From an uncultured delta proteobacterium (lineage in GTDB: Bacteria > Desulfobacterota > WTBG01 > CAIYCZ01 > CAIRTM01), in assembly GCA_963804955.1 (NCBI GenBank), contig CAWDSQ010000030.1:224001-288000 (forward strand): 64,000 nt of DNA, written 5' to 3'. Below, in pieces: positions 1 through 64,000 of this stretch. Numbering within the stretch: the first letter of the stretch is position 1; each line of letters begins with the position of its first letter. The notes below the pieces were generated by a model. It made no database searches. It saw only the letters and a program-made list of their open reading frames with translations, and was not told the origin of the DNA. The translations under genes and the position numbers were made by a program.

Positions 1-2177
1 GAGTTTGTCATGGCGGCAGCTGAAGAGGTGCAGTACATGGACGTATCGCCCAAGCAGCTCGTCAGCGTGGCAGCATCGCTCATTCCATTTCTTGAAAATG
101 ATGACGCCAACCGGGCGCTTATGGGCTCCAATATGCAGCGTCAGGCTGTTCCTCTTTTGTGCACCGAGGCGCCCCTTGTCGGAACGGGCATGGAGGGCTG
201 CACCGCCCGGGATTCTGGCGTGGCAGTGGTTGCCCGCAGAAGCGGCACGGTACGAAGCGTTGATGCCGATCGCATTGTTATCAAGCATGATGACGATGAT
301 GCCCGCATCGGCTCTGATGTCGATATTTATAAGCTTACCAAGTACCGCCGGTCCAACCAGAACACCTGCCTTAACCAGCATCCGATTGTGGACGTCGGCG
401 ATTACGTTGAAGCCGGAGATATCGTGGCGGATGGCCCGTCGACAGAAATGGGTGAGCTGGCCCTTGGCCGCAATGTGCTTGTAGCGTTTATGCCATGGGG
501 CGGGTACAATTTTGAAGATTCGATACTGGTGAGTGAAAAGCTTATTCGTGAAGACAGCTTTACCTCGATACATATTGAAGAATTTGAGGTTCTTGCCCGC
601 GATACCAAGCTTGGCAAGGAAGAAATTACCCGGGATATCCCCAATGTCGGCGAAGATATGCTCAGCAATCTTGATGAAAGCGGCATAATCAGAATCGGGG
701 CAGAGGTGAAGACCGGCGATATTCTTGTCGGGAAGATAACGCCAAAGGGCGAGACGCAGCTCTCGCCCGAAGAAAAGCTGCTGCGCGCTATTTTCGGCGA
801 AAAGGCGCGTGATGTTCAGGATACATCGCTGCGCGTACCAACGGGCGTTGTCGGGACGGTTATCAGCGTTAATATTTTTTCACGCAAAGGGGCTGACAAG
901 GACGAGCGGACCCGATCCATCGAGGATGAGGAGCGCGCCCGTATTTTGAAGGATCAGGAGGATGAGATCCGTATCTTGCGTGAGAGCATCAATAAGCGAT
1001 TGAAGAAACTGCTGATTGGCAGAGCCTGCGCCAAAAAGTACTTACTGATGAGAAAAAGGGCAAGGTGATTTTCAACAAGAATCAGGTGTTTACGGAAGCC
1101 GATGTTGATTCAATGCCGATCAATAAGTGGCTGCATATCCCTATCGCCAACGGCGATGATGTTTCAGACAAGATACAGAAGCTCAAGGAAGGGCTTGATG
1201 AGCAGATTAATCTCATTAAAATGATCTTTGATGAAAAGATAGAGAAAATCAAGCGGGGCGACGAGCTGCCTCCGGGCGTCATTAAGATGGTGAAGGTCAA
1301 TCTTGCCGTGAAGCGCAAGCTTGCTGTGGGAGACAAGATGGCCGGGCGCCACGGCAACAAGGGCGTTCTCTCGCGCATACTGCCCATTGAAGACATGCCG
1401 TACATGGCAGACGGCAGGGCTGTTGACATCGTGCTCAATCCGCTGGGCGTTCCTTCGCGCATGAATGTGGGCCAGATACTTGAAACGCATCTGGGATGGG
1501 CAGCACGGGGGATTGGCGAAAAGATCGAGGCTATGGCGCAGTCGGGAATAAGCCCTGCAAAGATTAAGGAAAAGCTCAGGGAAGTCTATGGGAGCCGCGA
1601 CATTTCAAAACTGATCGACAAGCTGACGGATGAACAGGTTGTGTCGCTTGCCAGAAAGCTCGGTCGCGGCATCCACACGGCAAGCCCTGTTTTTGACGGG
1701 GCCAAAGAGGACCAGATCAATAAATCCCTTGAAGACGGGGGGCTGCCTCTCAGCGGCCAGACCGTGCTTTTCGACGGCCGTACCGGTATTCCGTTTGATA
1801 AGGATGTCACCGTCGGCATTATCTATATGCTGAAACTGCACCATCTTGTTGATGATAAAATTCATGCGCGATCTATCGGCACCTATTCGCTCGTGACCCA
1901 GCAACCCCTGGGCGGCAAGGCGCAGTTTGGCGGCCAGAGACTTGGTGAAATGGAAGTGTGGGCTCTGGAAGCATACGGTGCGGCCCATACGTTGCAGGAA
2001 CTGCTCACCCTCAAGTCCGATGATGTGTTTGGCAGAACCAAACTGTATGAAAATATTGTCAAGGGAGATCGCGATATAATGCCGTCTATCCCGGAATCTT
2101 TTAATGTTCTCGTCAAGGAACTGCAGAGCCTTTGCCTTGATGTGCAGTTTATTGAAGCAGAGAAAAAAGAAATTTAA
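1..2177 (+). CDS. rpoB: RNA polymerase beta subunit, C-terminal part (5' end outside window; frameshift at ~1032-1037)
   Basis: [30 protein letters not shown] and [18 protein letters not shown] motifs, split over ORFs 10..1068 and 1065..2177 at an A-run. Confidence 0.97.
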
Positions 2178-2200
2178 TAATCCATTTAAAAGGTGAATTT

Positions 2201-5200
2201 ATGAATGGATTTTTTTCACTCCATCAGACACAGTCACGCGCAGTAGACAGTTTTGACGCTTTAAAGATTTCTATCGCATCAGCTGAAACCATTCGAAGCT
2301 GGTCCAACGGTGAAGTCAAGAAGCCGGAAACCATCAATTACAGAACATTTAAGCCCGAGCGTGACGGCCTGTTCTGCGCAAAGATTTTCGGGCCGGTAAA
2401 GGATTATGAGTGCAACTGCGGCAAGTATAAGCGGCTGAAGCACCGCGGGATTGTCTGCGAGAAATGCGGCGTTGAGGTTATCGCCTCCTTTGTCCGGCGT
2501 GAGCGGCTTGGCCATATTGAGCTTGCCTGCCCCGTAGCGCATATCTGGTTTTTGCGCAGTCTTCCAAGCCGCATTGGCACACTGCTCGACATGACGCTGC
2601 GCTCCCTTGAGAAAGTACTGTATTTCGAGTCATTTGTGGTTATTGACCCGAAAAAATCATCCTATAAGATGGGAGATCTTCTGGACGATGATGCTTTGCG
2701 CAAAGCAAAGTATGAACTTCATGAGGATTTCGAGGCCGGGATGGGCGCTGAAGCCATCAGGGCGCTGCTTCGCAGGCTTGATCTTGAAGCGCTTTCAGCC
2801 CAGATGCGCGAAGAGATTTTGCTCACCTCATCAGAGGCAAAGAAGAAAAAGCTCGCTAAGCGCCTTCGCATTGTTGAGGCATTTCGCCTGTCCGGCAATA
2901 AACCGGAGTGGATGATCCTTGAGGTTGTTCCTGTAATCCCGCCTGATCTGCGGCCGCTTGTGCCCCTTGACGGCGGTCGTTTTGCAACCTCTGATCTCAA
3001 TGACCTGTATCGCAGAGTTATCAACAGAAATAACCGGCTCAAAAAGCTTCTTGAGCTTGACGCTCCCGAGATTATCATTCGAAACGAAAAACGCATGCTG
3101 CAGGAGGCTGTGGATGTTCTGTTTGATAACGGCCGCCGCGGCAAGGTCCTTACCGGGCGCAATAAGCGGCCGCTCAAGTCCCTCAGCGACATGCTCAAAG
3201 GCAAGCAGGGCCGTTTTCGTCAGAATCTGCTCGGTAAGCGTGTTGATTATTCGGGACGAACCGTTATTGTCATAGGCCCGGAACTCCGGCTTCATCAGTG
3301 CGGGTTGCCCAAGCGCATGGCCATTGAGCTTTTTAAGCCTTTTGTCTACAACCTGCTGATCATGAAAGGCCATGCCACGACCATCAAAAGCGCAAAGAAA
3401 CTGGTCGAGCGTGAAAGCTCCGAGGTGTGGGATTGCCTTGAAGAGGTCGTGAAGGAATTCCCCGTGATGCTTAACCGTGCACCGACACTGCACCGTCTGG
3501 GAATTCAGGCCTTTGAACCCGTGCTTATCGAAGGAAAAGCCATTCAGCTGCATCCTCTTGTCTGCACAGCATTTAATGCCGATTTTGACGGCGACCAGAT
3601 GGCTGTGCACGTTCCTATTACCATGGAAGCGCAGATTGAGGCGCGGGTTCTTTTGATGTCAACCAACAATATACTCTCGCCTGCCAATGGCAAGCCCATT
3701 ATCATTCCGACGCAGGATATTGTCCTGGGCGTCTATTACATGACCCGCGAGAAAGATATGGCTAAAGGCGAGGACAAGGCCTTTGCAAATCCCGGTGAGG
3801 TCCGCATGGCCTATGATGCAGGCGAAGTGGACCTGCAGGCCCGCATTCGCGTGCGTCTTGATGGCGCGCTTGTAGAAACGACGGTCGGGCGCGTCATCCT
3901 GCGCGAGATTATTCCTCCGGAGATCCCTTTTGCGGTTATCAACCGCGTCATGAATAAAAAGGAGCTCGCCAACCTTGTCGACTACTGCTACCGGTACTGT
4001 GGCGATAAAAAAACAGTTATTCTTTCGGACCAGCTCAAGAATCTCGGCTACAGGTATGCAACACAGTCGGGCATCTCAATTTCCATCAAAGACATGCGGA
4101 TTCCGAAACGCAAGACTGAAATAATTGAAGAAACTCAAAAAGAGGTTCAGGTCATAGATGATCAGCATAAAGAGGGCCTGATAACCACTGGAGAGCGCTA
4201 CAACAAGGTTATTGACATCTGGGCCCGTGTCACCGAGCAGGTGTCCGATGAGATGCTCAACGAGCTTGGCAAGGATGAAGTTAAGGATAAAGAAGGCAAG
4301 CTGAAGCAGTCACAAAGCTTTAATTCCATATATATGATGGCTGATTCGGGTTCCCGCGGCAGTGCTCAGCAGATTCGCCAGCTTGCCGGTATGCGCGGCC
4401 TTATGGCGAAACCGTCGGGAGAAATTATCGAAACGCCCATTACCGCCAATTTCCGTGAAGGCCTCACCGTGCTGCAGTATTTTATTTCGACGCATGGCGC
4501 GCGCAAGGGACTTGCCGATACGGCGCTGAAAACGGCAAACTCGGGCTATTTGACCCGCAGGCTTGTGGATGTCGCGCAGGATTGCGTCATCAATGAATAT
4601 GACTGCGGAACCATTGATGGTATCCCCATGTCATCGCTGGTTGAAGGGGGTGAAATCATAGAGGCTCTCGGAGACCGTTTGCTGGGCCGCGTGAGCCTTG
4701 ATGATGTTATCGATCCTATCACCGGTGAAGTCATTGTCCATAAAAGCGAAGAAGTTGACGAAACTGCTGTCGAAAAGCTGAAAGAGGCGGGCATCGAACA
4801 TGTTCGTATTCGCTCGGTGCTTACGTGTCAGTCAAAGCGCGGCGTGTGCGCTAAATGCTACGGCAGAGATCTTTCCCGCGGCCGCATGGTCAATATCGGC
4901 GAAGCTATCGGTATTATTGCCGCTCAGTCGATCGGCGAACCGGGTACACAGCTGACGATGCGTACCTTCCATATCGGCGGAACAGCCAGCCGGCGTGTCG
5001 CGCAGACAACACTTGAGGCGCAACATGCGGGAACGGTCAAGTACATAAATTTACGCTGTATAACCAATCGCGAAGGCCATATTGTCGTCATGAACCGCAA
5101 TGGGCAAATTGCAATTGTTGACAGCCAGGGCCATGAACGCGAAAAGAACCCGGTAAATTATGGCGCAAAGCTGAGAGTCAAGGAGGGTGATAAGGTTAAA

Positions 5201-6325
5201 AAGGATGAAATTCTGGCTGAATGGGATCCTTTCTCAACGCCAATCCTGGCTGAGGTCAGCGGCATCGTGAAATTTGGTGACCTGATAGAGGGCAACACCT
5301 TTCGTGAACAGGTTGATGAGGTTTCGGGGCTGTCGTCACGGGTTGTTATGGAGTCCAAGGATCCCGACAACCGCCCCCGTATTTCGATTAAGGATGAAAA
5401 AGGCAAAACCATAAAATTGCCCGCTGAAAAAGATCGTGAGGCCAGGTATTTTATGCCGGTCGGGGCTAACATAGTAGCAAATGAAGGCGCCAGGGTTGAG
5501 CCCGGAGACAGTATAGCAAAAATTACGCGTGAAACATCAAAAACCAAGGATATCACGGGCGGATTGCCGCGTGTTGCAGAGCTTTTTGAGGCCCGCAAGC
5601 CTAAGGAAGTGACCGTCATCAGCGACATCGACGGCAATGTTTCCTTCGGCAAGGATGTGAAAGGCAAGCGCAAGGTCATCATTACCCCTCTGGTCACCGA
5701 TGTCGGCGGCCACAAGCTTGAGCCAAAAGAGTATTTGATACCCAAGGGCAAGCATATTAACGTTCATGAGGGCGACAGGGTGCGCGCAGGCGAGCAGATC
5801 ATGAATGGCTTGAGAGATCCCCATGACATCCTCAGGATATTGGGTGAAAAGGAGCTGGCGAAATTTCTGGTCGATGAGGTCCAGGAGGTTTACCGGCTCC
5901 AGGGCGTCAAGATTAATGACAAGCATATTGAAGTCATTGTTCGCCAGATGCTGCAGCGCGTGAAAATAATGGATGTTGGCGATACTAATTTTCTTCTCGG
6001 CGAGCAGGTCGAGAAGATGCGTTTCGAGAATGAAAATGACAAAGTGCGTGAGCGCGGAGGCCAGGTGGCAGTCGCGGAACCCCTTCTTCTTGGTATAACA
6101 AAGGCATCCCTCAGCACGGAAGGTTTTATTTCCGCCGCCTCTTTCCAGGAGACGACCCGCGTGCTGACGCAGGCCGCTATTGAAGGGAAGGTTGACCAGC
6201 TGCGCGGGCTTAAGGAAAACGCAGCCATGGGGAGGTTAATTCCTGCCGGGACCGGGTATCTTGAGTATCGGCAGGCCGACATTGTTGTCGGAGATCAGGT
6301 GCCGTCTGAAGCCGCATCGAAATGA
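2201..6325 (+). CDS. rpoC: RNA polymerase beta' subunit
   Basis: 1374 aa, catalytic NADFDGD motif, N-terminal Zn-ribbon cysteines. Confidence 0.99.
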
Positions 6326-6436
6326 TTTCCGCGAATTGCACAAAAATAAATGGTTTTATCGTTTTTGTAATTGACAGAATTTTGTACGTATGATAATTAA
6401 GTTTCTTTAATTTGCTAATGTTGTTTAGAGGAACAT

Positions 6437-6811
6437 ATGCCGACAATTAATCAGCTTTGCACTCAGGGTCGACAGCCGACAAAGTACAAAACCAAATCGC
6501 CTGCTCTCAAAGAGTGCCCCCAAAAGCGTGGTGTATGCACGCGCGTTTATACCACGACCCCGAAAAAGCCCAACTCGGCGCTTCGCAAGGTGGCCCGTGT
6601 CCGTTTAACCAGCGGCGTTGAAGTTACCGCTTATATCCCCGGTGAGGGGCATAATCTCCAGGAGCACTCCGTGGTGCTTGTGCGTGGCGGGCGAGTCAAA
6701 GATCTTCCCGGTGTGCGCTATCATATAGTGCGCGGCACACTGGATGCGTCCGGTGTTGACAAGCGGCGGCAGAGTCGTTCCAAATATGGCGCAAAAAGAC
6801 CAAAGAAGTAA
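6437..6811 (+). CDS. rpsL: 30S ribosomal protein S12
   Basis: [25 protein letters not shown]. Confidence 0.99.
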
Positions 6812-6838
6812 TACAGTCTTAGTAATGGAGTTGACAGT

Positions 6839-7309
6839 ATGGCCAGACGTCGTGAAGCAGTAAAGCGAGAGAATCTTCCAGATCCCCGGTACAATGATGT
6901 AACGGTTGCACGTTTTATCAACAGGATTATGCAGTGCGGCAAGAAAAGCGTTGCAGAAGCTATCGTGTATGGCAGCTTTGATGTGATCAAGGAAAAGATA
7001 GGCAAAGATCCTCTTGAAACCTTCAAGGCGGCTCTGAATAATGTACGGCCTGCCGTTGAAACAAAATCGCGCAGAATCGGCGGCGCGAACTATCAGGTGC
7101 CCATTGAGGTCAGGCCTGAACGGCAGATGGCCCTTGCCATGCGCTGGATTATAGGATACTCCCGCGGGCGATCTGAAAAGACCATGGGGGAGAAGCTGGC
7201 CGGCGAGTTGATGGACGCGATTAATAATCGGGGCAATTCGGTCAAGAAAAAGGAAGATACCCATAAAATGGCCGCCGCCAATAAGGCATTTGCGCATTAC
7301 CGGTGGTAG
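6839..7309 (+). CDS. rpsG: 30S ribosomal protein S7
   Basis: [12 protein letters not shown]-terminal [10 protein letters not shown]. Confidence 0.99.
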
Positions 7310-7333
7310 TCGGGGAATTTTAGGAGGATAGCG

Positions 7334-8530
7334 ATGGCAAAGAAGAAATTCGAGAGAACCAAGCCGCATGTGAATATAGGGACGATCGGGCACGTTGATC
7401 ACGGCAAGACGACGCTGACCTCGGCAATCACGAGATATCTGGCTATGAAGGGCCAGGCGGCGAAGATGGATTTTGATCAGATCGACAAGGCGCCGGAGGA
7501 GAAAGAGCGCGGGGTTACGATATCGATAGCGCACATTGAGTATGAGACAACAAAGAGGCACTATGCGCATATCGACTGTCCGGGCCATGCTGATTATATA
7601 AAGAACATGATAACGGGCGCAGCGCAGATGGACGGCGCGGTGCTGGTCGTGAGCGCGGCTGACGGGCCGATGCCCCAGACGCGGGAGCACATACTGCTTG
7701 CCCGTCAGGTGCGCGTGCCGAGCATGGTGGTATTTCTGAACAAAGTTGACATGGTGGATGATCCCGAGCTGCTGGAGCTGGTTGATCTTGAGATACGGGA
7801 GCTGTTGAGCAAGTATGAGTTTCCGGGCGATGATACGCCGATTATTAAGGGAAGCGCGTTGAAGGCAATGCAGGCCCCTGAGGATGTAAAGCTTGATGAG
7901 TACAAGTGCATCCAGGAGCTGCTTGATGCCTGCGACAGTTTTATACCTGATCCGGTGCGGGACATTGACAAGCCGTTTCTGATGCCGGTGGAGGACGTGT
8001 TCACGATATCGGGCCGTGGAACGGTTGTGACGGGCAGGATTGAGCGCGGCCTGGTGAAGGTGAACGAGGAAGTTGAGATCGTGGGTTTTCGGGATACGCA
8101 GAAGACGGTGTGTACGGGCGTGGAGATGTTCCGCAAGATTCTTGATCAGGGGCAGGCAGGAGATAATGTCGGGCTGCTGCTGCGGGGCACCAAGCGTGAT
8201 GATGTAGAGCGGGGGCAGGTCGTGGCAAAGCCGGGATCGATAACGCCGCATACGAAGTTCAAGGCGCAGGTGTATATTCTGGGCAAGGAAGAGGGCGGGA
8301 GGCATACGCCTTTTTTCAATAATTACCGGCCGCAGTTTTACTTTCGGACGACGGATGTGACCGGGATGGTGCATCTGCCCGAAGGCGTCGAGATGGTGAT
8401 GCCGGGAGACAATGTGGCAATGGAAGTGGAGCTTATCACGCCGATAGCGATGGAGAAGGAACTGCGCTTTGCGATACGCGAAGGCGGCAGAACGGTTGGC
8501 GCCGGCGTTATCAGTGATATAATTGCATAA
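7334..8530 (+). CDS. tuf: Elongation factor Tu
   Basis: [20 protein letters not shown] motifs. Confidence 0.99.
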
Positions 8531-8547
8531 GTAGGAAACTGACGTTT

Positions 8548-8877
8548 ATGAAAAAAGTTGATGCTCTTGGAGAAAACCAGAAGATACGAATACGCCTGAA
8601 AGCGTATGATCATAGACTTTTGGATCAATCTGTGGTTGAGATCGTTGATACGGCGAAGAGAACCGGTGCACGGGTAGTAGGGCCGATTCCGCTGCCGACA
8701 GTCATAAACAAATACTGCGTTCTCCGCTCTCCGCACGTTGATAAGAAATCCCGGGAGCAGTTTGAGATGAGAACTCACAAGCGGCTGCTGGATATTCATG
8801 AGCCAACCGAACAGACAGTTGATGCCCTCATGAAGCTTGATCTTTCCGCAGGCGTTGACGTTGAAATTAAGCTCTAA
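8548..8877 (+). CDS. rpsJ: 30S ribosomal protein S10
   Basis: [24 protein letters not shown]. Confidence 0.98.
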
Positions 8878-8889
8878 TAACTGAGTTGT

Positions 8890-9531
8890 TTGGAGATTTA
8901 TACAGTGGCACTAGGATTAATCGGTAAAAAACTCGGCATGACACAGGTCTTCTCATCTGAGGGAGAGGTTGTATCCGTGACGGTCATTGAGGCGGGCCCT
9001 TGTGTGGTCATGCAGAAAAAAACCCTCGAAAATGACGGGTACTGTGCTCTTCAGCTCGGCTATGGACAGAAGAAGCTTGAAAAGTTTAATAAGCCGATGC
9101 AGGGGCATTTGAAAAAGGCGGGAGACCAGGGGCTTCGGTATCTCAGGGAATTCCGATTGACAAAAGTAGATGCTTTTACAGTTGGCGACAAGGTGGATCT
9201 TGATATTTTTGAGAGCGGGGAAAAAGTTGAGATTGTTGGTACAACCAAAGGTAAGGGGTTTGCCGGTAATATAAAGCGCTGGGGATTTAACCGGGGGCCT
9301 ATGTCTCACGGATCAAAATTTCACCGGGTTGTTGGTTCGATAGGATCAAGCGCATATCCTTCCCGTGTTTTTAAGGGGAAAAAAATGCCGGGACATCTTG
9401 GCTGTGCCAGTCTTACCCAAAAAAACATCAGGATTGTCGATAAAAAGTCGGATCAGAACATCATTCTTGTGAAGGGCGCTGTTCCCGGGCCCAAAAATGG
9501 AATTATACTTATTTATAAAATGACAGACTAA
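8890..9531 (+). CDS. rplC: 50S ribosomal protein L3 (start may be GTG 8905)
   Basis: GKKLGMTQ, KGKGFAG, GKKMPGH. Confidence 0.98.
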   Translation: MEIYTVALGLIGKKLGMTQVFSSEGEVVSVTVIEAGPCVVMQKKTLENDGYCALQLGYGQKKLEKFNKPMQGHLKKAGDQGLRYLREFRLTKVDAFTVGDKVDLDIFESGEKVEIVGTTKGKGFAGNIKRWGFNRGPMSHGSKFHRVVGSIGSSAYPSRVFKGKKMPGHLGCASLTQKNIRIVDKKSDQNIILVKGAVPGPKNGIILIYKMTD

Positions 9532-9553
9532 TTAATGTTCCGGGTATGCTGCT

Positions 9554-10174
9554 ATGACAATGCTTGACGTGTACAATATCAATAAAGAAAAAGTTACTCA
9601 AGTAGAGGTTGACGAGAGAATCTTTGACAGTGAGGTCAAAGAGCATCTTTTTTATGAAATAATAAGGGCTCAGCTGGCTAATCGCCGTTCCGGGACAGCA
9701 TGTACAAAAACCCGTGGTGAGGTAAGCGGCGGCGGCAGAAAACCCTGGAAGCAGAAAGGCACAGGCCGGGCCCGTGCCGGAAGTTCCCGCTCACCAGTAT
9801 GGCGGGGTGGCGGCATATCATTTGGTCCAAAGCCGCGTGACTACAGCTATACGGTGCCGAAAAAAGTCAAAAGAATTGCTCTCTGTTCAGCACTGACAAA
9901 AAAACGCAGAGAAGAAAAGCTGATGATTCTCGATAAGTTTGACCTTTCGGCGATTAAGACCAAGTCGTTTACAAATATTCTGGACAGGCTTGGTAACCAG
10001 CGGGTGCTTATTATTGATGATGATAACCGGAACCTCAGTCTCAGTGCCCGTAATGTACCTCATGTAAAAGTATTGTCGCCGCAGGGCCTCAATTTGTATG
10101 ATATTCTCTACCATGATGGCCTGTATATTACCCTGCCTTGCCTTGAAAAGATTCAGAGGAGACTGGTCGCATGA
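9554..10174 (+). CDS. rplD: 50S ribosomal protein L4
   Basis: [14 protein letters not shown]. Confidence 0.98.
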
Positions 10175-10461
10175 AAGAAGTATACGGATGCATTCGAAGG
10201 CCAATCGTAACGGAAAAGAGCAACCTCATCAAAGATATCGCCAATAAAGTCGTGTTTGAAGTTGATACGGTTGCAAATAAGGTTGAGATTAAGAATGCCG
10301 TACAGCAGCTTTTCAAAGTTACGGTTGAGGAAGTCCATGTTATGAACTTTCTTGGTAAGCGTAAACGGGCTGGGCGGATCATCGGTAAAAAACAGGATTG
10401 GAAAAAGGCAATCGTAACTCTGAAAAAAGGCGATAAAATAGAGTTCTTTGAAGGCGTGTAA
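10171..10461 (+). CDS. rplW: 50S ribosomal protein L23
   Basis: [15 protein letters not shown]; operon position. Confidence 0.97.
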
Positions 10462-10503
10462 GAATTCTGTAGTCTTATAGGCAATTAATAAACGGAGTTT
10501 AGA

Positions 10504-11328
10504 ATGGCAGTTAAGGCATTTAAACCAACGTCTGCAGGTAGGCGCTTTCAGACAGTAGCAGACTTTGAAGAGATAACAAAAAGCACACCAGAGAAAAGCC
10601 TGCTTTCTCCTCTGCGAAAATCCGGCGGCCGGAATAATAATGGACGCATAACTGCACGATATATCGGTGGCGGCCATAAGCAGCGCTATAGAATAATTGA
10701 TTTTCGCCGTGACAAGCATGACATATCTGCACGGGTCGCAAGTATCGAATATGATCCCAACAGAACATCCCGAATTGCGCTGCTGCAGTATAAGGATGGC
10801 GAAAAACGCTACATCGTTGCCCCGGCTGAACTCAGGCTTGGCGATGAGATAATGGCGGGTGAAAACGCTGAAATACGGCCCGGAAATGCTTTGCCGATAA
10901 AAAAAATACCCGTCGGCACCATGATCCACAATATCGAGCTTCGCATGGGTAAGGGCGGGCAGCTGGTTCGAAGCGCCGGCACCAGCGCACAGCTTTCTGC
11001 AAAAGAAAAAAATTATGCTCATATAAAAATGCCATCCGGCGAGCTTCGCCTGGTTCATGTTGACTGCTATGCTACAATCGGGCAGGTCGGCAATGCGGAT
11101 CATGCCAATATTTCCATCGGTAAAGCGGGCAGGAAGAGATGGCTTGGAAAAAAACCAAGGGTTCGCGGTGTGGCTATGAATCCGGTTGACCATCCCATGG
11201 GCGGAGGCGAAGGCCGCTCATCCGGAGGTCGCCACCCCTGTACACCATGGGGTAAGCCGACCAAGGGATACAGAACAAGAAAAAATAAACGGACGAGCAG
11301 CTTCATTGTCAGAAGAAGAAACAAGTAG
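10504..11328 (+). CDS. rplB: 50S ribosomal protein L2
   Basis: [17 protein letters not shown]. Confidence 0.99.
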
Positions 11329-11344
11329 CGCGGAGTGATATGCG

Positions 11345-11605
11345 ATGGCACGGTCAATTAAAAAAGGCCCCTTTATTGATGAAAGTCTGATGAGAAAGAT
11401 CAGAAAGGCCCAGGACGCCAATAACCGGCAGGTAATAAAGACGTGGTCCCGCAGGTCGATGATCATTCCCGATATGATAGGTTTTACATTTGCTGTTCAC
11501 AATGGAAAAAAATTCTTCCCTGTATATGTCACGGAGAACATGGTCGGTCATAAACTTGGTGAGTTTTCACCGACGCGAACCTATCATGGTCATGCCAAAA
11601 AGTAA
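11345..11605 (+). CDS. rpsS: 30S ribosomal protein S19
   Basis: [19 protein letters not shown]. Confidence 0.98.
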
Positions 11606-11639
11606 CAACAGCTAACCTTTAGAGGCAGAGAAACAGTGT

Positions 11640-11972
11640 ATGGAAGTCAGGGCAGTTGATAAATATATTCGGATATCTCCGCGAAAAGCTCGGCTGGTGG
11701 CAGATATGGTCAAGGGAAAGCCTGTGAGTGACGCTCTGAGTATTCTCGAATTTACGCCGAAAGCAATAAGCATTTATATGTACAAACTCATCAACTCGGC
11801 CGTTGCCAATGCATCCCACAAGGAAGGTGTTGATGTTGATATTCTGTATGTCAAGAACGTGTTTATCGATCAGGGCCCGACACTCAAGCGTTTCCGCCCT
11901 GGACCCCAGGGCAGAGGGTTTAGAATTTTAAAACGCACTTGTCATTTAACCGTGATTCTTGCAGAAGCTTAA
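11640..11972 (+). CDS. rplV: 50S ribosomal protein L22
   Basis: RISPRKARLVAD; operon position. Confidence 0.97.
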   Translation: MEVRAVDKYIRISPRKARLVADMVKGKPVSDALSILEFTPKAISIYMYKLINSAVANASHKEGVDVDILYVKNVFIDQGPTLKRFRPGPQGRGFRILKRTCHLTVILAEA

Positions 11973-11991
11973 TTAATTTAAGGAGGTCGGT

Positions 11992-12645
11992 TTGGGCCAA
12001 AAAGTTCATCCTATTGGTTTTCGTCTCGGAATTATCAAAACCTGGAATTCCCGATGGTATGCAGATAAGAATTATGATCTCCTGCTGCACGAAGATATTA
12101 AGATCAAGGGTTTTGTTAAAAAACAGCTTAATCAGGCCGGCATTTCATCAGTAGAGATTGAGCGTGCGGCCAATAAACTTCGGATTAATATTGCTGCTGC
12201 ACGACCGGGCATCATTATCGGCAAAAAAGGTTCTGAGATCGAGAAGCTAAAGGCTGAAATACAAAAACTTACTGATCGTGAAGTTTTTGTAAACATAATT
12301 GAAGTACAGCGCCCGGAGGTTGATGCACAGCTTGTCGCCGAAAATATCTGCCAGCAGCTTTTGAAACGGGTTGCCTTTCGACGTGCAATGAAGCGTGGAG
12401 TCGGTTCTGCCATGAAGTTCGGCGCGAAGGGTGTCAAAATTGCCTGTTCCGGGCGTCTGGGCGGGGCTGAAATGGCGCGGCATGAATGGTATCGTGAGGG
12501 ACGTGTGCCCTTGCAGACATTGCGGGCTGATATAGATTTCGGCTTTTCAGAAGCGAGAACCACCTACGGCATTATTGGGGTTAAAGTCTGGATTTTTAAG
12601 GGTGAAATGTTGACTAAGGGGAAATCATCACATGTTGGCTCCTAA
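11992..12645 (+). CDS. rpsC: 30S ribosomal protein S3
   Basis: [22 protein letters not shown]. Confidence 0.98.
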
Positions 12646-13051
12646 GAAAATTAAGCATAGAAAAATGATGAAAGGCCGCATGACGGGAAGCGCCTGTCGC
12701 GGGAACAAGATAGATTTCGGCAGTTTTGGCCTGAAGGCTGTAGAATGCGGATGGATATCATCACGTCATATTGAGGCTGCTCGTATTGCCTTAATTCGCC
12801 ATGTGAAACGCGGCGGCAAGCTTTGGATCCGCATTTTTCCGGACAAGCCTATCACCAAAAAGCCAGCTGAAACCCGCATGGGCAAGGGTAAGGGAGCTCC
12901 TGAATACTGGGTTGCGGTCATTAAGCCGGGCAGGATTCTTTACGAGATTGAGGGCGTAACTGAAGAGGTTGCAAAAGAGGCTTTTCGTCTTGCCGCTCAT
13001 AAACTGCCCATTAAAACAACATTTGTCATGAGGGAAGTCAGTGAAAGCTAA
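12632..13051 (+). CDS. rplP: 50S ribosomal protein L16
   Basis: ETRMGKGKG. Confidence 0.98.
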
Positions 13052-13241
13052 AGATTTTCGTGAATTATCAGCTGAAGAGCTTGCACAGCGGGAGAAGGAC
13101 ACTCGAGACAAGCTGTTTAATTTTAAAATTCAGCGCGCCACAAATCAGCTGGCAAATACTGCAGATATACCAAAAGCGCGCAAGGATATTGCTCGTATCA
13201 ATACAATCCTGAACGAGAAGCAACGTTCTGTAACCAAATAA
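13041..13241 (+). CDS. rpmC: 50S ribosomal protein L29
   Basis: [14 protein letters not shown]; operon position. Confidence 0.95.
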
Positions 13242-13272
13242 TGATTGAATGTTTGGAGCATAGGGAAAACCG

Positions 13273-13524
13273 ATGGAAGGCCAGAAAAAGAGAAGAACGG
13301 GAGTCGTTGTCAGCAATAAGATGGACAAGACGGTCGTGGTAGTCACAGATAGAATGACCCGGCACCCGTTATACCTTAAATATATAAAGAAAAGAGTAAA
13401 GTTTAAAGCTCACGATGAAGTAAATGCCTGCCAGATCGGTGATACTGTGCTGGTAGAGGAAACCCGGCCGCTGAGTAAAGACAAGCGCTGGAGAGTTGTT
13501 GAAGTTGTTCAGAAGGCTATTTGA
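13273..13524 (+). CDS. rpsQ: 30S ribosomal protein S17
   Basis: [22 protein letters not shown]. Confidence 0.98.
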
Positions 13525-13574
13525 AAGAAGTCTATTCAGGCAAAATAATTCCTCGATAATAAAGGAATACGGCA

Positions 13575-13943
13575 ATGATTCAGATGCAGACAAGGCTTGT
13601 GGCTGCTGATAATTCGGGAGCAAAGGAACTGCAGTGTATTAAGGTTCTCGGAGGTTCTCGCCGTCGGTATGCCTATCTTGGCGATGTTATCATCGTCTCC
13701 GTAAAAGAAGCAATACCGAATTCAAAGGTCAAGAAGGGGTCGGTTATGCGTGCGGTTATCGTGCGCACGGCCAAAGAGATTAAGCGGGCTGACGGTACGT
13801 ATATCCGTTTTGACGACAACTCGGCGGTGCTTATAAATAATGTCAATGAGCCTGTTGGCACACGTATTTTTGGCCCTGTCGCCAGAGAGCTGCGTGCCAA
13901 GAATTTCATGAAGATCATATCGCTTGCCCCTGAAGTTGTGTGA
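13575..13943 (+). CDS. rplN: 50S ribosomal protein L14
   Basis: [15 protein letters not shown]. Confidence 0.99.
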
Positions 13944-13970
13944 GCGTTTAGGTAGCGGGAGACAGGAACA

Positions 13971-14303
13971 ATGGTAGAACGATCAAAGCTGCATGTGAAA
14001 AAAGGCGACACGGTCGTCGTGCTTTCCGGTAAGGAAAAAGGGCGATCCGGCAAGGTGTTGTCGGTAAACACCAAGAAGGAAAGAGTGTTTGTCGAAAAGC
14101 TGAATATGATCAAACGACACTCACGGCCCAGTAAAAATGCTCCACAGGGAGGTATCATAGAAAAAGAGGCTTCCCTGCATGTTTCTAATGTGAATATTTT
14201 CTGCCCTAAATGCAGCAAAGCAGTGCGTATTAAGAAGCGAGTGCTTGATGACGGCAAAAAAGTTCGCACATGTGTTAAGTGTAGCGAAATTCTGGATCAG
14301 TAG
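13971..14303 (+). CDS. rplX: 50S ribosomal protein L24
   Basis: KOW motif [15 protein letters not shown]. Confidence 0.97.
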
Positions 14304-14314
14304 GAGAACGATAC

Positions 14315-14857
14315 ATGAGCCGGCTTAAAGAAAAATATATTAAAGACATCATGCCGCAGATGATGAAGAAATTCGGGTACAAGAATGTCATGCAGGTGCC
14401 CAAAATTGATAAAATCGTTATCAATATGGGGCTTGGTGAGGCAATACAGAATGTCAAGGTTCTGGAAGCTGCGGAGAAGGAGCTTGCTGCAATCACCGGA
14501 CAGAAGCCGGTGATTACCAAAGCGCGCAAGGCGATTGCAAATTTCAAGCTTCGCGAGGGCATGCCTATCGGCTGCAAGGTGACCTTGCGGCACGAGCGGA
14601 TGTATGAGTTTCTTGACCGTCTGCTGAATCTTGCTCTGCCGCGTATTCGTGACTTTAAAGGTGTTTCCGCAAAAGCCTTTGACGGCCGCGGGAACTATGC
14701 CCTGGGGATTCGGGAGCAGATTATTTTCCCTGAGATCGACTATGATAAGATTGATAAAATCAAGGGCATGAACATTGTTATAGCGACGACTGCCAAGAAC
14801 GATGAAGAGGCTAAGGCTCTTCTGCAGTTCATGGGCATGCCCTTTGGTGCTAACTAA
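14315..14857 (+). CDS. rplE: 50S ribosomal protein L5
   Basis: [20 protein letters not shown]. Confidence 0.98.
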
Positions 14858-14879
14858 GACGTGTTAAGAGGAGAGGTAC

Positions 14880-15065
14880 GTGGCCAAAACATCGCTTATT
14901 GTCAAAGCTCAGCGCACCATGAAATTCAAGGTGCGACAGTATAACCGGTGTCCGATCTGCGGACGCTCACGGGCATACTACCGCAAATTCGATATGTGCA
15001 GGATTTGCCTCAGGAAACTGGCGCTGCGGGGCGATATCCCCGGTGTTATAAAATCGAGTTGGTAA
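14880..15065 (+). CDS. rpsN: 30S ribosomal protein S14, zinc-binding type Z
   Basis: 61 aa with CPIC...CRIC. Confidence 0.97.
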
Positions 15066-15093
15066 AACGTTGTAAGCAAGGAGTACGGCGCAT

Positions 15094-15489
15094 ATGATGA
15101 CTGATCCAATTGCGGATATGCTGACCCGCATACGAAACGCAAACAAGGCAAAGTTCGAGAAGGTTGAGATACCCTCGTCAAAGATCAAGGTGAGTATAGC
15201 CAGGATCCTTAAGGAAGAGGGCTATATTAGAAATTTTTCAGTCGTTACTGATAACAAGCAGGGTGTTCTGCAGATAGCGATGAAGTATGAAGGCAAGGGG
15301 GGGGCGATTATTTCCGAAATTAAGCGGGTATCTAAACCAAGTTGCCGCATGTATGTTGATAAAGACGCCATCCCCATGATTCGCAGCGGTTTAGGCCTGG
15401 CTATTTTGTCGACATCAAAAGGCATTATGACCGACAAAGAAGCGCGCAGGCAGCAGGTTGGCGGCGAAGTTATTTGCACTTTCTGGTAA
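15094..15489 (+). CDS. rpsH: 30S ribosomal protein S8
   Basis: [18 protein letters not shown]. Confidence 0.98.
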
Positions 15490-15507
15490 GAATAGGAATA
15501 TAGCATC

Positions 15508-16044
15508 ATGAGCAGAATTGGTAAAAAACCCATTGCTGTACCCAAAGGTGTCAAGGTTCAAAAAGACGGCGACCTGCTAAAGATCGAAGGTCCTAAAGGA
15601 AAGCTTGCTCATACAATTCCGGCGTGCATTACCGTTGAAACGGGGACTGATGAGATACTCGTATCGCGTCCTTCCGACGAACGCAGAGAGCGTTCACTGC
15701 ATGGGTTGACCCGCACCCTGGTTGCAAATATGGTCGAGGGCGTCACACAGGGCTTTAAGCGGGAGCTTGAGGTTGTCGGCATCGGCTATAAAGCTGAAAA
15801 AGCCGGCAAGACGCTGAAGCTTTCCGTAGGCCTCTCCCATGTTATCAGCTTTGACGAACCGGAGGGCATTCTGATTAATGTGGAGAAACAAATAATCAGA
15901 GTTGAAGGAATTGATAAATGCCTTGTTGGTCAGACCGCGTCAAAAATCAGACTGTTTAAGAAGCCTGATGTTTATAAAGGCAAGGGTATCCGCTACGTCG
16001 GTGAAGTTGTGAGAAAGAAAGTTGGCAAGGCCGGTGCTAAGTAA
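15508..16044 (+). CDS. rplF: 50S ribosomal protein L6
   Basis: MSRIGKKPI, YKGKGIRY. Confidence 0.98.
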   Translation: MSRIGKKPIAVPKGVKVQKDGDLLKIEGPKGKLAHTIPACITVETGTDEILVSRPSDERRERSLHGLTRTLVANMVEGVTQGFKRELEVVGIGYKAEKAGKTLKLSVGLSHVISFDEPEGILINVEKQIIRVEGIDKCLVGQTASKIRLFKKPDVYKGKGIRYVGEVVRKKVGKAGAK

Positions 16045-16095
16045 TATCAGGCGCGGCCATGATGTGACCATCTCATAAAGAAAAATGGAGTAAGT

Positions 16096-16464
16096 GTGAA
16101 TCTGCAGCATAAGAAAGAGCTCAACCGGCTCAAACGCAAAAAAAGAATCCGCAGGCATATAATCGGCACCAGCATACGACCGCGGATGACCATTTTTAAA
16201 AGCCTCAATCACTGTTATGTGCAGCTGATTGACGATGAGTCGCAGAAAACAATTGTGGCCGCATCAACGGTCGGCAAGGAACTTAAAAGTTCGCTTGCGC
16301 AGACCGGGAACACAGAGGCTGCGCGCAAACTGGGTCACGTGATAGCCGAAAAAGCTATGGCGATGAATATTACCTCTGTTGTGTTTGATCGTAACGGATT
16401 TCTGTATCATGGGCGCGTCAAAGCTTTAGCTGAAGGGGCCCGTGAAAAAGGCCTGCAATTTTAA
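16096..16464 (+). CDS. rplR: 50S ribosomal protein L18
   Basis: VVFDRNGFLYHGRVKALAEGAR. Confidence 0.98.
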   Translation: MNLQHKKELNRLKRKKRIRRHIIGTSIRPRMTIFKSLNHCYVQLIDDESQKTIVAASTVGKELKSSLAQTGNTEAARKLGHVIAEKAMAMNITSVVFDRNGFLYHGRVKALAEGAREKGLQF

Positions 16465-16476
16465 GGAGGAACTGTC

Positions 16477-16971
16477 TTGGTGTACGAGAGCGATCAAGAA
16501 TCCAATCTTACGGATAAGGTAGTACATATAAACCGTGTTGCCAAGGTTGTTAAGGGCGGTCGGCGCTTTAGTTTCAGCGCACTTGTTGTTGTCGGCGATG
16601 GCAATGGCCAGGTCGGGTGCGGATTGGGCAAAGCGCGTGAAGTGCCTGAGGCAATACGCAAGGCCATTGAACATGCCAAACGCAATATGATTAATTTCCC
16701 GCTTATTGACGGGACCATCCCCCACGAAGTGATTGGGGCGCACTGCTCCGGGCGCGTATTCATGAAGCCGGCTTCTCAGGGAACAGGCATCATAGCCGGC
16801 GGGGCTGTCCGGTCGGTCATTGAAGTTTCAGGTATTAAGAATATACTGACAAAGTGCCTCAGGACCAATAATCCGCATAATGTGCTCAAGGCGACAATCG
16901 ATGGTCTGAAGCACCTGCAGCATGCCGATGAGCGCAGAAGAAAGCTTGGCCCAATAGAGCGGTTGTTGTAA
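16477..16971 (+). CDS. rpsE: 30S ribosomal protein S5
   Basis: [16 protein letters not shown]. Confidence 0.98.
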
Positions 16972-17011
16972 ATAAAAATTAAGGCTTTTCAGATAAGCAG
17001 AGGATGTTTTA

Positions 17012-17458
17012 ATGGATCTTAGTAGCTTACACCCGAATAAGGGCGCTGTAAAAAGCAGAAAACGAGTCGGTCGCGGTCCTGGTTCAGGCCATGGCAAGAC
17101 ATCCTGCCGCGGTCATAAGGGGCAGAAAGCCAGAACCGGATCCGGCGGGTTTAACGGATTTGAAGGCGGGCAGATGCCGTTGCAGCGCCGGTTGCCCAAG
17201 CGCGGATTTACTAATATTTTCAAAAAAGAGTATGCGCTTGTTCAGGTTAAGGATCTTAATACTTTTGAGAAAGACAGCGTCATTGATGCTGCTGTTTTAG
17301 TTAAGTGCGGTTTGGTTAGAAAAGTCTGCGATGGCATTAAGCTGCTTGGCAAGGGGGAAATCGACAGGCCGCTGACGCTTAAGGTTCACAAATGGAGCCA
17401 GAGCGCTTATGCCAAGATTATCGCAGCTGGCGGAGTAGAGGGGATAGAGGGGATATAA
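17012..17458 (+). CDS. rplO: 50S ribosomal protein L15
   Basis: RVGRGPGSG, FEGGQMPL. Confidence 0.98.
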   Translation: MDLSSLHPNKGAVKSRKRVGRGPGSGHGKTSCRGHKGQKARTGSGGFNGFEGGQMPLQRRLPKRGFTNIFKKEYALVQVKDLNTFEKDSVIDAAVLVKCGLVRKVCDGIKLLGKGEIDRPLTLKVHKWSQSAYAKIIAAGGVEGIEGI

Positions 17459-18792
17459 GTGGTCGGCGGTTTTCAGAATATTCCAAAAATTCCAGAGCTG
17501 AGAAAGCGGCTTCTTGCCACTTTTATTCTTCTGGCGGTGTATAGGATCTGCGTACACATACCTACCCCGGGCATTGACGGGAAGGCGCTTGGCTGCTTTT
17601 TTTGCCCGTACCAAGGGGACGCTGCTTGGCTTGGTTGACATGTTTTCCGGCGGCGCTTTCGAGCAAATGTCGATAGTGGCCCTTGGCATAATGCCCTATA
17701 TCAGCGCGTCAATTATTCTCCAGCTGCTTACGGTTGTTGTGCCCTATCTGGAAAAGCTTAAAAAAGAAGGCGAGGCGGGACGCAAAAAAATCACGCAATA
17801 CACCCGCTATGGAACTGTCGGCCTGAGTATTATTCAGGGATTTGGTATTGCAGTCGGCCTTGAGCGTATGACCGGGCCCGGCGGAAGTCCGATAGTCATA
17901 GACCCGGGCTGGGGGTTTAGAATCATTACGGTTATAACGCTGACCGCAGGAACAGCTTTTCTCATGTGGCTCGGTGAGCAGATAACTGAGCGCGGCATCG
18001 GCAATGGTATCTCGCTGATCATTTTTGCCGGTATAGTGTGCAGGTTGCCCGCGGCAGCAAGTACTACTCTACAGCTCATGCAGACAGGTGAAATGGGGCC
18101 TGTGACTATACTGTTTATTGTTGCGCTTATGGTGCTGGTTATCGGCTGCATTATTTTTATAGAACGTTCACAGCGGCGCATACCGGTGCAGTACCCTAAG
18201 CGGGTAGTTGGCAGAAAAGTGTATGGAGGGCAGAGTACGCATTTGCCTTTAAAAATTAATACAGCAGGTGTTATACCTCCAATTTTTGCATCTTCAATTC
18301 TTATGTTTCCGCTGACGATTGCGCAGTTTATTTCAACAGAAACACTTGAAGCCTATCCCTGGATTGATAGCTATAATAAATAGTCTTGGTCCTGGCGCTG
18401 TAGCCTATAATGTGCTGTATGTCGCTTTTATAGTCTTTTTTGCTTACTTTTACACAGCAGTAACTTTTAATCCTGTTGATATTGCCGATAACATGAAGAA
18501 GCAGGGCGGGTATATTCCTGGCATACGGCCGGGCAAAAAGACCGCTGAGCATATTGACTGGGTTTTGACACGAATCACCTGTATCGGCGCAATTTATATT
18601 TCTGTTGTTTGCGTTTTGCCGACAATACTGATCAGCAAGTTCAACATACCTTTTTATTTTGGCGGTACGGCACTGCTAATCGTTGTTGGTGTGGCTCTTG
18701 ATACGATTGGTCAGATAGAATCTCATATGCTTGTCCGTCATTATGACGGTTTTTTGAATAAAGGGCAGATTGGCGGAAGAGTCCGCAGGTAG
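17459..18792 (+). CDS. secY: Preprotein translocase SecY (frameshifts at ~17590 and ~18365)
   Basis: GTG start reading [54 protein letters not shown] spread over three frames. Confidence 0.95.
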
Positions 18793-18827
18793 TACATGTC
18801 AGCAGCAACGGCAGCTATACAGGTTTT

Positions 18828-19046
18828 ATGGCGCGAGATGATTTAATCGAACTTGAAGGCGAGGTTCTTGAAACACTTCCCAATGCGATGTTCTGGGTGA
18901 AGCTTACGAATGGCCATAAATCGCTTGCCACCATATCCGGCAAAATGCGAATGCATTATATAAAAATATTGCCTGGCGATAAGGTTACCGTACAGTTTTC
19001 TCCATATGACCTTAATCGAGGCAGAATAACCTATCGGGCAAAGTAA
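18828..19046 (+). CDS. infA: Translation initiation factor IF-1
   Basis: [26 protein letters not shown]. Confidence 0.98.
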
Positions 19047-19073
19047 CTAAGTGAGCATAAAAGGTAAGAGGTT

Positions 19074-19187
19074 ATGAAAGTACGTTCTTCGGTTAAAAAA
19101 ATTTGTGACAAGTGCAAGATTATAAAGAGAAAAGGCGTCGTCAGGGTTATTTGCGATAATCCAAAACATAAGCAGCGCCAGGGTTAA
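19074..19187 (+). CDS. rpmJ: 50S ribosomal protein L36 (not in ORF track)
   Basis: Manual translation [37 protein letters not shown]. Confidence 0.97.
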
Positions 19188-19217
19188 TGAATTTACTTGT
19201 AAGAAAAGGAGTAGAAC

Positions 19218-19599
19218 GTGCCAAGAATCGCGGGCGTTGATGTGCCAAAACAGAAACAGATCTGTATAGCATTAACTTATATATACGGTATCGGTCCGTT
19301 ACACGGCGAAACAAATTCTCCAAACCATCGATATCGATCCGACAAGGCGGGCGGGGACACTTTCTGAGCAGGAAGTGGCAAAGATTCAAAACATGATCTT
19401 TGCTGATTGCAAAACCGAAGGTGATCTTCGCAAGGAAGTTTCCATGAACATCAAGCGGCTCATGGAGATCGGTGCATACCGCGGGCTGCGCCACCGCAGG
19501 GGCCTGCCGGTGCATGGCCAGCGAACGCATACGAACGCTCGTACGCGTAAAGGTCCACGCCGCGCAATACAGGGCAAAAAGAAAACACCGACAAAATAA
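19218..19599 (+). CDS. rpsM: 30S ribosomal protein S13 (+1 frameshift ~19296)
   Basis: PRIAGVD...ALTYIYGIG, then [26 protein letters not shown]. Confidence 0.95.
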
Positions 19600-19629
19600 G
19601 GTGAATCAATTAAACGATAGAGGAAACTG

Positions 19630-20022
19630 ATGGCTGGCAAGAAAAAGATTATACGCAAGAAAAAGGAAAAGAAGAACATCCCCAATGGGATTGCGCACAT
19701 TCAGGCCACGTTTAACAATACCATCATAACCATTACCGATGTGATAGGCAATGTGATAGCCTGGTCAAGCGCTGGTACTGCAGGGTTTAAGGGGTCCCGC
19801 AAGAGTACACCATTTGCTGCCAGTCAGGCTGCTGAGGATGTGGCAAAAAAAGCCAGAGAAAATGGCGTTAAAAACATTGAGGTCCTTGTGCGCGGCCCTG
19901 GTTCCGGGCGGGAAGCTGCCATACGTTCTCTGCAGTCCAGCGGCCTCAATATATCATTGATTCGCGATCAGACCCCGATCCCTCATAACGGCTGTCGCCA
20001 GCCAAAACGCAGAAGAGTCTGA
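19630..20022 (+). CDS. rpsK: 30S ribosomal protein S11
   Basis: [16 protein letters not shown]. Confidence 0.98.
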
Positions 20023-20068
20023 TGGCTACCGCTAACGTGTACTGGTTTCATAAGAAAGGAGATTTCCT

Positions 20069-20696
20069 TTGGCTCGATATATAGGATCAAAATGCAGGCT
20101 TTGCCGCAGAGAAAACACCAAGCTCTTTCTGAAGGGAGAGCGTTGCTATACTGATTCATGTGCATTTGACAGACGGCAGTACGCTCCCGGGCAGCATGGT
20201 CAGAACCGCGCTAAGTTTTCCGCATATGGTGAGCAGTTGCGGGAAAAGCAGAAGGTGAAACGTATTTACGGCGTGCTGGAAAAACAGTTTCGGAATTATT
20301 TTCACAAGGCTGCACAGAAAAGGGGCGTTACCGGCGAGAACCTGATCGAGATGCTGGAAAGCAGGCTGGATAATATGCTGTACCGCCTGGGCTTTGCTAC
20401 TTCCAGGACTGAAGCACGGCAGCTGATCCGGCATCGGCATTTTGCGGTAAACAACCGCCAGGTTGATATACCTTCGTATCTTGTCAAGATAGGTGATGTT
20501 ATTCAGGTGCGTGAGAAAAGCAGATCCATAGCACGCATCAAAGAATCGGTTGAGACCGCTAAGCAGCGAGGCATTCCAGGCTGGGTTGAAGTTGATGCTG
20601 AGCAATTTTCAGGGCAAAATAATTGCCTTGCCCAAACGTGAAGAAATAACGATGCCGATAAAAGAACAGCTTATTGTCGAGCTATACAGTAAATAA
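20069..20696 (+). CDS. rpsD: 30S ribosomal protein S4 (+1 frameshift ~20615)
   Basis: QLREKQK, LESRLDN; C-terminal [10 protein letters not shown] in the next frame. Confidence 0.95.
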
Positions 20697-20734
20697 TTCA
20701 CATACAACATAACAGTTGCTGAAGGTGAGGTGCT

Positions 20735-21793
20735 ATGCGTCGCATGTGGCAGACCATTATAAGACCAAAACGGCTCGAGGTTGATGAGGAGACACTCTCC
20801 CCGACTTACGGGAAGTTTGTGGCTGAGCCATTCGAAAGAGGGTTTGGAATAACGATTGGCAATGCGCTTCGTCGGGTGCTGTATATCGTCAACTCAGGGA
20901 GCAGCTATTACAGCAGTTCGCATAGACGGCATTCTGCACGAGTTTTCTACTGTCCCCGGGGTCAAGGAAGACGTTACCGAAATTATTATGAATCTTAAGG
21001 AAGTTGAGCTCAAGCTCAACTCCGATGGGCCGGAAAAGATTTATATTAAAGCAAAAGGTGACGGGATCGTGACCGCCGGCGATATCACTACCAATAATAA
21101 TGTGGAAATATTGAACCCCGACGCAGCATATAGCCACGCTTTCACATGATGCCAAGCTTGTCTATTGAAATGACTGTGCAGGCCGGCACCGGCTATCTTC
21201 CTGCCGATAAAAGCCGTGATGAAAACGCACCCATCGGAACGATACCGATTGATGCCATTTTCAGCCCTATCAAGAGAGTTAATTTTAATGTCAATTATGC
21301 GCGTGTCGGGCAGATGACCGACTATGAAAGGCTGACTCTTGAGGTGTGGACAGATGGATCCATAGCCCCGGAGGATGCAATTGCGTTTGCTGCAAAAATT
21401 CTCCAGAATCAGTTGAAGCTTTTTATTAATTTTGAAGATGAAATTGAGGTCCTGCCAAAGGCAGAGCCGACCAGGCAGCGGTTTAACGATAATTTGTACA
21501 GGAGTATCGATGAACTTGAGCTCTCGGTCCGCTCATCAAACTGTCTGAGAAATGCAAACATTCGATATATCTGGGAGCTGGTAACGCGGACAGAACCCGA
21601 AATGCTGAAGACGAAAAACTTCGGTCGCAAGTCACTCAATGAGATTAAGGAAATACTGTCTGAGATGGGATTGACCTTAGGCATGAAGCTTGACGGTTTT
21701 GAGCCCCCATCCCGCCGCGACGATGATCTCGACGATATTGATGATTCTGATGAACTGCTTGACGATGACCAGGAAATTGATGACGAAGAGTAA
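20735..21793 (+). CDS. rpoA: RNA polymerase alpha subunit (several frameshifts; acidic C-terminal tail)
   Basis: [52 protein letters not shown]. Confidence 0.95.
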
Positions 21794-21826
21794 TCTGATT
21801 GACATTACTATTTAGGATGCTGAAGC

Positions 21827-22369
21827 ATGAGACATTTAAAGGCGAATAAAAAACTGGGCATGGATTCCAGCCACCGCAAGGCTGTGCTGAGAAATATGGT
21901 GACATCGCTCATTGAACATGAACGTATCAAGACAACAGATACGCGGGCAAAAGAATTGCGCCGTATAGCCGAAAGAATGGTAACCCTTGGCAAGCGTGGC
22001 GACCTGCATGCGCTCCGGCAGACCATGGAGGTAATCCGTGTAAAAAGTGTTGCAACGAAGCTTTTTGAAGATATCGCACCCCGCTATAAGGACATCAATG
22101 GCGGGTATACGCGCATTATCAAAATCGGCCATCGGCATGGCGACAATGCACCCCTTTCCATAATCGAATTTACTGTCCAGAAACAGGAAGAAAAGAAAGA
22201 ACCAAAGAAAGAAGCAAAGAAAGAACCAAAGAAGAAGCAAAAAAACGCAAAGAAAGAAACAAAGAAAGAAGCAAAGAAAGAATCAAGAAAGAAGCAAAGA
22301 AAGAAGTCAGAAAAAGTCAAAAAGTCTGTTGAAAAGAAAGCAAAAGCTTCTTCCAAGGAAAAAGCCTGA
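21827..22369 (+). CDS. rplQ: 50S ribosomal protein L17 with Lys/Glu-rich extension
   Basis: [21 protein letters not shown]. Confidence 0.97.
22193..22308 (+). repeat. Imperfect 12-bp tandem repeat AAGAAAGAANCA (KKEx) in the rplQ tail
   Basis: aagaaagaacca/aagaaagaagca/aagaaagaaaca units read directly. Confidence 0.85.
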
Positions 22370-22390
22370 ACTGACGAACTGTTTGCACTG

Positions 22391-22428
22391 AAAGGGGTTA
22401 TCCGAGTACTTCGGTTAACCCCTTTTTT
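22391..22428 (+). terminator. Rho-independent terminator ending the ribosomal superoperon
   Basis: aaaggggtta-tccgagtacttcgg-ttaacccc followed by a T run. Confidence 0.85.
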
Positions 22429-22490
22429 ATTGCGTTCAAGCAGTGGCTTGACTATAATATTTTGTAAATTATGCTATTATAACTTAGCAT

Positions 22491-22895
22491 ATGAGCTTAA
22501 AGCAGGTTGATCGACTCTACAGGAAAATGATTGTGTATGATTCGGCATGCACCGGCAGAATCAATTCCGGTGTCCGTTCAGAATTGTTCCATGTTATTAT
22601 GGATGATATTGATCGCCTTCAGAAGAAGGCCCTGCGTTTGCCCCCCGAGTCTGAGCAGTACCGGTCGCTTGATAGCGAGATACGGAAACTGCTTTTGAAA
22701 GAGATACAGATCATTATAGATGATTATATGATTTCGCAGCAGCAGGGGACGCTTGATCTCTGGAATCGCATGTATGGAGATATAAAACACTATATCAGAA
22801 ATTTTTATCTTTATAGTAAGGGTGAGCTTAACGAGTCTGATGAGCAGGTCATGGACCGATACGGTTTTTATATGGACGATGCAACCCGAGCGTAA
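22491..22895 (+). CDS. Hypothetical protein
   Basis: 134-aa ORF filling the gap before cobB; no recognised motif. Confidence 0.65.
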   Translation: MSLKQVDRLYRKMIVYDSACTGRINSGVRSELFHVIMDDIDRLQKKALRLPPESEQYRSLDSEIRKLLLKEIQIIIDDYMISQQQGTLDLWNRMYGDIKHYIRNFYLYSKGELNESDEQVMDRYGFYMDDATRA

Positions 22896-22902
22896 AGGAG
22901 GC

Positions 22903-23682
22903 ATGCTGCCGATGGTAACCGATCAGGATGTCGATAAACTTGCTGCTAGCATCATACATGCAAAAAAGGTGGTTGCTCTGTGCGGCGCCGGCATGTCGGT
23001 TGAGAGCGGAATAGCATCCTTTAGAGGCAGGGGAGGGCTCTGGGAGAAATACGATCCCGAGGAGTACGGCCACATACATACGCTTCGCCATCATCCCGAA
23101 AAAGCCTGGATCATGCTCAGGGAAATGTCGCGCGAAATCATGAAGGCCAAGCCCAACAGCGGGCATCTGGCCCTTGCAGAGCTTGAGCAGCTGGGCTGCC
23201 TCAGCTCCATTATAACGCAGAATGTCGATGGCCTGCATCATGTGGCCGGCAACAAAAATGTGATCGAGTTTCACGGCAATATGCAGTCGGTTGTGTGTAT
23301 GGACTGCGGCGATCGGCAGCCGATGCCGGCCATCAACATAGATGACAGCCCGCCGCGGTGCAAAAAGTGCCGGGGCGCCTATAAGCCAGACGCTGTTTTT
23401 TTCGGCGAAGCCATCCCTTCAGATGCGCTTACCCGTTCGCACTTTGATTCCAGAACCTGCAGCCTCATGCTGGTAATAGGAACATCGGCCCTCGTGTATC
23501 CGGCAGCGACAATGCCGGAAATTGCTAGCAGTTCAGGGGCAGAGGTTGTTGAGATTAATCCTGCGGAAACACCTCTTACGGCAAGCCATATTTCAAACTA
23601 TATTTTAAAAGGACCTTCAGGAGAAGTGCTCGCCCGTGTTACGGCCCGCGTGAAGGAGTTGCTTAAGGCTGCACGCCGGTGA
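22903..23682 (+). CDS. cobB: NAD-dependent protein deacylase (sirtuin, CobB type)
   Basis: GAGMSVESGI, TQNVDGLH, HG, CxxC..CxxC, GTS, EIN; SD aaggagg. Confidence 0.92.
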   Translation: MLPMVTDQDVDKLAASIIHAKKVVALCGAGMSVESGIASFRGRGGLWEKYDPEEYGHIHTLRHHPEKAWIMLREMSREIMKAKPNSGHLALAELEQLGCLSSIITQNVDGLHHVAGNKNVIEFHGNMQSVVCMDCGDRQPMPAINIDDSPPRCKKCRGAYKPDAVFFGEAIPSDALTRSHFDSRTCSLMLVIGTSALVYPAATMPEIASSSGAEVVEINPAETPLTASHISNYILKGPSGEVLARVTARVKELLKAARR

Positions 23683-23821
23683 ATTTATTGTTCTACGAAA
23701 AATATTGACGGTTAACAGATTTTAACCTTTGTCCGATTTTTTCATGCAGAGCACAACCTAAAGACGCGCCCATAGGGGCTAATAAAAAGAGTATTATTGG
23801 CAATGCAATCGTATATATTCC

Positions 23822-24336
23822 CTAAGCAAGTATTGAATGTCCAAAGGCAACTTTTAAAACTTCAAAAATTAAAATCCCTGCTGTAAAACCCAGTAGGGCG
23901 CCGCCGACACAAAACAGCTTACCGGAAAAACTATCCTTCACACCTGGGAAATAGCCCAAGATGCTTCTACTCTGTTTGTCTGCCGGATAGATATATTCTG
24001 CATCCGTGAAGTCCCACATGAAATGTTCAAGCCATGATTCAAAGTCGTTCCACCTAAGGGGATACTCTTGGCTTTGGAACGGGCACGTGCTTGCTTTTCG
24101 GCTGCAACACGTTGTGCTGGATAGTCATATTGATTGTTTCGGGCATAATCATAATGCATGCGTATGCACGGATATGACAGCACTTCCCAAACTTCGTTTA
24201 TCAGGAGCATTCTTTCATGCGCCCCGCCGTGATCCGGATGACATTCAACGGCACGCTTGCAATATGCATTTTTGATATCCTGCATGCCGAGGATTTCATA
24301 ATAGTCAAAATTCATGCCGTACTCCTGATTAAACAT
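23822..24336 (-). pseudogene. Degenerate DnaJ (J-domain) membrane protein
   Basis: DYYEILG...IKNAY...HPD...INE with a shortened helix and a frameshift to a hydrophobic C-terminus. Confidence 0.6.
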
Positions 24337-24474
24337 TTCTTCTATTTATAGCTGCTGGTTTTGTCATCCAAGGTCAAAAAGAAATTTTTTCTTTTTAGGT
24401 TCCCTTAAAGAGCTTTTCAAAACAAAACCCGCATGGTATGAATCAGACTAATTGTTTTTAAGAGAAATATTTTA

Positions 24475-26418
24475 ATGTCTACCGTAATCATTAATTTAAA
24501 AGATTTTATTGTTGATCCCGAGAAGAGGATCGACCTTGTTTCTCGGCCGCCTCAGGAAGCTATAGGGATCATAAAAAATTCTTATGGTTTTCTTTCCAGC
24601 ACTATTGATGTCTCCATTGAGAATGGCTTTGCCATCATTAGCCTTATAGAGCCCCCGCCACAAAGAGCCGATGAAGCAGAAAAAATATACACCAGGGGTG
24701 TTCGGGATGCTGAACAGGGCGATTATGCAAAAGCCATTAAACGATTCCAGCAGGTCATTGAAATTTTACCTTTTCATATAGACGCCCGCCGCAATCTCGC
24801 CATGGCTTATCTTGAATCAAAAAACTTTGCCAAGGCAAAAGAACATCTTATGGAGTGTTCGCATCTTGATCCCAATAATGTCTGGACGCTTATACTTCTG
24901 GGAAACCTCTACGGTAAGCACGAACGCAACTTTCCGGTTGCTGAATTCTATTATGAAAAAGGGTTTTCTGTGAATCCGCACGACAGTATCCTGCTGAACA
25001 ATTATGCAGCCATAAAAATGGAACTGAAAGATTATTCAGGTGCACAAGACCTCTTTGAAAAAGCCCTGGCTGCCGACCCTTCATATCCAAACACTTATCT
25101 TGGCCTGTCCATGCTGTATCAATCGATGGGCAATGTAGAAGAATCTTCTCAGGTGTTGGACAAGTTATTTGAACAGCCGAAATCTTCAGATGTGCGCTCA
25201 ACGCCTATTTATAAATATGCCCGAGATCTGTATCTTGATCTTAATAAACAGCGGGCGGAAAAAGAATATGATCAGATGATGAGCGCTATTTCCATACAGC
25301 AGAAAAAGTTAGGAGAAGAGACGGGTTACCCTGTTCAAATCATTGAAGACAATACGCTGGAATATATATCCGGCACTGCGCAGATGGCCTGGAAACATAA
25401 CCGCGAAGATCATGTTATAAGATATCGGAACAAATCAGCTGCCATAACGCCGCATTTGCTGGCCCATGAAATGGAGCATATTGTTCTTGAGAAAAATGCA
25501 CGGCAGGCCCACCGCAATAAATATTTTATGACAACGCCAACTACGCGAGAGCACAGTATCCGGGCTGTTGGCGACCATATTTTCAAGCTAAAAAAGCAAG
25601 GATATCCTGAGAATGAGCTTTCATCAATAATTCCACAGCTCATAAGTGGTCTGTGCAATCAGTTGTTTAACTGCCCAATTGATATGATGGTAGAATATAA
25701 TCTTTACGAAAAGTATCCGGCAATGCGCACCAGCCAGATCGTATCCCTTCATCAGTTGAATCTTGAAGCGATGAAGATTTTTTCCAGCCAGGATATAAAA
25801 CGGTTTACCCCCCCCTTCATGTATCGTGCCAGTATCACATTAAATTGTGCCACAGCACTTTTTGTTGATCAGCTTTTCAAAAATAGAACCGACTACGCAG
25901 CACCTTATAAAACCTCCGACTTTTTTCAAACAGGCAGGCAGCTTTTTGATGTCTGGAAAAAGCGCTGCGCTGATTTCCATCCCGGCGATGAATATGATTT
26001 GGTGGATGAATACGCCCGCCTGCTGAAGCTCCAACAGTGGTATGTCTGGAACGACGACATTTCCGTTTCTGCATCTCTAAGCAATTCTGAAAATCCAAGA
26101 GAACCCGTCACAGCAGATTTGCCCGAAACCTACACCTATTGTCTTGAGGCCTTAAAACGGTTTGATGGAAAATTGCGTGATGAAATTTTCAAGATCGCCT
26201 CAGAGATCGGACTGCTCGGCACCAAAGGTATTGATCACACCACACCGGACAAAACCTACACGCTCAAATCCTACCCCAACGAGACATTCACCGGCATGCA
26301 TCTGCTTTGTCTCATGTATGTCGGCTTTAAATTGATTGAGCCTGACCTTAACACAGGGCTTGATTTTAAAGACGCCTACGAAATGGCGCTAGAGGCGCAT
26401 AAAGCCAGAATTCATTAG
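24475..26418 (+). CDS. TPR-repeat protein with HEXXH metallopeptidase-like motif
   Basis: Several TPR-like helical repeats in the N-terminal half; LLAHEMEH. Confidence 0.8.
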   Translation: MSTVIINLKDFIVDPEKRIDLVSRPPQEAIGIIKNSYGFLSSTIDVSIENGFAIISLIEPPPQRADEAEKIYTRGVRDAEQGDYAKAIKRFQQVIEILPFHIDARRNLAMAYLESKNFAKAKEHLMECSHLDPNNVWTLILLGNLYGKHERNFPVAEFYYEKGFSVNPHDSILLNNYAAIKMELKDYSGAQDLFEKALAADPSYPNTYLGLSMLYQSMGNVEESSQVLDKLFEQPKSSDVRSTPIYKYARDLYLDLNKQRAEKEYDQMMSAISIQQKKLGEETGYPVQIIEDNTLEYISGTAQMAWKHNREDHVIRYRNKSAAITPHLLAHEMEHIVLEKNARQAHRNKYFMTTPTTREHSIRAVGDHIFKLKKQGYPENELSSIIPQLISGLCNQLFNCPIDMMVEYNLYEKYPAMRTSQIVSLHQLNLEAMKIFSSQDIKRFTPPFMYRASITLNCATALFVDQLFKNRTDYAAPYKTSDFFQTGRQLFDVWKKRCADFHPGDEYDLVDEYARLLKLQQWYVWNDDISVSASLSNSENPREPVTADLPETYTYCLEALKRFDGKLRDEIFKIASEIGLLGTKGIDHTTPDKTYTLKSYPNETFTGMHLLCLMYVGFKLIEPDLNTGLDFKDAYEMALEAHKARIH

Positions 26419-26455
26419 GGTATGGGCTAAACGCATTTGCCAGTGAGGAGGGATT

Positions 26456-26944
26456 ATGGCCCAAGTTATTATCCAACCTGCAGCAAATGACCTCGCGTTT
26501 GAGCATTATCGTAATACAGTTTTAAGAAAAGTGTCTTTAACTGCAATTTTTCCACAAGTTGATGAAAAAAAATTCCTTAGATTAAAAAATATTTATCGTT
26601 AATCCGATGTTTCTGTTTGGGGTGTTAAACAAGGCGTCCGGAATAGTTGGGCAATAATGCAGCCTGATGACATTGTCCTTTTCTTTCGGGACAACAGAGT
26701 AATGGCTAATGCCGTTGTAACGTTTACAATGCACTCAGCAAAATTAGCAGAAAAACTTTGGGGTTTTGATGAAGGGTGCACCACTTGGGAATACATTTAT
26801 TTTCTTAAGGAAGTTCAAATGATTGATGTTCCGATGGGTCTAATTAATATAGCAGCCGGCTATCCGTTGAATCGTATCCATAGAAGGCTTAATGTTTTAA
26901 CTGCTGTGCAGAGTGCAGCGGTTATAAACAGGCTCAATCTATAA
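26456..26944 (+). pseudogene. PUA/EVE-like nucleic-acid-binding protein interrupted by in-frame TAA at 26600-26602
   Basis: SD gaggag; MAQVIIQPAAN...IYR*SDVSVWGV...W.IMQPDDIVLF...LWG...TWEYIYFL all in one frame. Confidence 0.6.
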
Positions 26945-26989
26945 CCATATTTAATTAAAAATATTTTAGGCTAACTGGTTGGGTACACA

Positions 26990-27328
26990 ATGGATACACT
27001 AATAAAAAAACTCGGACAATTCGCAAAAGAACGTGACTGGGAGCAATTTCACTCACCAAAAAATCTTTCTATGGCTTTGGCGGTTGAAGTAGCCGAACTG
27101 TTAGAACATTTTCAGTGGCTGACTGAAGAACAAAGCCGCAAGCTTGATCCAAAAACCTTAGCAAAGGTTAAAGAAGAAATTGGGGATACTCAGATTTACC
27201 TTGCACGCTTAGCAGATCAGCTCGGTATTGACCCTCTTGACGCAGCGAATGAAAAACTTATAAAAAATGCAGTTAAGTATCCCATCGAAAAGGCTAAGGG
27301 ATCGGCCAAAAAGTACACAGAGTTATAA
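26990..27328 (+). CDS. MazG-like nucleotide pyrophosphohydrolase
   Basis: ERDWEQFHSPKNL, EVAELLE, EEIGD. Confidence 0.92.
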   Translation: MDTLIKKLGQFAKERDWEQFHSPKNLSMALAVEVAELLEHFQWLTEEQSRKLDPKTLAKVKEEIGDTQIYLARLADQLGIDPLDAANEKLIKNAVKYPIEKAKGSAKKYTEL

Positions 27329-27331
27329 AGT

Positions 27332-29692
27332 ATGCTGATTTACCAAGATACCACTGCGCAGTTTATAAAAGATATCAGGGAAAATATAATTACTGATATC
27401 ATGTCGCGTAATTTTATTCAGCGACTAGGCAGAAAACCTGTGCGTAGCGAATCTGCTTCTTGGCAAAATTCTTTGCCGCGGGTAAGGGATTTAATTGAAA
27501 TTGCAGAGCTTTATGATAACAAAATAGCCTTGGAATATGAAGTTCCGTACATTCAAAACAGGATAGATTGTTTGCTTTTTGGTAAAGGTGAAAACGATTC
27601 TGATAATATCGTTCTACTAGAACTAAAACAATGGACCTCTGTGCAGGCATTAGAAATTGATGGTAATTTTGTTGAAACTTATACTGGTGGCAGGGATAGA
27701 GTTGTTGCTCATCCTTCGCAACAGGTCCAAGGCTATAGCAACTATCTAAAAGGTTTCATTGAAGGCTTTGATGCAAAACCGCCACTGGTGCTTTTTAGCT
27801 GCTCTTATTGTCATAATTACAAAAAAAATGCTGCTGATGGTCTGTTTAACCCAATTTATCAAAAGCTTATTGAGGAATACCCTGTATACACAAAAAATGA
27901 CACAATGTTATTAGCGAATAAAATAAAAGAATTACTCAAGGAAGGAAAAGGATTTGAAATCTTTAACCGTTTTATGCAAAGCCCTGTTCGCCCTACGAAG
28001 AAGCTGCTTGAAAATGTTGCAAGGGTAATACGGAATGAGGTGGTTTTTTCGTTATTAAATGAGCAACTAGTCGCTAAAAATCTTATATGGTCAAAAGTTG
28101 CTAGGGCTGACAAAACTCAACATAAATCTGTAATTATTGTCCATGGCGGCCCTGGCACAGGTAAATCTGTTATTGCAATAAACATTTTGGCAGAAGCAGC
28201 CCAACGCCGTAAAAAAGTTTTTTATGGATGCAAGTCAAAGCCTTTTACCGAAGGTCTTAAATCACTTGTTGGCAGAGATGGTGCTTTGCTTTTTTCAAAT
28301 TTATATCGTTTTATTCCAAGCAGGGTTCAAGAAAATGAATTGGATTTGCTGCTCATAGATGAGGCCCACAGGATTGAAAAAAACAGTAACCATCAACACA
28401 CAAGGCGCACAGATAGAACTGATATGCCACAAATTGATCAATTGATTAGATGCGCAAAAACATCGGTTTTCTTCATTGATGATAAGCAAAACGTAAGATG
28501 GAAAGAAATTGGCAATTCTCAACTAATAAAAGACACTGCAATACAGTACAAATGCGAATTTGAAGAAGTTACATTAGAAACCCAATACAGATGTATGGGC
28601 TCTAATGATTATTTGCTTTGGATTGAATCTGTTTTGGGTTATGCAAGCGAAAAACGCATTTTGAGAAAAGATGAACTGTTCGACTTTAAAATTTTTGATA
28701 ATCCCCAAGCCTTATATAATGCGCTTGCAATAAAAGAAGCTGAAAAACATAATTCAGCACGATTAGTTGCCGGATTTTGTTGGCCATGGAGCCAAAATTT
28801 AGCAGTCGATGGGTCACTAGTGAACGATGTAAAAATTGGCGATTTTGCCATGCCATGGGAAACACATGATAAGATAACTCGGCCACCCAGAGGCTTTGTT
28901 AAATGGTTTGAATGGGCTTATAAACCCGAAGGATTTAAACAGGTTGGATGCATTTATACTGCACAGGGTTTTGAATTCGACTATATTGGTGTCATTGTTG
29001 GAGATGACCTGTCCTGTGACATTAAAAACAACTGTTTAGTGGGCAATATTGCCGCAACAAAAGATCCAGTATTGCGACAGCATGGTGAAGATTTTGACCG
29101 ATATGTGAAAAACATTTATAGAACTTTACTCACTAGAGGGATGAAAGGTTGTTTTGTCTATTTTACAAACGGGAATACAAGAAAATTTTTTGAACAGTAT
29201 CTGGAATCCAAAGCTGAAGTAATTGAACTAATTCCATATGTCAATTCTCTGCCATTAGTTGAACTCAGAGCTGCAGCCGATTCAGGATATGCAACTACTG
29301 ATGGTGTTTTTACAGACGACTCTAGTATTAAATTAATTTCCGTTGAAGGTGGTCCTTTTCAAAAGGATCGCTTCGTTGTAAGAGCTGACGGCGATTCAAT
29401 GGAACCACATATCCCTGACGGAAGTTTGTGCCTTTTTCGAAAAGACCTAGGGGGCAGCAGAAATGGTAAAATTGTTCTTTGCCGAATAGAAGGATTTGCG
29501 GGTGAATTTCCTTTTGCGGTTATAAAACGCTACCAAAGTGCCCGATCCCCTTCGGATGAAAGCTTAGGGATGGCTCAAAAAATCGTTTTGTCATCATTAA
29601 ATACGAATCATGAACCTATTGTCCTGTCTGATGGCGATGAGTTTTCAATTTTAGGAATTTTTGAACGAGTTATCTCTGAAGAAAAAGCTTAA
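27332..29692 (+). CDS. DUF2075 (Schlafen group 3-like) nuclease-helicase with C-terminal S24 peptidase-like domain
   Basis: LEY..RID..ELKQW (PD-(D/E)XK-like), GGPGTGKS, IDEAHR, YTAQGFEFDY, LLTRG; C-terminal GDSMEP...KR. Confidence 0.85.
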   Translation: MLIYQDTTAQFIKDIRENIITDIMSRNFIQRLGRKPVRSESASWQNSLPRVRDLIEIAELYDNKIALEYEVPYIQNRIDCLLFGKGENDSDNIVLLELKQWTSVQALEIDGNFVETYTGGRDRVVAHPSQQVQGYSNYLKGFIEGFDAKPPLVLFSCSYCHNYKKNAADGLFNPIYQKLIEEYPVYTKNDTMLLANKIKELLKEGKGFEIFNRFMQSPVRPTKKLLENVARVIRNEVVFSLLNEQLVAKNLIWSKVARADKTQHKSVIIVHGGPGTGKSVIAINILAEAAQRRKKVFYGCKSKPFTEGLKSLVGRDGALLFSNLYRFIPSRVQENELDLLLIDEAHRIEKNSNHQHTRRTDRTDMPQIDQLIRCAKTSVFFIDDKQNVRWKEIGNSQLIKDTAIQYKCEFEEVTLETQYRCMGSNDYLLWIESVLGYASEKRILRKDELFDFKIFDNPQALYNALAIKEAEKHNSARLVAGFCWPWSQNLAVDGSLVNDVKIGDFAMPWETHDKITRPPRGFVKWFEWAYKPEGFKQVGCIYTAQGFEFDYIGVIVGDDLSCDIKNNCLVGNIAATKDPVLRQHGEDFDRYVKNIYRTLLTRGMKGCFVYFTNGNTRKFFEQYLESKAEVIELIPYVNSLPLVELRAAADSGYATTDGVFTDDSSIKLISVEGGPFQKDRFVVRADGDSMEPHIPDGSLCLFRKDLGGSRNGKIVLCRIEGFAGEFPFAVIKRYQSARSPSDESLGMAQKIVLSSLNTNHEPIVLSDGDEFSILGIFERVISEEKA

Positions 29693-29781
29693 GAAGAAAA
29701 TGGGGGAAAAGATTTTTACTGCCCCGCAACTCTGCTGTAACCGTACTTTAATCTGAAAGCCCGGCACCAGACAAGTCATGT

Positions 29782-30363
29782 ATGGTGAAAATGGACAGAA
29801 ATGCATTTGAAGTCCTATGCGAAGCGCGATACTGCTGGCGGCTGGGATGCACGACCTGCGGCACCTGGCCGCTCAAAGCTGATCTGTATAGGCTGATTTT
29901 AGGCTTTCATCCGGATGATCCTGATTGGCAATGCGAGTTCCGCTGCGTTGAGACGGAAACAGGCACAGCGCCGTATCTTGAAATCGTTGTGCAGCCAGAA
30001 AGGGGAAAATTCCCCAGCCGCTATCCCGAGTATCCGCCCCCACGGGAATTATCCGAAACAGATCAGTTAAAGCTTCAAACTGTGGTGAAAGATGTGCGCA
30101 TTGCCCGTCTCAATATGGCCGAGCCCCGGTGGCTGGGATATTTGGGCGTTGCCCTGAAATGGTGCGAAGAGGTTGAACAGCACAACAAAATTCTTACCCA
30201 TGCCCTTGTGCCGCAATTTGCAGAACTTCTGGCATCCGGCCAACCCCATGCCCGGCAAAGTTTCCAGCATATTATAGATAGTCATCTTACCTGGCAGAAT
30301 CTGGAAGAAGTTGAGCGCGCCTTACTGTGGGGCAACATTATAAAACGATCGGCGCCTTGGTAA
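29782..30363 (+). CDS. Hypothetical protein with N-terminal Cys cluster
   Basis: 193-aa ORF, CEARYCWRLGCTTCG. Confidence 0.65.
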   Translation: MVKMDRNAFEVLCEARYCWRLGCTTCGTWPLKADLYRLILGFHPDDPDWQCEFRCVETETGTAPYLEIVVQPERGKFPSRYPEYPPPRELSETDQLKLQTVVKDVRIARLNMAEPRWLGYLGVALKWCEEVEQHNKILTHALVPQFAELLASGQPHARQSFQHIIDSHLTWQNLEEVERALLWGNIIKRSAPW

Positions 30364-30496
30364 AAAAATAATCACTTGGCAAGCCGGCAGCCCTTCACCA
30401 AGCCCAGCTTTCCCTCAAAACAATCCCCGAATACAGCCACCCGTATTTCTGGGAGCCATTTGAGATGATCGGGGACTGGAGGTAAACTTTTAACCT

Positions 30497-30525
30497 TGAC
30501 TCTGTCTTTAGCCGGTGCTACTTTT
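30497..30525 (+). promoter_or_regulatory. Putative sigma70 promoter of the phd-vapC operon
   Basis: TTGACT-17 bp-TACTTT with extended TG. Confidence 0.5.
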
Positions 30526-30551
30526 TTTAAACAGCCTAAGGAGCATATTAT

Positions 30552-30788
30552 ATGGAAACAATTCCAATCACAAAATTCAAGGCATCCTGTTTGTCAGCAC
30601 TTCAAAAAGTTAATAAAACCGGTCAGCCCCTTCTGATTACAAAAAGCGGGCAACCGGTAGCCATGGTGACTACGCCACCCGGCAATGCTAACACAGGTGA
30701 AGCGTTTGGATGTATGAAAAACGCAATAAAAATACAGGGTGATATTCTCAGCCCCCTTTCTAAAAAAGGCTGGGAAGCCCTGCGCTGA
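30552..30788 (+). CDS. Phd/YefM family antitoxin
   Basis: ITKFKASCL...ITKSGQPVAMV; overlaps the PIN gene start. Confidence 0.88.
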   Translation: METIPITKFKASCLSALQKVNKTGQPLLITKSGQPVAMVTTPPGNANTGEAFGCMKNAIKIQGDILSPLSKKGWEALR

Positions 30789-31183
30789 TGAGAATTCTTA
30801 TAGATACACATATCTGGCTATGGAATCTTGCGGGCAGCCCGGAGCTCCCCTCATATTTTAAAGACCTTCTTGCAAACAGCAGGCATGAAATATGGCTTTC
30901 CCCAATTACCTTATGGGAGGTACTGGTGCTGGCAGAGAAGGGGAGAATCCGTCTTAATAATACTCCCGACGCCTTTATAGAAAAGGCCCTGCAATTGTGG
31001 CCGGTGAAAGAGGCCCCGCTGGATTTTAGAATTGCCCGAAAAAGCCAGGAAATTAAACTGCCACATCAAGACCCCGCTGACCGTTTCATTGCTGCAACAG
31101 CCATAGTCTATGATCTCCGGCTGATGACAGTCGATAAACGGCTAATCGCAGCTTCAGAAGTGCCGACAATCGCCAAAAAATAA
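30788..31183 (+). CDS. vapC: VapC/PIN toxin
   Basis: ILIDTHIWLW, SPITLWE, HQDPADR, TVD. Confidence 0.9.
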   Translation: MRILIDTHIWLWNLAGSPELPSYFKDLLANSRHEIWLSPITLWEVLVLAEKGRIRLNNTPDAFIEKALQLWPVKEAPLDFRIARKSQEIKLPHQDPADRFIAATAIVYDLRLMTVDKRLIAASEVPTIAKK

Positions 31184-31559
31184 AACTTTGAAAAAGCCCA
31201 CGCCCTGCGCCAGTCTCAACTCGCGAGAAAAAAAGACGGTTCTATTTAACGTCATTTTTTCGGCTTGTCATCAAATTCAAAAAATGATTTTGCAGGTCGT
31301 TCGCCACAGTGGAGGCCCGGCATGTCTCTGCCGGATAAATGCCGACCAAGCACCGACTAAGCACCGACTAAGCGACAAGTCAAAAAACAGAAACGGTTTC
31401 ATTTATTAACATCAAGAGACTCATTGTTGAGGGGAACATAGAAAAGCAATAGAAAGGCAGAATGAGGAAACAGTCACCTGTTGTTTTGAAATTTATTGAC
31501 TGAAATTGAATAGCAGGCTATATTTATGTAAGAAATTCTTACTTATCGGGAGGTCAATA

Positions 31560-31829
31560 ATGAGTGCAGTCGAAATTACCAGCCTTTCCTCAAAGGGGCA
31601 GATTGTTATCCCAAGTTCCATTCGCAATGATCTGAAAATATCGGCGGGAGATAAATTTGCTATTATCTCCGATGGCGAAAATATTCTTCTTCGTCCGGTA
31701 GAGAAGCCGAAAATTGATAAATTTCGAGCACTCATTGCGGCGAGCAGAAAATATGCACGAGAGAATGGTCTGCAAAAGGAAGATGTCTTGAAAGCGGTAA
31801 AAAAGATTCGTCGTGAAAATCGTTCTTGA
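31560..31829 (+). CDS. AbrB/MazE/SpoVT family antitoxin
   Basis: SSKGQIVIPSSIR; SD ggagg. Confidence 0.88.
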   Translation: MSAVEITSLSSKGQIVIPSSIRNDLKISAGDKFAIISDGENILLRPVEKPKIDKFRALIAASRKYARENGLQKEDVLKAVKKIRRENRS

Positions 31830-31950
31830 TACAAATGTGTTGGTTTCGGGAATCTTTTGGGGCGGTATCCCTTTCAGGATATTGGAACATTGGATATCTG
31901 ATGACATAGAAAAATTATTGCAACGCCTGATATACTGAATGAATATGTGC
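31813..31950 (+). pseudogene. Truncated PIN-domain toxin
   Basis: GTG-KIVLDTNVLVSGIFWGG, then a frameshift (ATPDILNEY) and an abrupt end. Confidence 0.8.
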
Positions 31951-32012
31951 GGGGGCGGAAACAATAGAAACAATAAGGGACAGCCACCGATTAAATTCCC
32001 ATTCGTTCGAAT

Positions 32013-32258
32013 TTAACGAGTCGGTTCGGCATGCAGCTTAAGCCCCAGGGCTTGAAGCACTTTCATGACCGTATCGAAACGGGGTTTTGCTCCTGATGCG
32101 AAAGCTTTATAAAGACTCTCTCGCCCCAAGCCGGAATCACGGGCAATTGTGGCCATTCCTCGCGCCTTGGCCACATCACCAACTGCCGCAAGCAGCAAAT
32201 CAAGATCATTTTTTTCCATAACGGCGGAAAGATACTCCGCTATGGTTTCCTCATTATC
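32013..32258 (-). pseudogene. N-terminally truncated addiction-module antidote (HigA-like Xre HTH)
   Basis: DNEETIAEYL...VAKARGM..IA..SGLGRESLYK...PRFDT; the start and the partner toxin are missing. Confidence 0.75.
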
Positions 32259-32486
32259 AGGAAAAATAGGAGATAACCACTAATTAAATTGTCAAGTGGC
32301 TGTTTATTTTATTGAAATTGCGGTAAGAAATCAAAGTGCCAGGTCGCGTTAGACTTTTGATGCTGATTAAATGGACCCGGCCTGCATTATTTTCATTTAT
32401 AGATTTCTTAGGCTGACTGTTACGTGCCATAAAGAAGGGGGTGAAGAGTACGCTCAAGCCCCCATGTAATCTCTTATAGGCAAATT

Positions 32487-32553
32487 CCCCGAAGCTCGCT
32501 TCGATTGGAAATAAAAACTAAAATCCCGAGTTACCCCGCAGTTTGTTGCGGGG
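32487..32553. mobile_element. Hairpins resembling IS200/IS605-family or MITE ends (remnant)
   Basis: cgaagctcgcttcg and ccccgcagtttgttgcgggg hairpins; no transposase nearby. Confidence 0.35.
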
Positions 32554-32999
32554 AGGTTTATTAGCAATAAAATGATAAAATTTAATAAAAATTAAATTTT
32601 TTTACTACGGCTCTTTTTTATTTTTGTCATAGAAAAAAATATTTTTTTTTCGTGGTTTTATGGCGGATTAAGATTTTTGATGTTATAATAAAAATAAATG
32701 GCTTAAATTTTATTTAATCCAGAAAACTTAGTTTTTCTAAGTAAAAAAGCAGTTCAAATAGGGATAAAATAAAGGGGGAAAAGCCCCTATTGATTCACTA
32801 GCGGTGAATTCACACAAAATCAGGTTGTAAATAAATCACCTTGTTTTTTTTGACATTTTTAAAGATTAAAAAAACAAAAGAATATTTTTTTAAACATTGA
32901 TTTTATTACGAAACATGTTATATATTTTTTAGGTATGAAATAATAAGGTTGCTAATCTGCAGCTTGGGCAAAAAAATAAAGCGAAAGGAGATATCTTAC

Positions 33000-33194
33000 A
33001 TGAAAAAGGAAGCAAGTGATTCAATTATTATGACAGTCGATGAAGTTGCTGAGTATTTGAAGCTTTCAAAAATCACTGTCTACAAACTCACCCAGAAGGG
33101 AGAGATCCCTGGTTTCAGAATTGGAAGTTCATGGCGATATAACCGTCAGGTTATAGACGAGATTGCAAGAGTTGGCACCAAAAAGAGCGCATAG
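33000..33194 (+). CDS. Excisionase-like HTH_17 DNA-binding protein
   Basis: MTVDEVAEYLKLSKITVYKL...IPGFRIGSSWR; SD aaggag. Confidence 0.88.
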   Translation: MKKEASDSIIMTVDEVAEYLKLSKITVYKLTQKGEIPGFRIGSSWRYNRQVIDEIARVGTKKSA

Positions 33195-33261
33195 TTTTGT
33201 AGCGCCCGCCATACTTTGTAACGCAAGAGATATAACGGACATAAAGGGGTTTGATTCCCTC

Positions 33262-33291
33262 AAAAGGTCTCCAGCATGCTGGAGACCTTTT
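33262..33291. terminator. Perfect 30-bp palindrome, likely bidirectional terminator
   Basis: aaaaggtctccagcatgctggagacctttt equals its own reverse complement. Confidence 0.7.
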
Positions 33292-33429
33292 CTTGTTGTC
33301 TGGATTATAATTGCCTTGAAATTACAGCGCGAATAAGCTAATGTAAGAACCTTATTTTCTGAATGGTTCTGTTTAGATTAATGTGTCATGAAGCCACGAA
33401 GGGTTGTGCACGAAAAGTAAGGAGGATTA

Positions 33430-33516
33430 ATGGGTAAGATAAGCCGTCAGCAGTCTGCTAAAAGAAAGAAAAGAAAAAGAAAAGTTAAAAGAATCGGTAG
33501 AGGAAAAAGAAGATAG
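33430..33516 (+). CDS. 28-aa Lys/Arg-rich peptide (not in ORF track)
   Basis: SD taaggagg, then MGKISRQQSAKRKKRKRKVKRIGRGKRR*. Confidence 0.7.
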   Translation: MGKISRQQSAKRKKRKRKVKRIGRGKRR

Positions 33517-33523
33517 TCCGCCA

Positions 33524-34117
33524 GTGTTGCATGATAAAAGAGATTTGCTGCTTCATGTTTGTTGCGCTCCGTGCGCAACAGCTGTTTTTGAAGCATTGGT
33601 ACAGGACTTTACACTAACAGCTTTTTTCTACAATCCCAATATCCAGCCTGATACGGAATATCAAAAGCGCCTTGAGCATGTACAAACGCTTTGCAGGATG
33701 CAGGATATACCTCTCGTCATACCAGAGTACGACGATGGCAGCTGGGCGCGGCATACGGCCGGCTTGGAACATGAAACTGAAGGCGGCAGTCGCTGCAGTA
33801 TCTGTTTTCAGGTTCGGCTTGCACGTACTGTGTTTGCAGCTCAAACCATGGGTATTGGAACAGTTGCGACAACGCTATCGGTGAGCCCTCATAAAAATGC
33901 CCGTCTTATCAACGATATCGGCTCGGATGCGGCGCAGGGCACGGGCATCATGTTTTTAGATCGTGATTTCAAGAAAAATGATGGATACCGGAAAAGCTGT
34001 GAACTGAGTAGAAAATATGGCCTGTACCGGCAGAAGTATTGCGGCTGCCTGTACAGCCTGCCAATGAAGAGCGAAGATGGAACACCAGTGAGAGCAAAAA
34101 AGCTTTTGAATTTATAG
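33524..34117 (+). CDS. queH: Epoxyqueuosine reductase QueH
   Basis: LLHVCCAPC, YNPNI, RC..C, YRQKYCGC. Confidence 0.92.
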   Translation: MLHDKRDLLLHVCCAPCATAVFEALVQDFTLTAFFYNPNIQPDTEYQKRLEHVQTLCRMQDIPLVIPEYDDGSWARHTAGLEHETEGGSRCSICFQVRLARTVFAAQTMGIGTVATTLSVSPHKNARLINDIGSDAAQGTGIMFLDRDFKKNDGYRKSCELSRKYGLYRQKYCGCLYSLPMKSEDGTPVRAKKLLNL

Positions 34118-34898
34118 ACATCCTGCCGCGATCTGAAAAACCACGCAGGCAGGGGCTTGTGATGATGCTTGATAAGGGCCTCGGGCTTCATCTTGCAAAG
34201 GACATGGCTGCTGCGGCTCAGTTTATCGATATTGTGAAGCTCGGATGGGCAACCCCCCGCCTTTTTAACGAAGCATTCATCCAGGAAAAGGTGCAAGCTC
34301 TACCGCGATCACGGTATTATGGTCGGCAATGGCGGAACTCTTCTGGAAATAGCCTATCCAGCAGGGCAAAGTCGAACAGTTTCTCGTGTATTGCAGAAAA
34401 CTGGGTCTTGAGCTCATTGAGGTTTCAAACGGCGTCGTGCCCATCAATCCCGGTGAAAAAACAGGTATCATACGCAAAGCCTGCTCCATGGGGTTTTCTG
34501 TCATATCCGAGATCGGTAAAAAAGAACCGGCCGAAGACAGAAGGCTGTCGCTGCCTGACCGCGTCACCGAGGCGAAGCGCGATCTTGATGCCGGAGCGCA
34601 GTACGTGATTATCGAGGCGCGTGAAGGCGGCCGGAATCTCGGGGTTTATGACGAGTCCGGCGGCCTTAAGGAAGATATGGCGCGCTATCTGGCTGAAGAA
34701 ATCGGCATTGAAAATATCATGTTTGAGGCGCCCGAAAAAAGCCAGCAGGCGGAACTGATCCTGCTTTTCGGCAGAGATGTAAACCTCGGCAATATCCGAC
34801 CTGAGGATGTGACATCGCTTGAAACGCTGCGTCGAGGCATACGAGGTGATACGTTTGGCAAAATACCGCATAGCGACCGGCCCTGGCCCGTTCCCTGA
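34077..34898 (+). CDS. comA: Phosphosulfolactate synthase (frameshifted; start approximate)
   Basis: KPR..GLVMMLDKG, KLGWAT, IEARE, FEAP..QQ, VNLGNI, LETLRRGIRGDTFG. Confidence 0.88.
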
Positions 34899-35546
34899 TC
34901 TGCAGGATGAAGAAGTTATAGTCCTCATAGATACGCTGCGTGCCTCAAGCACCATAGTAACAGCTCTCTCCCTTGGCATTGAAACCGTCATCCCCGTTCT
35001 TGATGATCTGCAGGCCTTTTCTCTCAAAAACGACGAAACGGTCATTTCAGGCGAAGCCGGCGGCGTGAAGATTCCCGGGCTATGACATCGGCAATTCGCC
35101 CGTTGAGCTTATTAAAACCTGCCGGCAGTCTTCTTTTTCGACACTTGTTATCAAAACCTCAAATCTTATTCCGCTGCTTGTATCGCTGCCCCGTGCCGTG
35201 GTATGCTCGACCCTGAACCTTGCGGCTGTTGCACGCTTTCTTGCCGGCCGCGAAGCCGTTATTATAGCCTCAGGCGGCAGACGCGGCATTGCAGAGGATT
35301 TGGGCACAGCGCTTGCCCTGGGCAGATATGCTCATGGGCGTGCAATTCGATGCCGGCGGCATAAAGTCTTTTATACAGGAGTCAAATGCGGCGCAGCATC
35401 TGTGCAGCATCGGCTATGCGCAGGATGTTGAATTCATCGCGCGCGTGAATGTGTTTGATATCGTTCCGGTGTATGACGGAAAGGTGATCAGACAAGCAGG
35501 CCTGTACACGCAACTGCGTGCAGGGCCGCCGCAGAGAGCTTACCCT
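34855..35546 (+). CDS. comB: 2-phosphosulfolactate phosphatase (frameshifted; end approximate)
   Basis: IDTLRASSTIVTAL, GE.GG, GNSP, ED, GYAQDVEF..R.N.FDIVP. Confidence 0.82.
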
Positions 35547-36043
35547 ATGATTGATACGCGCATTGTTCACTGCATGCAGGCGGCAGCTGTTGATATGGTT
35601 GTGAGCCTGCCCTGCAATATGCTGTCGGGCATTCTTGACGAAATCGACAGGCTGCCGATCAAGCGCATTCCCGTCTGCCGCGAGGAGGAGGGTGTGGGCA
35701 TTGCGGCAGGTGCGGCGCTGGCAGGCAAAAGGCCCGTGCTGCTGATGCAGAATTCAGGCCTTGGCAATTGCGTGAACGCGCTGGCCTCCCTCACCGGCCT
35801 GTACCGGCTGCCGCTGTTTCTGCTGATGAGCCACCGGGGCGGACCCGGGCGAGCAGATAGCAGCCCAGATCCCCATGGGGCAGGCGGCCCCCGGGCTGCT
35901 TGAAGCGCTTGCTATTCCCTATACGAGCAGTCACAACACCAGCCGATCTGGATACCCTTGCATCCTTCATGCGACAGACATATGCCGACAGCGCTGTCGG
36001 CGCGGCTTTTTTATCGCGGGAGCTGTGGCATGCGGCGAAGTGA
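35547..36043 (+). CDS. comD: Sulfopyruvate decarboxylase alpha subunit (frameshifted)
   Basis: SLPC, REEEGVGIAAGA, MQNSGLGN, SHRG..GEQIAAQIPMG. Confidence 0.85.
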
Positions 36044-36583
36044 AATTATAGAGGAAATTGCCCGGCGCGATTGGCTGATTGTGGCAAATATCGGCTATCC
36101 GGCCCGGGAGCTGTTTGCCGCTGCTGACCGGCCGGGCAATTTTTATATGCTCGGCTCCATGGGGCTTGCAAGCTCCATTGGCCTGGGGCTTGCCGTCAGC
36201 CAGCCCGAGCGGGTCTGCGTTATCGACGGCGACGGATCAGTGCTTATGAATCTCGGCTCCCTTGCAACCATAGCCCACCATGCCCCTGATAATTTCTGCC
36301 TGGTCATTGTAGACAACAAGGTCTATGGCAGCACGGGAGGTCAGCCGACCTATACCGGCGGCAAGACCGATCTTGCAGCCCTTGCCCGGGCTGCGGGAAA
36401 TAAGCAGGTAAGCCGTGTCAGCACGAAAGCCCGAGCTGGCACGGGCTCTTGATGAACATGAAGGGCATGCCGCGATTATTATAGCCGATACGGATCCGGG
36501 CAATGAAGACGTGCCCGTCATTCCACTATCGCCAGTTGCAATCAAAGAGCGCTTTATGGCGCGTCTTCATGAAAGGAAAATAA
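36030..36583 (+). CDS. comE: Sulfopyruvate decarboxylase beta subunit, TPP-binding (frameshifted; end approximate)
   Basis: ANIGYPAREL, NFYMLGSMGLASSIGLG, DGDGS, DN..YGSTGGQ, IKERF. Confidence 0.85.
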
Positions 36584-36588
36584 AATCC

Positions 36589-37511
36589 ATGCGCTACCTG
36601 TTCGGTCCTGTCCCGTCCCGAAGGCTCGGGTATTCCCTGGGTGTTGATATCATACCGCATAAGGTCTGCACGCTTGACTGCGTGTACTGTCAGCTCGGGC
36701 CGACAACACTGAAGACCATTGAACGCAGGGCCTATGTCGAGCCCGGTCCCGTTCTTGCCGAACTTGATGAAATTCTTTCACAAAAACTGCAGATAGACTG
36801 CATCACGTTTTCCGGCTCGGGCGAGCCGACGCTTAATACCTGCCTGGGGGATATAATCGCCGGCATAAAAAGCCGCTGCTCCATACCGGTAACGGTGCTC
36901 ACCAACGGGACGCTGCTGCATCTGCCCGAGGTCCGCGCCGGTCTTTTGCAGGCCGATATCGTTTGCCCGTCATTTGATGCGGCCACACCGCAGGCTTTCA
37001 GCAGGATAAACCGTCCGCATGAGAGCCTTATCGCATTGAACATGATGATTGCAGGGTCTGAAAGCATTCCGGCGGGAGTTTTCCGGGAAAATCTATCTTG
37101 AAGTGATGCTTGCCCGCGGAGTCAATGACTCCCCGCAGGAGCTTGAAGCGTTTGCGAAAGTTCTGCCCGAATTCGGAGCTGATCGGATTCAGATTAATAC
37201 CGTGATCCGGCCCGCTGCTGCAGATGGTGTCTGGGCCGTAAGCCCGGCAACGCTTGCAGCAGGCCCGCACCCTTTTCGGTCCGAATGCCGAAATAATCGG
37301 CGGCTTTCTGAAGGAGCGCTCGCTTCATGAGCAGGAGAATATCGCAGACCGCATAGTGCAGCTTGTCGGGCGGCATCCGAGCACCGCACAGGATATCTGC
37401 GCCGCCCTTGGTCTCACCGCTGATCTGGCACATGAATTTTTGAACCAGCTTATCTCGCAGGGCCGCATTTCCAAAACTATACATGGCGGCAGCACGTTTT
37501 ACACGTCGTGA
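36589..37511 (+). CDS. Radical SAM protein, COG0731-like (frameshifted)
   Basis: FGPVPSRRLGYSLG, CTLDCVYC, GSGEPTL, TNG. Confidence 0.85.
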
Positions 37512-37658
37512 GCTGTTTTTTCCAAAAGCCGTGGGGTGGATCTCCCATGAATGATAGTAGCGCTGCAGCAAAGCCATTGGTTTTAGAGCGTGTACCTAAA
37601 TCCGGTAACCGAAAATCAGAAAACAGGGGAGTGCGTTAGCAGTATGACAGCATTTCTT

Positions 37659-37724
37659 GTCATTCCCGCTTGACGGGAATCCCTTTTGGTGTGCAGAAAA
37701 AGGATTCCGGACAAGCGGAATGAC
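37659..37724. repeat. Palindromic miniature element (GTCATTCC...GGAATGAC type)
   Basis: gtcattcccgcttgacgggaatcc...ggattccggacaagcggaatgac. Confidence 0.7.
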
Positions 37725-37818
37725 CAGGGTCTGTGTTGCTCGTCAACACAGGAATACGGGCTGCAGTATTTTGTTAAATGCTCTCAGGAAGCGGAGAATA
37801 TGGATTTTCAGAAAACGA

Positions 37819-38529
37819 TTACGCCTTTGGGAGATAGAATCGGGGGTTGCGGGGTTTGTTGTCGCAGCGGATCTGAAAATGCAGATAGGTCTGGGGCTTG
37901 CTGCTGGGTGAGCCTCCGACCTCGGCGATTTTTTGTCCCTTGGTAACGGTCTGTCCCTGCGCGACAAGATTTTTCTGATTATTGGCATATACCGTGGCGT
38001 AATTTTCTTTATGCTCGATGATGATGGTGTTGCCGTAGCCTTCCAGAACACCTGAAAACGCCACTGTTCCTTCCTTGGCAGCCTTGACAGGGGCGCCTTC
38101 AGGCGCTTTTATATTAATGCCATCATGTTTGATGCCGCCGTAAATGCCGTATTCCTCAATGATCTTGCCGCGCACGGGCCAGATAAAAAGGCCCGGCCTG
38201 CTGATGATTTTTTCGGGCTGGGTTTTGTCGGTTGCGGCTTTGGTCTCTGAAAGGCTCCTGGGTTTGTCGGCGCCGGGGATGAAAATTTTATCGCCGGCCT
38301 TAATCAGAGATGTGTCTTTTATATTGTTGATCTCGGCCACATCCTGCAGGCTCACGCCATAGAATTTGCAGATTTTCCAAAGGCTTTCTCTTTTCTGCAC
38401 GGTATGATAGGCGCCGGGCATTGACTGTTTTTTGTCTGGAAGAATCGGGGCAGAGGGGCGAAACAGTGCGCAGGCCTGCAGCAGTAATGCCACACTAAAA
38501 ATAAGCAGCAGTGTTTTTGAAAGTCTCAT
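37819..38529 (-). CDS. nlpD: LysM/M23 lipoprotein (NlpD-like)
   Basis: Lipobox LLLQAC, LysM domain, WPVRG, HDGIN, LHFQIR. Confidence 0.85.
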   Translation of the reverse strand: MRLSKTLLLIFSVALLLQACALFRPSAPILPDKKQSMPGAYHTVQKRESLWKICKFYGVSLQDVAEINNIKDTSLIKAGDKIFIPGADKPRSLSETKAATDKTQPEKIISRPGLFIWPVRGKIIEEYGIYGGIKHDGINIKAPEGAPVKAAKEGTVAFSGVLEGYGNTIIIEHKENYATVYANNQKNLVAQGQTVTKGQKIAEVGGSPSSKPQTYLHFQIRCDNKPRNPRFYLPKA

Positions 38530-39000
38530 TGCTGTATTAACCATATGCAGGGCTTTTTCAACCGCCTCCCGGGCAGTATGGGCCTTGATGATTTCAGGGC
38601 CGATGTCCCATGTCTGAAGCCCTATGACGGGCTTGCCAATCTTCAGCGCCAGGGCGATTTCTGAAAGCGTGCCGTATGATCCGTCAACGGCGATTACCGC
38701 CATAGCCGCGCGAACCACCAGAATATTGCGCGCATGGCTCAGCCCTGTCGGTATGGCGATGTCGATATACGGGTTGGCATCGCCGAACTCAAAACCGGGC
38801 AGCAGCCCCACAGTCAGCCCGCCGGCCTCACGTGCGCCTTTTGCCGCCATTTCCATCACACCGCCAAGCCCTCCGCAGAACAGCACGGCATTGTTCAGGG
38901 CAATATGGCGTCCCACATCATAGGCAAGGCGTGCAGCCTCTTTGGAACACTCTCCAGCGCCTATGACGCCGATATGGACCCTGTCTTTTATATCGGCCAT
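38530..39000 (-). CDS. TIGR00725/LOG-like Rossmann protein (reads in frame into nlpD here)
   Basis: CGGLGGVM, ARN, GTLSEIA. Confidence 0.85.
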
Positions 39001-39728
39001 GATCGTAAAATCTCAAGTGCTTTGTAGTTTGTAAGATCCGTCTGAATCGGTGTTATTGATGCGCAGGCCTCAGAAACCGCCTCGGCATCGGAGCCGGGAA
39101 TTGCATGGTGCCGGTCGCCATCGCCGCCGATCCAGTAATAGATTTCTCCGCGCGGGTTCATGCGTTTTTCGATAGCTCCCTCATAAATGCTTTTGCCCTG
39201 ATGCGTAAAGCGGTATCCCGCTATCGCGCCTCCCTGCGTGTCGGGGATGTTTATGTTCAGAAAGGTATCCGGCGGCAGGCCATGGCGCAGCACTGCGGCT
39301 GCAACCCGGGCTGCAAACTGAGCAGCCGGGCCGAAATTAAAGTTTGAGCGGCAGGCAAGAGATACCGCTATGGCCGGTATGCCCCAGATAGTGGCTTCAA
39401 AGGCTGCGGCTACAGTACCGGAATAGGGTATATCATCGGCCATGTTGGCGCCCTTGTTGATGCCCGACACGACCAGTCCCGGCTTTTCCGGCAGCAGGCT
39501 GTTCACGGCAAGGTTGATGCAGTCCGACGGGGTGCCGTCAACCATGATGCGGCGTTCGGCAAGAGCTGTCGCCCTGAGGGGCCGGTGGAGCGTGAGCGCC
39601 CTTCCCACGGCGCTCATCCCCTGCGCGGGCGCGACTGTCCAAATCCGGCCGAGGCCCATCAGTGCTTCCTCAAGGGCATGAAGGCCCTCGGACTGAATGC
39701 CGTCGTCGTTTGATAGAAGAATAAGCAT
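38988..39728 (-). CDS. surE: 5'/3'-nucleotidase SurE
   Basis: LLSNDDG, GTPSDC, SGIN.G.N, YSGTV. Confidence 0.96.
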   Translation of the reverse strand: MLILLSNDDGIQSEGLHALEEALMGLGRIWTVAPAQGMSAVGRALTLHRPLRATALAERRIMVDGTPSDCINLAVNSLLPEKPGLVVSGINKGANMADDIPYSGTVAAAFEATIWGIPAIAVSLACRSNFNFGPAAQFAARVAAAVLRHGLPPDTFLNINIPDTQGGAIAGYRFTHQGKSIYEGAIEKRMNPRGEIYYWIGGDGDRHHAIPGSDAEAVSEACASITPIQTDLTNYKALEILRSWPI

Positions 39729-39733
39729 GATAA

Positions 39734-39762
39734 AAAATACCCAAAAGGGGTTCGGGTGTCAA
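39734..39762 (-). promoter_or_regulatory. Putative sigma70 promoter of surE
   Basis: TTGACA-17 bp-TATTTT ending 5 nt before the ATG. Confidence 0.5.
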
Positions 39763-39936
39763 TTAAAACAGTTGCCGGCCTGATGTCAAAATACATTTTT
39801 ATTGACACAATAACATATATTTTCATATAGTTGGAGTTCTATTCGCAGCCAAATCCATATGAAATCTTCGGCGGATGCTGATCGCGAGCCGTTGCAATCA
39901 TAAATACCACACCAGAAACCAAGGAAGGATAGAGGC

Positions 39937-42031
39937 ATGAAAAAAAACGAGTCAAAGCAGATCAGAAATATTGCCATTACCGGCCACGGCAAATCCGGGA
40001 AAACATCCCTGGCCGAAGCGCTTCTCTTCAGCGGCAAGTCGACGGACCGGCTCTGCAAGGTCGACAATGGCGAATCAGTGCTTGACTTCGAGCAGGAGGA
40101 AAAAGACCGCCACATGACCATCATGAGCTCCTTCCACCATGTATCATGGAAGAAGGCGACAATTAATATTATCGACACACCCGGCGACGCGAATTTCGTT
40201 GCCGACACCTATAACAGCCTGCAGGTCGTTGACGGCGCCGTCCTGGTTGTGGATGCTTCATCGGGCGTGCAGCTCATTACCGAGAAGATCTGGCAGCGCC
40301 TGCGCGAGAACAAAGTCCCCTGCCATCATCGTCATCAATAAGCTGGACCGCGAGAATACCGATTTTTACAGGGTTTTTGAAAATATAAAAAACATGCTCA
40401 AGGCAAAGGTCACGCCGCTGCAGATACCCATCGGCAGTCAGGCGAACTTTAAGGGCTTTGTCGATCTGGTGAAACTGAAGGGCTATGCCTTCGCCGCTGA
40501 TGATTCCGGCAACACCTCCGACTGTGACATTCCCGCTGATATTAAAGAACAAGCCGATGAGCTGCGCATGCAGCTCATCGAAGATGTGGCAGAGTCAAGC
40601 GAGGAGCTCATGGAGAAATATCTCGACGGCCAGGAGCTTTCAGATGATGAAATAGCCGCCGGCATCAGGGCCGGCGTTCAGTCAGGCAGCCTCGTCGGTG
40701 TGCTGTGCGCATCGGGGATCAAGAATTTCGGCGCCAAACAGCTTATGGATTTTGTTGTGCAGTTTTTTCCGTCACCGCTTGAGCGGCCTGCTATTCAGGC
40801 ACTAGATGCCAGGTCGGGCGAGCTGAAAGAAGTAATCCCATCCGAGGACGGGCCGCTGTTTGCCTATGTATTCAAGACGATTGCCGACCCCTATGCCGGT
40901 AAGCTCACCATTTTTCGGGTTTTCTCAGGGTCGCTTGCAGCTGATGCAACAGTGTATAATGCCAGGAAAAGGGTCAAAGAAAAGATCGGCTCCATTCTGC
41001 AGCTTGAAGGCAAGGCGCAGAAGCCCATTGACATGGCCGTAGCCGGCGATATCGTGGCGCTGGCAAAATTGCGCGAAACAACCACGGGCGACACCTTCGG
41101 GGTGGAGGGCAAGGAGCTGAACTTCAAGAGTATCGAACATGTCAGGCCGGTTACTTCCTACGCTATCGTCCCGAAGAGCCGCGGCGACGAAGATAAGATG
41201 GCAGGCGCTTTCGCCCGACTGATGGAAGAGGACCCAACGCTGGTCATGAAGCGCGATGAGCAGACCTTCGAGTTCATTCTTTCGGGCGTCGGCCAGGCCC
41301 ACCTTGATGTGACCGTTGCGAAAATGAAACGCAAATTCGGCGTCGAGATCGACATGCAGCTGCCGCGCATTCCCTATCAGGAAACCATCAAGGGAAAAAC
41401 CAGGGTCCAGGGCAAGCATAAAAAACAGACCGGCGGCCGCGGGCAGTTCGCCGACACCTGGATTCAGATCGAGCCCAATGCCCGTGGCGGCGGATTCGAG
41501 TTTGTTGATAAGATCGTTGGCGGCGCCATTCCGCGCAACTATATACCCGCTGTTGAGAAGGGTATCGTCAATCAGATGAAAAAGGGCATCATCGCAGGCT
41601 ATCCGATCGTCGACGTGCGGGTTCTACTCGACGACGGCGGCTACCATGATGTCGATTCGTCAGATATGGCTTTCCAGATAGCAGGGTCCAAGGGCTTTAA
41701 AAAGGGTTTTGTTGAATGCAGCCCGATTCTGCTCGAGCCCATTATGACGGTTGAGGTGACTGTGCCGGAGGACATGACCGGCGACATCATGGGCGACATG
41801 AACAGCCGTCGCGGCCGCGTTCTCGGCATGGAGCAGAGCGTGGGCGGGCAGCTCATCAAGGCCATGGTGCCCCTGTCGGAGATGCAGCGCTATGCGGTTG
41901 AACTCATATCCATGACCAGCGGCAGGGGCATGTTTACCATGGAGTTCGACCACTATGAAGAAGTTCCGCAGCATTTAACGCAGAAGATTATAGCCGCCTC
42001 CAAGCACGGAGAGGAAGAAGACGACGAATAA
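39937..42031 (+). CDS. fusA: Elongation factor G paralog, EF-G2-like (frameshift ~40320)
   Basis: GHGKSGKT, DTPG, NKLD, KKQTGGRGQF, YHDVDSS, LLEPIM. Confidence 0.92.
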
Positions 42032-42039
42032 TTATTGAG

Positions 42040-42531
42040 GTGCCTGCAGCCATGGATGATACCGAATTCCCCAAAGAGCTGATTGAGGAAACCGGAGAGG
42101 CAAAGCCCGAAAAGATTTTCGAGTCTTTGTATCAGCGGCTTCTGAATATGGCGGTCAATGAAAAGATCCGGCTGGCGACACTCGGCAATAAGGAGGCGCG
42201 CAACCTGCTGATCAAGGATCCCAATCGCCTCGTGATACATTCCGTTATCAGCAGTCCCAAGCTGACCGAGGATGAGGTAATCAGTTTTGCGGGCAATAAG
42301 AACCTGTCGAAAGATGTGGCTAACCTCATCGCCAGCAAGAAGGAATTTTTGAAAAGCTATGCTGTGAAGGTGGCGCTGGTGAATAATCCCAAAACAGCCG
42401 TTCCTACGGCCATCAAGCTCATGCCCCATCTCATGGAAAAGGATGTGCGCAACGTGGCAAAGAGCAGAGGTATTTCCAGTGTTGTGGTCGCAGCCGCTCG
42501 AAGGATTATTACGCAACGGGCAGCCAAGTGA
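42040..42531 (+). CDS. Hypothetical helical-repeat protein
   Basis: EKIRLATLGNKEARNLLIKDPNR, ALVNNPKT. Confidence 0.75.
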   Translation: MPAAMDDTEFPKELIEETGEAKPEKIFESLYQRLLNMAVNEKIRLATLGNKEARNLLIKDPNRLVIHSVISSPKLTEDEVISFAGNKNLSKDVANLIASKKEFLKSYAVKVALVNNPKTAVPTAIKLMPHLMEKDVRNVAKSRGISSVVVAAARRIITQRAAK

Positions 42532-42595
42532 TGTGAAATCTTAAGCGCCGGCAGACAACGATTATCTGCCGGCGCTCCTAGTGTGCGGGTGGTGT

Positions 42596-43084
42596 ATGCG
42601 TGCTGCAGTGCTTACTATCAGCGACAAGGGTTCCATCGGGCAGCGGCAGGACACAAGCGGCCCTGCGGTGGCAGCGGTTTTGCAAACCATCGGCGCCGTT
42701 GTTGAGAAATATGAGATCGTGCCTGATGAGGTTGATGTGATCGCCGGCAAACTCATTGAGTATGCCGATATGCTCGGCCTCGATCTGGTCGTTACCACTG
42801 GCGGCACAGGCGTGGCGCCACGCGACCTGACCCCGGAGGCAACCCGCACAGTCATCGACCGCGATGTGCCGGGCATGGCCGAGGCCATGCGCATGGAAAG
42901 CTTCAAAAAAACCCCCCACGCGCTTATCTCCCGGGCGATTGTCGGCATCCGCAAACAGACCCTCATTATCAACCTGCCAGGAAGCCCCAGAGGCGCCACC
43001 GAAAACCTCCAGTTTATACTGAAAGCCATTCCCCATGCCGTTGAGAAGATCAAGGGCGACCCGTCCGAGTGCGCAGTTCAATAA
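42596..43084 (+). CDS. mog: Molybdopterin adenylyltransferase MogA/MoaB
   Basis: TISDKG, TTGGTG..PRDLTPEA, NLPGSP. Confidence 0.93.
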   Translation: MRAAVLTISDKGSIGQRQDTSGPAVAAVLQTIGAVVEKYEIVPDEVDVIAGKLIEYADMLGLDLVVTTGGTGVAPRDLTPEATRTVIDRDVPGMAEAMRMESFKKTPHALISRAIVGIRKQTLIINLPGSPRGATENLQFILKAIPHAVEKIKGDPSECAVQ

Positions 43085-43393
43085 TAACAATGAAGGCACA
43101 AAAAGTGCCCGGGGATTTTTTTAAAGGATTGTATGCAGGCAGTGGATGTTTTTTGTCGTATTGCTTTTTATAAAGTCGTCCCGGGTTTCGCGTGTGCCGA
43201 GGCACAGCAATAAGAGTTTTTTGCCTGAAATACTTTAATTTTTAAATAGTTCGTTTGTTCGGTTTTATATCATTGGCGCACTAATGATTTGACAGAAAAG
43301 GACTTTTTTATTATCATCATTAGAACTTTCTAACTATAGCCAGAGACAGGTGTGCTCCAGTAAAAAGTTAAATATTTGTCAGAGGAACAGGCG

Positions 43394-43880
43394 ATGAATC
43401 ACACAAGTCACATCATCCGGTTTGCAGTCGTGCTGGTAGCAGTGATAGCTGGTTTTTTTACTCTCAGGAGCTTTTTGGTGCCTGACAGCTTCGGCGTACA
43501 GGGAGATTATAAATACGGCTATCATCGGGGGGCCTCGGATGCTGAGCAGGCCGCGCTGCCTGCCCTGTATACGGGCAGCAAAAAATGCGCCCAGTGTCAT
43601 GCTGAAGCAACTGCGGAGTGGCAGGCTGGCAAACATGCAGGAGTAGCATGCGAAACCTGTCATGGCAACTGGCAGGCCCATAATAATAATACCAAAGACA
43701 AAGCAGGCAAAGACAGTTCGGCAGAGGCCTGCATGCTGTGCCACGGAGAAGTTGATGCGCGGCCGGCTGATTTCCCGCAAATTGCCGGATATGAAAAAGC
43801 ATGTGCGAGGACAAGGGCGGGCCTATGAAAAGGGCATGCTCTGCGTGGCCTGCCACAGCGCCCACAGTCCGAAGCAGTAA
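43394..43880 (+). CDS. Membrane-anchored tetraheme cytochrome c (frameshift ~43797)
   Basis: CAQCH, CETCH, CMLCH, CVACH. Confidence 0.85.
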
Positions 43881-43974
43881 AAGGGCTTATAGCGTGGTGA
43901 GTGCTGGTTTCGGAATCAACGGATTACCTGATAAAAACGATTCTTAAAAAACGAATCAAGCATAAAAAAAGGGA

Positions 43975-44724
43975 ATGGCCATGGTGACGAACAGACGAGA
44001 CTTTTTGAAGCAGGCAGGCTGGACAGTGCTGGGCGGGGGTCTTATGGCGGCTGTGGTACAGGTGCCTGCCCGCGGGGCGCAGGCCTCATCGGGGGGCAGA
44101 ACGCATCTCTACGGCTATGTGGTTGACACCCATACATGCATCGGCTGCGGCAAATGCGTTGAGGCATGCAGGAATGAGAACAGGGTGCCGGAAAATTTCT
44201 ACCGTACATGGATCGAGCGCTACACGATTTATTCCGACGGCAAGGTCGCCGTCGACTCTGTGCAAGGCGGCGAGAAGGGCGCAGCGCAGCTTGAAAAACA
44301 GGGCCGGATTGACCGGTCGTTTTTCGTCCCCAAGCTGTGCAACCACTGCAAGGAGCCCAACTGCGTGCAGGTCTGCCCGGTGGGCGCGACCTATGTGAGC
44401 CGTCAGGGCGTGGTGCTTGTCGATGAAAAGCACTGCGTGGGCTGCGGCTACTGCATTCAGGCCTGCCCCTACGGAGCCCGTTTCATTAACCCGAAAACAC
44501 ATGTCGCCGACAAGTGCACGTGGTGCTATCACCGGGTGCTCAGGGGCCTGAAGCCCGCATGCGTGACCGTCTGCCCGGTCGGCGCGCGGCAGTTCGGAAA
44601 AGTTGACGACCCCAATGACCCTGTCGGCAAGCTTATCAAAGAGGCCCGGCTGCAGGTGCTGAAACCCGAGATGGGCAATCAGCCCATGGTCTTCTACAAT
44701 GGCCTTGACAAGGAGGTGCGGTGA
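43975..44724 (+). CDS. Tat-exported 4Fe-4S protein (NrfC/TtrB/DsrO family)
   Basis: NRRDFLK, four Cys clusters. Confidence 0.92.
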   Translation: MAMVTNRRDFLKQAGWTVLGGGLMAAVVQVPARGAQASSGGRTHLYGYVVDTHTCIGCGKCVEACRNENRVPENFYRTWIERYTIYSDGKVAVDSVQGGEKGAAQLEKQGRIDRSFFVPKLCNHCKEPNCVQVCPVGATYVSRQGVVLVDEKHCVGCGYCIQACPYGARFINPKTHVADKCTWCYHRVLRGLKPACVTVCPVGARQFGKVDDPNDPVGKLIKEARLQVLKPEMGNQPMVFYNGLDKEVR

Positions 44725-45900
44725 TGCTGCATGAAGTGCTGACGCAAGGATTCGTTTTCCCCAATGAGATTGAGGTCCTCTGGAGCCTCATGATCGTGCT
44801 GTATCCCTATATAACCGGCCTTGTGGCCGGAGCGTTCATCGTTTCCTCGCTGTACCATGTTTTCGGCAAAGACGAGCTCAAGCCCGTGGCAAAGTTTTCG
44901 CTCGTGGCGGCATTCAGTTTTCTGCTGTTTGCCTGCACGCCCCTGCTGTTTCATTTGGGCCATCCCGAGCGAGCGTTTAATATCATGTTTACCCCGCATT
45001 TTTATTCGGCCATGTCGGGCTTCGGCTATATATACTCGTTTTACCTGATCGTGGTGCTGCTTGAAATCTGGTTTGTCTTCCGGCCGGATATCATCGCCCG
45101 CGCAAAGAGCAGCACCGGGATTATGAAAGCGCTGTACTGGGTGCTGGCCCTCGGAAGCATGGATGATTCAGAGGAAGCGCTGCATATCGACCACAAAATA
45201 ACCATGGTGCTGGCTGCAATCGGCATCCCGTCGGCCTGCACGCTGCACGGCTATGTCGGGTTCCTGTTCGGATCGCTCAAATCAAATCCCTGGTGGTCAA
45301 CGCCGCTGATGCCGGTCATCTTTCTCATGTCGGCTATCGTGTCGGGCATCGCAATTTTGATTCTTTCCTACTATATCGTCATGGTCATAAAGAAGCAGGC
45401 TGTTGACAACAGCTGCCTGAAGTCCATGTACGGTTTTCTGTGGGGTTTTTTCATTATCGATTTGACCCTTGAATTTCTCAATGAGCTTGCCTCGGTCTAT
45501 GCCCAGAACCAGTCCCATGCGATCCTTGCCCTGCTGATCAGAGGAAAAGCTCAATTTCAGCTATACCATCCTGCAGATGGGCATTTGTTCCGTGATTCCC
45601 CTGGTGGTGCTCGGTTTTGTCGTGCTCAAGCCCATGTCCGATATGCTGCGCAATCGCCTGGGCCTCATCTGCTCGGCATTGATTCTCATACAGGTTTTAG
45701 CCATGCGCTGGAATGTCGTTGTGGGCGGCCAGCTGTTTTCAAAAAGCCTGCGGGGCCTGACGAGCTATATGCCGACATTCCTTGGCCGTGAGGGCATACT
45801 GGTGGCTGTTATTCTGTTCACCATGCCGTTTGTGGTCATGTATGTATTTAATCTGATTCTTCCTCTTTTTGAAAACAAGGGCGAAGAGGCGCAGGGCTGA
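44721..45900 (+). CDS. NrfD/PsrC family membrane subunit (frameshift ~45547)
   Basis: YPYITGLVAG, HLGHPER, HGYVGF, RWNVVVGGQ. Confidence 0.88.
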
Positions 45901-45951
45901 GTGGTGCCGATGGTGCGGTCAATTAATCATAGTTTGAGGAGATGACGTGAC

Positions 45952-47899
45952 ATGCTGACGATATTTGATCCTTTACTGGTTGTCATAGCACTGGTCATCT
46001 GCATTACGGGCTTTATCAAGCGCTCGAAGATGTGGATGAAGGGGAAAACCGATAATGAGAATATAGCAGAAGCAGGCAAGCGCCTGTGGGATTTTATCGT
46101 GTACGGTGTGGCCCACGGCCGCATTTTGCGCGAAGCCTATCCCGGCATCATGCATCTTTTTATCTTTTTCGCGTGCCTGATTCCCGTGCTGGTCATTGTT
46201 GCCGTGCAGGCGCCCTTTACCGTGCCGGCGATGCTGGGCAATGTTCTGTCGCTGGTGCTTGATATCGTCGGGTTGTGCGGTCTTGCCGGTATCGCTCTTG
46301 CCGCCTATCGCCGCTATGTACAGAAGCCTGATCGCCTGAGCGACACAAAGACCGAGGACGCCATAGCCATTATCTGGGTGGCGGCAATCCTTATCATCGG
46401 TTTCTGCATCGAGGGCCTGCGGCTGTCGATAACCGGCGAGGGCGCCCAGTGGGCGCCCTGTGGGTGCTGTTTTTTCCTTTATCTTCAAGCCGCTGCCGCA
46501 GGCCGCTCAGGTGACGCTGCACAGCCTGCTGTGGCGCATTCATTTTTTTATCGTGCTTGCGCTGATTGCGGCTATTCCGTACACCAAGTTTCTGCATCTC
46601 ATTACCTCATCAATTAATATTTTCCTTCGCAAATACGGCCCCCCGGGGGTCATCAGCAAAATAGCCGATTTTGAAACCGCTGAAACCTTCGGCGTTGCCG
46701 CTATCGAGGAGTTTACCCGCACGCAGCTGTTTCAGCTTGACGCCTGCACGCGCTGCGGCCGCTGCCAGGACAACTGCCCGGCCCATTTAAGCGAAAAGCC
46801 CCTGTCGCCTAAAAAACTGCTGCAGGATCTGAAGGCCCATATGGAAGAGAAGCTGGGCGGCAATCCGCCTGCTGCACAGGACGGCGCAGAGGCGAAGCCC
46901 CTTGTGGGCGGCGTGATCGAGACTGATACGATCTGGGCCTGTACGACCTGTCTGGCCTGCCATGCACAGTGTCCGGTGTTTGAAACAACCGTAGATAAGA
47001 CCATTGAAATGCGGCGCAACCTGGTGCTGATGGAGTCCAACTTCCCGCAGGAGGTTCAGGCGGTATTCCGCAATATGGAAAACAACTCCAATCCCTGGGG
47101 CGTGGGCGCGCATACGCGCGGCGACTGGGCAAAAGAGTTCGGCGTGAAACTGGCAAGCTCGGGAGAGCCTTTTGAGTATCTGCTGTATGTAGGCTGCGCC
47201 GGCGCTTTCGACGACCGGTATAAGAAGGTTGCCATAGCCGTCACAAAGATTCTGCAGGCCGCAGGCATTGATTTTGCCATACTCGGGGCTGAGGAGGGCT
47301 GCTGCGGCGATTCGGCCCGCCGGATAGGCAATGAGTACCTGTATGAGACGCTGGTACAGAACAACCTTGCCGCCCTGCAGGGCTATAATGTAAAGAAAAT
47401 CATCACCATGTGCCCGCACTGCCTGAACGCTCTCAAGAACGAATACCCTCAGCATGGCACAAACTTCGAGGTGGTGCATCACAGCCAGCTTATTTTGAAG
47501 CTTATTGAGCAGGGGCGTATCAACCTGAAGCCGGCCGGCCAGAGCATGAAAGTCTGCTATCACGATTCCTGCTTTCTCGGGCGCTATAATGATATCTACG
47601 ATCAGCCCCGCAAGGTGCTGACCTCCATCAAGGGCATTTCGCTCGTCGAGATGGACCGCAACCGCGACCGCGCCTTTTGCTGCGGCGCAGGGGGCGGGCG
47701 CATGTGGATGGAGGAGCATCACGGCAAGCGCATCAATGAGATGCGCACAGACATGGCTCTTGATAAAAATCCTGATGCCATTGCAACGGCATGCCCGTAC
47801 TGCCTGACAATGCTCTATGACGGACTGAAGGTGCGTGAGAAGTCCGAAACGGTCAAGAGCCAGGATATTGCTGAATTTGTTTTAAATGTGATGGAGTGA
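45952..47899 (+). CDS. Membrane heme-b/4Fe-4S/CCG oxidoreductase, HdrF/FadF/EMO-like (frameshift ~46458)
   Basis: NarI-like N-terminus, CTRCGRCQDNCP, CTTCLACHAQCP, CCG, YHDSC, CCGAGGG. Confidence 0.88.
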
Positions 47900-47906
47900 G
47901 CCGACC

Positions 47907-48803
47907 ATGAAAAGAGACAGCCTTAGCAAACTGACAATAGCGGTTCTTACCTCTGTATGCCTGGTGCTGGCTTTCAGCTGTGTCAGGCAGTCCTGCGCGC
48001 AGGATATCGACGACTGCCTTGCCTGCCATCAGGACCGGAACCTTGTAAAGACGGATGCGTCCGGCAGGGTTCACAGCCTGTTTGTCGACAAGGAGGCCTT
48101 TCTTCGGTCAACCCATGGCAGCACTGCATGCGTTGACTGCCATGAGGGTGTCGAGGCAAAAAAACATCCCGCCGCAGGCCTTCCCGACGTACAGTGCTCA
48201 GGATGTCACGAAGAAGAGGCCGGGAAGTACGGGAAAAGCAAGCATGGCCAGCTGCTCACGTCAGGCAATCCCCGTGCCCCTCAGTGTTATGACTGCCATA
48301 CGATGCATGCCGTACTTCCGGCGCAGGATGCCGCATCGACCGTCAATAGCGCCAACCTGTACAAAACCTGCGGCGCCTGCCATGAAGAACAGGCAAAAGC
48401 CGCCCTGGTGCCTCTTATGAGAGGATTTGTGCAGGGTGAAGAGCCCCTTGAGGCTTTGACCCTTACGACCCTTGCTTCTCACATTGCCACGCGTGTGCAA
48501 GGCCATGGTAAAGTGAACCTTGGCTGCGAGTATTCCACCAGGACCTGCTCCAACTGCCACCTTGACCCCATCGATCACGGCTCTGATGCTGTCAAGCCAG
48601 CTGTGTGCGTTAACTGCCACGGTCAGGCGAAAGCGGGAATTATTTTCGGGAAAATCCATAAAGCCAATGTCGTGACAAATCCCTTCCTGTCCGTGCTGCT
48701 TGCCCTGGGATATATCGCGGCACTCGCAGGTTTTGTTTTTTACTGCCGGTCTTCCTGCTGCTGCAAAAAGGCTGAAGGCGGTGAGCCCCCGGCAGAAGGT
48801 TGA
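47907..48803 (+). CDS. Heptaheme cytochrome c with C-terminal anchor
   Basis: Seven CxxCH motifs, signal peptide, C-terminal TM helix. Confidence 0.88.
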   Translation: MKRDSLSKLTIAVLTSVCLVLAFSCVRQSCAQDIDDCLACHQDRNLVKTDASGRVHSLFVDKEAFLRSTHGSTACVDCHEGVEAKKHPAAGLPDVQCSGCHEEEAGKYGKSKHGQLLTSGNPRAPQCYDCHTMHAVLPAQDAASTVNSANLYKTCGACHEEQAKAALVPLMRGFVQGEEPLEALTLTTLASHIATRVQGHGKVNLGCEYSTRTCSNCHLDPIDHGSDAVKPAVCVNCHGQAKAGIIFGKIHKANVVTNPFLSVLLALGYIAALAGFVFYCRSSCCCKKAEGGEPPAEG

Positions 48804-48838
48804 AAAGAACATGCTTTCACGTAAGCCGTATTAATTGC

Positions 48839-48888
48839 ATGCCGGACACAGACTGATTTTGAGTCATGGCAGTGTCCGGCATTTTTTG
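48839..48888 (+). terminator. Putative terminator
   Basis: atgccggacac...gtgtccggcat followed by a T run. Confidence 0.6.
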
Positions 48889-48934
48889 TTTAACAAAAAA
48901 ACTGTTTTATTAAAACATACAAATGGAGGTTTTT

Positions 48935-50320
48935 ATGGATGAAGATCTGAAGGAATTAATCGCTCGAGCACGCAAAGCACAGGCTGTTGTCGAGCACTGG
49001 TCTCAGGAGCAGGTAGATGAGATGGCCCTTGCCGCCGCATGGGAAGCGATCAAGCCCGAAAGCGCCAAGGAGTGCGCCGAGCTAGCCGTCAAGGAAACCA
49101 AGATGGGCGTCTATGATAACAAGTATGCCAAGCACCGCAATAAGTGCCTGGGAGCACTCATGGATCTTGAGGGCGTCAAGACCACCGGCGTTGTTGACGA
49201 AGACAGGGAAAAGGGCATTTTCAAGGTTGTGAAGCCCGTGGGCGTTATTTTCGCTCTTATTCCCTGTACCAATCCCACGGCCACGCCGATAGTGAAGGGC
49301 ATTTCAGCCCTCAAGACCCGAAATGCAATTATCATGGCCCCCCACATGGTGGCGCGGCGCTGCACCGGCAAGGCAATTGATTTCATGCGTAAGGGTTTGG
49401 AGAAGGCCGGGGCCCCGGTTGATCTGATTCAGGTTCTTGAGAAGCCTTTTATTGAAAGAAACCAGATGATGATGTCTGCTGCAGACCTCATTATTTCCAC
49501 GGGCGGCGGTGGCGCAGTCAAGGCCGCCTACTCAAGCGGCAAGCCGGCCTACGGCGTGGGCGCCGGCAACTCGGTAGCCATTGTCGACGAGACAGTCAAC
49601 GCTGCGCAAGCGGCTGAAAAAATTGTCGCCAGCAAAACATTCGATAATGCCACCTCCTGCTCGGCTGAAAACTCGGCGATCATTCATGAGTCGAAATGGA
49701 ACGAAATGCTGGAAACCTTCAAGAAACTCGGCGGCTATCTGTGCAATGACGAAGAAAAGGCAAAGCTGAAAGCCGCTATGTGGCCCGACGGTGAGCATAT
49801 CGAAGCCAAGATCGTTGCCCGCTCGGCAAAAGTCATTGCCGGCGCCGCAGGCATTGCAGCCCCCGATGACGTGCGCTTCATCATGGTGCTGGGCAAAGAG
49901 CCCATCGCAGAGGAAAAGTTTGCCGATGAAAAGCTGTCGCCGGTCATGACGCTCTGGAAATATTCTGATTTCGACGGCGCGGTTGACATGCTCAGGCAGA
50001 TCCACGGCGTGCGCGGCGAGGGCCACTGCTGCGCCATTCACACAACCGACCGCAGCCGCATGGTAAAGCTTGCCGAACTGGCGCATGTGAGCCGCATGAT
50101 GGTCAATCAGCCGCAGTGCCTGGCAAACAGCGGCGCCTTCACCAACGGCATGCCCTTCACCATGACGCTCGGGTGCGGCACCTGGGGCGGCAATATTTCA
50201 TCGGACAATATCACCTGGAAGCATATGGTCAACTATACCTGGGTGTCCGAGCCAACGCCAGAGCACAAGCCCGATGAGGAGAAGATTTTCAAGAGCATCT
50301 GGGACAAGTACGGCAAGTAA
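48935..50320 (+). CDS. CoA-acylating aldehyde dehydrogenase, SauS-like
   Basis: PCTNP, STGG, GVGAGN, SKTFDNATSCSAENS, EKLSPV, LGCGTWG. Confidence 0.85.
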   Translation: MDEDLKELIARARKAQAVVEHWSQEQVDEMALAAAWEAIKPESAKECAELAVKETKMGVYDNKYAKHRNKCLGALMDLEGVKTTGVVDEDREKGIFKVVKPVGVIFALIPCTNPTATPIVKGISALKTRNAIIMAPHMVARRCTGKAIDFMRKGLEKAGAPVDLIQVLEKPFIERNQMMMSAADLIISTGGGGAVKAAYSSGKPAYGVGAGNSVAIVDETVNAAQAAEKIVASKTFDNATSCSAENSAIIHESKWNEMLETFKKLGGYLCNDEEKAKLKAAMWPDGEHIEAKIVARSAKVIAGAAGIAAPDDVRFIMVLGKEPIAEEKFADEKLSPVMTLWKYSDFDGAVDMLRQIHGVRGEGHCCAIHTTDRSRMVKLAELAHVSRMMVNQPQCLANSGAFTNGMPFTMTLGCGTWGGNISSDNITWKHMVNYTWVSEPTPEHKPDEEKIFKSIWDKYGK

Positions 50321-50367
50321 AAAGATACAGAGATACATCGCGAATAATATTATGTAAGGAGATACGC

Positions 50368-50607
50368 ATGGAAAGACAGGAAGTTGTTGAAAAAATCACG
50401 GGTTTTGCCCGCAAGGCCCTTGCCAAGAAGGATATCGAAATCGCCCCTGACGCGCGGCTCAAGGATCTGGGTATGAACTCCTCCGGCCGCCTGGAGCTGT
50501 TCACCATGATCGAGGACGAGTGGGACCTGATGATGGAAGAGGAAGACCAGGACAAGATCAGAACCGTTAATGACGCTGCCGACTATGTGATGTCACAGGT
50601 CGGCTGA
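50368..50607 (+). CDS. Acyl carrier protein
   Basis: 79 aa, acidic, DLGMNSS (PPant Ser), IEDEW, TVND; SD aaggag. Confidence 0.8.
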   Translation: MERQEVVEKITGFARKALAKKDIEIAPDARLKDLGMNSSGRLELFTMIEDEWDLMMEEEDQDKIRTVNDAADYVMSQVG

Positions 50608-50622
50608 CGCACGTAGGACTTT

Positions 50623-50673
50623 ATACATAAAAAGCGCGCCGGAGATTCCTTCCAGTGCGCTTTTTTTATGTAT
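50623..50673 (+). terminator. Terminator after the ALDH-ACP pair
   Basis: atacataaaaagcgc...gcgctttttttatgtat. Confidence 0.7.
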
Positions 50674-50754
50674 AGAAGCTCCATGGCATTGCCTGTTCAG
50701 AGCCTCTTTTTTTCGCTGGCTCAACGACGGCAGGCATGGCGCTGCCTGCCTTTT

Positions 50755-50999
50755 TTATATTCTGGATTCGACAAAAGCTTGTATCCTCTCCCTGTGCATC
50801 GGCGACATTTCAGTGAACTGTATCCCCATTCCTGATGGAAATGAATTGGCTGTCTTTTTTATCCATACCACACGGCCATGAAGATGCCGTCGCTGCTTAA
50901 GTCACACGGCATGTAGCAGTCACAGGAGCACCGGAGTTCTGGAATGCTATTTTGATAGTGGTCGCTACGCGAGGGCTTGCCTGTCTTGCTTTCCTCCAT
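50755..50999 (-). pseudogene. Decayed PilZ-domain gene
   Basis: SD ggagg; RQASPR, DLSSDGIF and GRVVW...GMGIQF in different frames with an internal deletion. Confidence 0.7.
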
Positions 51000-51233
51000 A
51001 CATCCTCCCTTGTAGAATCAAAAGTCAGAGCTGCTCTGAAAACATTTTTTAAACAAACCATGACCGGACTTTTTTTAGATTGTAATAAAAAAAGCTCATG
51101 TCAACACTACAGCTTCTCGACCGGCTTTTCAAAAGAATTTTGCACATGCTTGCCGCATACGCAGGATTATCGTCCCCTGGCAGTGCCCAGCGCATCTGCC
51201 CGCCTCTGACTGCAATGTCAGTTTCTGCGAGAA

Positions 51234-51475
51234 TCAGGCAACCGACCGCATGGCCGCCATATCCTCATAGCGCACCAGTTTCTCAACATCAAGCAGTATT
51301 TTTACGGCCTCGCCCAGCTTGCCTAAACCCATAATGCAGCGATGCGTGCTGTTCCGGGAAACCTCAGGCGGCAGCTCGATCTGATTTTCGGCAATATCAG
51401 CAACCTCCCTCACTGTATCAACGACCAGTCCTACGGGCGTTCCGTTTACATTCACCACGATGATGCATCGCGCCG
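51234..51475 (-). pseudogene. cheW: CheW C-terminal fragment
   Basis: CIIVVNV...VGLVVDTVREV...GLGK...KILLDVEK; N-terminus replaced by the upstream gene. Confidence 0.75.
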
Positions 51476-51477
51476 GG

Positions 51478-51946
51478 TCAGCCTCCATCGGTCTGGGGAA
51501 AGGCGGTGTTGGAGTAGAGATATTCCACCTTTTCCTTGTGCCGTTTTTCTTCGTTTGCCATCCGAAGGAGCATCTCTTTGACCTGACCGTCGGGATGAAT
51601 GGCAGCCAGACCGGTATAGAAGTTGACAGAGTTCTGCTCCCTGTGGGCGGCCACCAGGTAGACGTCACTGCTGTGCATGTTCTGTTGGATGTCGGGCTTT
51701 TCGAGGTGCTCGGCGATCTTGTAGTCGATCACCTGCGTGAGCCTCAGTGTGCCGGGCCCCAGCTTGCCGGCCTGATAGCTTTCCAGAAATTCGCGGTGCT
51801 TCCGCTCCTCGCTGGCCAGGAAATCAAGGGCATCCCGCGCGGTCTGTGTCCTGCACCGTGTCACAGAGTCCCCGGTAGAACTCGTACGCCTCGATTTCGC
51901 GCTGGATGGCGATATCGATGAAGTCAGACAGCCTTCGCTCCTCCAT
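51478..51946 (-). CDS. Ferritin/rubrerythrin-like protein (frameshift ~51848)
   Basis: AIQREIEAYEFY, LASEERKH, REQNSVNFY, MANEEKRH. Confidence 0.85.
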
Positions 51947-52140
51947 ACAGCCTCCTATTCTGGTTGACACATGCCCCGTATTATAAAGGCGCCTGCACAA
52001 GAGTCAAATCTTAAAATACAAAAAGTTTTTTTGAACCACTATGCTGTATGCGGGCAGCATACCGTGAAGGCGCTCTGGCAGGCAAGAAAAGCAGCTTTAT
52101 CTATCATTCCATTCCAGAGCGGGTTGTAGAGGCTGCAGTG

Positions 52141-52693
52141 TCACTTTAGAAAAAGGACTTTCAACCCGATTAAGATAAGCACGCGCGCCGCCGAGCCGCT
52201 CGGCCCATTCTCCAAGATAGATGCCTGCACGTTTTCCGAGAAACATGCCGATGGCGGTCATAATCAGGGCCACAACGCCGATCACCGCGGCCGGAAACCA
52301 CACCGACACCTTCAAAAGCGCCAGCGATACGCCGATGGCAAAAGCATCAAGGCTGGTGGCGACCGACAGTCCCACAAGGCTCATGCCCCGCGTCGGGTCG
52401 AAATCGCGGGCAATTTCCTCTTCATGAAAGGATTCCCAAATCATTTTACCCCCCAGAACGCAGAGAATGCCGCAGGCTATCCAGTTGCCGAGGCTGCCGA
52501 TATGGCTGACAATGGCTTCGCCAAGCAGCCAGCCCGCTATGGGCATGAGCGCCTGAAACAGGCCGAAATGCCAGCTCAGGCGCAGCGTGTGCCGCCAGGT
52601 ATGGCTGTTCAGGGATATGGCAACGGCCACGGCCACGGCGAATGCATCCATGGCAAGGGCAAGAGCGGTACCGATGAGGGTAAGGTAGTCCAT
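52141..52693 (-). CDS. mntP: Manganese efflux pump MntP (frameshift near 3' end)
   Basis: ALAMDAFAV, FGLFQALMP, ATSLDAFAIG. Confidence 0.9.
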
Positions 52694-53124
52694 GCAGGGT
52701 TCAGCTTTTTTCGGTTTAAAATATGATCGCAGGATATCGACGGCCTCGGCAACGCGCATGCCCGGCCTGATTCCTGCTTTCCCGGCAAGTCCGTTGACAT
52801 GGGACACGATGCCGCATGCATAGGTGTCTGCGGCATTGGCAATTTCTGCGGATTCATGGCTTACGGCAACTGCGATAATGCTGTTTTTCTCCAATCCGCC
52901 ATCCCTTTGATGCCTGCATCGTTTTTGCCGCTGCCGGCATCATTGAAGAAAGCAGCAGCAACTCGTGCATCAATGGCATACCCGGCAGAGGATGTGCCGC
53001 CATGGGAGCCGGATATGATGATATCGCCGCGGTTTTCAGGAGAGACATAGGAGATGCTGTCCATCAGAACGGTTTTCACGGAGCCGTCGGTAAAGAGTAT
53101 TTCAAAAGGATGTATGTTCGTCAT
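52694..53124 (-). CDS. Conserved hypothetical protein (frameshifted)
   Basis: DSIS...GSHGG...FNDAG.GK...SAEI...GMRV. Confidence 0.65.
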
Positions 53125-53150
53125 TTGTTTATTTTTACAATAACACTATT

Positions 53151-53263
53151 TGTCGGGCACGCTCCGCTTTGCCCAACCTGCGGGCTGCTGTAATCATATG
53201 CCATAAAAGGTCTGATATGACAGCATAAAAAAATGTAGGGAACAGGCATGCCTGTTCCCTACA
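53151..53263. repeat. Two REP-like palindromes
   Basis: Reverse strand gcaggttgggcaaagcggagcgtgcccgac (53152-53181); perfect palindrome tgtagggaacaggcatgcctgttccctaca (53234-53263). Confidence 0.65.
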
Positions 53264-53294
53264 GATACCAGCGAAAACGGATTTATGTATAGTA

Positions 53295-55424
53295 TCAGGT
53301 ATTCTGCCCGAGCAAATTCAGCACCTGGTCTGCCGATGCTGTCACCACGGTGCCGGGGCCGAATATTGCCGAAACGCCTGCCTGCTGCAGAAACTCATAA
53401 TCGGCAGGAGGAATGATGCCACCCACCACGACTTTGATGTCTGCGGCATCCTGCTTCTTCAGCTCATCGATAAGTTTGGGAACGAGGTCTTTGTGGCCGG
53501 CTGCCAGGCTTGATATGCCAACGACATGCACGTCGTTTTCAACGGCCATTTTCGCCACTTCCTCCGGCGTCTGAAACATGGGGCTCACGTCGACATCAAA
53601 GCCGAGGTCGGCATAGGCCGTGGCGATGACTTTAAAGCCCCGGTCATGGCCGTCCTGGCCCATCTTGGCAACCAGGATGCGCGGCCTGCGGCCGCTTGCC
53701 TCCTTAAACTCGTCGCAGCGCTTGCGTATGGAGGCCACGATTTCGCTGTCGCCGTATTCGGCGGCAAAGGCCCCGGAAATGCACTGCGTGGTTGCCACAT
53801 AGCGGCCGAATACTTTTTCAAGGGCATCGGACACCTCTCCACCGGTTGCTCGGGCGCGCATGGCGGGTATGGTCGCCTCAAGAAGGTTGCCGCCCTGCGC
53901 AGCGCAGTTGGTGAGGTTTTCAAGCGCCGCCTGCACGGCCTTCTCATCGCGCTTGCCCCTGATGTCCTTGAGGCGCGCAACCTGCTCGTCGCGCACGGCG
54001 CTTGATATCTCGCGCACCTCCATGGGCGTTTCATCTTTTGCTTTGTACTTGTTCACGCCGACGATGATGTCTTTGCCCTGGTCGATGCGGGCCTGCTTGC
54101 GCGCGGCAGCCTCTTCGATGCGCATCTTGGGCATGCCCGCCATGATGGCCTTGGCCATGCCGCCCATGTCCTCGATTTCCCTGATGATCGCGCGCGCCTG
54201 GTTGATGATGGACTGGGTGAGTGACTCGACATAGTAGGAGCCGCCCAGCGGATCGACAACATGGCAGATCTGGGACTCTTCCTGCAGCACGATCTGCGTG
54301 TTGCGGGCAATGCGCGCGGAAAGGTCGGTGGGCAGGCTCACAGCCTCGTCGAATGAGTTTGTGTGCAGCGACTGCGTTCCGCCAAGCGCTGCGGCAAGGG
54401 CCTCCAGTGTCGTGCGGATGATATTGTTGTAGGGGTCCTGCTGCGTGAGGCTCCAGCCCGAGGTCTGGCAGTGGGTGCGCAGCATGCGCGATGAGGGCTT
54501 TTTCGGGTTGAACCGGCCGATGATGTCATTCCACATGAAGCGCGCGGCCCGCAGCATGGCAATGTCCATGAAGAAGTTCATGCCGATGCCGAAGAAAAAT
54601 GACAGGCGGCCTGCGAAGGTATCGATATCAAGGCCTGCGTTGAGGGCCGCTTTCACGAACTCCAGACCGTCGGCCAGGGTGAAGGCAACCTGCTGCACCG
54701 AGTTTGCCCCTGCCTCCATCATGTGATAGCCGCTGATGCTCACGGTGTTGTACTTGGGCATGTTTTTCGAGCAGTAGCCGATGATGTCCGAGACGATGCG
54801 CATGGACGGCTCGGGCGGATAGATATAGGTGTTGCGCGTCAGGTACTCTTTGAGAATATCATTCTGTATGGTGCCCTCGAGCTTGTCCTGCGCAACGCCC
54901 TGCTCCTCGGCGGCCACGATATAGCCCGCAAGAATCGGCAGCACCGCGCCGTTCATGGTCATGGAGACCGACATCTGGTCAAGGGGAATCTGGTCGAACA
55001 GTATCTTCATGTCCTCGACCGAGTCAACGGCAACGCCTGCCTTGCCTACATCGCCGGCCACGCGGGGGTGGTCGGAGTCATAGCCGCGGTGGGTTGCAAG
55101 GTCGAAGGCCACGGAGAGGCCTTTCTGGCCTGCGGCAAGGTTTTTCCGGTAAAAGGCATTGGACTCCCTGGCTGTTGAAAAGCCGGCATACTGGCGTATG
55201 GTCCAGGGCCGCTGCGTATACATGGTGCCGCGCACGCCGCGCACAAAGGGCGCAAGGCCGGGCAGGGTATTGACGCATTCAAGGCCTTCAAGATCTTCAG
55301 CGGTGTAGAGCGGCTTGACCATAATGCCCTCAGGCGTTGCCCAGTTCAGGGTCTCCAGGGGCTTGTCTTTCAGCTCTTTTGCCGCAAGGTCTTTCCATTT
55401 TTGCAGGTCGGGATGTTCAGCCAT
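53295..55424 (-). CDS. scpA: Methylmalonyl-CoA mutase
   Basis: [14 protein letters not shown]12-binding [17 protein letters not shown]. Confidence 0.96.
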
Positions 55425-55448
55425 GGTAACCCTCCAAATATATTTTCC

Positions 55449-55510
55449 GTAGGGGCGTACGGCGTACGCCCGCAATACACGGGTACGGCCATAGCCCGCC
55501 ATGGCTATGT
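55449..55510. repeat. REP-like element between mce and scpA
   Basis: gtaggggcgtacggcgtacgccc hairpin. Confidence 0.55.
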
Positions 55511-55914
55511 TAATCTCTCTGAGAAAGCTCCACAAGGATGCCGCTGGTGGCCTTGGGATGCAGAAACGCTATCATGGCCCCTCCGGCGCCGCGGCGCGGC
55601 TTTTCATCGATAAGGGGAATGCCCTTGGCTTTCAGCTCGGCAAGCGCCTCTTCGATGTTCTCGACGCGGAAGGCTATATGCTGAATGCCCTCGCCCCGCT
55701 TTTCAATATATTTGCCGATGGGCCCGTCGGGCGCGGTGGACTCGAGCAGTTCGACTTCGCTTTCTCCAACGGGGAAAAAAGCCGTGGTGACCTTCTGCTC
55801 CTGCACGGTCTCCGTGCCGGTAAGCTGAAGCCCCATCACATCGGTCCAGAAATTTTTACCTTCATCTATGCTTTTTACGGCAATGCCCAGATGGTCGATT
55901 TTTAAAATTTTCAT
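55510..55914 (-). CDS. mce: Methylmalonyl-CoA epimerase
   Basis: [22 protein letters not shown]. Confidence 0.95.
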
Positions 55915-55982
55915 GGGTTCGCTCCTTCTTTTTTTTCGTTTTTTATCCAAAGGTACGGTGGGATTTTTTTCTGAGAATGGTC

Positions 55983-56011
55983 AGTATAAAATAAGAGGGT
56001 TTTGCTGTCAA
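55983..56011 (-). promoter_or_regulatory. sigma70 promoter of mce-scpA
   Basis: TTGACA-17 bp-TATACT. Confidence 0.7.
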
Positions 56012-56368
56012 TCAGGAACCGCACCTTGCCTGGCCAGTCAAAAAGGGTTGTTTTGCAGCCTGTATCCCGAATTTGCGCTCCAGCAGAGTCCGTTATAAAA
56101 TGCCAAAACCCTAAACCCTTGCAAAAAAACAGGGTGGCATTCAGGCAGAAGATTGTTGGGTTCGCCACTGCGCTGCTGTGGTTCTTCACAAACAGTTGTT
56201 TTTATGATAGTTCTGAGTTCTTCAGCCGTAGCGGATCAAGCTGCAATCTATTCTCCCTTTTTACGCTATCAACCGGATTTTGCATTGACATACAAGGGTG
56301 ATTTACCTATATGAAAACTATTATGCCTTTTATAATATAACCATACTAATTTTTCTGAGGAGGCAATT

Positions 56369-57079
56369 ATGATCCGCAAAACGATTGTCCGATGCCTGCT
56401 TGCCGCAGCATGTGCCTGCACGGCACTGCCCGGCGCTGTGCAGGCGGCCCCTGCAGCGGATTTAAACTACAATCTTATTGATTTCAGCGTTCAGGCCCGC
56501 CGCGAAGTGGGCAATGATCTCATGCAGGCAACGCTGTTTGCCGAATCCGTCGGCAGCAATCCGGGAGAGCTGGCAGCCATTGTCAACAAGCGCCTTGCCG
56601 CTGCTGTGGGGAAGGCCAAAGCCGTTCAGACTGTCAAGGTGGAAAGCGGCAATTATAACAGCTGGGCCAATTATCAGAAAGGCAAACAGGATGGCTGGCG
56701 CACCCGGGCTGAGCTGCGCCTTGAAAGCCGCGATTTTGCAGCCCTTGCCGAGCTCATCGGCAGGCTGCAGGCAGGCGATATGCAGCTCGGGGGCATGCAG
56801 TTTGTCATTTCGCCGTCGCTGCGCTCGCAGGTTGAGGCGGAGCTGACCAAAGAGGCTGTGGCTGCTTTTCAGGCCCGTGCCGATCTGGTCAGGCAAAGCC
56901 TCTCTGCCCAGACAAGCAGGATCGTCACGCTTCGCCTGGATGCGCAAGCTCCGCAGCCGCCCCGGCCCATGTTTCGCGCCAGGGCCATGGCTGCCATGGA
57001 AGAGGCGGCAGCGCCGCCGGCTGAAGCAGGCACCGGCGAGATTGTGATCATCGCAAGCGGCACGGTGCAGGTGCAGTGA
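56369..57079 (+). CDS. SIMPL (DUF541) domain exported protein
   Basis: Signal peptide, A.REV.ND.M.A.L, LESRDF, SGTVQV. Confidence 0.8.
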   Translation: MIRKTIVRCLLAAACACTALPGAVQAAPAADLNYNLIDFSVQARREVGNDLMQATLFAESVGSNPGELAAIVNKRLAAAVGKAKAVQTVKVESGNYNSWANYQKGKQDGWRTRAELRLESRDFAALAELIGRLQAGDMQLGGMQFVISPSLRSQVEAELTKEAVAAFQARADLVRQSLSAQTSRIVTLRLDAQAPQPPRPMFRARAMAAMEEAAAPPAEAGTGEIVIIASGTVQVQ

Positions 57080-57138
57080 CAGGAACATGGTCAGGGAGAT
57101 GCTTTTACCCTCACAGAATTCATTGAAAGGAGAACAGT

Positions 57139-57924
57139 ATGGTTGCCGGCAGGTTCGTTATTACAGGAATTTTGGTCTTTGCAGGTATCGTGCTGGTCAT
57201 GGGCTCTTTTGCTACCGTTCCGCCCGGGCACCGGGGCATATCGGTCACCCTGGGCAAGGTTTCCCCGCAGGCCCTTGGCGAAGGCTTTACTTTGAAGAAG
57301 CCGTTCATCGAAACAATCCTTAAATACCCTATCATGCAGATTACCCAGAAGGGCAAGGCCGCAAGCTTTTCCTCGGATTTGCAGACCATAACCGTCGACT
57401 ATGCCCTGATGTACAAGACCCCGGAGGGCAAGGTCGTGGAGATATATCAGCAGTATGCCGGCGACCCCTATGCCGCCCTCATTGAGCCGCGGCTGCAGGA
57501 GGCGATTAAACAGGTAACAGCCATGTTCAAGGCCGAGGAGCTGGTAAAAAACAGGGAAAAGATCAAGGCAACGGTCCTTGAAAAAACCAAAAAGGAAATG
57601 GTCGGCCTGCTCACCATCGTCGATTTTGCCATCACCAATATCGATCTCACCGATCTGCTCGAGAAGGCCATCGAAGACAAGCAGGTCAAGGAGCAGCAGG
57701 CCCTTGCAAAAGTCTATGAGCTGCAGAAGGCGCAGAAGGATGCCGAGATACGCATGGTCAATGCCAGGGCCGAAGCCGAGGCTATAAAGATAACCGGCGA
57801 TGCCCTTGCAGCGGCGCCCAAGCTCATCGAGCTGGAGCTGGTGAAGAAGTGGGACGGCCGGGCACCCCAGAGCGTTGTCACGTCGCAGGGCGGGGCCAAT
57901 ATCCTGCTGCCCCTGACGAAGTGA
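57139..57924 (+). CDS. SPFH/prohibitin family protein
   Basis: N-terminal TM helix, VPPGHRG, SSDLQ, AIEDKQ, KWDG. Confidence 0.9.
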   Translation: MVAGRFVITGILVFAGIVLVMGSFATVPPGHRGISVTLGKVSPQALGEGFTLKKPFIETILKYPIMQITQKGKAASFSSDLQTITVDYALMYKTPEGKVVEIYQQYAGDPYAALIEPRLQEAIKQVTAMFKAEELVKNREKIKATVLEKTKKEMVGLLTIVDFAITNIDLTDLLEKAIEDKQVKEQQALAKVYELQKAQKDAEIRMVNARAEAEAIKITGDALAAAPKLIELELVKKWDGRAPQSVVTSQGGANILLPLTK

Positions 57925-57948
57925 TGCCGGACAGCCTTACGATCATTG

Positions 57949-58265
57949 CTCAACCGCGCCGACATAGACCGGATTGGCAGCGGCGATCATATACCCGTAG
58001 AGCAGCCGCAGGGGCAGGGGCATCTGCGGCAGGCCGAGCAGCTCGGCGCGGAAATAATCCCCCTCTCGGGCCGGGGCGCTGAACGCAACCGAGCCCGCTC
58101 CGTTCATGCGCCATGCCTTATAGAGCCTGCCGTTTTTATACACGCAGGCAAGATAGCGCTCGGGGCGCTGCGCCACGTTTTTTTTGTTTTGTGGTAGAGT
58201 ATTTTTAAAACGGCCCTTGCCCGCCGGCAGGGCTTTCAGTTCTTCAGGCTTCAGCTCCTGCGCGG
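57949..58265 (-). repeat. Copy A of ~317-bp direct repeat (orphan 3' end of the PHP hydrolase gene)
   Basis: Aligns base by base with 61181-61498 except a divergent ~50-bp core and a few SNPs. Confidence 0.95.
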
Positions 58266-59528
58266 GCTGTCATGCTCAGGCGGTAGCGGGCTCTGTGCAT
58301 CCGCAACAGTATGCCGCAGAGTGCCGGACAGTATGGGTAGTGCCAGGTGCATCAGCCATGAGCATAGCAGAGCGCTGAACGCCCAGATGCCGATCGTGAT
58401 GAGGGCTTCCGCAACTGTAGGCGAATACTCAACGATTTCCCCCAGCGGCGTTGGTATAAAACCAGGCACGATCATTCCCAGGCCCTTTTCGATCCATATC
58501 CCGACAAAGGAAAGTATGCAGGCGGTGTTGAGGCAGGTTATCTGCCGCGCAACGGGCGGTATGACCAGAATGCCCGCGGCGATTGCTTCGATCGTGATGG
58601 CAAACCAGATCCAGGGCACCAGCTTATGTGTGGCCGTGGAGGCCGAAAAACAGGTACTGCGCAGAGCTTGAATGGATGGAGGCGGCATAGAATTCCTTGA
58701 ACGCCTCGCACCCGAGCAGGAACAGGTTCACCAGCAGCGATATCGTGACGATCTGGCGCAGGATCTGCAATGCCTCATCCGTAATTTTGTAGCCCGAATA
58801 GCGCCGGATGAACTGAAATACCACGATCATCAGGGCCGGACCAGCCGTAAATGCCGAGCCGATAAAGCGGGGCGCCACGATGGCCGCGTTCCAGAAGGGC
58901 CGCCCGACAAGGCCCACGTAGAGAAACGCGGTGACGGTGTGAATGCTTATCGCCCAGGCTATGGAGATAAACACGAACGGCAGGTACAGCAGCTTTTTCG
59001 GCTTCCTGCCGAGATAGCGCATGTAGAGCAGGTAGCCGCTGATGTAGACATTGAGTATGAGATAGCCGAACAGGACGATGACGTCCCAGGCGAGCATGGA
59101 GGCTGGGAAGTTGAACATGCCCAGGAACGGCACCAGGTGCCAGGCTCTGTCAAGCCGTCCGAGATCGATGTTCACGAGCAGCAGGCACATGTATGATCGA
59201 TGCCACGGCGATGAGCTCGCCCGAGTATGACCACGTCCTGCAGGGGCTTGTTGTCGTAAATGTAGGCCGGTATGACCAGCATGACAGCGGCTGCCGCAAG
59301 CCCGACGACGAACGTAAAGTTGGCGATATACAGGCCCCAGGATATCTGCTGCGTCATGCCCGTTACGGCAAGGCCGGAAACGATCTGCTCGGCATAGCCG
59401 TACACGCCGGCCAGCGTGAGGACCGTCAGCAGCGCCATCCACCCGTAATAGAAGCGGCTGCCGAGAAAGCTGAGCATGAAAACCCGCCGGAGAAAAACGC
59501 CGCAGTCGCGCATATCCTGCTGTGTCAT
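58251..59528 (-). CDS. NrfD/DsrP-like membrane subunit (frameshifted)
   Basis: WGLYIANFTF, DLGRLDR, SIHTVTAF, WIEKG...PGF. Confidence 0.88.
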
Positions 59529-59535
59529 GCTGCTC

Positions 59536-60497
59536 TCACATCTCAAAGAAATAATAGAAGCGCGGTATGGTCTGAGCCTCTTCTTTCAAAATGTACACCC
59601 GCTTGTTTCTGAGAATGTAGTTTATGGGGCTGTCGGGGTCGCGGATATTGCTGAAGATGCGCGACCCTGTCGGGCAGGCCTCGGCGCAGGCCGGCAGCAG
59701 GCCCTGACGCACGCGGCCAATGCAAAACGTGCATTTTTCAACAACGCCCCGGGGCCGTATCCTGTTGCCCAGGTACGCCATCTCGGTCGTGATTTCCCCG
59801 GCGGGGATCGAGGGGGCCGCATAATTGAACCTCCGCGCAAAGTACGGGCAGGCGGCCATGCAGTAGCGGCAGCCGATGCACCAGTTGTAGTCGACAACAA
59901 TGATCCCGTCGGGCTCCTGCCAGGTTGCCTTGACCGGGCATGCATGTACGCAGGGAGGATTTTTGCATTGATGGCACTGAACGGGCATGTAGTACCTGTC
60001 TTGCGGGGCACTGTTTCGCTTGTGTAATAATGGTCCGAGGTTTCTACATTGATGGCGCCCTTTTTCATCTCCAGCACCCGTATGTACTGGATCTGCGGGG
60101 ACTGCGAGGTGTTGTTTTCTTTCATGCAGGCATAGACGCACCGGCGGCATCCTATGCACTTGCTGAGATTGAGGGCATAGGCATACTCTGACCCGGGCAA
60201 GGGCTTGAAATCCTGTATGTGCGCCGCAACCCCGTAGTCGCGGCTGATTTCTTTCTCCAGGCGTGCCAGCACCTGCTGCATCATCTCCGGCGTCAGCCGC
60301 GTATAGTGCTGCTGCAGAAGCTCGTCAATGCTCACCGCTCCCTGCAGCTTTCTGAGCGGCGACAGCGCTATGCCCAGGCCTGCCGCTGCAACAGCCCCGG
60401 CCTTCAGCAGGCCCCTGCGGGAAATCGTACCGAGATCGATCTGCTCGGTCAAGCGCGGCTTTTCGCCAGTCTGCCTCTCTTTTTTCCGGTCACTCAT
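59536..60497 (-). CDS. Tat-exported 4Fe-4S protein, NrfC/DsrO-like (frameshift ~60008)
   Basis: SRRGLLK, CIGCRRC, CHQC..PPC, CIGCRYC, CTFC. Confidence 0.88.
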
Positions 60498-61104
60498 GGC
60501 GGCCTTCTTTGTCATGCTGCTGCGCCACTGCCGGCTCAGGGGCAGGCATTGGAATCAGCAGGGGAAAGTGGGGCTCATGCGGGTTATGGCACTGGTTGCA
60601 CTCGAGTTTCCTGTAGAGGCTGTTTGGCGGGTCCCAGGAGCCGTTCAGGCGGCCGTGCGTGCCGGCAACCCAGTCGCGGTATGTGGGGCCGTGGCATTTC
60701 CGGCAGAGCAGCACCGGCATGTCGGCCGGAATCTGGCTGCCGTCATGGTCGACATAGGTTTCCAGATCGGCGATGTTGTGGCAGTTGAAGCACCTGATAT
60801 TGAGGCCGTGGTTGAAAGGCATGCCCCGGTGCGCGCCCAGGGGCAGGTGGGACCGCCTGGGTTCCCGGAAGTCGACATGGCATTCACTGCAACGCTGCAC
60901 ATAGAAAGTATTCAGGTAGAACAGCAGGTTTCTGTCTTTGCGCACAGGCGTAAAATCAAGCCAGTCGGCGGGCGGAGCTATTATTTTTCGGGGGGCTGAC
61001 GGCGGGCCTTTTTTCTCTTCGGTGCGCCCGGTGCCCGCAAGCCATGCGAGCACAGTGCATGCTGCAACTGCCATTATGCAATAAGAAATGCGGTTCTTTT
61101 TCAT
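60490..61104 (-). CDS. Tetraheme cytochrome c
   Basis: CSECH, CFNCH, CRKCH, CNQCH; signal peptide. Confidence 0.88.
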   Translation of the reverse strand: MKKNRISYCIMAVAACTVLAWLAGTGRTEEKKGPPSAPRKIIAPPADWLDFTPVRKDRNLLFYLNTFYVQRCSECHVDFREPRRSHLPLGAHRGMPFNHGLNIRCFNCHNIADLETYVDHDGSQIPADMPVLLCRKCHGPTYRDWVAGTHGRLNGSWDPPNSLYRKLECNQCHNPHEPHFPLLIPMPAPEPAVAQQHDKEGRHE

Positions 61105-61147
61105 AATGGGAAAATTTTTTCAGCGCACGAATTTTTGCAAATTCTAA

Positions 61148-62424
61148 CTATGTATAGATTCGTATTTTGATTTTGTCAAACTCAACCGCGCCGACATAGA
61201 CCGGATTGGTAACGGCGATCATATAGCCGTAGAGCAGCCGCAGGGGCAGGGGCATCTGCGGCAGGCCGAGCAGCTCGGCGCGGAAATAATCCCCCTCTCG
61301 GGCCGGAGCGCTGAACGCAACAGAGCCCGCTCCGTTCATGCGCCATGCCTTGTAGAGCCTGCCGTTTTTATACACGCAGGCAAGATAGCGCTCATGCAGC
61401 TGTGCGCCGGTGTTTTTGTTTTTGCTTACCGTACTTGCAAAACGGCCCCTGCCCGCCGGCAGGGCTTTCAGTTCTTCAGGGCTTCAGCTCCTGCGCGGCA
61501 GCAGCGCTCAGCGTTGTAGCGCCTGCTGCCGCAACCGATAGCCGCATGCTCAGCTCCGTGCTCTCCGGGGCCGCATCACCCATCATGGTTTCAAACTCGC
61601 CATCGTCGTCGGCATCAGCCGCAAGCTCAAGGCGCGGCGCATCGCTTGCATAGCTGATGGTTACCTGCCCGCCTTTAATGCCGGCAAGAATCGCCTCTGC
61701 TGTGCGCTCCTGCGCCCACACCCAGGTGGTGGGCATGGCCATGTCGTAGATACGCGACATCCATTTTTTCAGATGATGCGTGTCGCTGCCCCCAACGGCA
61801 GTAATGCGCCGGCCCTGCAGCAGCAGATTGTCCCAGAAGGTGTGCGCTGCCATGCGGTTCATGCCCGGCAGGCTGTACATGGCATTCCATATCTCGACGC
61901 AGTCTGCTATCAGGCGGCAACCGGATAGCTCCAGGGGCAGACCACGAATTCCTGCGGGTGATTGATTGAAAAAAGCGCTCCCCCGTCATGGGCGGCTTGT
62001 GCGGCAGCAGCCGCGTCACGGCTTGTATGGGCAGCCCACAGCGGGGCATAATCAAACGGCGCCGCAGCCCAGACATTGGCATGCCCGAAAGCGGTTGTCC
62101 ACTCCATGCCGTAGAGCAGCACCAGTTCGTCTGAGGCATAGCCCGGATCACTCCAGTGCAGGGGCTCGCCGCTCATGCTGCCGTCATGATCAGTGAGGGC
62201 GAAGAAATCAAGGCCCAGCCGCTCCGCTTCGGCAACCACATCTGCCGGAGGGCTGTCGCCGTCGCTGTAGGTGGAGTGGCTGTGCAGGTCGCCGCGCAGC
62301 CACTGACCGGCCAGGGCAGGGCAGGGGAGTAAGCACAGGCACATAAGCAGCAGGAGACCTGCTAACAAAATACTGTAGCCTCGGAGTTTGGGACAGCGTT
62401 TGTGATAAGGTGGAGGTTTTTCAT
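61148..62424 (-). CDS. CehA/McbA-family PHP metallohydrolase, exported (frameshifted; start approximate)
   Basis: GDLHSHS..SDG, ALTDH, GMEW, GHAN, NHP, GGSDTH, TNPVY. Confidence 0.85.
61151..61179 (-). promoter_or_regulatory. Putative sigma70 promoter of the cytochrome-NrfCD cassette
   Basis: TTGACA-17 bp-TATACA directly next to repeat copy B. Confidence 0.55.
61181..61498 (-). repeat. Copy B of ~317-bp direct repeat (inside the PHP gene)
   Basis: See copy A. Confidence 0.95.
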
Positions 62425-62542
62425 GGCGTTCTTTCTGTATGTTACGTATTGTGCAGGAGCGGTTTCAGCCGCGAAACAATCGCTGCTTCAACGTATGCAC
62501 CTGTCTAATTTTTCCAGACTAACTCACCTATCAGGGCTTTTT

Positions 62543-64000
62543 TTATTTTCGCAACGTTGCTGAAATTTTGTATTCATATAACGTATCTGCAGGTTCTGTC
62601 CCAACCACAGTGCTCCACGTGGTTTTTAATGAATCAATAGCATTTTCAAAAGATGATTTCCGGTTAAGCTCTAGCGGGTTTTTATTATCTCCATCCAAGA
62701 TATCTATTTGTGCATGAATAGCAAAGTTGCTCTTTTGATACGTATACGTGGTATGGCAGTCCCAACCACATTCAACAGGTATATTATAAGGATGCGTGGC
62801 GCAATTCGAATAACCATGAATAAGCAAGTGTTGAAAATAGTAAATATGAAGTATCGTACTTTGGGCAAATAGAGCATTCTCTCCATGAACACTTGTTGTG
62901 TATTCATCCTGCGAGCTGGGCTCCCCATCATAGGACGTATCGCAGTGATTATATCCACTGAGACTATATTTATACAAAGGCCCAAACAGCGTAGAGGCTT
63001 CATATTCGTCCGAATAAGTTCCTTCAGATGTACACTCTCCATCACATACACCAGCATCTGTATAGGCTGAAAGAGCAGTATGCTTCGCTGTGTATCCTGT
63101 TCTAATCCCGGATTTGTTATTACAGTTTAAATCATAGCCAAAATAAGCTTCCGACTCATAAGAACGACTATAATACGGGCAGCACTCTTCGCAGGAAGCT
63201 GAATTAGACACAAAAATATAGTTCATTAATGGGCTTCCTGAAAAATCAATAAGACCCGATTCCGTTGATTCTTCACAAGATGCAATACTTCCGGAACACC
63301 CGGGATCACCGAGATTACAAGTTAATATTCTATCAGGAAAAGATTGCACAGTATACAAATTACGCCCAAAATCACCTGTGAGGCTTTGCCATTCATTCAA
63401 ATTCTGCAAATCACATGGGAATATAATTTGAGATCCATCCGTTTTTTTGATATCTGCATAACTATCCTTGAGGGGATCCCAAACGAATGCCCTGGTCACA
63501 CCACGTCCTTCGATTTTCACGAGGGCATATTCTTTTTTGAATTCAACGTATTTGCTTACTGCTACGCCAGTATCTGTTTCCTGTCCGATAGTGCCATAAT
63601 AACCTACTTGTACAGTAAGATCATAAAAATCGGCCGGCACCTTGCTGCTTGAGAAAATAAAGGTTGCTTCCGTAGGGTTACCCGCATCAGTGCTGAGCTC
63701 TCCGGCCTCAGTATTTTCATCTGAAACAGCATATGAAAACTGTTCTTCCGCAGGATCGGTTTTGTATTTCGCAACGGCAAAAAGTTTGCCGCCGGGCATG
63801 ACTTCAATTTGGCCACTGTAAACGGTCGTATTGATTACTTTAGCTTTGATCTTTGTTATGCCACTGCTGTCACCGCCAATAATTGCAGGCTCTGTCACCT
63901 CAAGCTTCCCGCGGAAGAAGTAATCAAGTAGCCCTGCGGAGTAGCCCACCGCCTTCGGTAAAAGTTTTTGCGCGTAGTCTTTATGGCAATTATCATCAAG
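62543..64000 (-). CDS. Large hypothetical protein, partial (5' end outside window), Cys-rich C-terminus
   Basis: Frame is open to the window edge (LDDNCHKDYAQKLLPKAVGYSAGLLDYFFRG). Confidence 0.75.
   Translation of the reverse strand, partial: LDDNCHKDYAQKLLPKAVGYSAGLLDYFFRGKLEVTEPAIIGGDSSGITKIKAKVINTTVYSGQIEVMPGGKLFAVAKYKTDPAEEQFSYAVSDENTEAGELSTDAGNPTEATFIFSSSKVPADFYDLTVQVGYYGTIGQETDTGVAVSKYVEFKKEYALVKIEGRGVTRAFVWDPLKDSYADIKKTDGSQIIFPCDLQNLNEWQSLTGDFGRNLYTVQSFPDRILTCNLGDPGCSGSIASCEESTESGLIDFSGSPLMNYIFVSNSASCEECCPYYSRSYESEAYFGYDLNCNNKSGIRTGYTAKHTALSAYTDAGVCDGECTSEGTYSDEYEASTLFGPLYKYSLSGYNHCDTSYDGEPSSQDEYTTSVHGENALFAQSTILHIYYFQHLLIHGYSNCATHPYNIPVECGWDCHTTYTYQKSNFAIHAQIDILDGDNKNPLELNRKSSFENAIDSLKTTWSTVVGTEPADTLYEYKISATLRK

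Follow-up and report, generated by a model that had tools for sequence, protein, structure and literature searches.

Introduction

The archaeal PEP-dependent pathway to coenzyme M (CoM), known from Methanocaldococcus and other class I methanogens, comprises ComA, ComB, ComC, ComDE and ComF/MMP16. Sulfolactate degradation of the Roseovarius type (SlcD/ComDE/Xsc, in aerobic bacteria) is catabolic, is not known to involve ComA or ComB and has Xsc as its last step, and Bacillus subtilis has ComA and ComB homologues, YitD and YitC, for spore sulfolactate and is not known to have ComDE. The XcbB-XcbC-XcbD-XcbE route of Xanthobacter autotrophicus Py2 starts with a ComA-type addition of sulfite to PEP; phosphate is then eliminated by an aspartase/fumarase-type enzyme, and sulfopyruvate and ComDE are bypassed (PMC9457059). 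A 2021 preprint describes archaeal-like comABCDE in 'Candidatus Anaeropigmentia', a class of Desulfobacterota, and in 14 bacterial genomes of AnnoTree (bioRxiv 10.1101/2021.03.22.436540). Archaeal-like com genes in Desulfobacterota are thus already published, and the locus studied here is less new than the original prediction assumed.

Here we analyzed a stretch of 64,000 nucleotides (the window) from an uncultured delta proteobacterium. We consider it probable that its com region is one operon, queH-comA-comB-comD-comE followed by a radical SAM gene, vertically inherited in a class of Thermodesulfobacteriota.

Results and discussion

Organization of the locus

Positions 33524-37511 (plus strand) were found to hold queH, comA, comB, comD, comE and a gene for a 305-aa radical SAM protein, tightly packed on one strand. 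The coordinates given earlier were exact, from the start of queH at 33524 to the end of the radical SAM reading frame at 37511, and the identities proposed for queH and the com genes were correct according to Pfam and NCBIfam scores and tblastn. The intact reference proteins for tblastn and profile scores came from a same-genus genome, G001. The first gene, queH (33524..34117; PF02677 217.2 bits), is intact and encodes the epoxyqueuosine reductase QueH of 197 aa. comA, predicted to encode (2R)-phospho-3-sulfolactate synthase, was detected with PF02679, TIGR03849 and tblastn at 34039..34898, in three frames with insertions near 34297 and 34359; its true start is probably near 34078. Its end is overlapped by comB (34834..35550, putative 2-phosphosulfolactate phosphatase), which is broken into four by insertions near 35077, 35324 and 35510. 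The predicted alpha and beta subunits of sulfopyruvate decarboxylase are encoded by comD (35547..36043), split in three by insertions near 35843 and 35925, and comE (35982..36580, end approximate), split in two by an insertion near 36433. An extra insertion near 36566 joins the end of comE in frame with the radical SAM gene (36589..37511), itself divided into three by insertions near 37021-37058 and 37257. All six genes are on the plus strand.

A terminator-like hairpin with a 13-bp stem (33262..33291, plus strand) ends the upstream unit and bounds the operon's transcription unit on the 5' side, and a second one lies 3' of the radical SAM gene (37654..37680, plus strand). Two Rfam sRNA models, RF02353 (23.6 bits with a gathering score of 39) and RF01473, gave weak matches below threshold that overlap the first hairpin, and in the whole window not a single Rfam family attained its gathering score. 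The operon genes of G001 overlap or lie 5 nt apart, with a gap of 5 nt between comE and the radical SAM gene. Based on this spacing and the flanking hairpins, the six genes can be read as one transcription unit.

Origin of the frameshifts

The indels suspected in the original prediction are real features of the assembly. About 11 one-base insertions fall within the com and radical SAM genes: two in comA, three in comB, two in comD, one in comE and another at its very end, and two in the radical SAM gene. With the G001 proteins as tblastn queries the reading frame stepped 1>2>3>1 at each break, and every break was a +1 insertion, with no deletions. The inserted bases are absent from G001 and from contigs of four public runs, which represent relatives 88-99% alike and not the source sample; of 12 one-letter omissions listed for these contigs (four runs, four studies), 11 coincide with insertion sites. 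Also rpoB, secY and an EF-G gene are split in this assembly. Because the insertions are missing from the other sequences and these genes are split too, assembly error is the likely cause, and we took the com genes as intact in the organism.

If the frameshifts were instead real mutations, the com genes here would be true pseudogenes of a pathway being lost in this strain. Some room for such decay is left by the insertion density, which is about seven times higher in the com-radical SAM stretch (about 3.5 per kb at 34.1-37.3 kb) than at 37.8-50.9 kb (about 0.5 per kb). The stretch also adjoins a low-GC island, and the occurrence of the inserted bases in no other sequence examined would fit decay as well. 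Nevertheless, we regard this as quite improbable. The breaks are exclusively of one kind, essential genes (rpoB, secY) are broken likewise, and the com and radical SAM fragments contain neither in-frame stops nor an excess of substitutions. Nucleotide identity to G001 is 89.2% at the com-radical SAM stretch compared to 87.7% in adjacent sequence, and the C part of ComA is 97.8% identical. Moreover, comB and the radical SAM gene are also split in G003, a second same-genus assembly with few contigs, and the source genome is merely 87% complete for 36 contigs.

Identity of the com genes

The G001 queries were recovered in the window almost over their full lengths: residues 5-272 of 272 for ComA, 2-237 of 237 for ComB, 1-164 of 164 for ComD, 1-195 of 199 for ComE and 1-303 of 305 for the radical SAM protein. 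The true continuations among the pieces were 68-98% identical to the G001 proteins. The ComA fragments, in two frames, scored 52.5 and 179 bits with PF02679 and 48.7 and 184.1 bits with TIGR03849, and intact G001 ComA passes the equivalog cut-off of the latter (288.9 vs 280). Among PDB entries ComA matched 1QWG (M. jannaschii ComA) with 231.6 bits and 1U83 with 148.3 bits. For ComB, PF04029 matched the N part (52.7 bits) and the C end (22.5 bits) of the window pieces and gave 118.4 bits with the G001 protein, which stayed under every NCBIfam equivalog cut-off (best 103.1 vs 235); PDB entry 2YYV matched with 75.9 bits.

ComD and ComE score and branch as sulfopyruvate-type decarboxylases, their predicted activity, and the clustering with phosphonopyruvate decarboxylases feared at the outset did not appear. 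In the window the ComD fragment scored 123.6 bits with TIGR03845 and the ComE fragment 183 bits with TIGR03846, compared to 74.3 and 131.3 bits with the phosphonopyruvate decarboxylase model TIGR03297. The lead over TIGR03297 is 91 and 75 bits for the G001 orthologues, of which ComD passes its cut-off (173.9 vs 147.95); G001 ComE (217.5) is 4 bits under its cut-off of 221.5, which is exceeded in 11 of the 41 class genomes. The verified phosphonopyruvate decarboxylase genes of two relatives score 489.7 and 410.5 bits with TIGR03297 and adjoin PEP mutase. In a ComE tree of 47 rows these two were split from ComE at 100/100, and 15 bacterial ComE grouped with six split-type archaeal ComE (92/94 support). 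The shortfall of G001 ComE, and the fact that the one solved structure related to it by sequence, 9IZ3 (82.4 bits), is that of a putative phosphonopyruvate decarboxylase beta subunit, would suit a phosphonopyruvate or other 2-oxoacid decarboxylase, in which case the cluster would make no sulfoacetaldehyde. Given the profile scores, the tree and the sharing of an operon with ComA and ComB at every locus, this is hardly credible.

Conservation in the class and phylum

ComE was detected at E<=1e-20 in 28 of the 41 class genomes (by family: f1 15/16, f2 4/4, f3 1/8, f4 7/10, f5 0/1, f6 0/1). The order queH-comA-comB-comD-comE was colinear at all ten loci fetched from relatives. In a sample of 401 genomes of the phylum ComA was found in 35, and among 30 ComA loci from this sample the same order held in 13 of 13 class loci. 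In archaea, comA-comB-comDE occurs in this order at locus L179 and comB adjoins comDE at L180, i.e. at two of 30 loci. This conservation across a bacterial class is best fitted by de novo synthesis of sulfoacetaldehyde, as originally proposed. We therefore think it likely that the cluster is a true operon, conserved in the lineage, for the early part of the methanogen CoM route, up to sulfoacetaldehyde, with enzyme activities as predicted from homology.

The gene queH was immediately 5' of comA in all ten fetched relatives and at the 13 class loci. It is present in a single copy in this genome and in 36 of the 41 relatives, including 10 of the 13 without ComE, and is thus a housekeeping gene. 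In our favored explanation queH (tRNA queuosine) and the radical SAM gene are probably positional neighbors with separate functions.

The radical SAM gene

The radical SAM protein (PF04055 40.1 bits; motif CTLDCVYC) belongs to a family with an N-terminal FGPVPSRRLG...CxxxCxYC and a C-terminal domain of about 80 aa. No NCBIfam family matched it specifically, MoaA or W-maturase models being best (27-52 bits); the PDB gave MoaA alone (22.8 bits) and the ESM Atlas nothing beyond unnamed clusters of the 'Radical SAM protein family'. The original prediction had proposed it as a candidate for a downstream step, which would have sulfoacetaldehyde or a subsequent intermediate as its substrate. Its synteny partly agrees: in 8 of 10 fetched relatives and at three more loci the gene follows comE directly and in the same orientation, and the copies linked to com genes group as a single set of orthologues (SH-aLRT 93). 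Specialization is possible, since a second paralogue is found elsewhere in this genome and in G001, G002 and G005. However, family f4 and genus g7 keep the com cluster apart from the radical SAM gene. At least 589 relatives of the family, 40-50% identical, are spread over many phyla, with Methanocellales among their hosts, and com genes are adjacent at three of the best 80 loci, all three close relatives. Neighbors elsewhere are mixed (DUF6125 at 11 of 79 loci; MinD-ferredoxin, ARMT1-like and metallo-beta-lactamase genes at nine each). The family is also found in 38 of the 41 class genomes, including 11 of the 13 without ComE, and in several genomes the com-linked gene is the only copy and so presumably retains the family's general function. 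The proposed downstream role is thus improbable.

Missing steps and the fate of sulfoacetaldehyde

Based on homology, ComA would add sulfite to PEP to give phosphosulfolactate, ComB would dephosphorylate this to (R)-sulfolactate, and ComD/ComE would decarboxylate sulfopyruvate to sulfoacetaldehyde. The intervening oxidation of sulfolactate to sulfopyruvate may be carried out by the cell's malate dehydrogenase, whatever its type: here the Ldh_2-type enzyme, in most relatives an Ldh_1-type one. As noted at the outset, comC lies outside the window, and a search of the genome located a ComC-type (Ldh_2) gene 34 kb downstream, which scored 192.9 against an L-sulfolactate dehydrogenase cut-off of 500. 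Ldh_2 was detected in 5 of the 41 class genomes and Ldh_1_N in 29, and at least one of the two in 26 of the 28 ComE-bearing genomes; Ldh_1 is absent from four of the five Ldh_2 genomes. As just 4 of the 28 cluster-bearing genomes have Ldh_2, the lineage appears to be without a dedicated ComC. In M. jannaschii, both malate dehydrogenases are reported to have been characterized, MJ1425 being picked as ComC on kinetics (PMC5695019).

Neither MMP16/ComF (best 118.8 vs cut-off 363.95) nor MCR alpha was found in the genome, and for CoM consumers there was one weak URO-D-like gene with no corrinoid neighbor. No known CoM consumer thus appears to be present, although absences are provisional at 87% completeness, and the part of the original proposal that directed sulfoacetaldehyde to CoM stays conjectural. 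The genome has a single COG1900 gene (513.4 bits), adjoining cysK; about 340 nt downstream, the ferredoxin portion of the MMP16 model gives a ferredoxin-like match of 29.2 bits. COG1900 is present in 34 of the 41 relatives with or without ComE, and is thus a housekeeping gene with nothing specific for the pathway. According to one study, L-ASST (L-aspartate-semialdehyde sulfurtransferase) may make up for a lost MMP16, and sulfide and sulfoacetaldehyde react abiotically (PMC12068725). Our best guess, held at somewhat less than an even chance, is that sulfoacetaldehyde would undergo reductive thiolation to CoM or a CoM-like thiol, through the COG1900 (L-ASST-type) enzyme or sulfide itself. The only sulfite-related gene noticed resembles that of an assimilatory-type sulfite or nitrite reductase; DsrA was not found in the genome, nor was Xsc (best 328.3 bits vs cut-off 676.4).

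Alternatively, sulfoacetaldehyde could be oxidized through sulfoacetyl-CoA to sulfoacetate by a SauS-like acylating aldehyde dehydrogenase (465 aa; 48923-50320, plus strand), with sulfoacetate serving either to dispose of sulfite while ATP is recovered or as a sulfonated acyl building block. The gene lies 12.4 kb 3' of comE on the same strand within this genus, and its best NCBIfam match is NF047625 (acylating sulfoacetaldehyde dehydrogenase SauS) with 518.2 bits, followed by AdhE (402) and EutE-type (349) models. It occurs in 19 of the 28 ComE-bearing genomes compared to 2 of the 13 ComE-lacking relatives, a co-occurrence confounded by phylogeny since family f3 is without both. However, all 41 genomes score under the family cut-off of 600, and NF047625 also matches E. 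coli and L. lactis at E<=1e-60 and thus sees ordinary acetaldehyde dehydrogenases. Cluster-bearing G012, G017 and G030, each 98% complete, are without the gene. Outside this genus it is on a different contig from the com genes, and its conserved neighbor is an HdrD-like/cytochrome c complex (4 of 10 loci) instead of com genes. We therefore regard oxidation as unlikely, though as our next guess after thiolation.

Comparison with known systems

The cluster is of the archaeal PEP-dependent type, sharing ComA, ComB and a split ComD/ComE with the methanogen pathway. ComA and ComD of the intact same-genus orthologues pass NCBIfam equivalog cut-offs, ComA is most like M. jannaschii ComA, the gene order recurs at archaeal L179, and the bacterial ComE groups with the split-type archaeal ComE. 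The differences are the bacterial host, the lack of a dedicated ComC in most relatives and of MMP16/ComF, MCR or another known CoM user among the genes found, and an operon that has queH at its start and, in one order, the radical SAM gene at its end.

The 'Candidatus Anaeropigmentia' report, compared at the level of phylum, likewise concerns archaeal-type com genes in a non-methanogenic anaerobe and raises a similar question of function. It gives a complete comABCDE (bioRxiv 10.1101/2021.03.22.436540), whereas comC is outside the conserved set here. With 28 of 41 class genomes and ComA in 35 of 401 in the phylum, the distribution traced here is wider than the 14 AnnoTree genomes mentioned there, probably because requiring comC hides the cluster.

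The Xcb route has the ComA-type step alone in common with our cluster, in which ComB and ComDE are present (PMC9457059). With Bacillus subtilis YitD/YitC the cluster shares a bacterial ComA and ComB; ComDE is a further component here, and our ComA is much nearer the archaeal enzyme (1QWG) than 1U83. The Roseovarius-type route likewise has a bacterial sulfopyruvate decarboxylase leading to sulfoacetaldehyde; no Xsc was found here, and the presence of ComA and ComB argues for synthesis rather than catabolism.

The com operon and its predicted products

Six genes on the same strand occupy positions 33524-37511 (+) of the window in the order queH, comA, comB, comD, comE and a gene for a 305-aa radical SAM protein (rSAM). 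We conclude that this region is a real, conserved, archaeal-type operon with a predicted function in sulfoacetaldehyde production. The cluster and its extent had been proposed in the original prediction, and both were borne out by the six co-oriented genes and the family matches of their fragments. The source genome (G000) is a MAG of 4.26 Mb in 36 contigs with 87% completeness, in which the window corresponds to C30:224001-288000. Terminator-like hairpins are located on the 5' side (33262-33291) and the 3' side (37654-37680) of the unit. An Rfam scan of the whole window gave no family at the gathering score, and thus no riboswitch or leader RNA was found upstream of queH; a leader RNA was rejected as a candidate there, with just two weak sRNA matches, both over the upstream hairpin.

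Directly upstream of queH, the stretch ~24000-33400 has a GC content of 0.40, compared to 0.54 around it. Genes for a TPR protein, a MazG-like protein, small HTH proteins and a fusion of a Schlafen-type helicase with an S24 peptidase (27332-29692) are found in it, as is a PIN toxin gene preceded by a small partner gene (30552-31183); the stretch resembles a mobile or defence island.

The queH gene is intact (PF02677, 217.2 bits in a Pfam search of the window ORFs), and comA, comB, comD, comE and rSAM are each distributed over two to four reading frames. The ComA fragments matched PF02679 and TIGR03849 (48.7 and 184.1 bits) and were 90-98% identical to the intact orthologue in a genome of the same genus (G001), which scored over the TIGR03849 cut-off (288.9 vs 280 bits). 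Against PDB, ComA gave 231.6 bits with M. jannaschii ComA (1QWG) in comparison to 148.3 bits with 1U83. The ComB fragments matched PF04029, as did ComB of G001 (118.4 bits, cut-off 26.4), with the latter below every NCBIfam equivalog cut-off (best 103.1 vs 235); these scores show predicted family membership and not equivalence. The rSAM fragment matched Radical_SAM in Pfam.

The ComD and ComE fragments in the window scored 123.6 bits on TIGR03845 and 183 bits on TIGR03846, respectively, compared to 74.3 and 131.3 bits on the model for phosphonopyruvate decarboxylase (Ppd). For the G001 proteins these values were 173.9 bits for ComD (cut-off 147.95) and 217.5 bits for ComE (cut-off 221.5), with 83 and 142 bits on the Ppd model TIGR03297, which has a cut-off of 312.5. 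The true Ppd proteins of two relatives (G009 and G002) were fused and reached 489.7 and 410.5 bits on TIGR03297, with PEP mutase adjoining. Phosphonate biosynthesis was rejected as a role for the cluster on TIGR03297 scores far below 312.5 and on the absence of PEP mutase from the com cluster. The genuine phosphonate clusters of the two relatives (L185 on G009:C21 and L186 on G002:C41) consist of PEP mutase and the fused Ppd, followed in L185 by an iron-containing alcohol dehydrogenase.

A maximum likelihood tree of the beta domain was built from 47 rows (15 bacterial, 30 archaeal and 2 Ppd). The bacterial rows were 23 minus five duplicate loci and minus L011, L025 and L029, which failed the length or no-stop filter. 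The archaeal rows came from 81 sampled genomes of the phylum to which a Methanocellaceae MAG belongs. The Ppd pair separated at 100/100, and the assignment of ComD and ComE as sulfopyruvate decarboxylase, against which a clustering with Ppd would have spoken, was upheld. Bacterial ComE and six archaeal ComE of the split type formed a group (92/94), away from 24 fused archaeal ComDE. ComE gave no match in two Methanocellales MAGs. A related gene order was seen in two of the 30 archaeal loci, with comA-comB-comDE in L179 and comB beside comDE in L180.

Broken reading frames

Tblastn with the intact G001 proteins (ComA 272 aa, ComB 237, ComD 164, ComE 199 and rSAM 305) recovered practically all residues from the window. 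The frame shifted 1>2>3>1 at successive breaks, and thus every break is a +1 insertion. DNA alignment to G001 placed extra single bases near 34297, 34359, 35077, 35324 and 35510 in the comA-comB part, and near 35843, 35925, 36433, 36566, 37021-37058 and 37257 in the comD-rSAM part. The indels that had been suspected in these genes were in this way confirmed as one-base insertions relative to G001.

Other genes in the window were broken as well. Frameshifts split rpoB (10-1068 / 1065-2177), secY (17514-18383 / 18319-18792) and the EF-G gene (39937-42031). In addition, the SLOG-cluster4 and LysM-M23 peptidase genes, which are separate in G001, were fused into a 393-aa ORF (37819-39000) by an extra base at 38534. 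These splits and the fusion look like assembly artefacts. G003, a second few-contig assembly of the same genus, has its own splits in comB and rSAM.

True decay of the com genes in this strain would be in line with the density of one-base insertions relative to G001, which was ~7 times higher in the com-rSAM stretch (34087-37257) than in the next 13 kb (37816-50885). However, all breaks were insertions, none of the fragments of the com and rSAM genes contained an in-frame stop, and the nucleotide identity to G001 was not lowered (89.2% in the com-rSAM stretch vs 87.7% in the adjoining 13 kb). As rpoB, secY and the EF-G gene were likewise split and G003 had splits too, decay is highly improbable, and the frameshifts are likely artefacts of the assembly. 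Comparison contigs, 88-99% alike, came from four public runs, each belonging to a different study, and 11 of the 12 one-letter omissions listed in them coincided with inserted positions; being from relatives and not from the source sample, these contigs show only that the extra bases are peculiar to this assembly. Reads of the source sample were sought among public runs, where the fraction of sampled words recovered from any single run was at most 0.19, and no RNA run was listed for this stretch.

Conservation of the com cluster

ComE (TIGR03846, E<=1e-20) was detected in 28 of the 41 genomes of the class, G000 included, with 11 of the 41 over the curated cut-off. By family, it was present in 15/16 genomes of f1, 4/4 of f2, 1/8 of f3, 7/10 of f4, 0/1 of f5 and 0/1 of f6. 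The order queH-comA-comB-comD-comE was colinear in all ten loci fetched at family, order and class level, and in G001 these genes overlap or are 5 nt apart. In a phylum sample of 401 genomes ComA was found in 35, of which 25 were over the cut-off. Among the 30 ComA loci listed from this sample, the 13 from f1, f2 and f4 all had queH-comA-comB(-comD-comE), and the 17 from other families had ComA by itself. The closest named loci were titled 'Thermodesulfobacteriota bacterium' or 'Deltaproteobacteria bacterium'. What is conserved is comA-comB-comD-comE, with neither comC nor comF, and for this reason screens that require comABCDE probably undercount the cluster.

The ComA homologues of other families (L125-L138, L151, L152 and L154) had no comB, comD or comE nearby and scored 328-342 bits on the archaeal ComA model, above the ComA of the class operon. 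Up to six ComA-like matches were present per genome, and the six loci scanned contained GntR/FCD regulators, TctC, transporters and Pfam-less proteins of 324-336 aa. These homologues may put the ComA fold to another use, possibly a catabolic one, and were rejected as evidence on the operon, their contexts being unrelated.

The flanking queH and radical SAM genes

In G000 queH is single-copy, and across the class it was present in 36 of the 41 genomes, in 21/21 of the high-quality ones and in 10 of the 13 without ComE. As QueG was not found over the cut-off in G000 (best 115.8 vs 200), QueH is probably the epoxyqueuosine reductase of the cell. Its single copy and its presence in ComE-lacking relatives speak against a role of QueH in the pathway and against a specialised additional copy, and both options were rejected. 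We take queH to be an ordinary epoxyqueuosine reductase gene and a bystander, with the com cassette placed after it.

Alignment of the rSAM family (~305 aa) revealed an invariant N-terminal FGPVPSRRLG, the cysteines C27-x3-C31-x2-C34 and an invariant CTLDCVYC motif, which together with 40-70 bits on PF04055 are features of the radical SAM superfamily. No characterised family (MoaA, TYW1, viperin, PFL-AE and others) was assigned by NCBIfam (best 27-52 bits vs cut-offs of 130-380), no close solved structure was found in PDB (best MoaA, 22.8 bits), and the ESM Atlas gave unnamed clusters only. At least 589 relatives were identified when one genome was scanned for each species, and the best 80 of them, at 40-68% identity, span Aminicenantes, Clostridia, WOR-3, Nitrospirota, Bacteroidales, Planctomycetes, Calditrichaeota and Methanocellales. 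Elsewhere the neighbours were heterogeneous, with DUF6125 as the commonest; a conserved partner in other phyla was rejected, none occurring in more than 11 of 79 loci.

The original prediction had put forward rSAM as a candidate for a downstream step of the pathway, which was not supported by its distribution: com genes were beside it in 3 of the best 80 loci, all three from close relatives, and the family occurred in 38 of the 41 class genomes, including 11 of the 13 without ComE. Its synteny with the com genes was not kept throughout the class. A tree of 48 rows placed the com-linked copies in one orthologue group of f1 and f2 (SH-aLRT 93), which also holds two unlinked copies from the genus g7, and the f4 copies, from genomes that carry the com cluster, formed a separate unlinked clade. 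The two became linked a single time, within one order, and subsequently separated, as would be seen with a positional neighbour; that rSAM was recruited to a role in the com pathway is very unlikely.

A second rSAM paralogue of G000 (C16:105530-106438), also present in G001, G002 and G005, groups with Planctomycetota sequences and not with the com-linked copies. The f4 loci L025 and L029, without the downstream 305-aa gene, have another radical SAM gene, PTO1314-family-like, upstream of queH. This gene has a DUF3463 match in the f4 copies, and it is also present in the f2 locus L027, there in addition to the downstream 305-aa gene.

Steps towards coenzyme M

A dedicated (R)-sulfolactate dehydrogenase (ComC) was not found in the lineage (41 genomes, with Ldh_2 in 4 of the 28 with ComE). 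The single Ldh_2 (ComC-type) gene of G000 (C30:294206-295165) is located 34 kb downstream, outside the window, and its best model was L-sulfolactate dehydrogenase NF040650 with 192.9 bits, compared to a cut-off of 500. Ldh_2 was present in 5 of the 41 genomes and Ldh_1-type dehydrogenases in 29, the latter absent from four of the five Ldh_2 genomes, including G000. One or the other occurred in 26 of the 28 ComE genomes, the two exceptions being 79% and 73% complete. We infer that the Ldh_2 of G000 is the malate dehydrogenase of the genus and that the lineage is without a dedicated ComC. Oxidation of (R)-sulfolactate could then be a side activity of malate dehydrogenase. According to PMC5695019, both malate dehydrogenases of M. 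jannaschii were characterised and MJ1425 was picked as ComC for its better sulfolactate kinetics.

MMP16/ComF was not found in the 87%-complete G000 either (best TIGR03287 match 118.8 vs 363.95), so that the search for comC and comF suggested in the original prediction stayed below the cut-off for both. This best match is the single COG1900/HcyBio gene of the genome (PF01837, 513.4 bits), which adjoins cysK. A ferredoxin-like match is located ~340 nt downstream of it, where the MMP16 model aligned with its ferredoxin part (29.2 bits). COG1900 was present in 34 of the 41 genomes irrespective of ComE; because of this spread it is taken as a homocysteine-pathway enzyme and was rejected as a pathway marker. 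In PMC12068725, this enzyme type is described as a possible backup of ComF, and sulfide and sulfoacetaldehyde as reacting without an enzyme. As either could stand in for ComF, CoM synthesis in G000 may be possible.

The search for CoM-using enzymes, also suggested at the outset, covered models of MCR alpha and CoM methyltransferase and gave none in G000. MCR alpha (TIGR03256) had no match in this 87%-complete genome, and a URO-D-like gene was rejected as CoM methyltransferase (weak match of 32-36 bits, no corrinoid-protein neighbour). Xsc was not found in G000, where the match was acetolactate-synthase-like only (328.3 vs a cut-off of 676.4), nor was DsrA as a sulfite source. A small assimilatory-type sulfite/nitrite reductase-like gene, preceded by an AprB-like ferredoxin, is located at C30:167554-170808. 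The frameshifted cysK and the COG1900 gene (C30:175529-179608) are ~8 kb from it. This sulfur-assimilation neighbourhood lies ~46-55 kb upstream of the window.

Fate of sulfoacetaldehyde

Further downstream in the window, a gene for a 465-aa protein (48923-50320) had a weak match to Pfam Aldedh (64.1 bits). The top-ranked NCBIfam model of this protein was the acylating sulfoacetaldehyde dehydrogenase SauS, with 518.2 bits compared to 402 for AdhE, which makes conversion by a SauS-like enzyme the main rival fate of sulfoacetaldehyde. The gene was detected in 21 of the 41 genomes, in 19/28 with ComE and 2/13 without, but this co-occurrence comes largely from one family (f3) lacking both. The score is also under the SauS cut-off of 600, which none of the 41 genomes reached, and three 98%-complete cluster-bearing genomes lack the gene. 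We consider this fate unlikely.

In 4 of the 10 loci of relatives, genes for an HdrD-like protein and a multihaem cytochrome precede the SauS-like gene, which is also the order in the window. Here they belong to an Hmc/DsrMKJOP-like membrane redox module (43376-50320, +) in a genome where DsrA was not found. The module contains a cytochrome c3-like protein, a DsrO/TtrB-like Fe-S protein, an NrfD-type membrane protein, a weak NarI-like protein, the HdrD-like CCG protein, whose best model was TfrB with 167.7 bits, and the multihaem cytochrome, followed by the SauS-like gene. A link between this HdrD-like complex and the com genes was rejected, as the two are close together in this genus only (>9 kb from comE in family-level loci).

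A more far-reaching reading of the gene content, which we regard as doubtful, is that a whole class of non-methanogenic, non-sulfate-reducing Thermodesulfobacteriota makes CoM, or a closely related sulfonate thiol, with neither ComC nor ComF. These two steps would be carried out by a borrowed malate dehydrogenase and by the COG1900 sulfurtransferase or ambient sulfide. The product could serve as a low-molecular-weight thiol/disulfide carrier, for example for HdrD-like membrane complexes such as that located 6.5-11 kb downstream in the window. Alternatively, it could be passed on to methanogenic partners that depend on CoM. On this reading CoM would lose its value as a biomarker specific to methanogens, and there would be a candidate substrate for some of the Hdr-like complexes of bacteria.

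Comparison with known systems

CoM is regarded as typical of the metabolism of methane and short alkanes and of a few alkene-oxidising bacteria. A vertically inherited sulfoacetaldehyde operon in an anaerobic bacterial class for which no CoM-using enzyme is known (28 of its 41 genomes) would point to an unrecognised use of CoM or a related thiol, or to an unknown sulfonate metabolite. This kind of operon is already in print for Desulfobacterota: bioRxiv 10.1101/2021.03.22.436540 describes an archaeal-like comABCDE as complete in each of the 17 MAGs of one Desulfobacterota class, finds only 14 bacterial genomes with AnnoTree, and leaves the function open. Our literature search found no treatment of the cluster in the present class. 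New in comparison to the printed work are the conserved set without comC or comF, the position of queH and rSAM as bystanders, and the probable artefactual nature of the frameshifts.

In comparison to the archaeal PEP-dependent CoM pathway, counterparts of ComA and ComDE were recovered here, whereas ComC, ComF and a CoM-dependent enzyme were not. The xcb route of Xanthobacter has, as described in PMC9457059, only the ComA-like first step in common with the cluster, as the original prediction had held; in the operon described here, comA is followed by comB, comD and comE.
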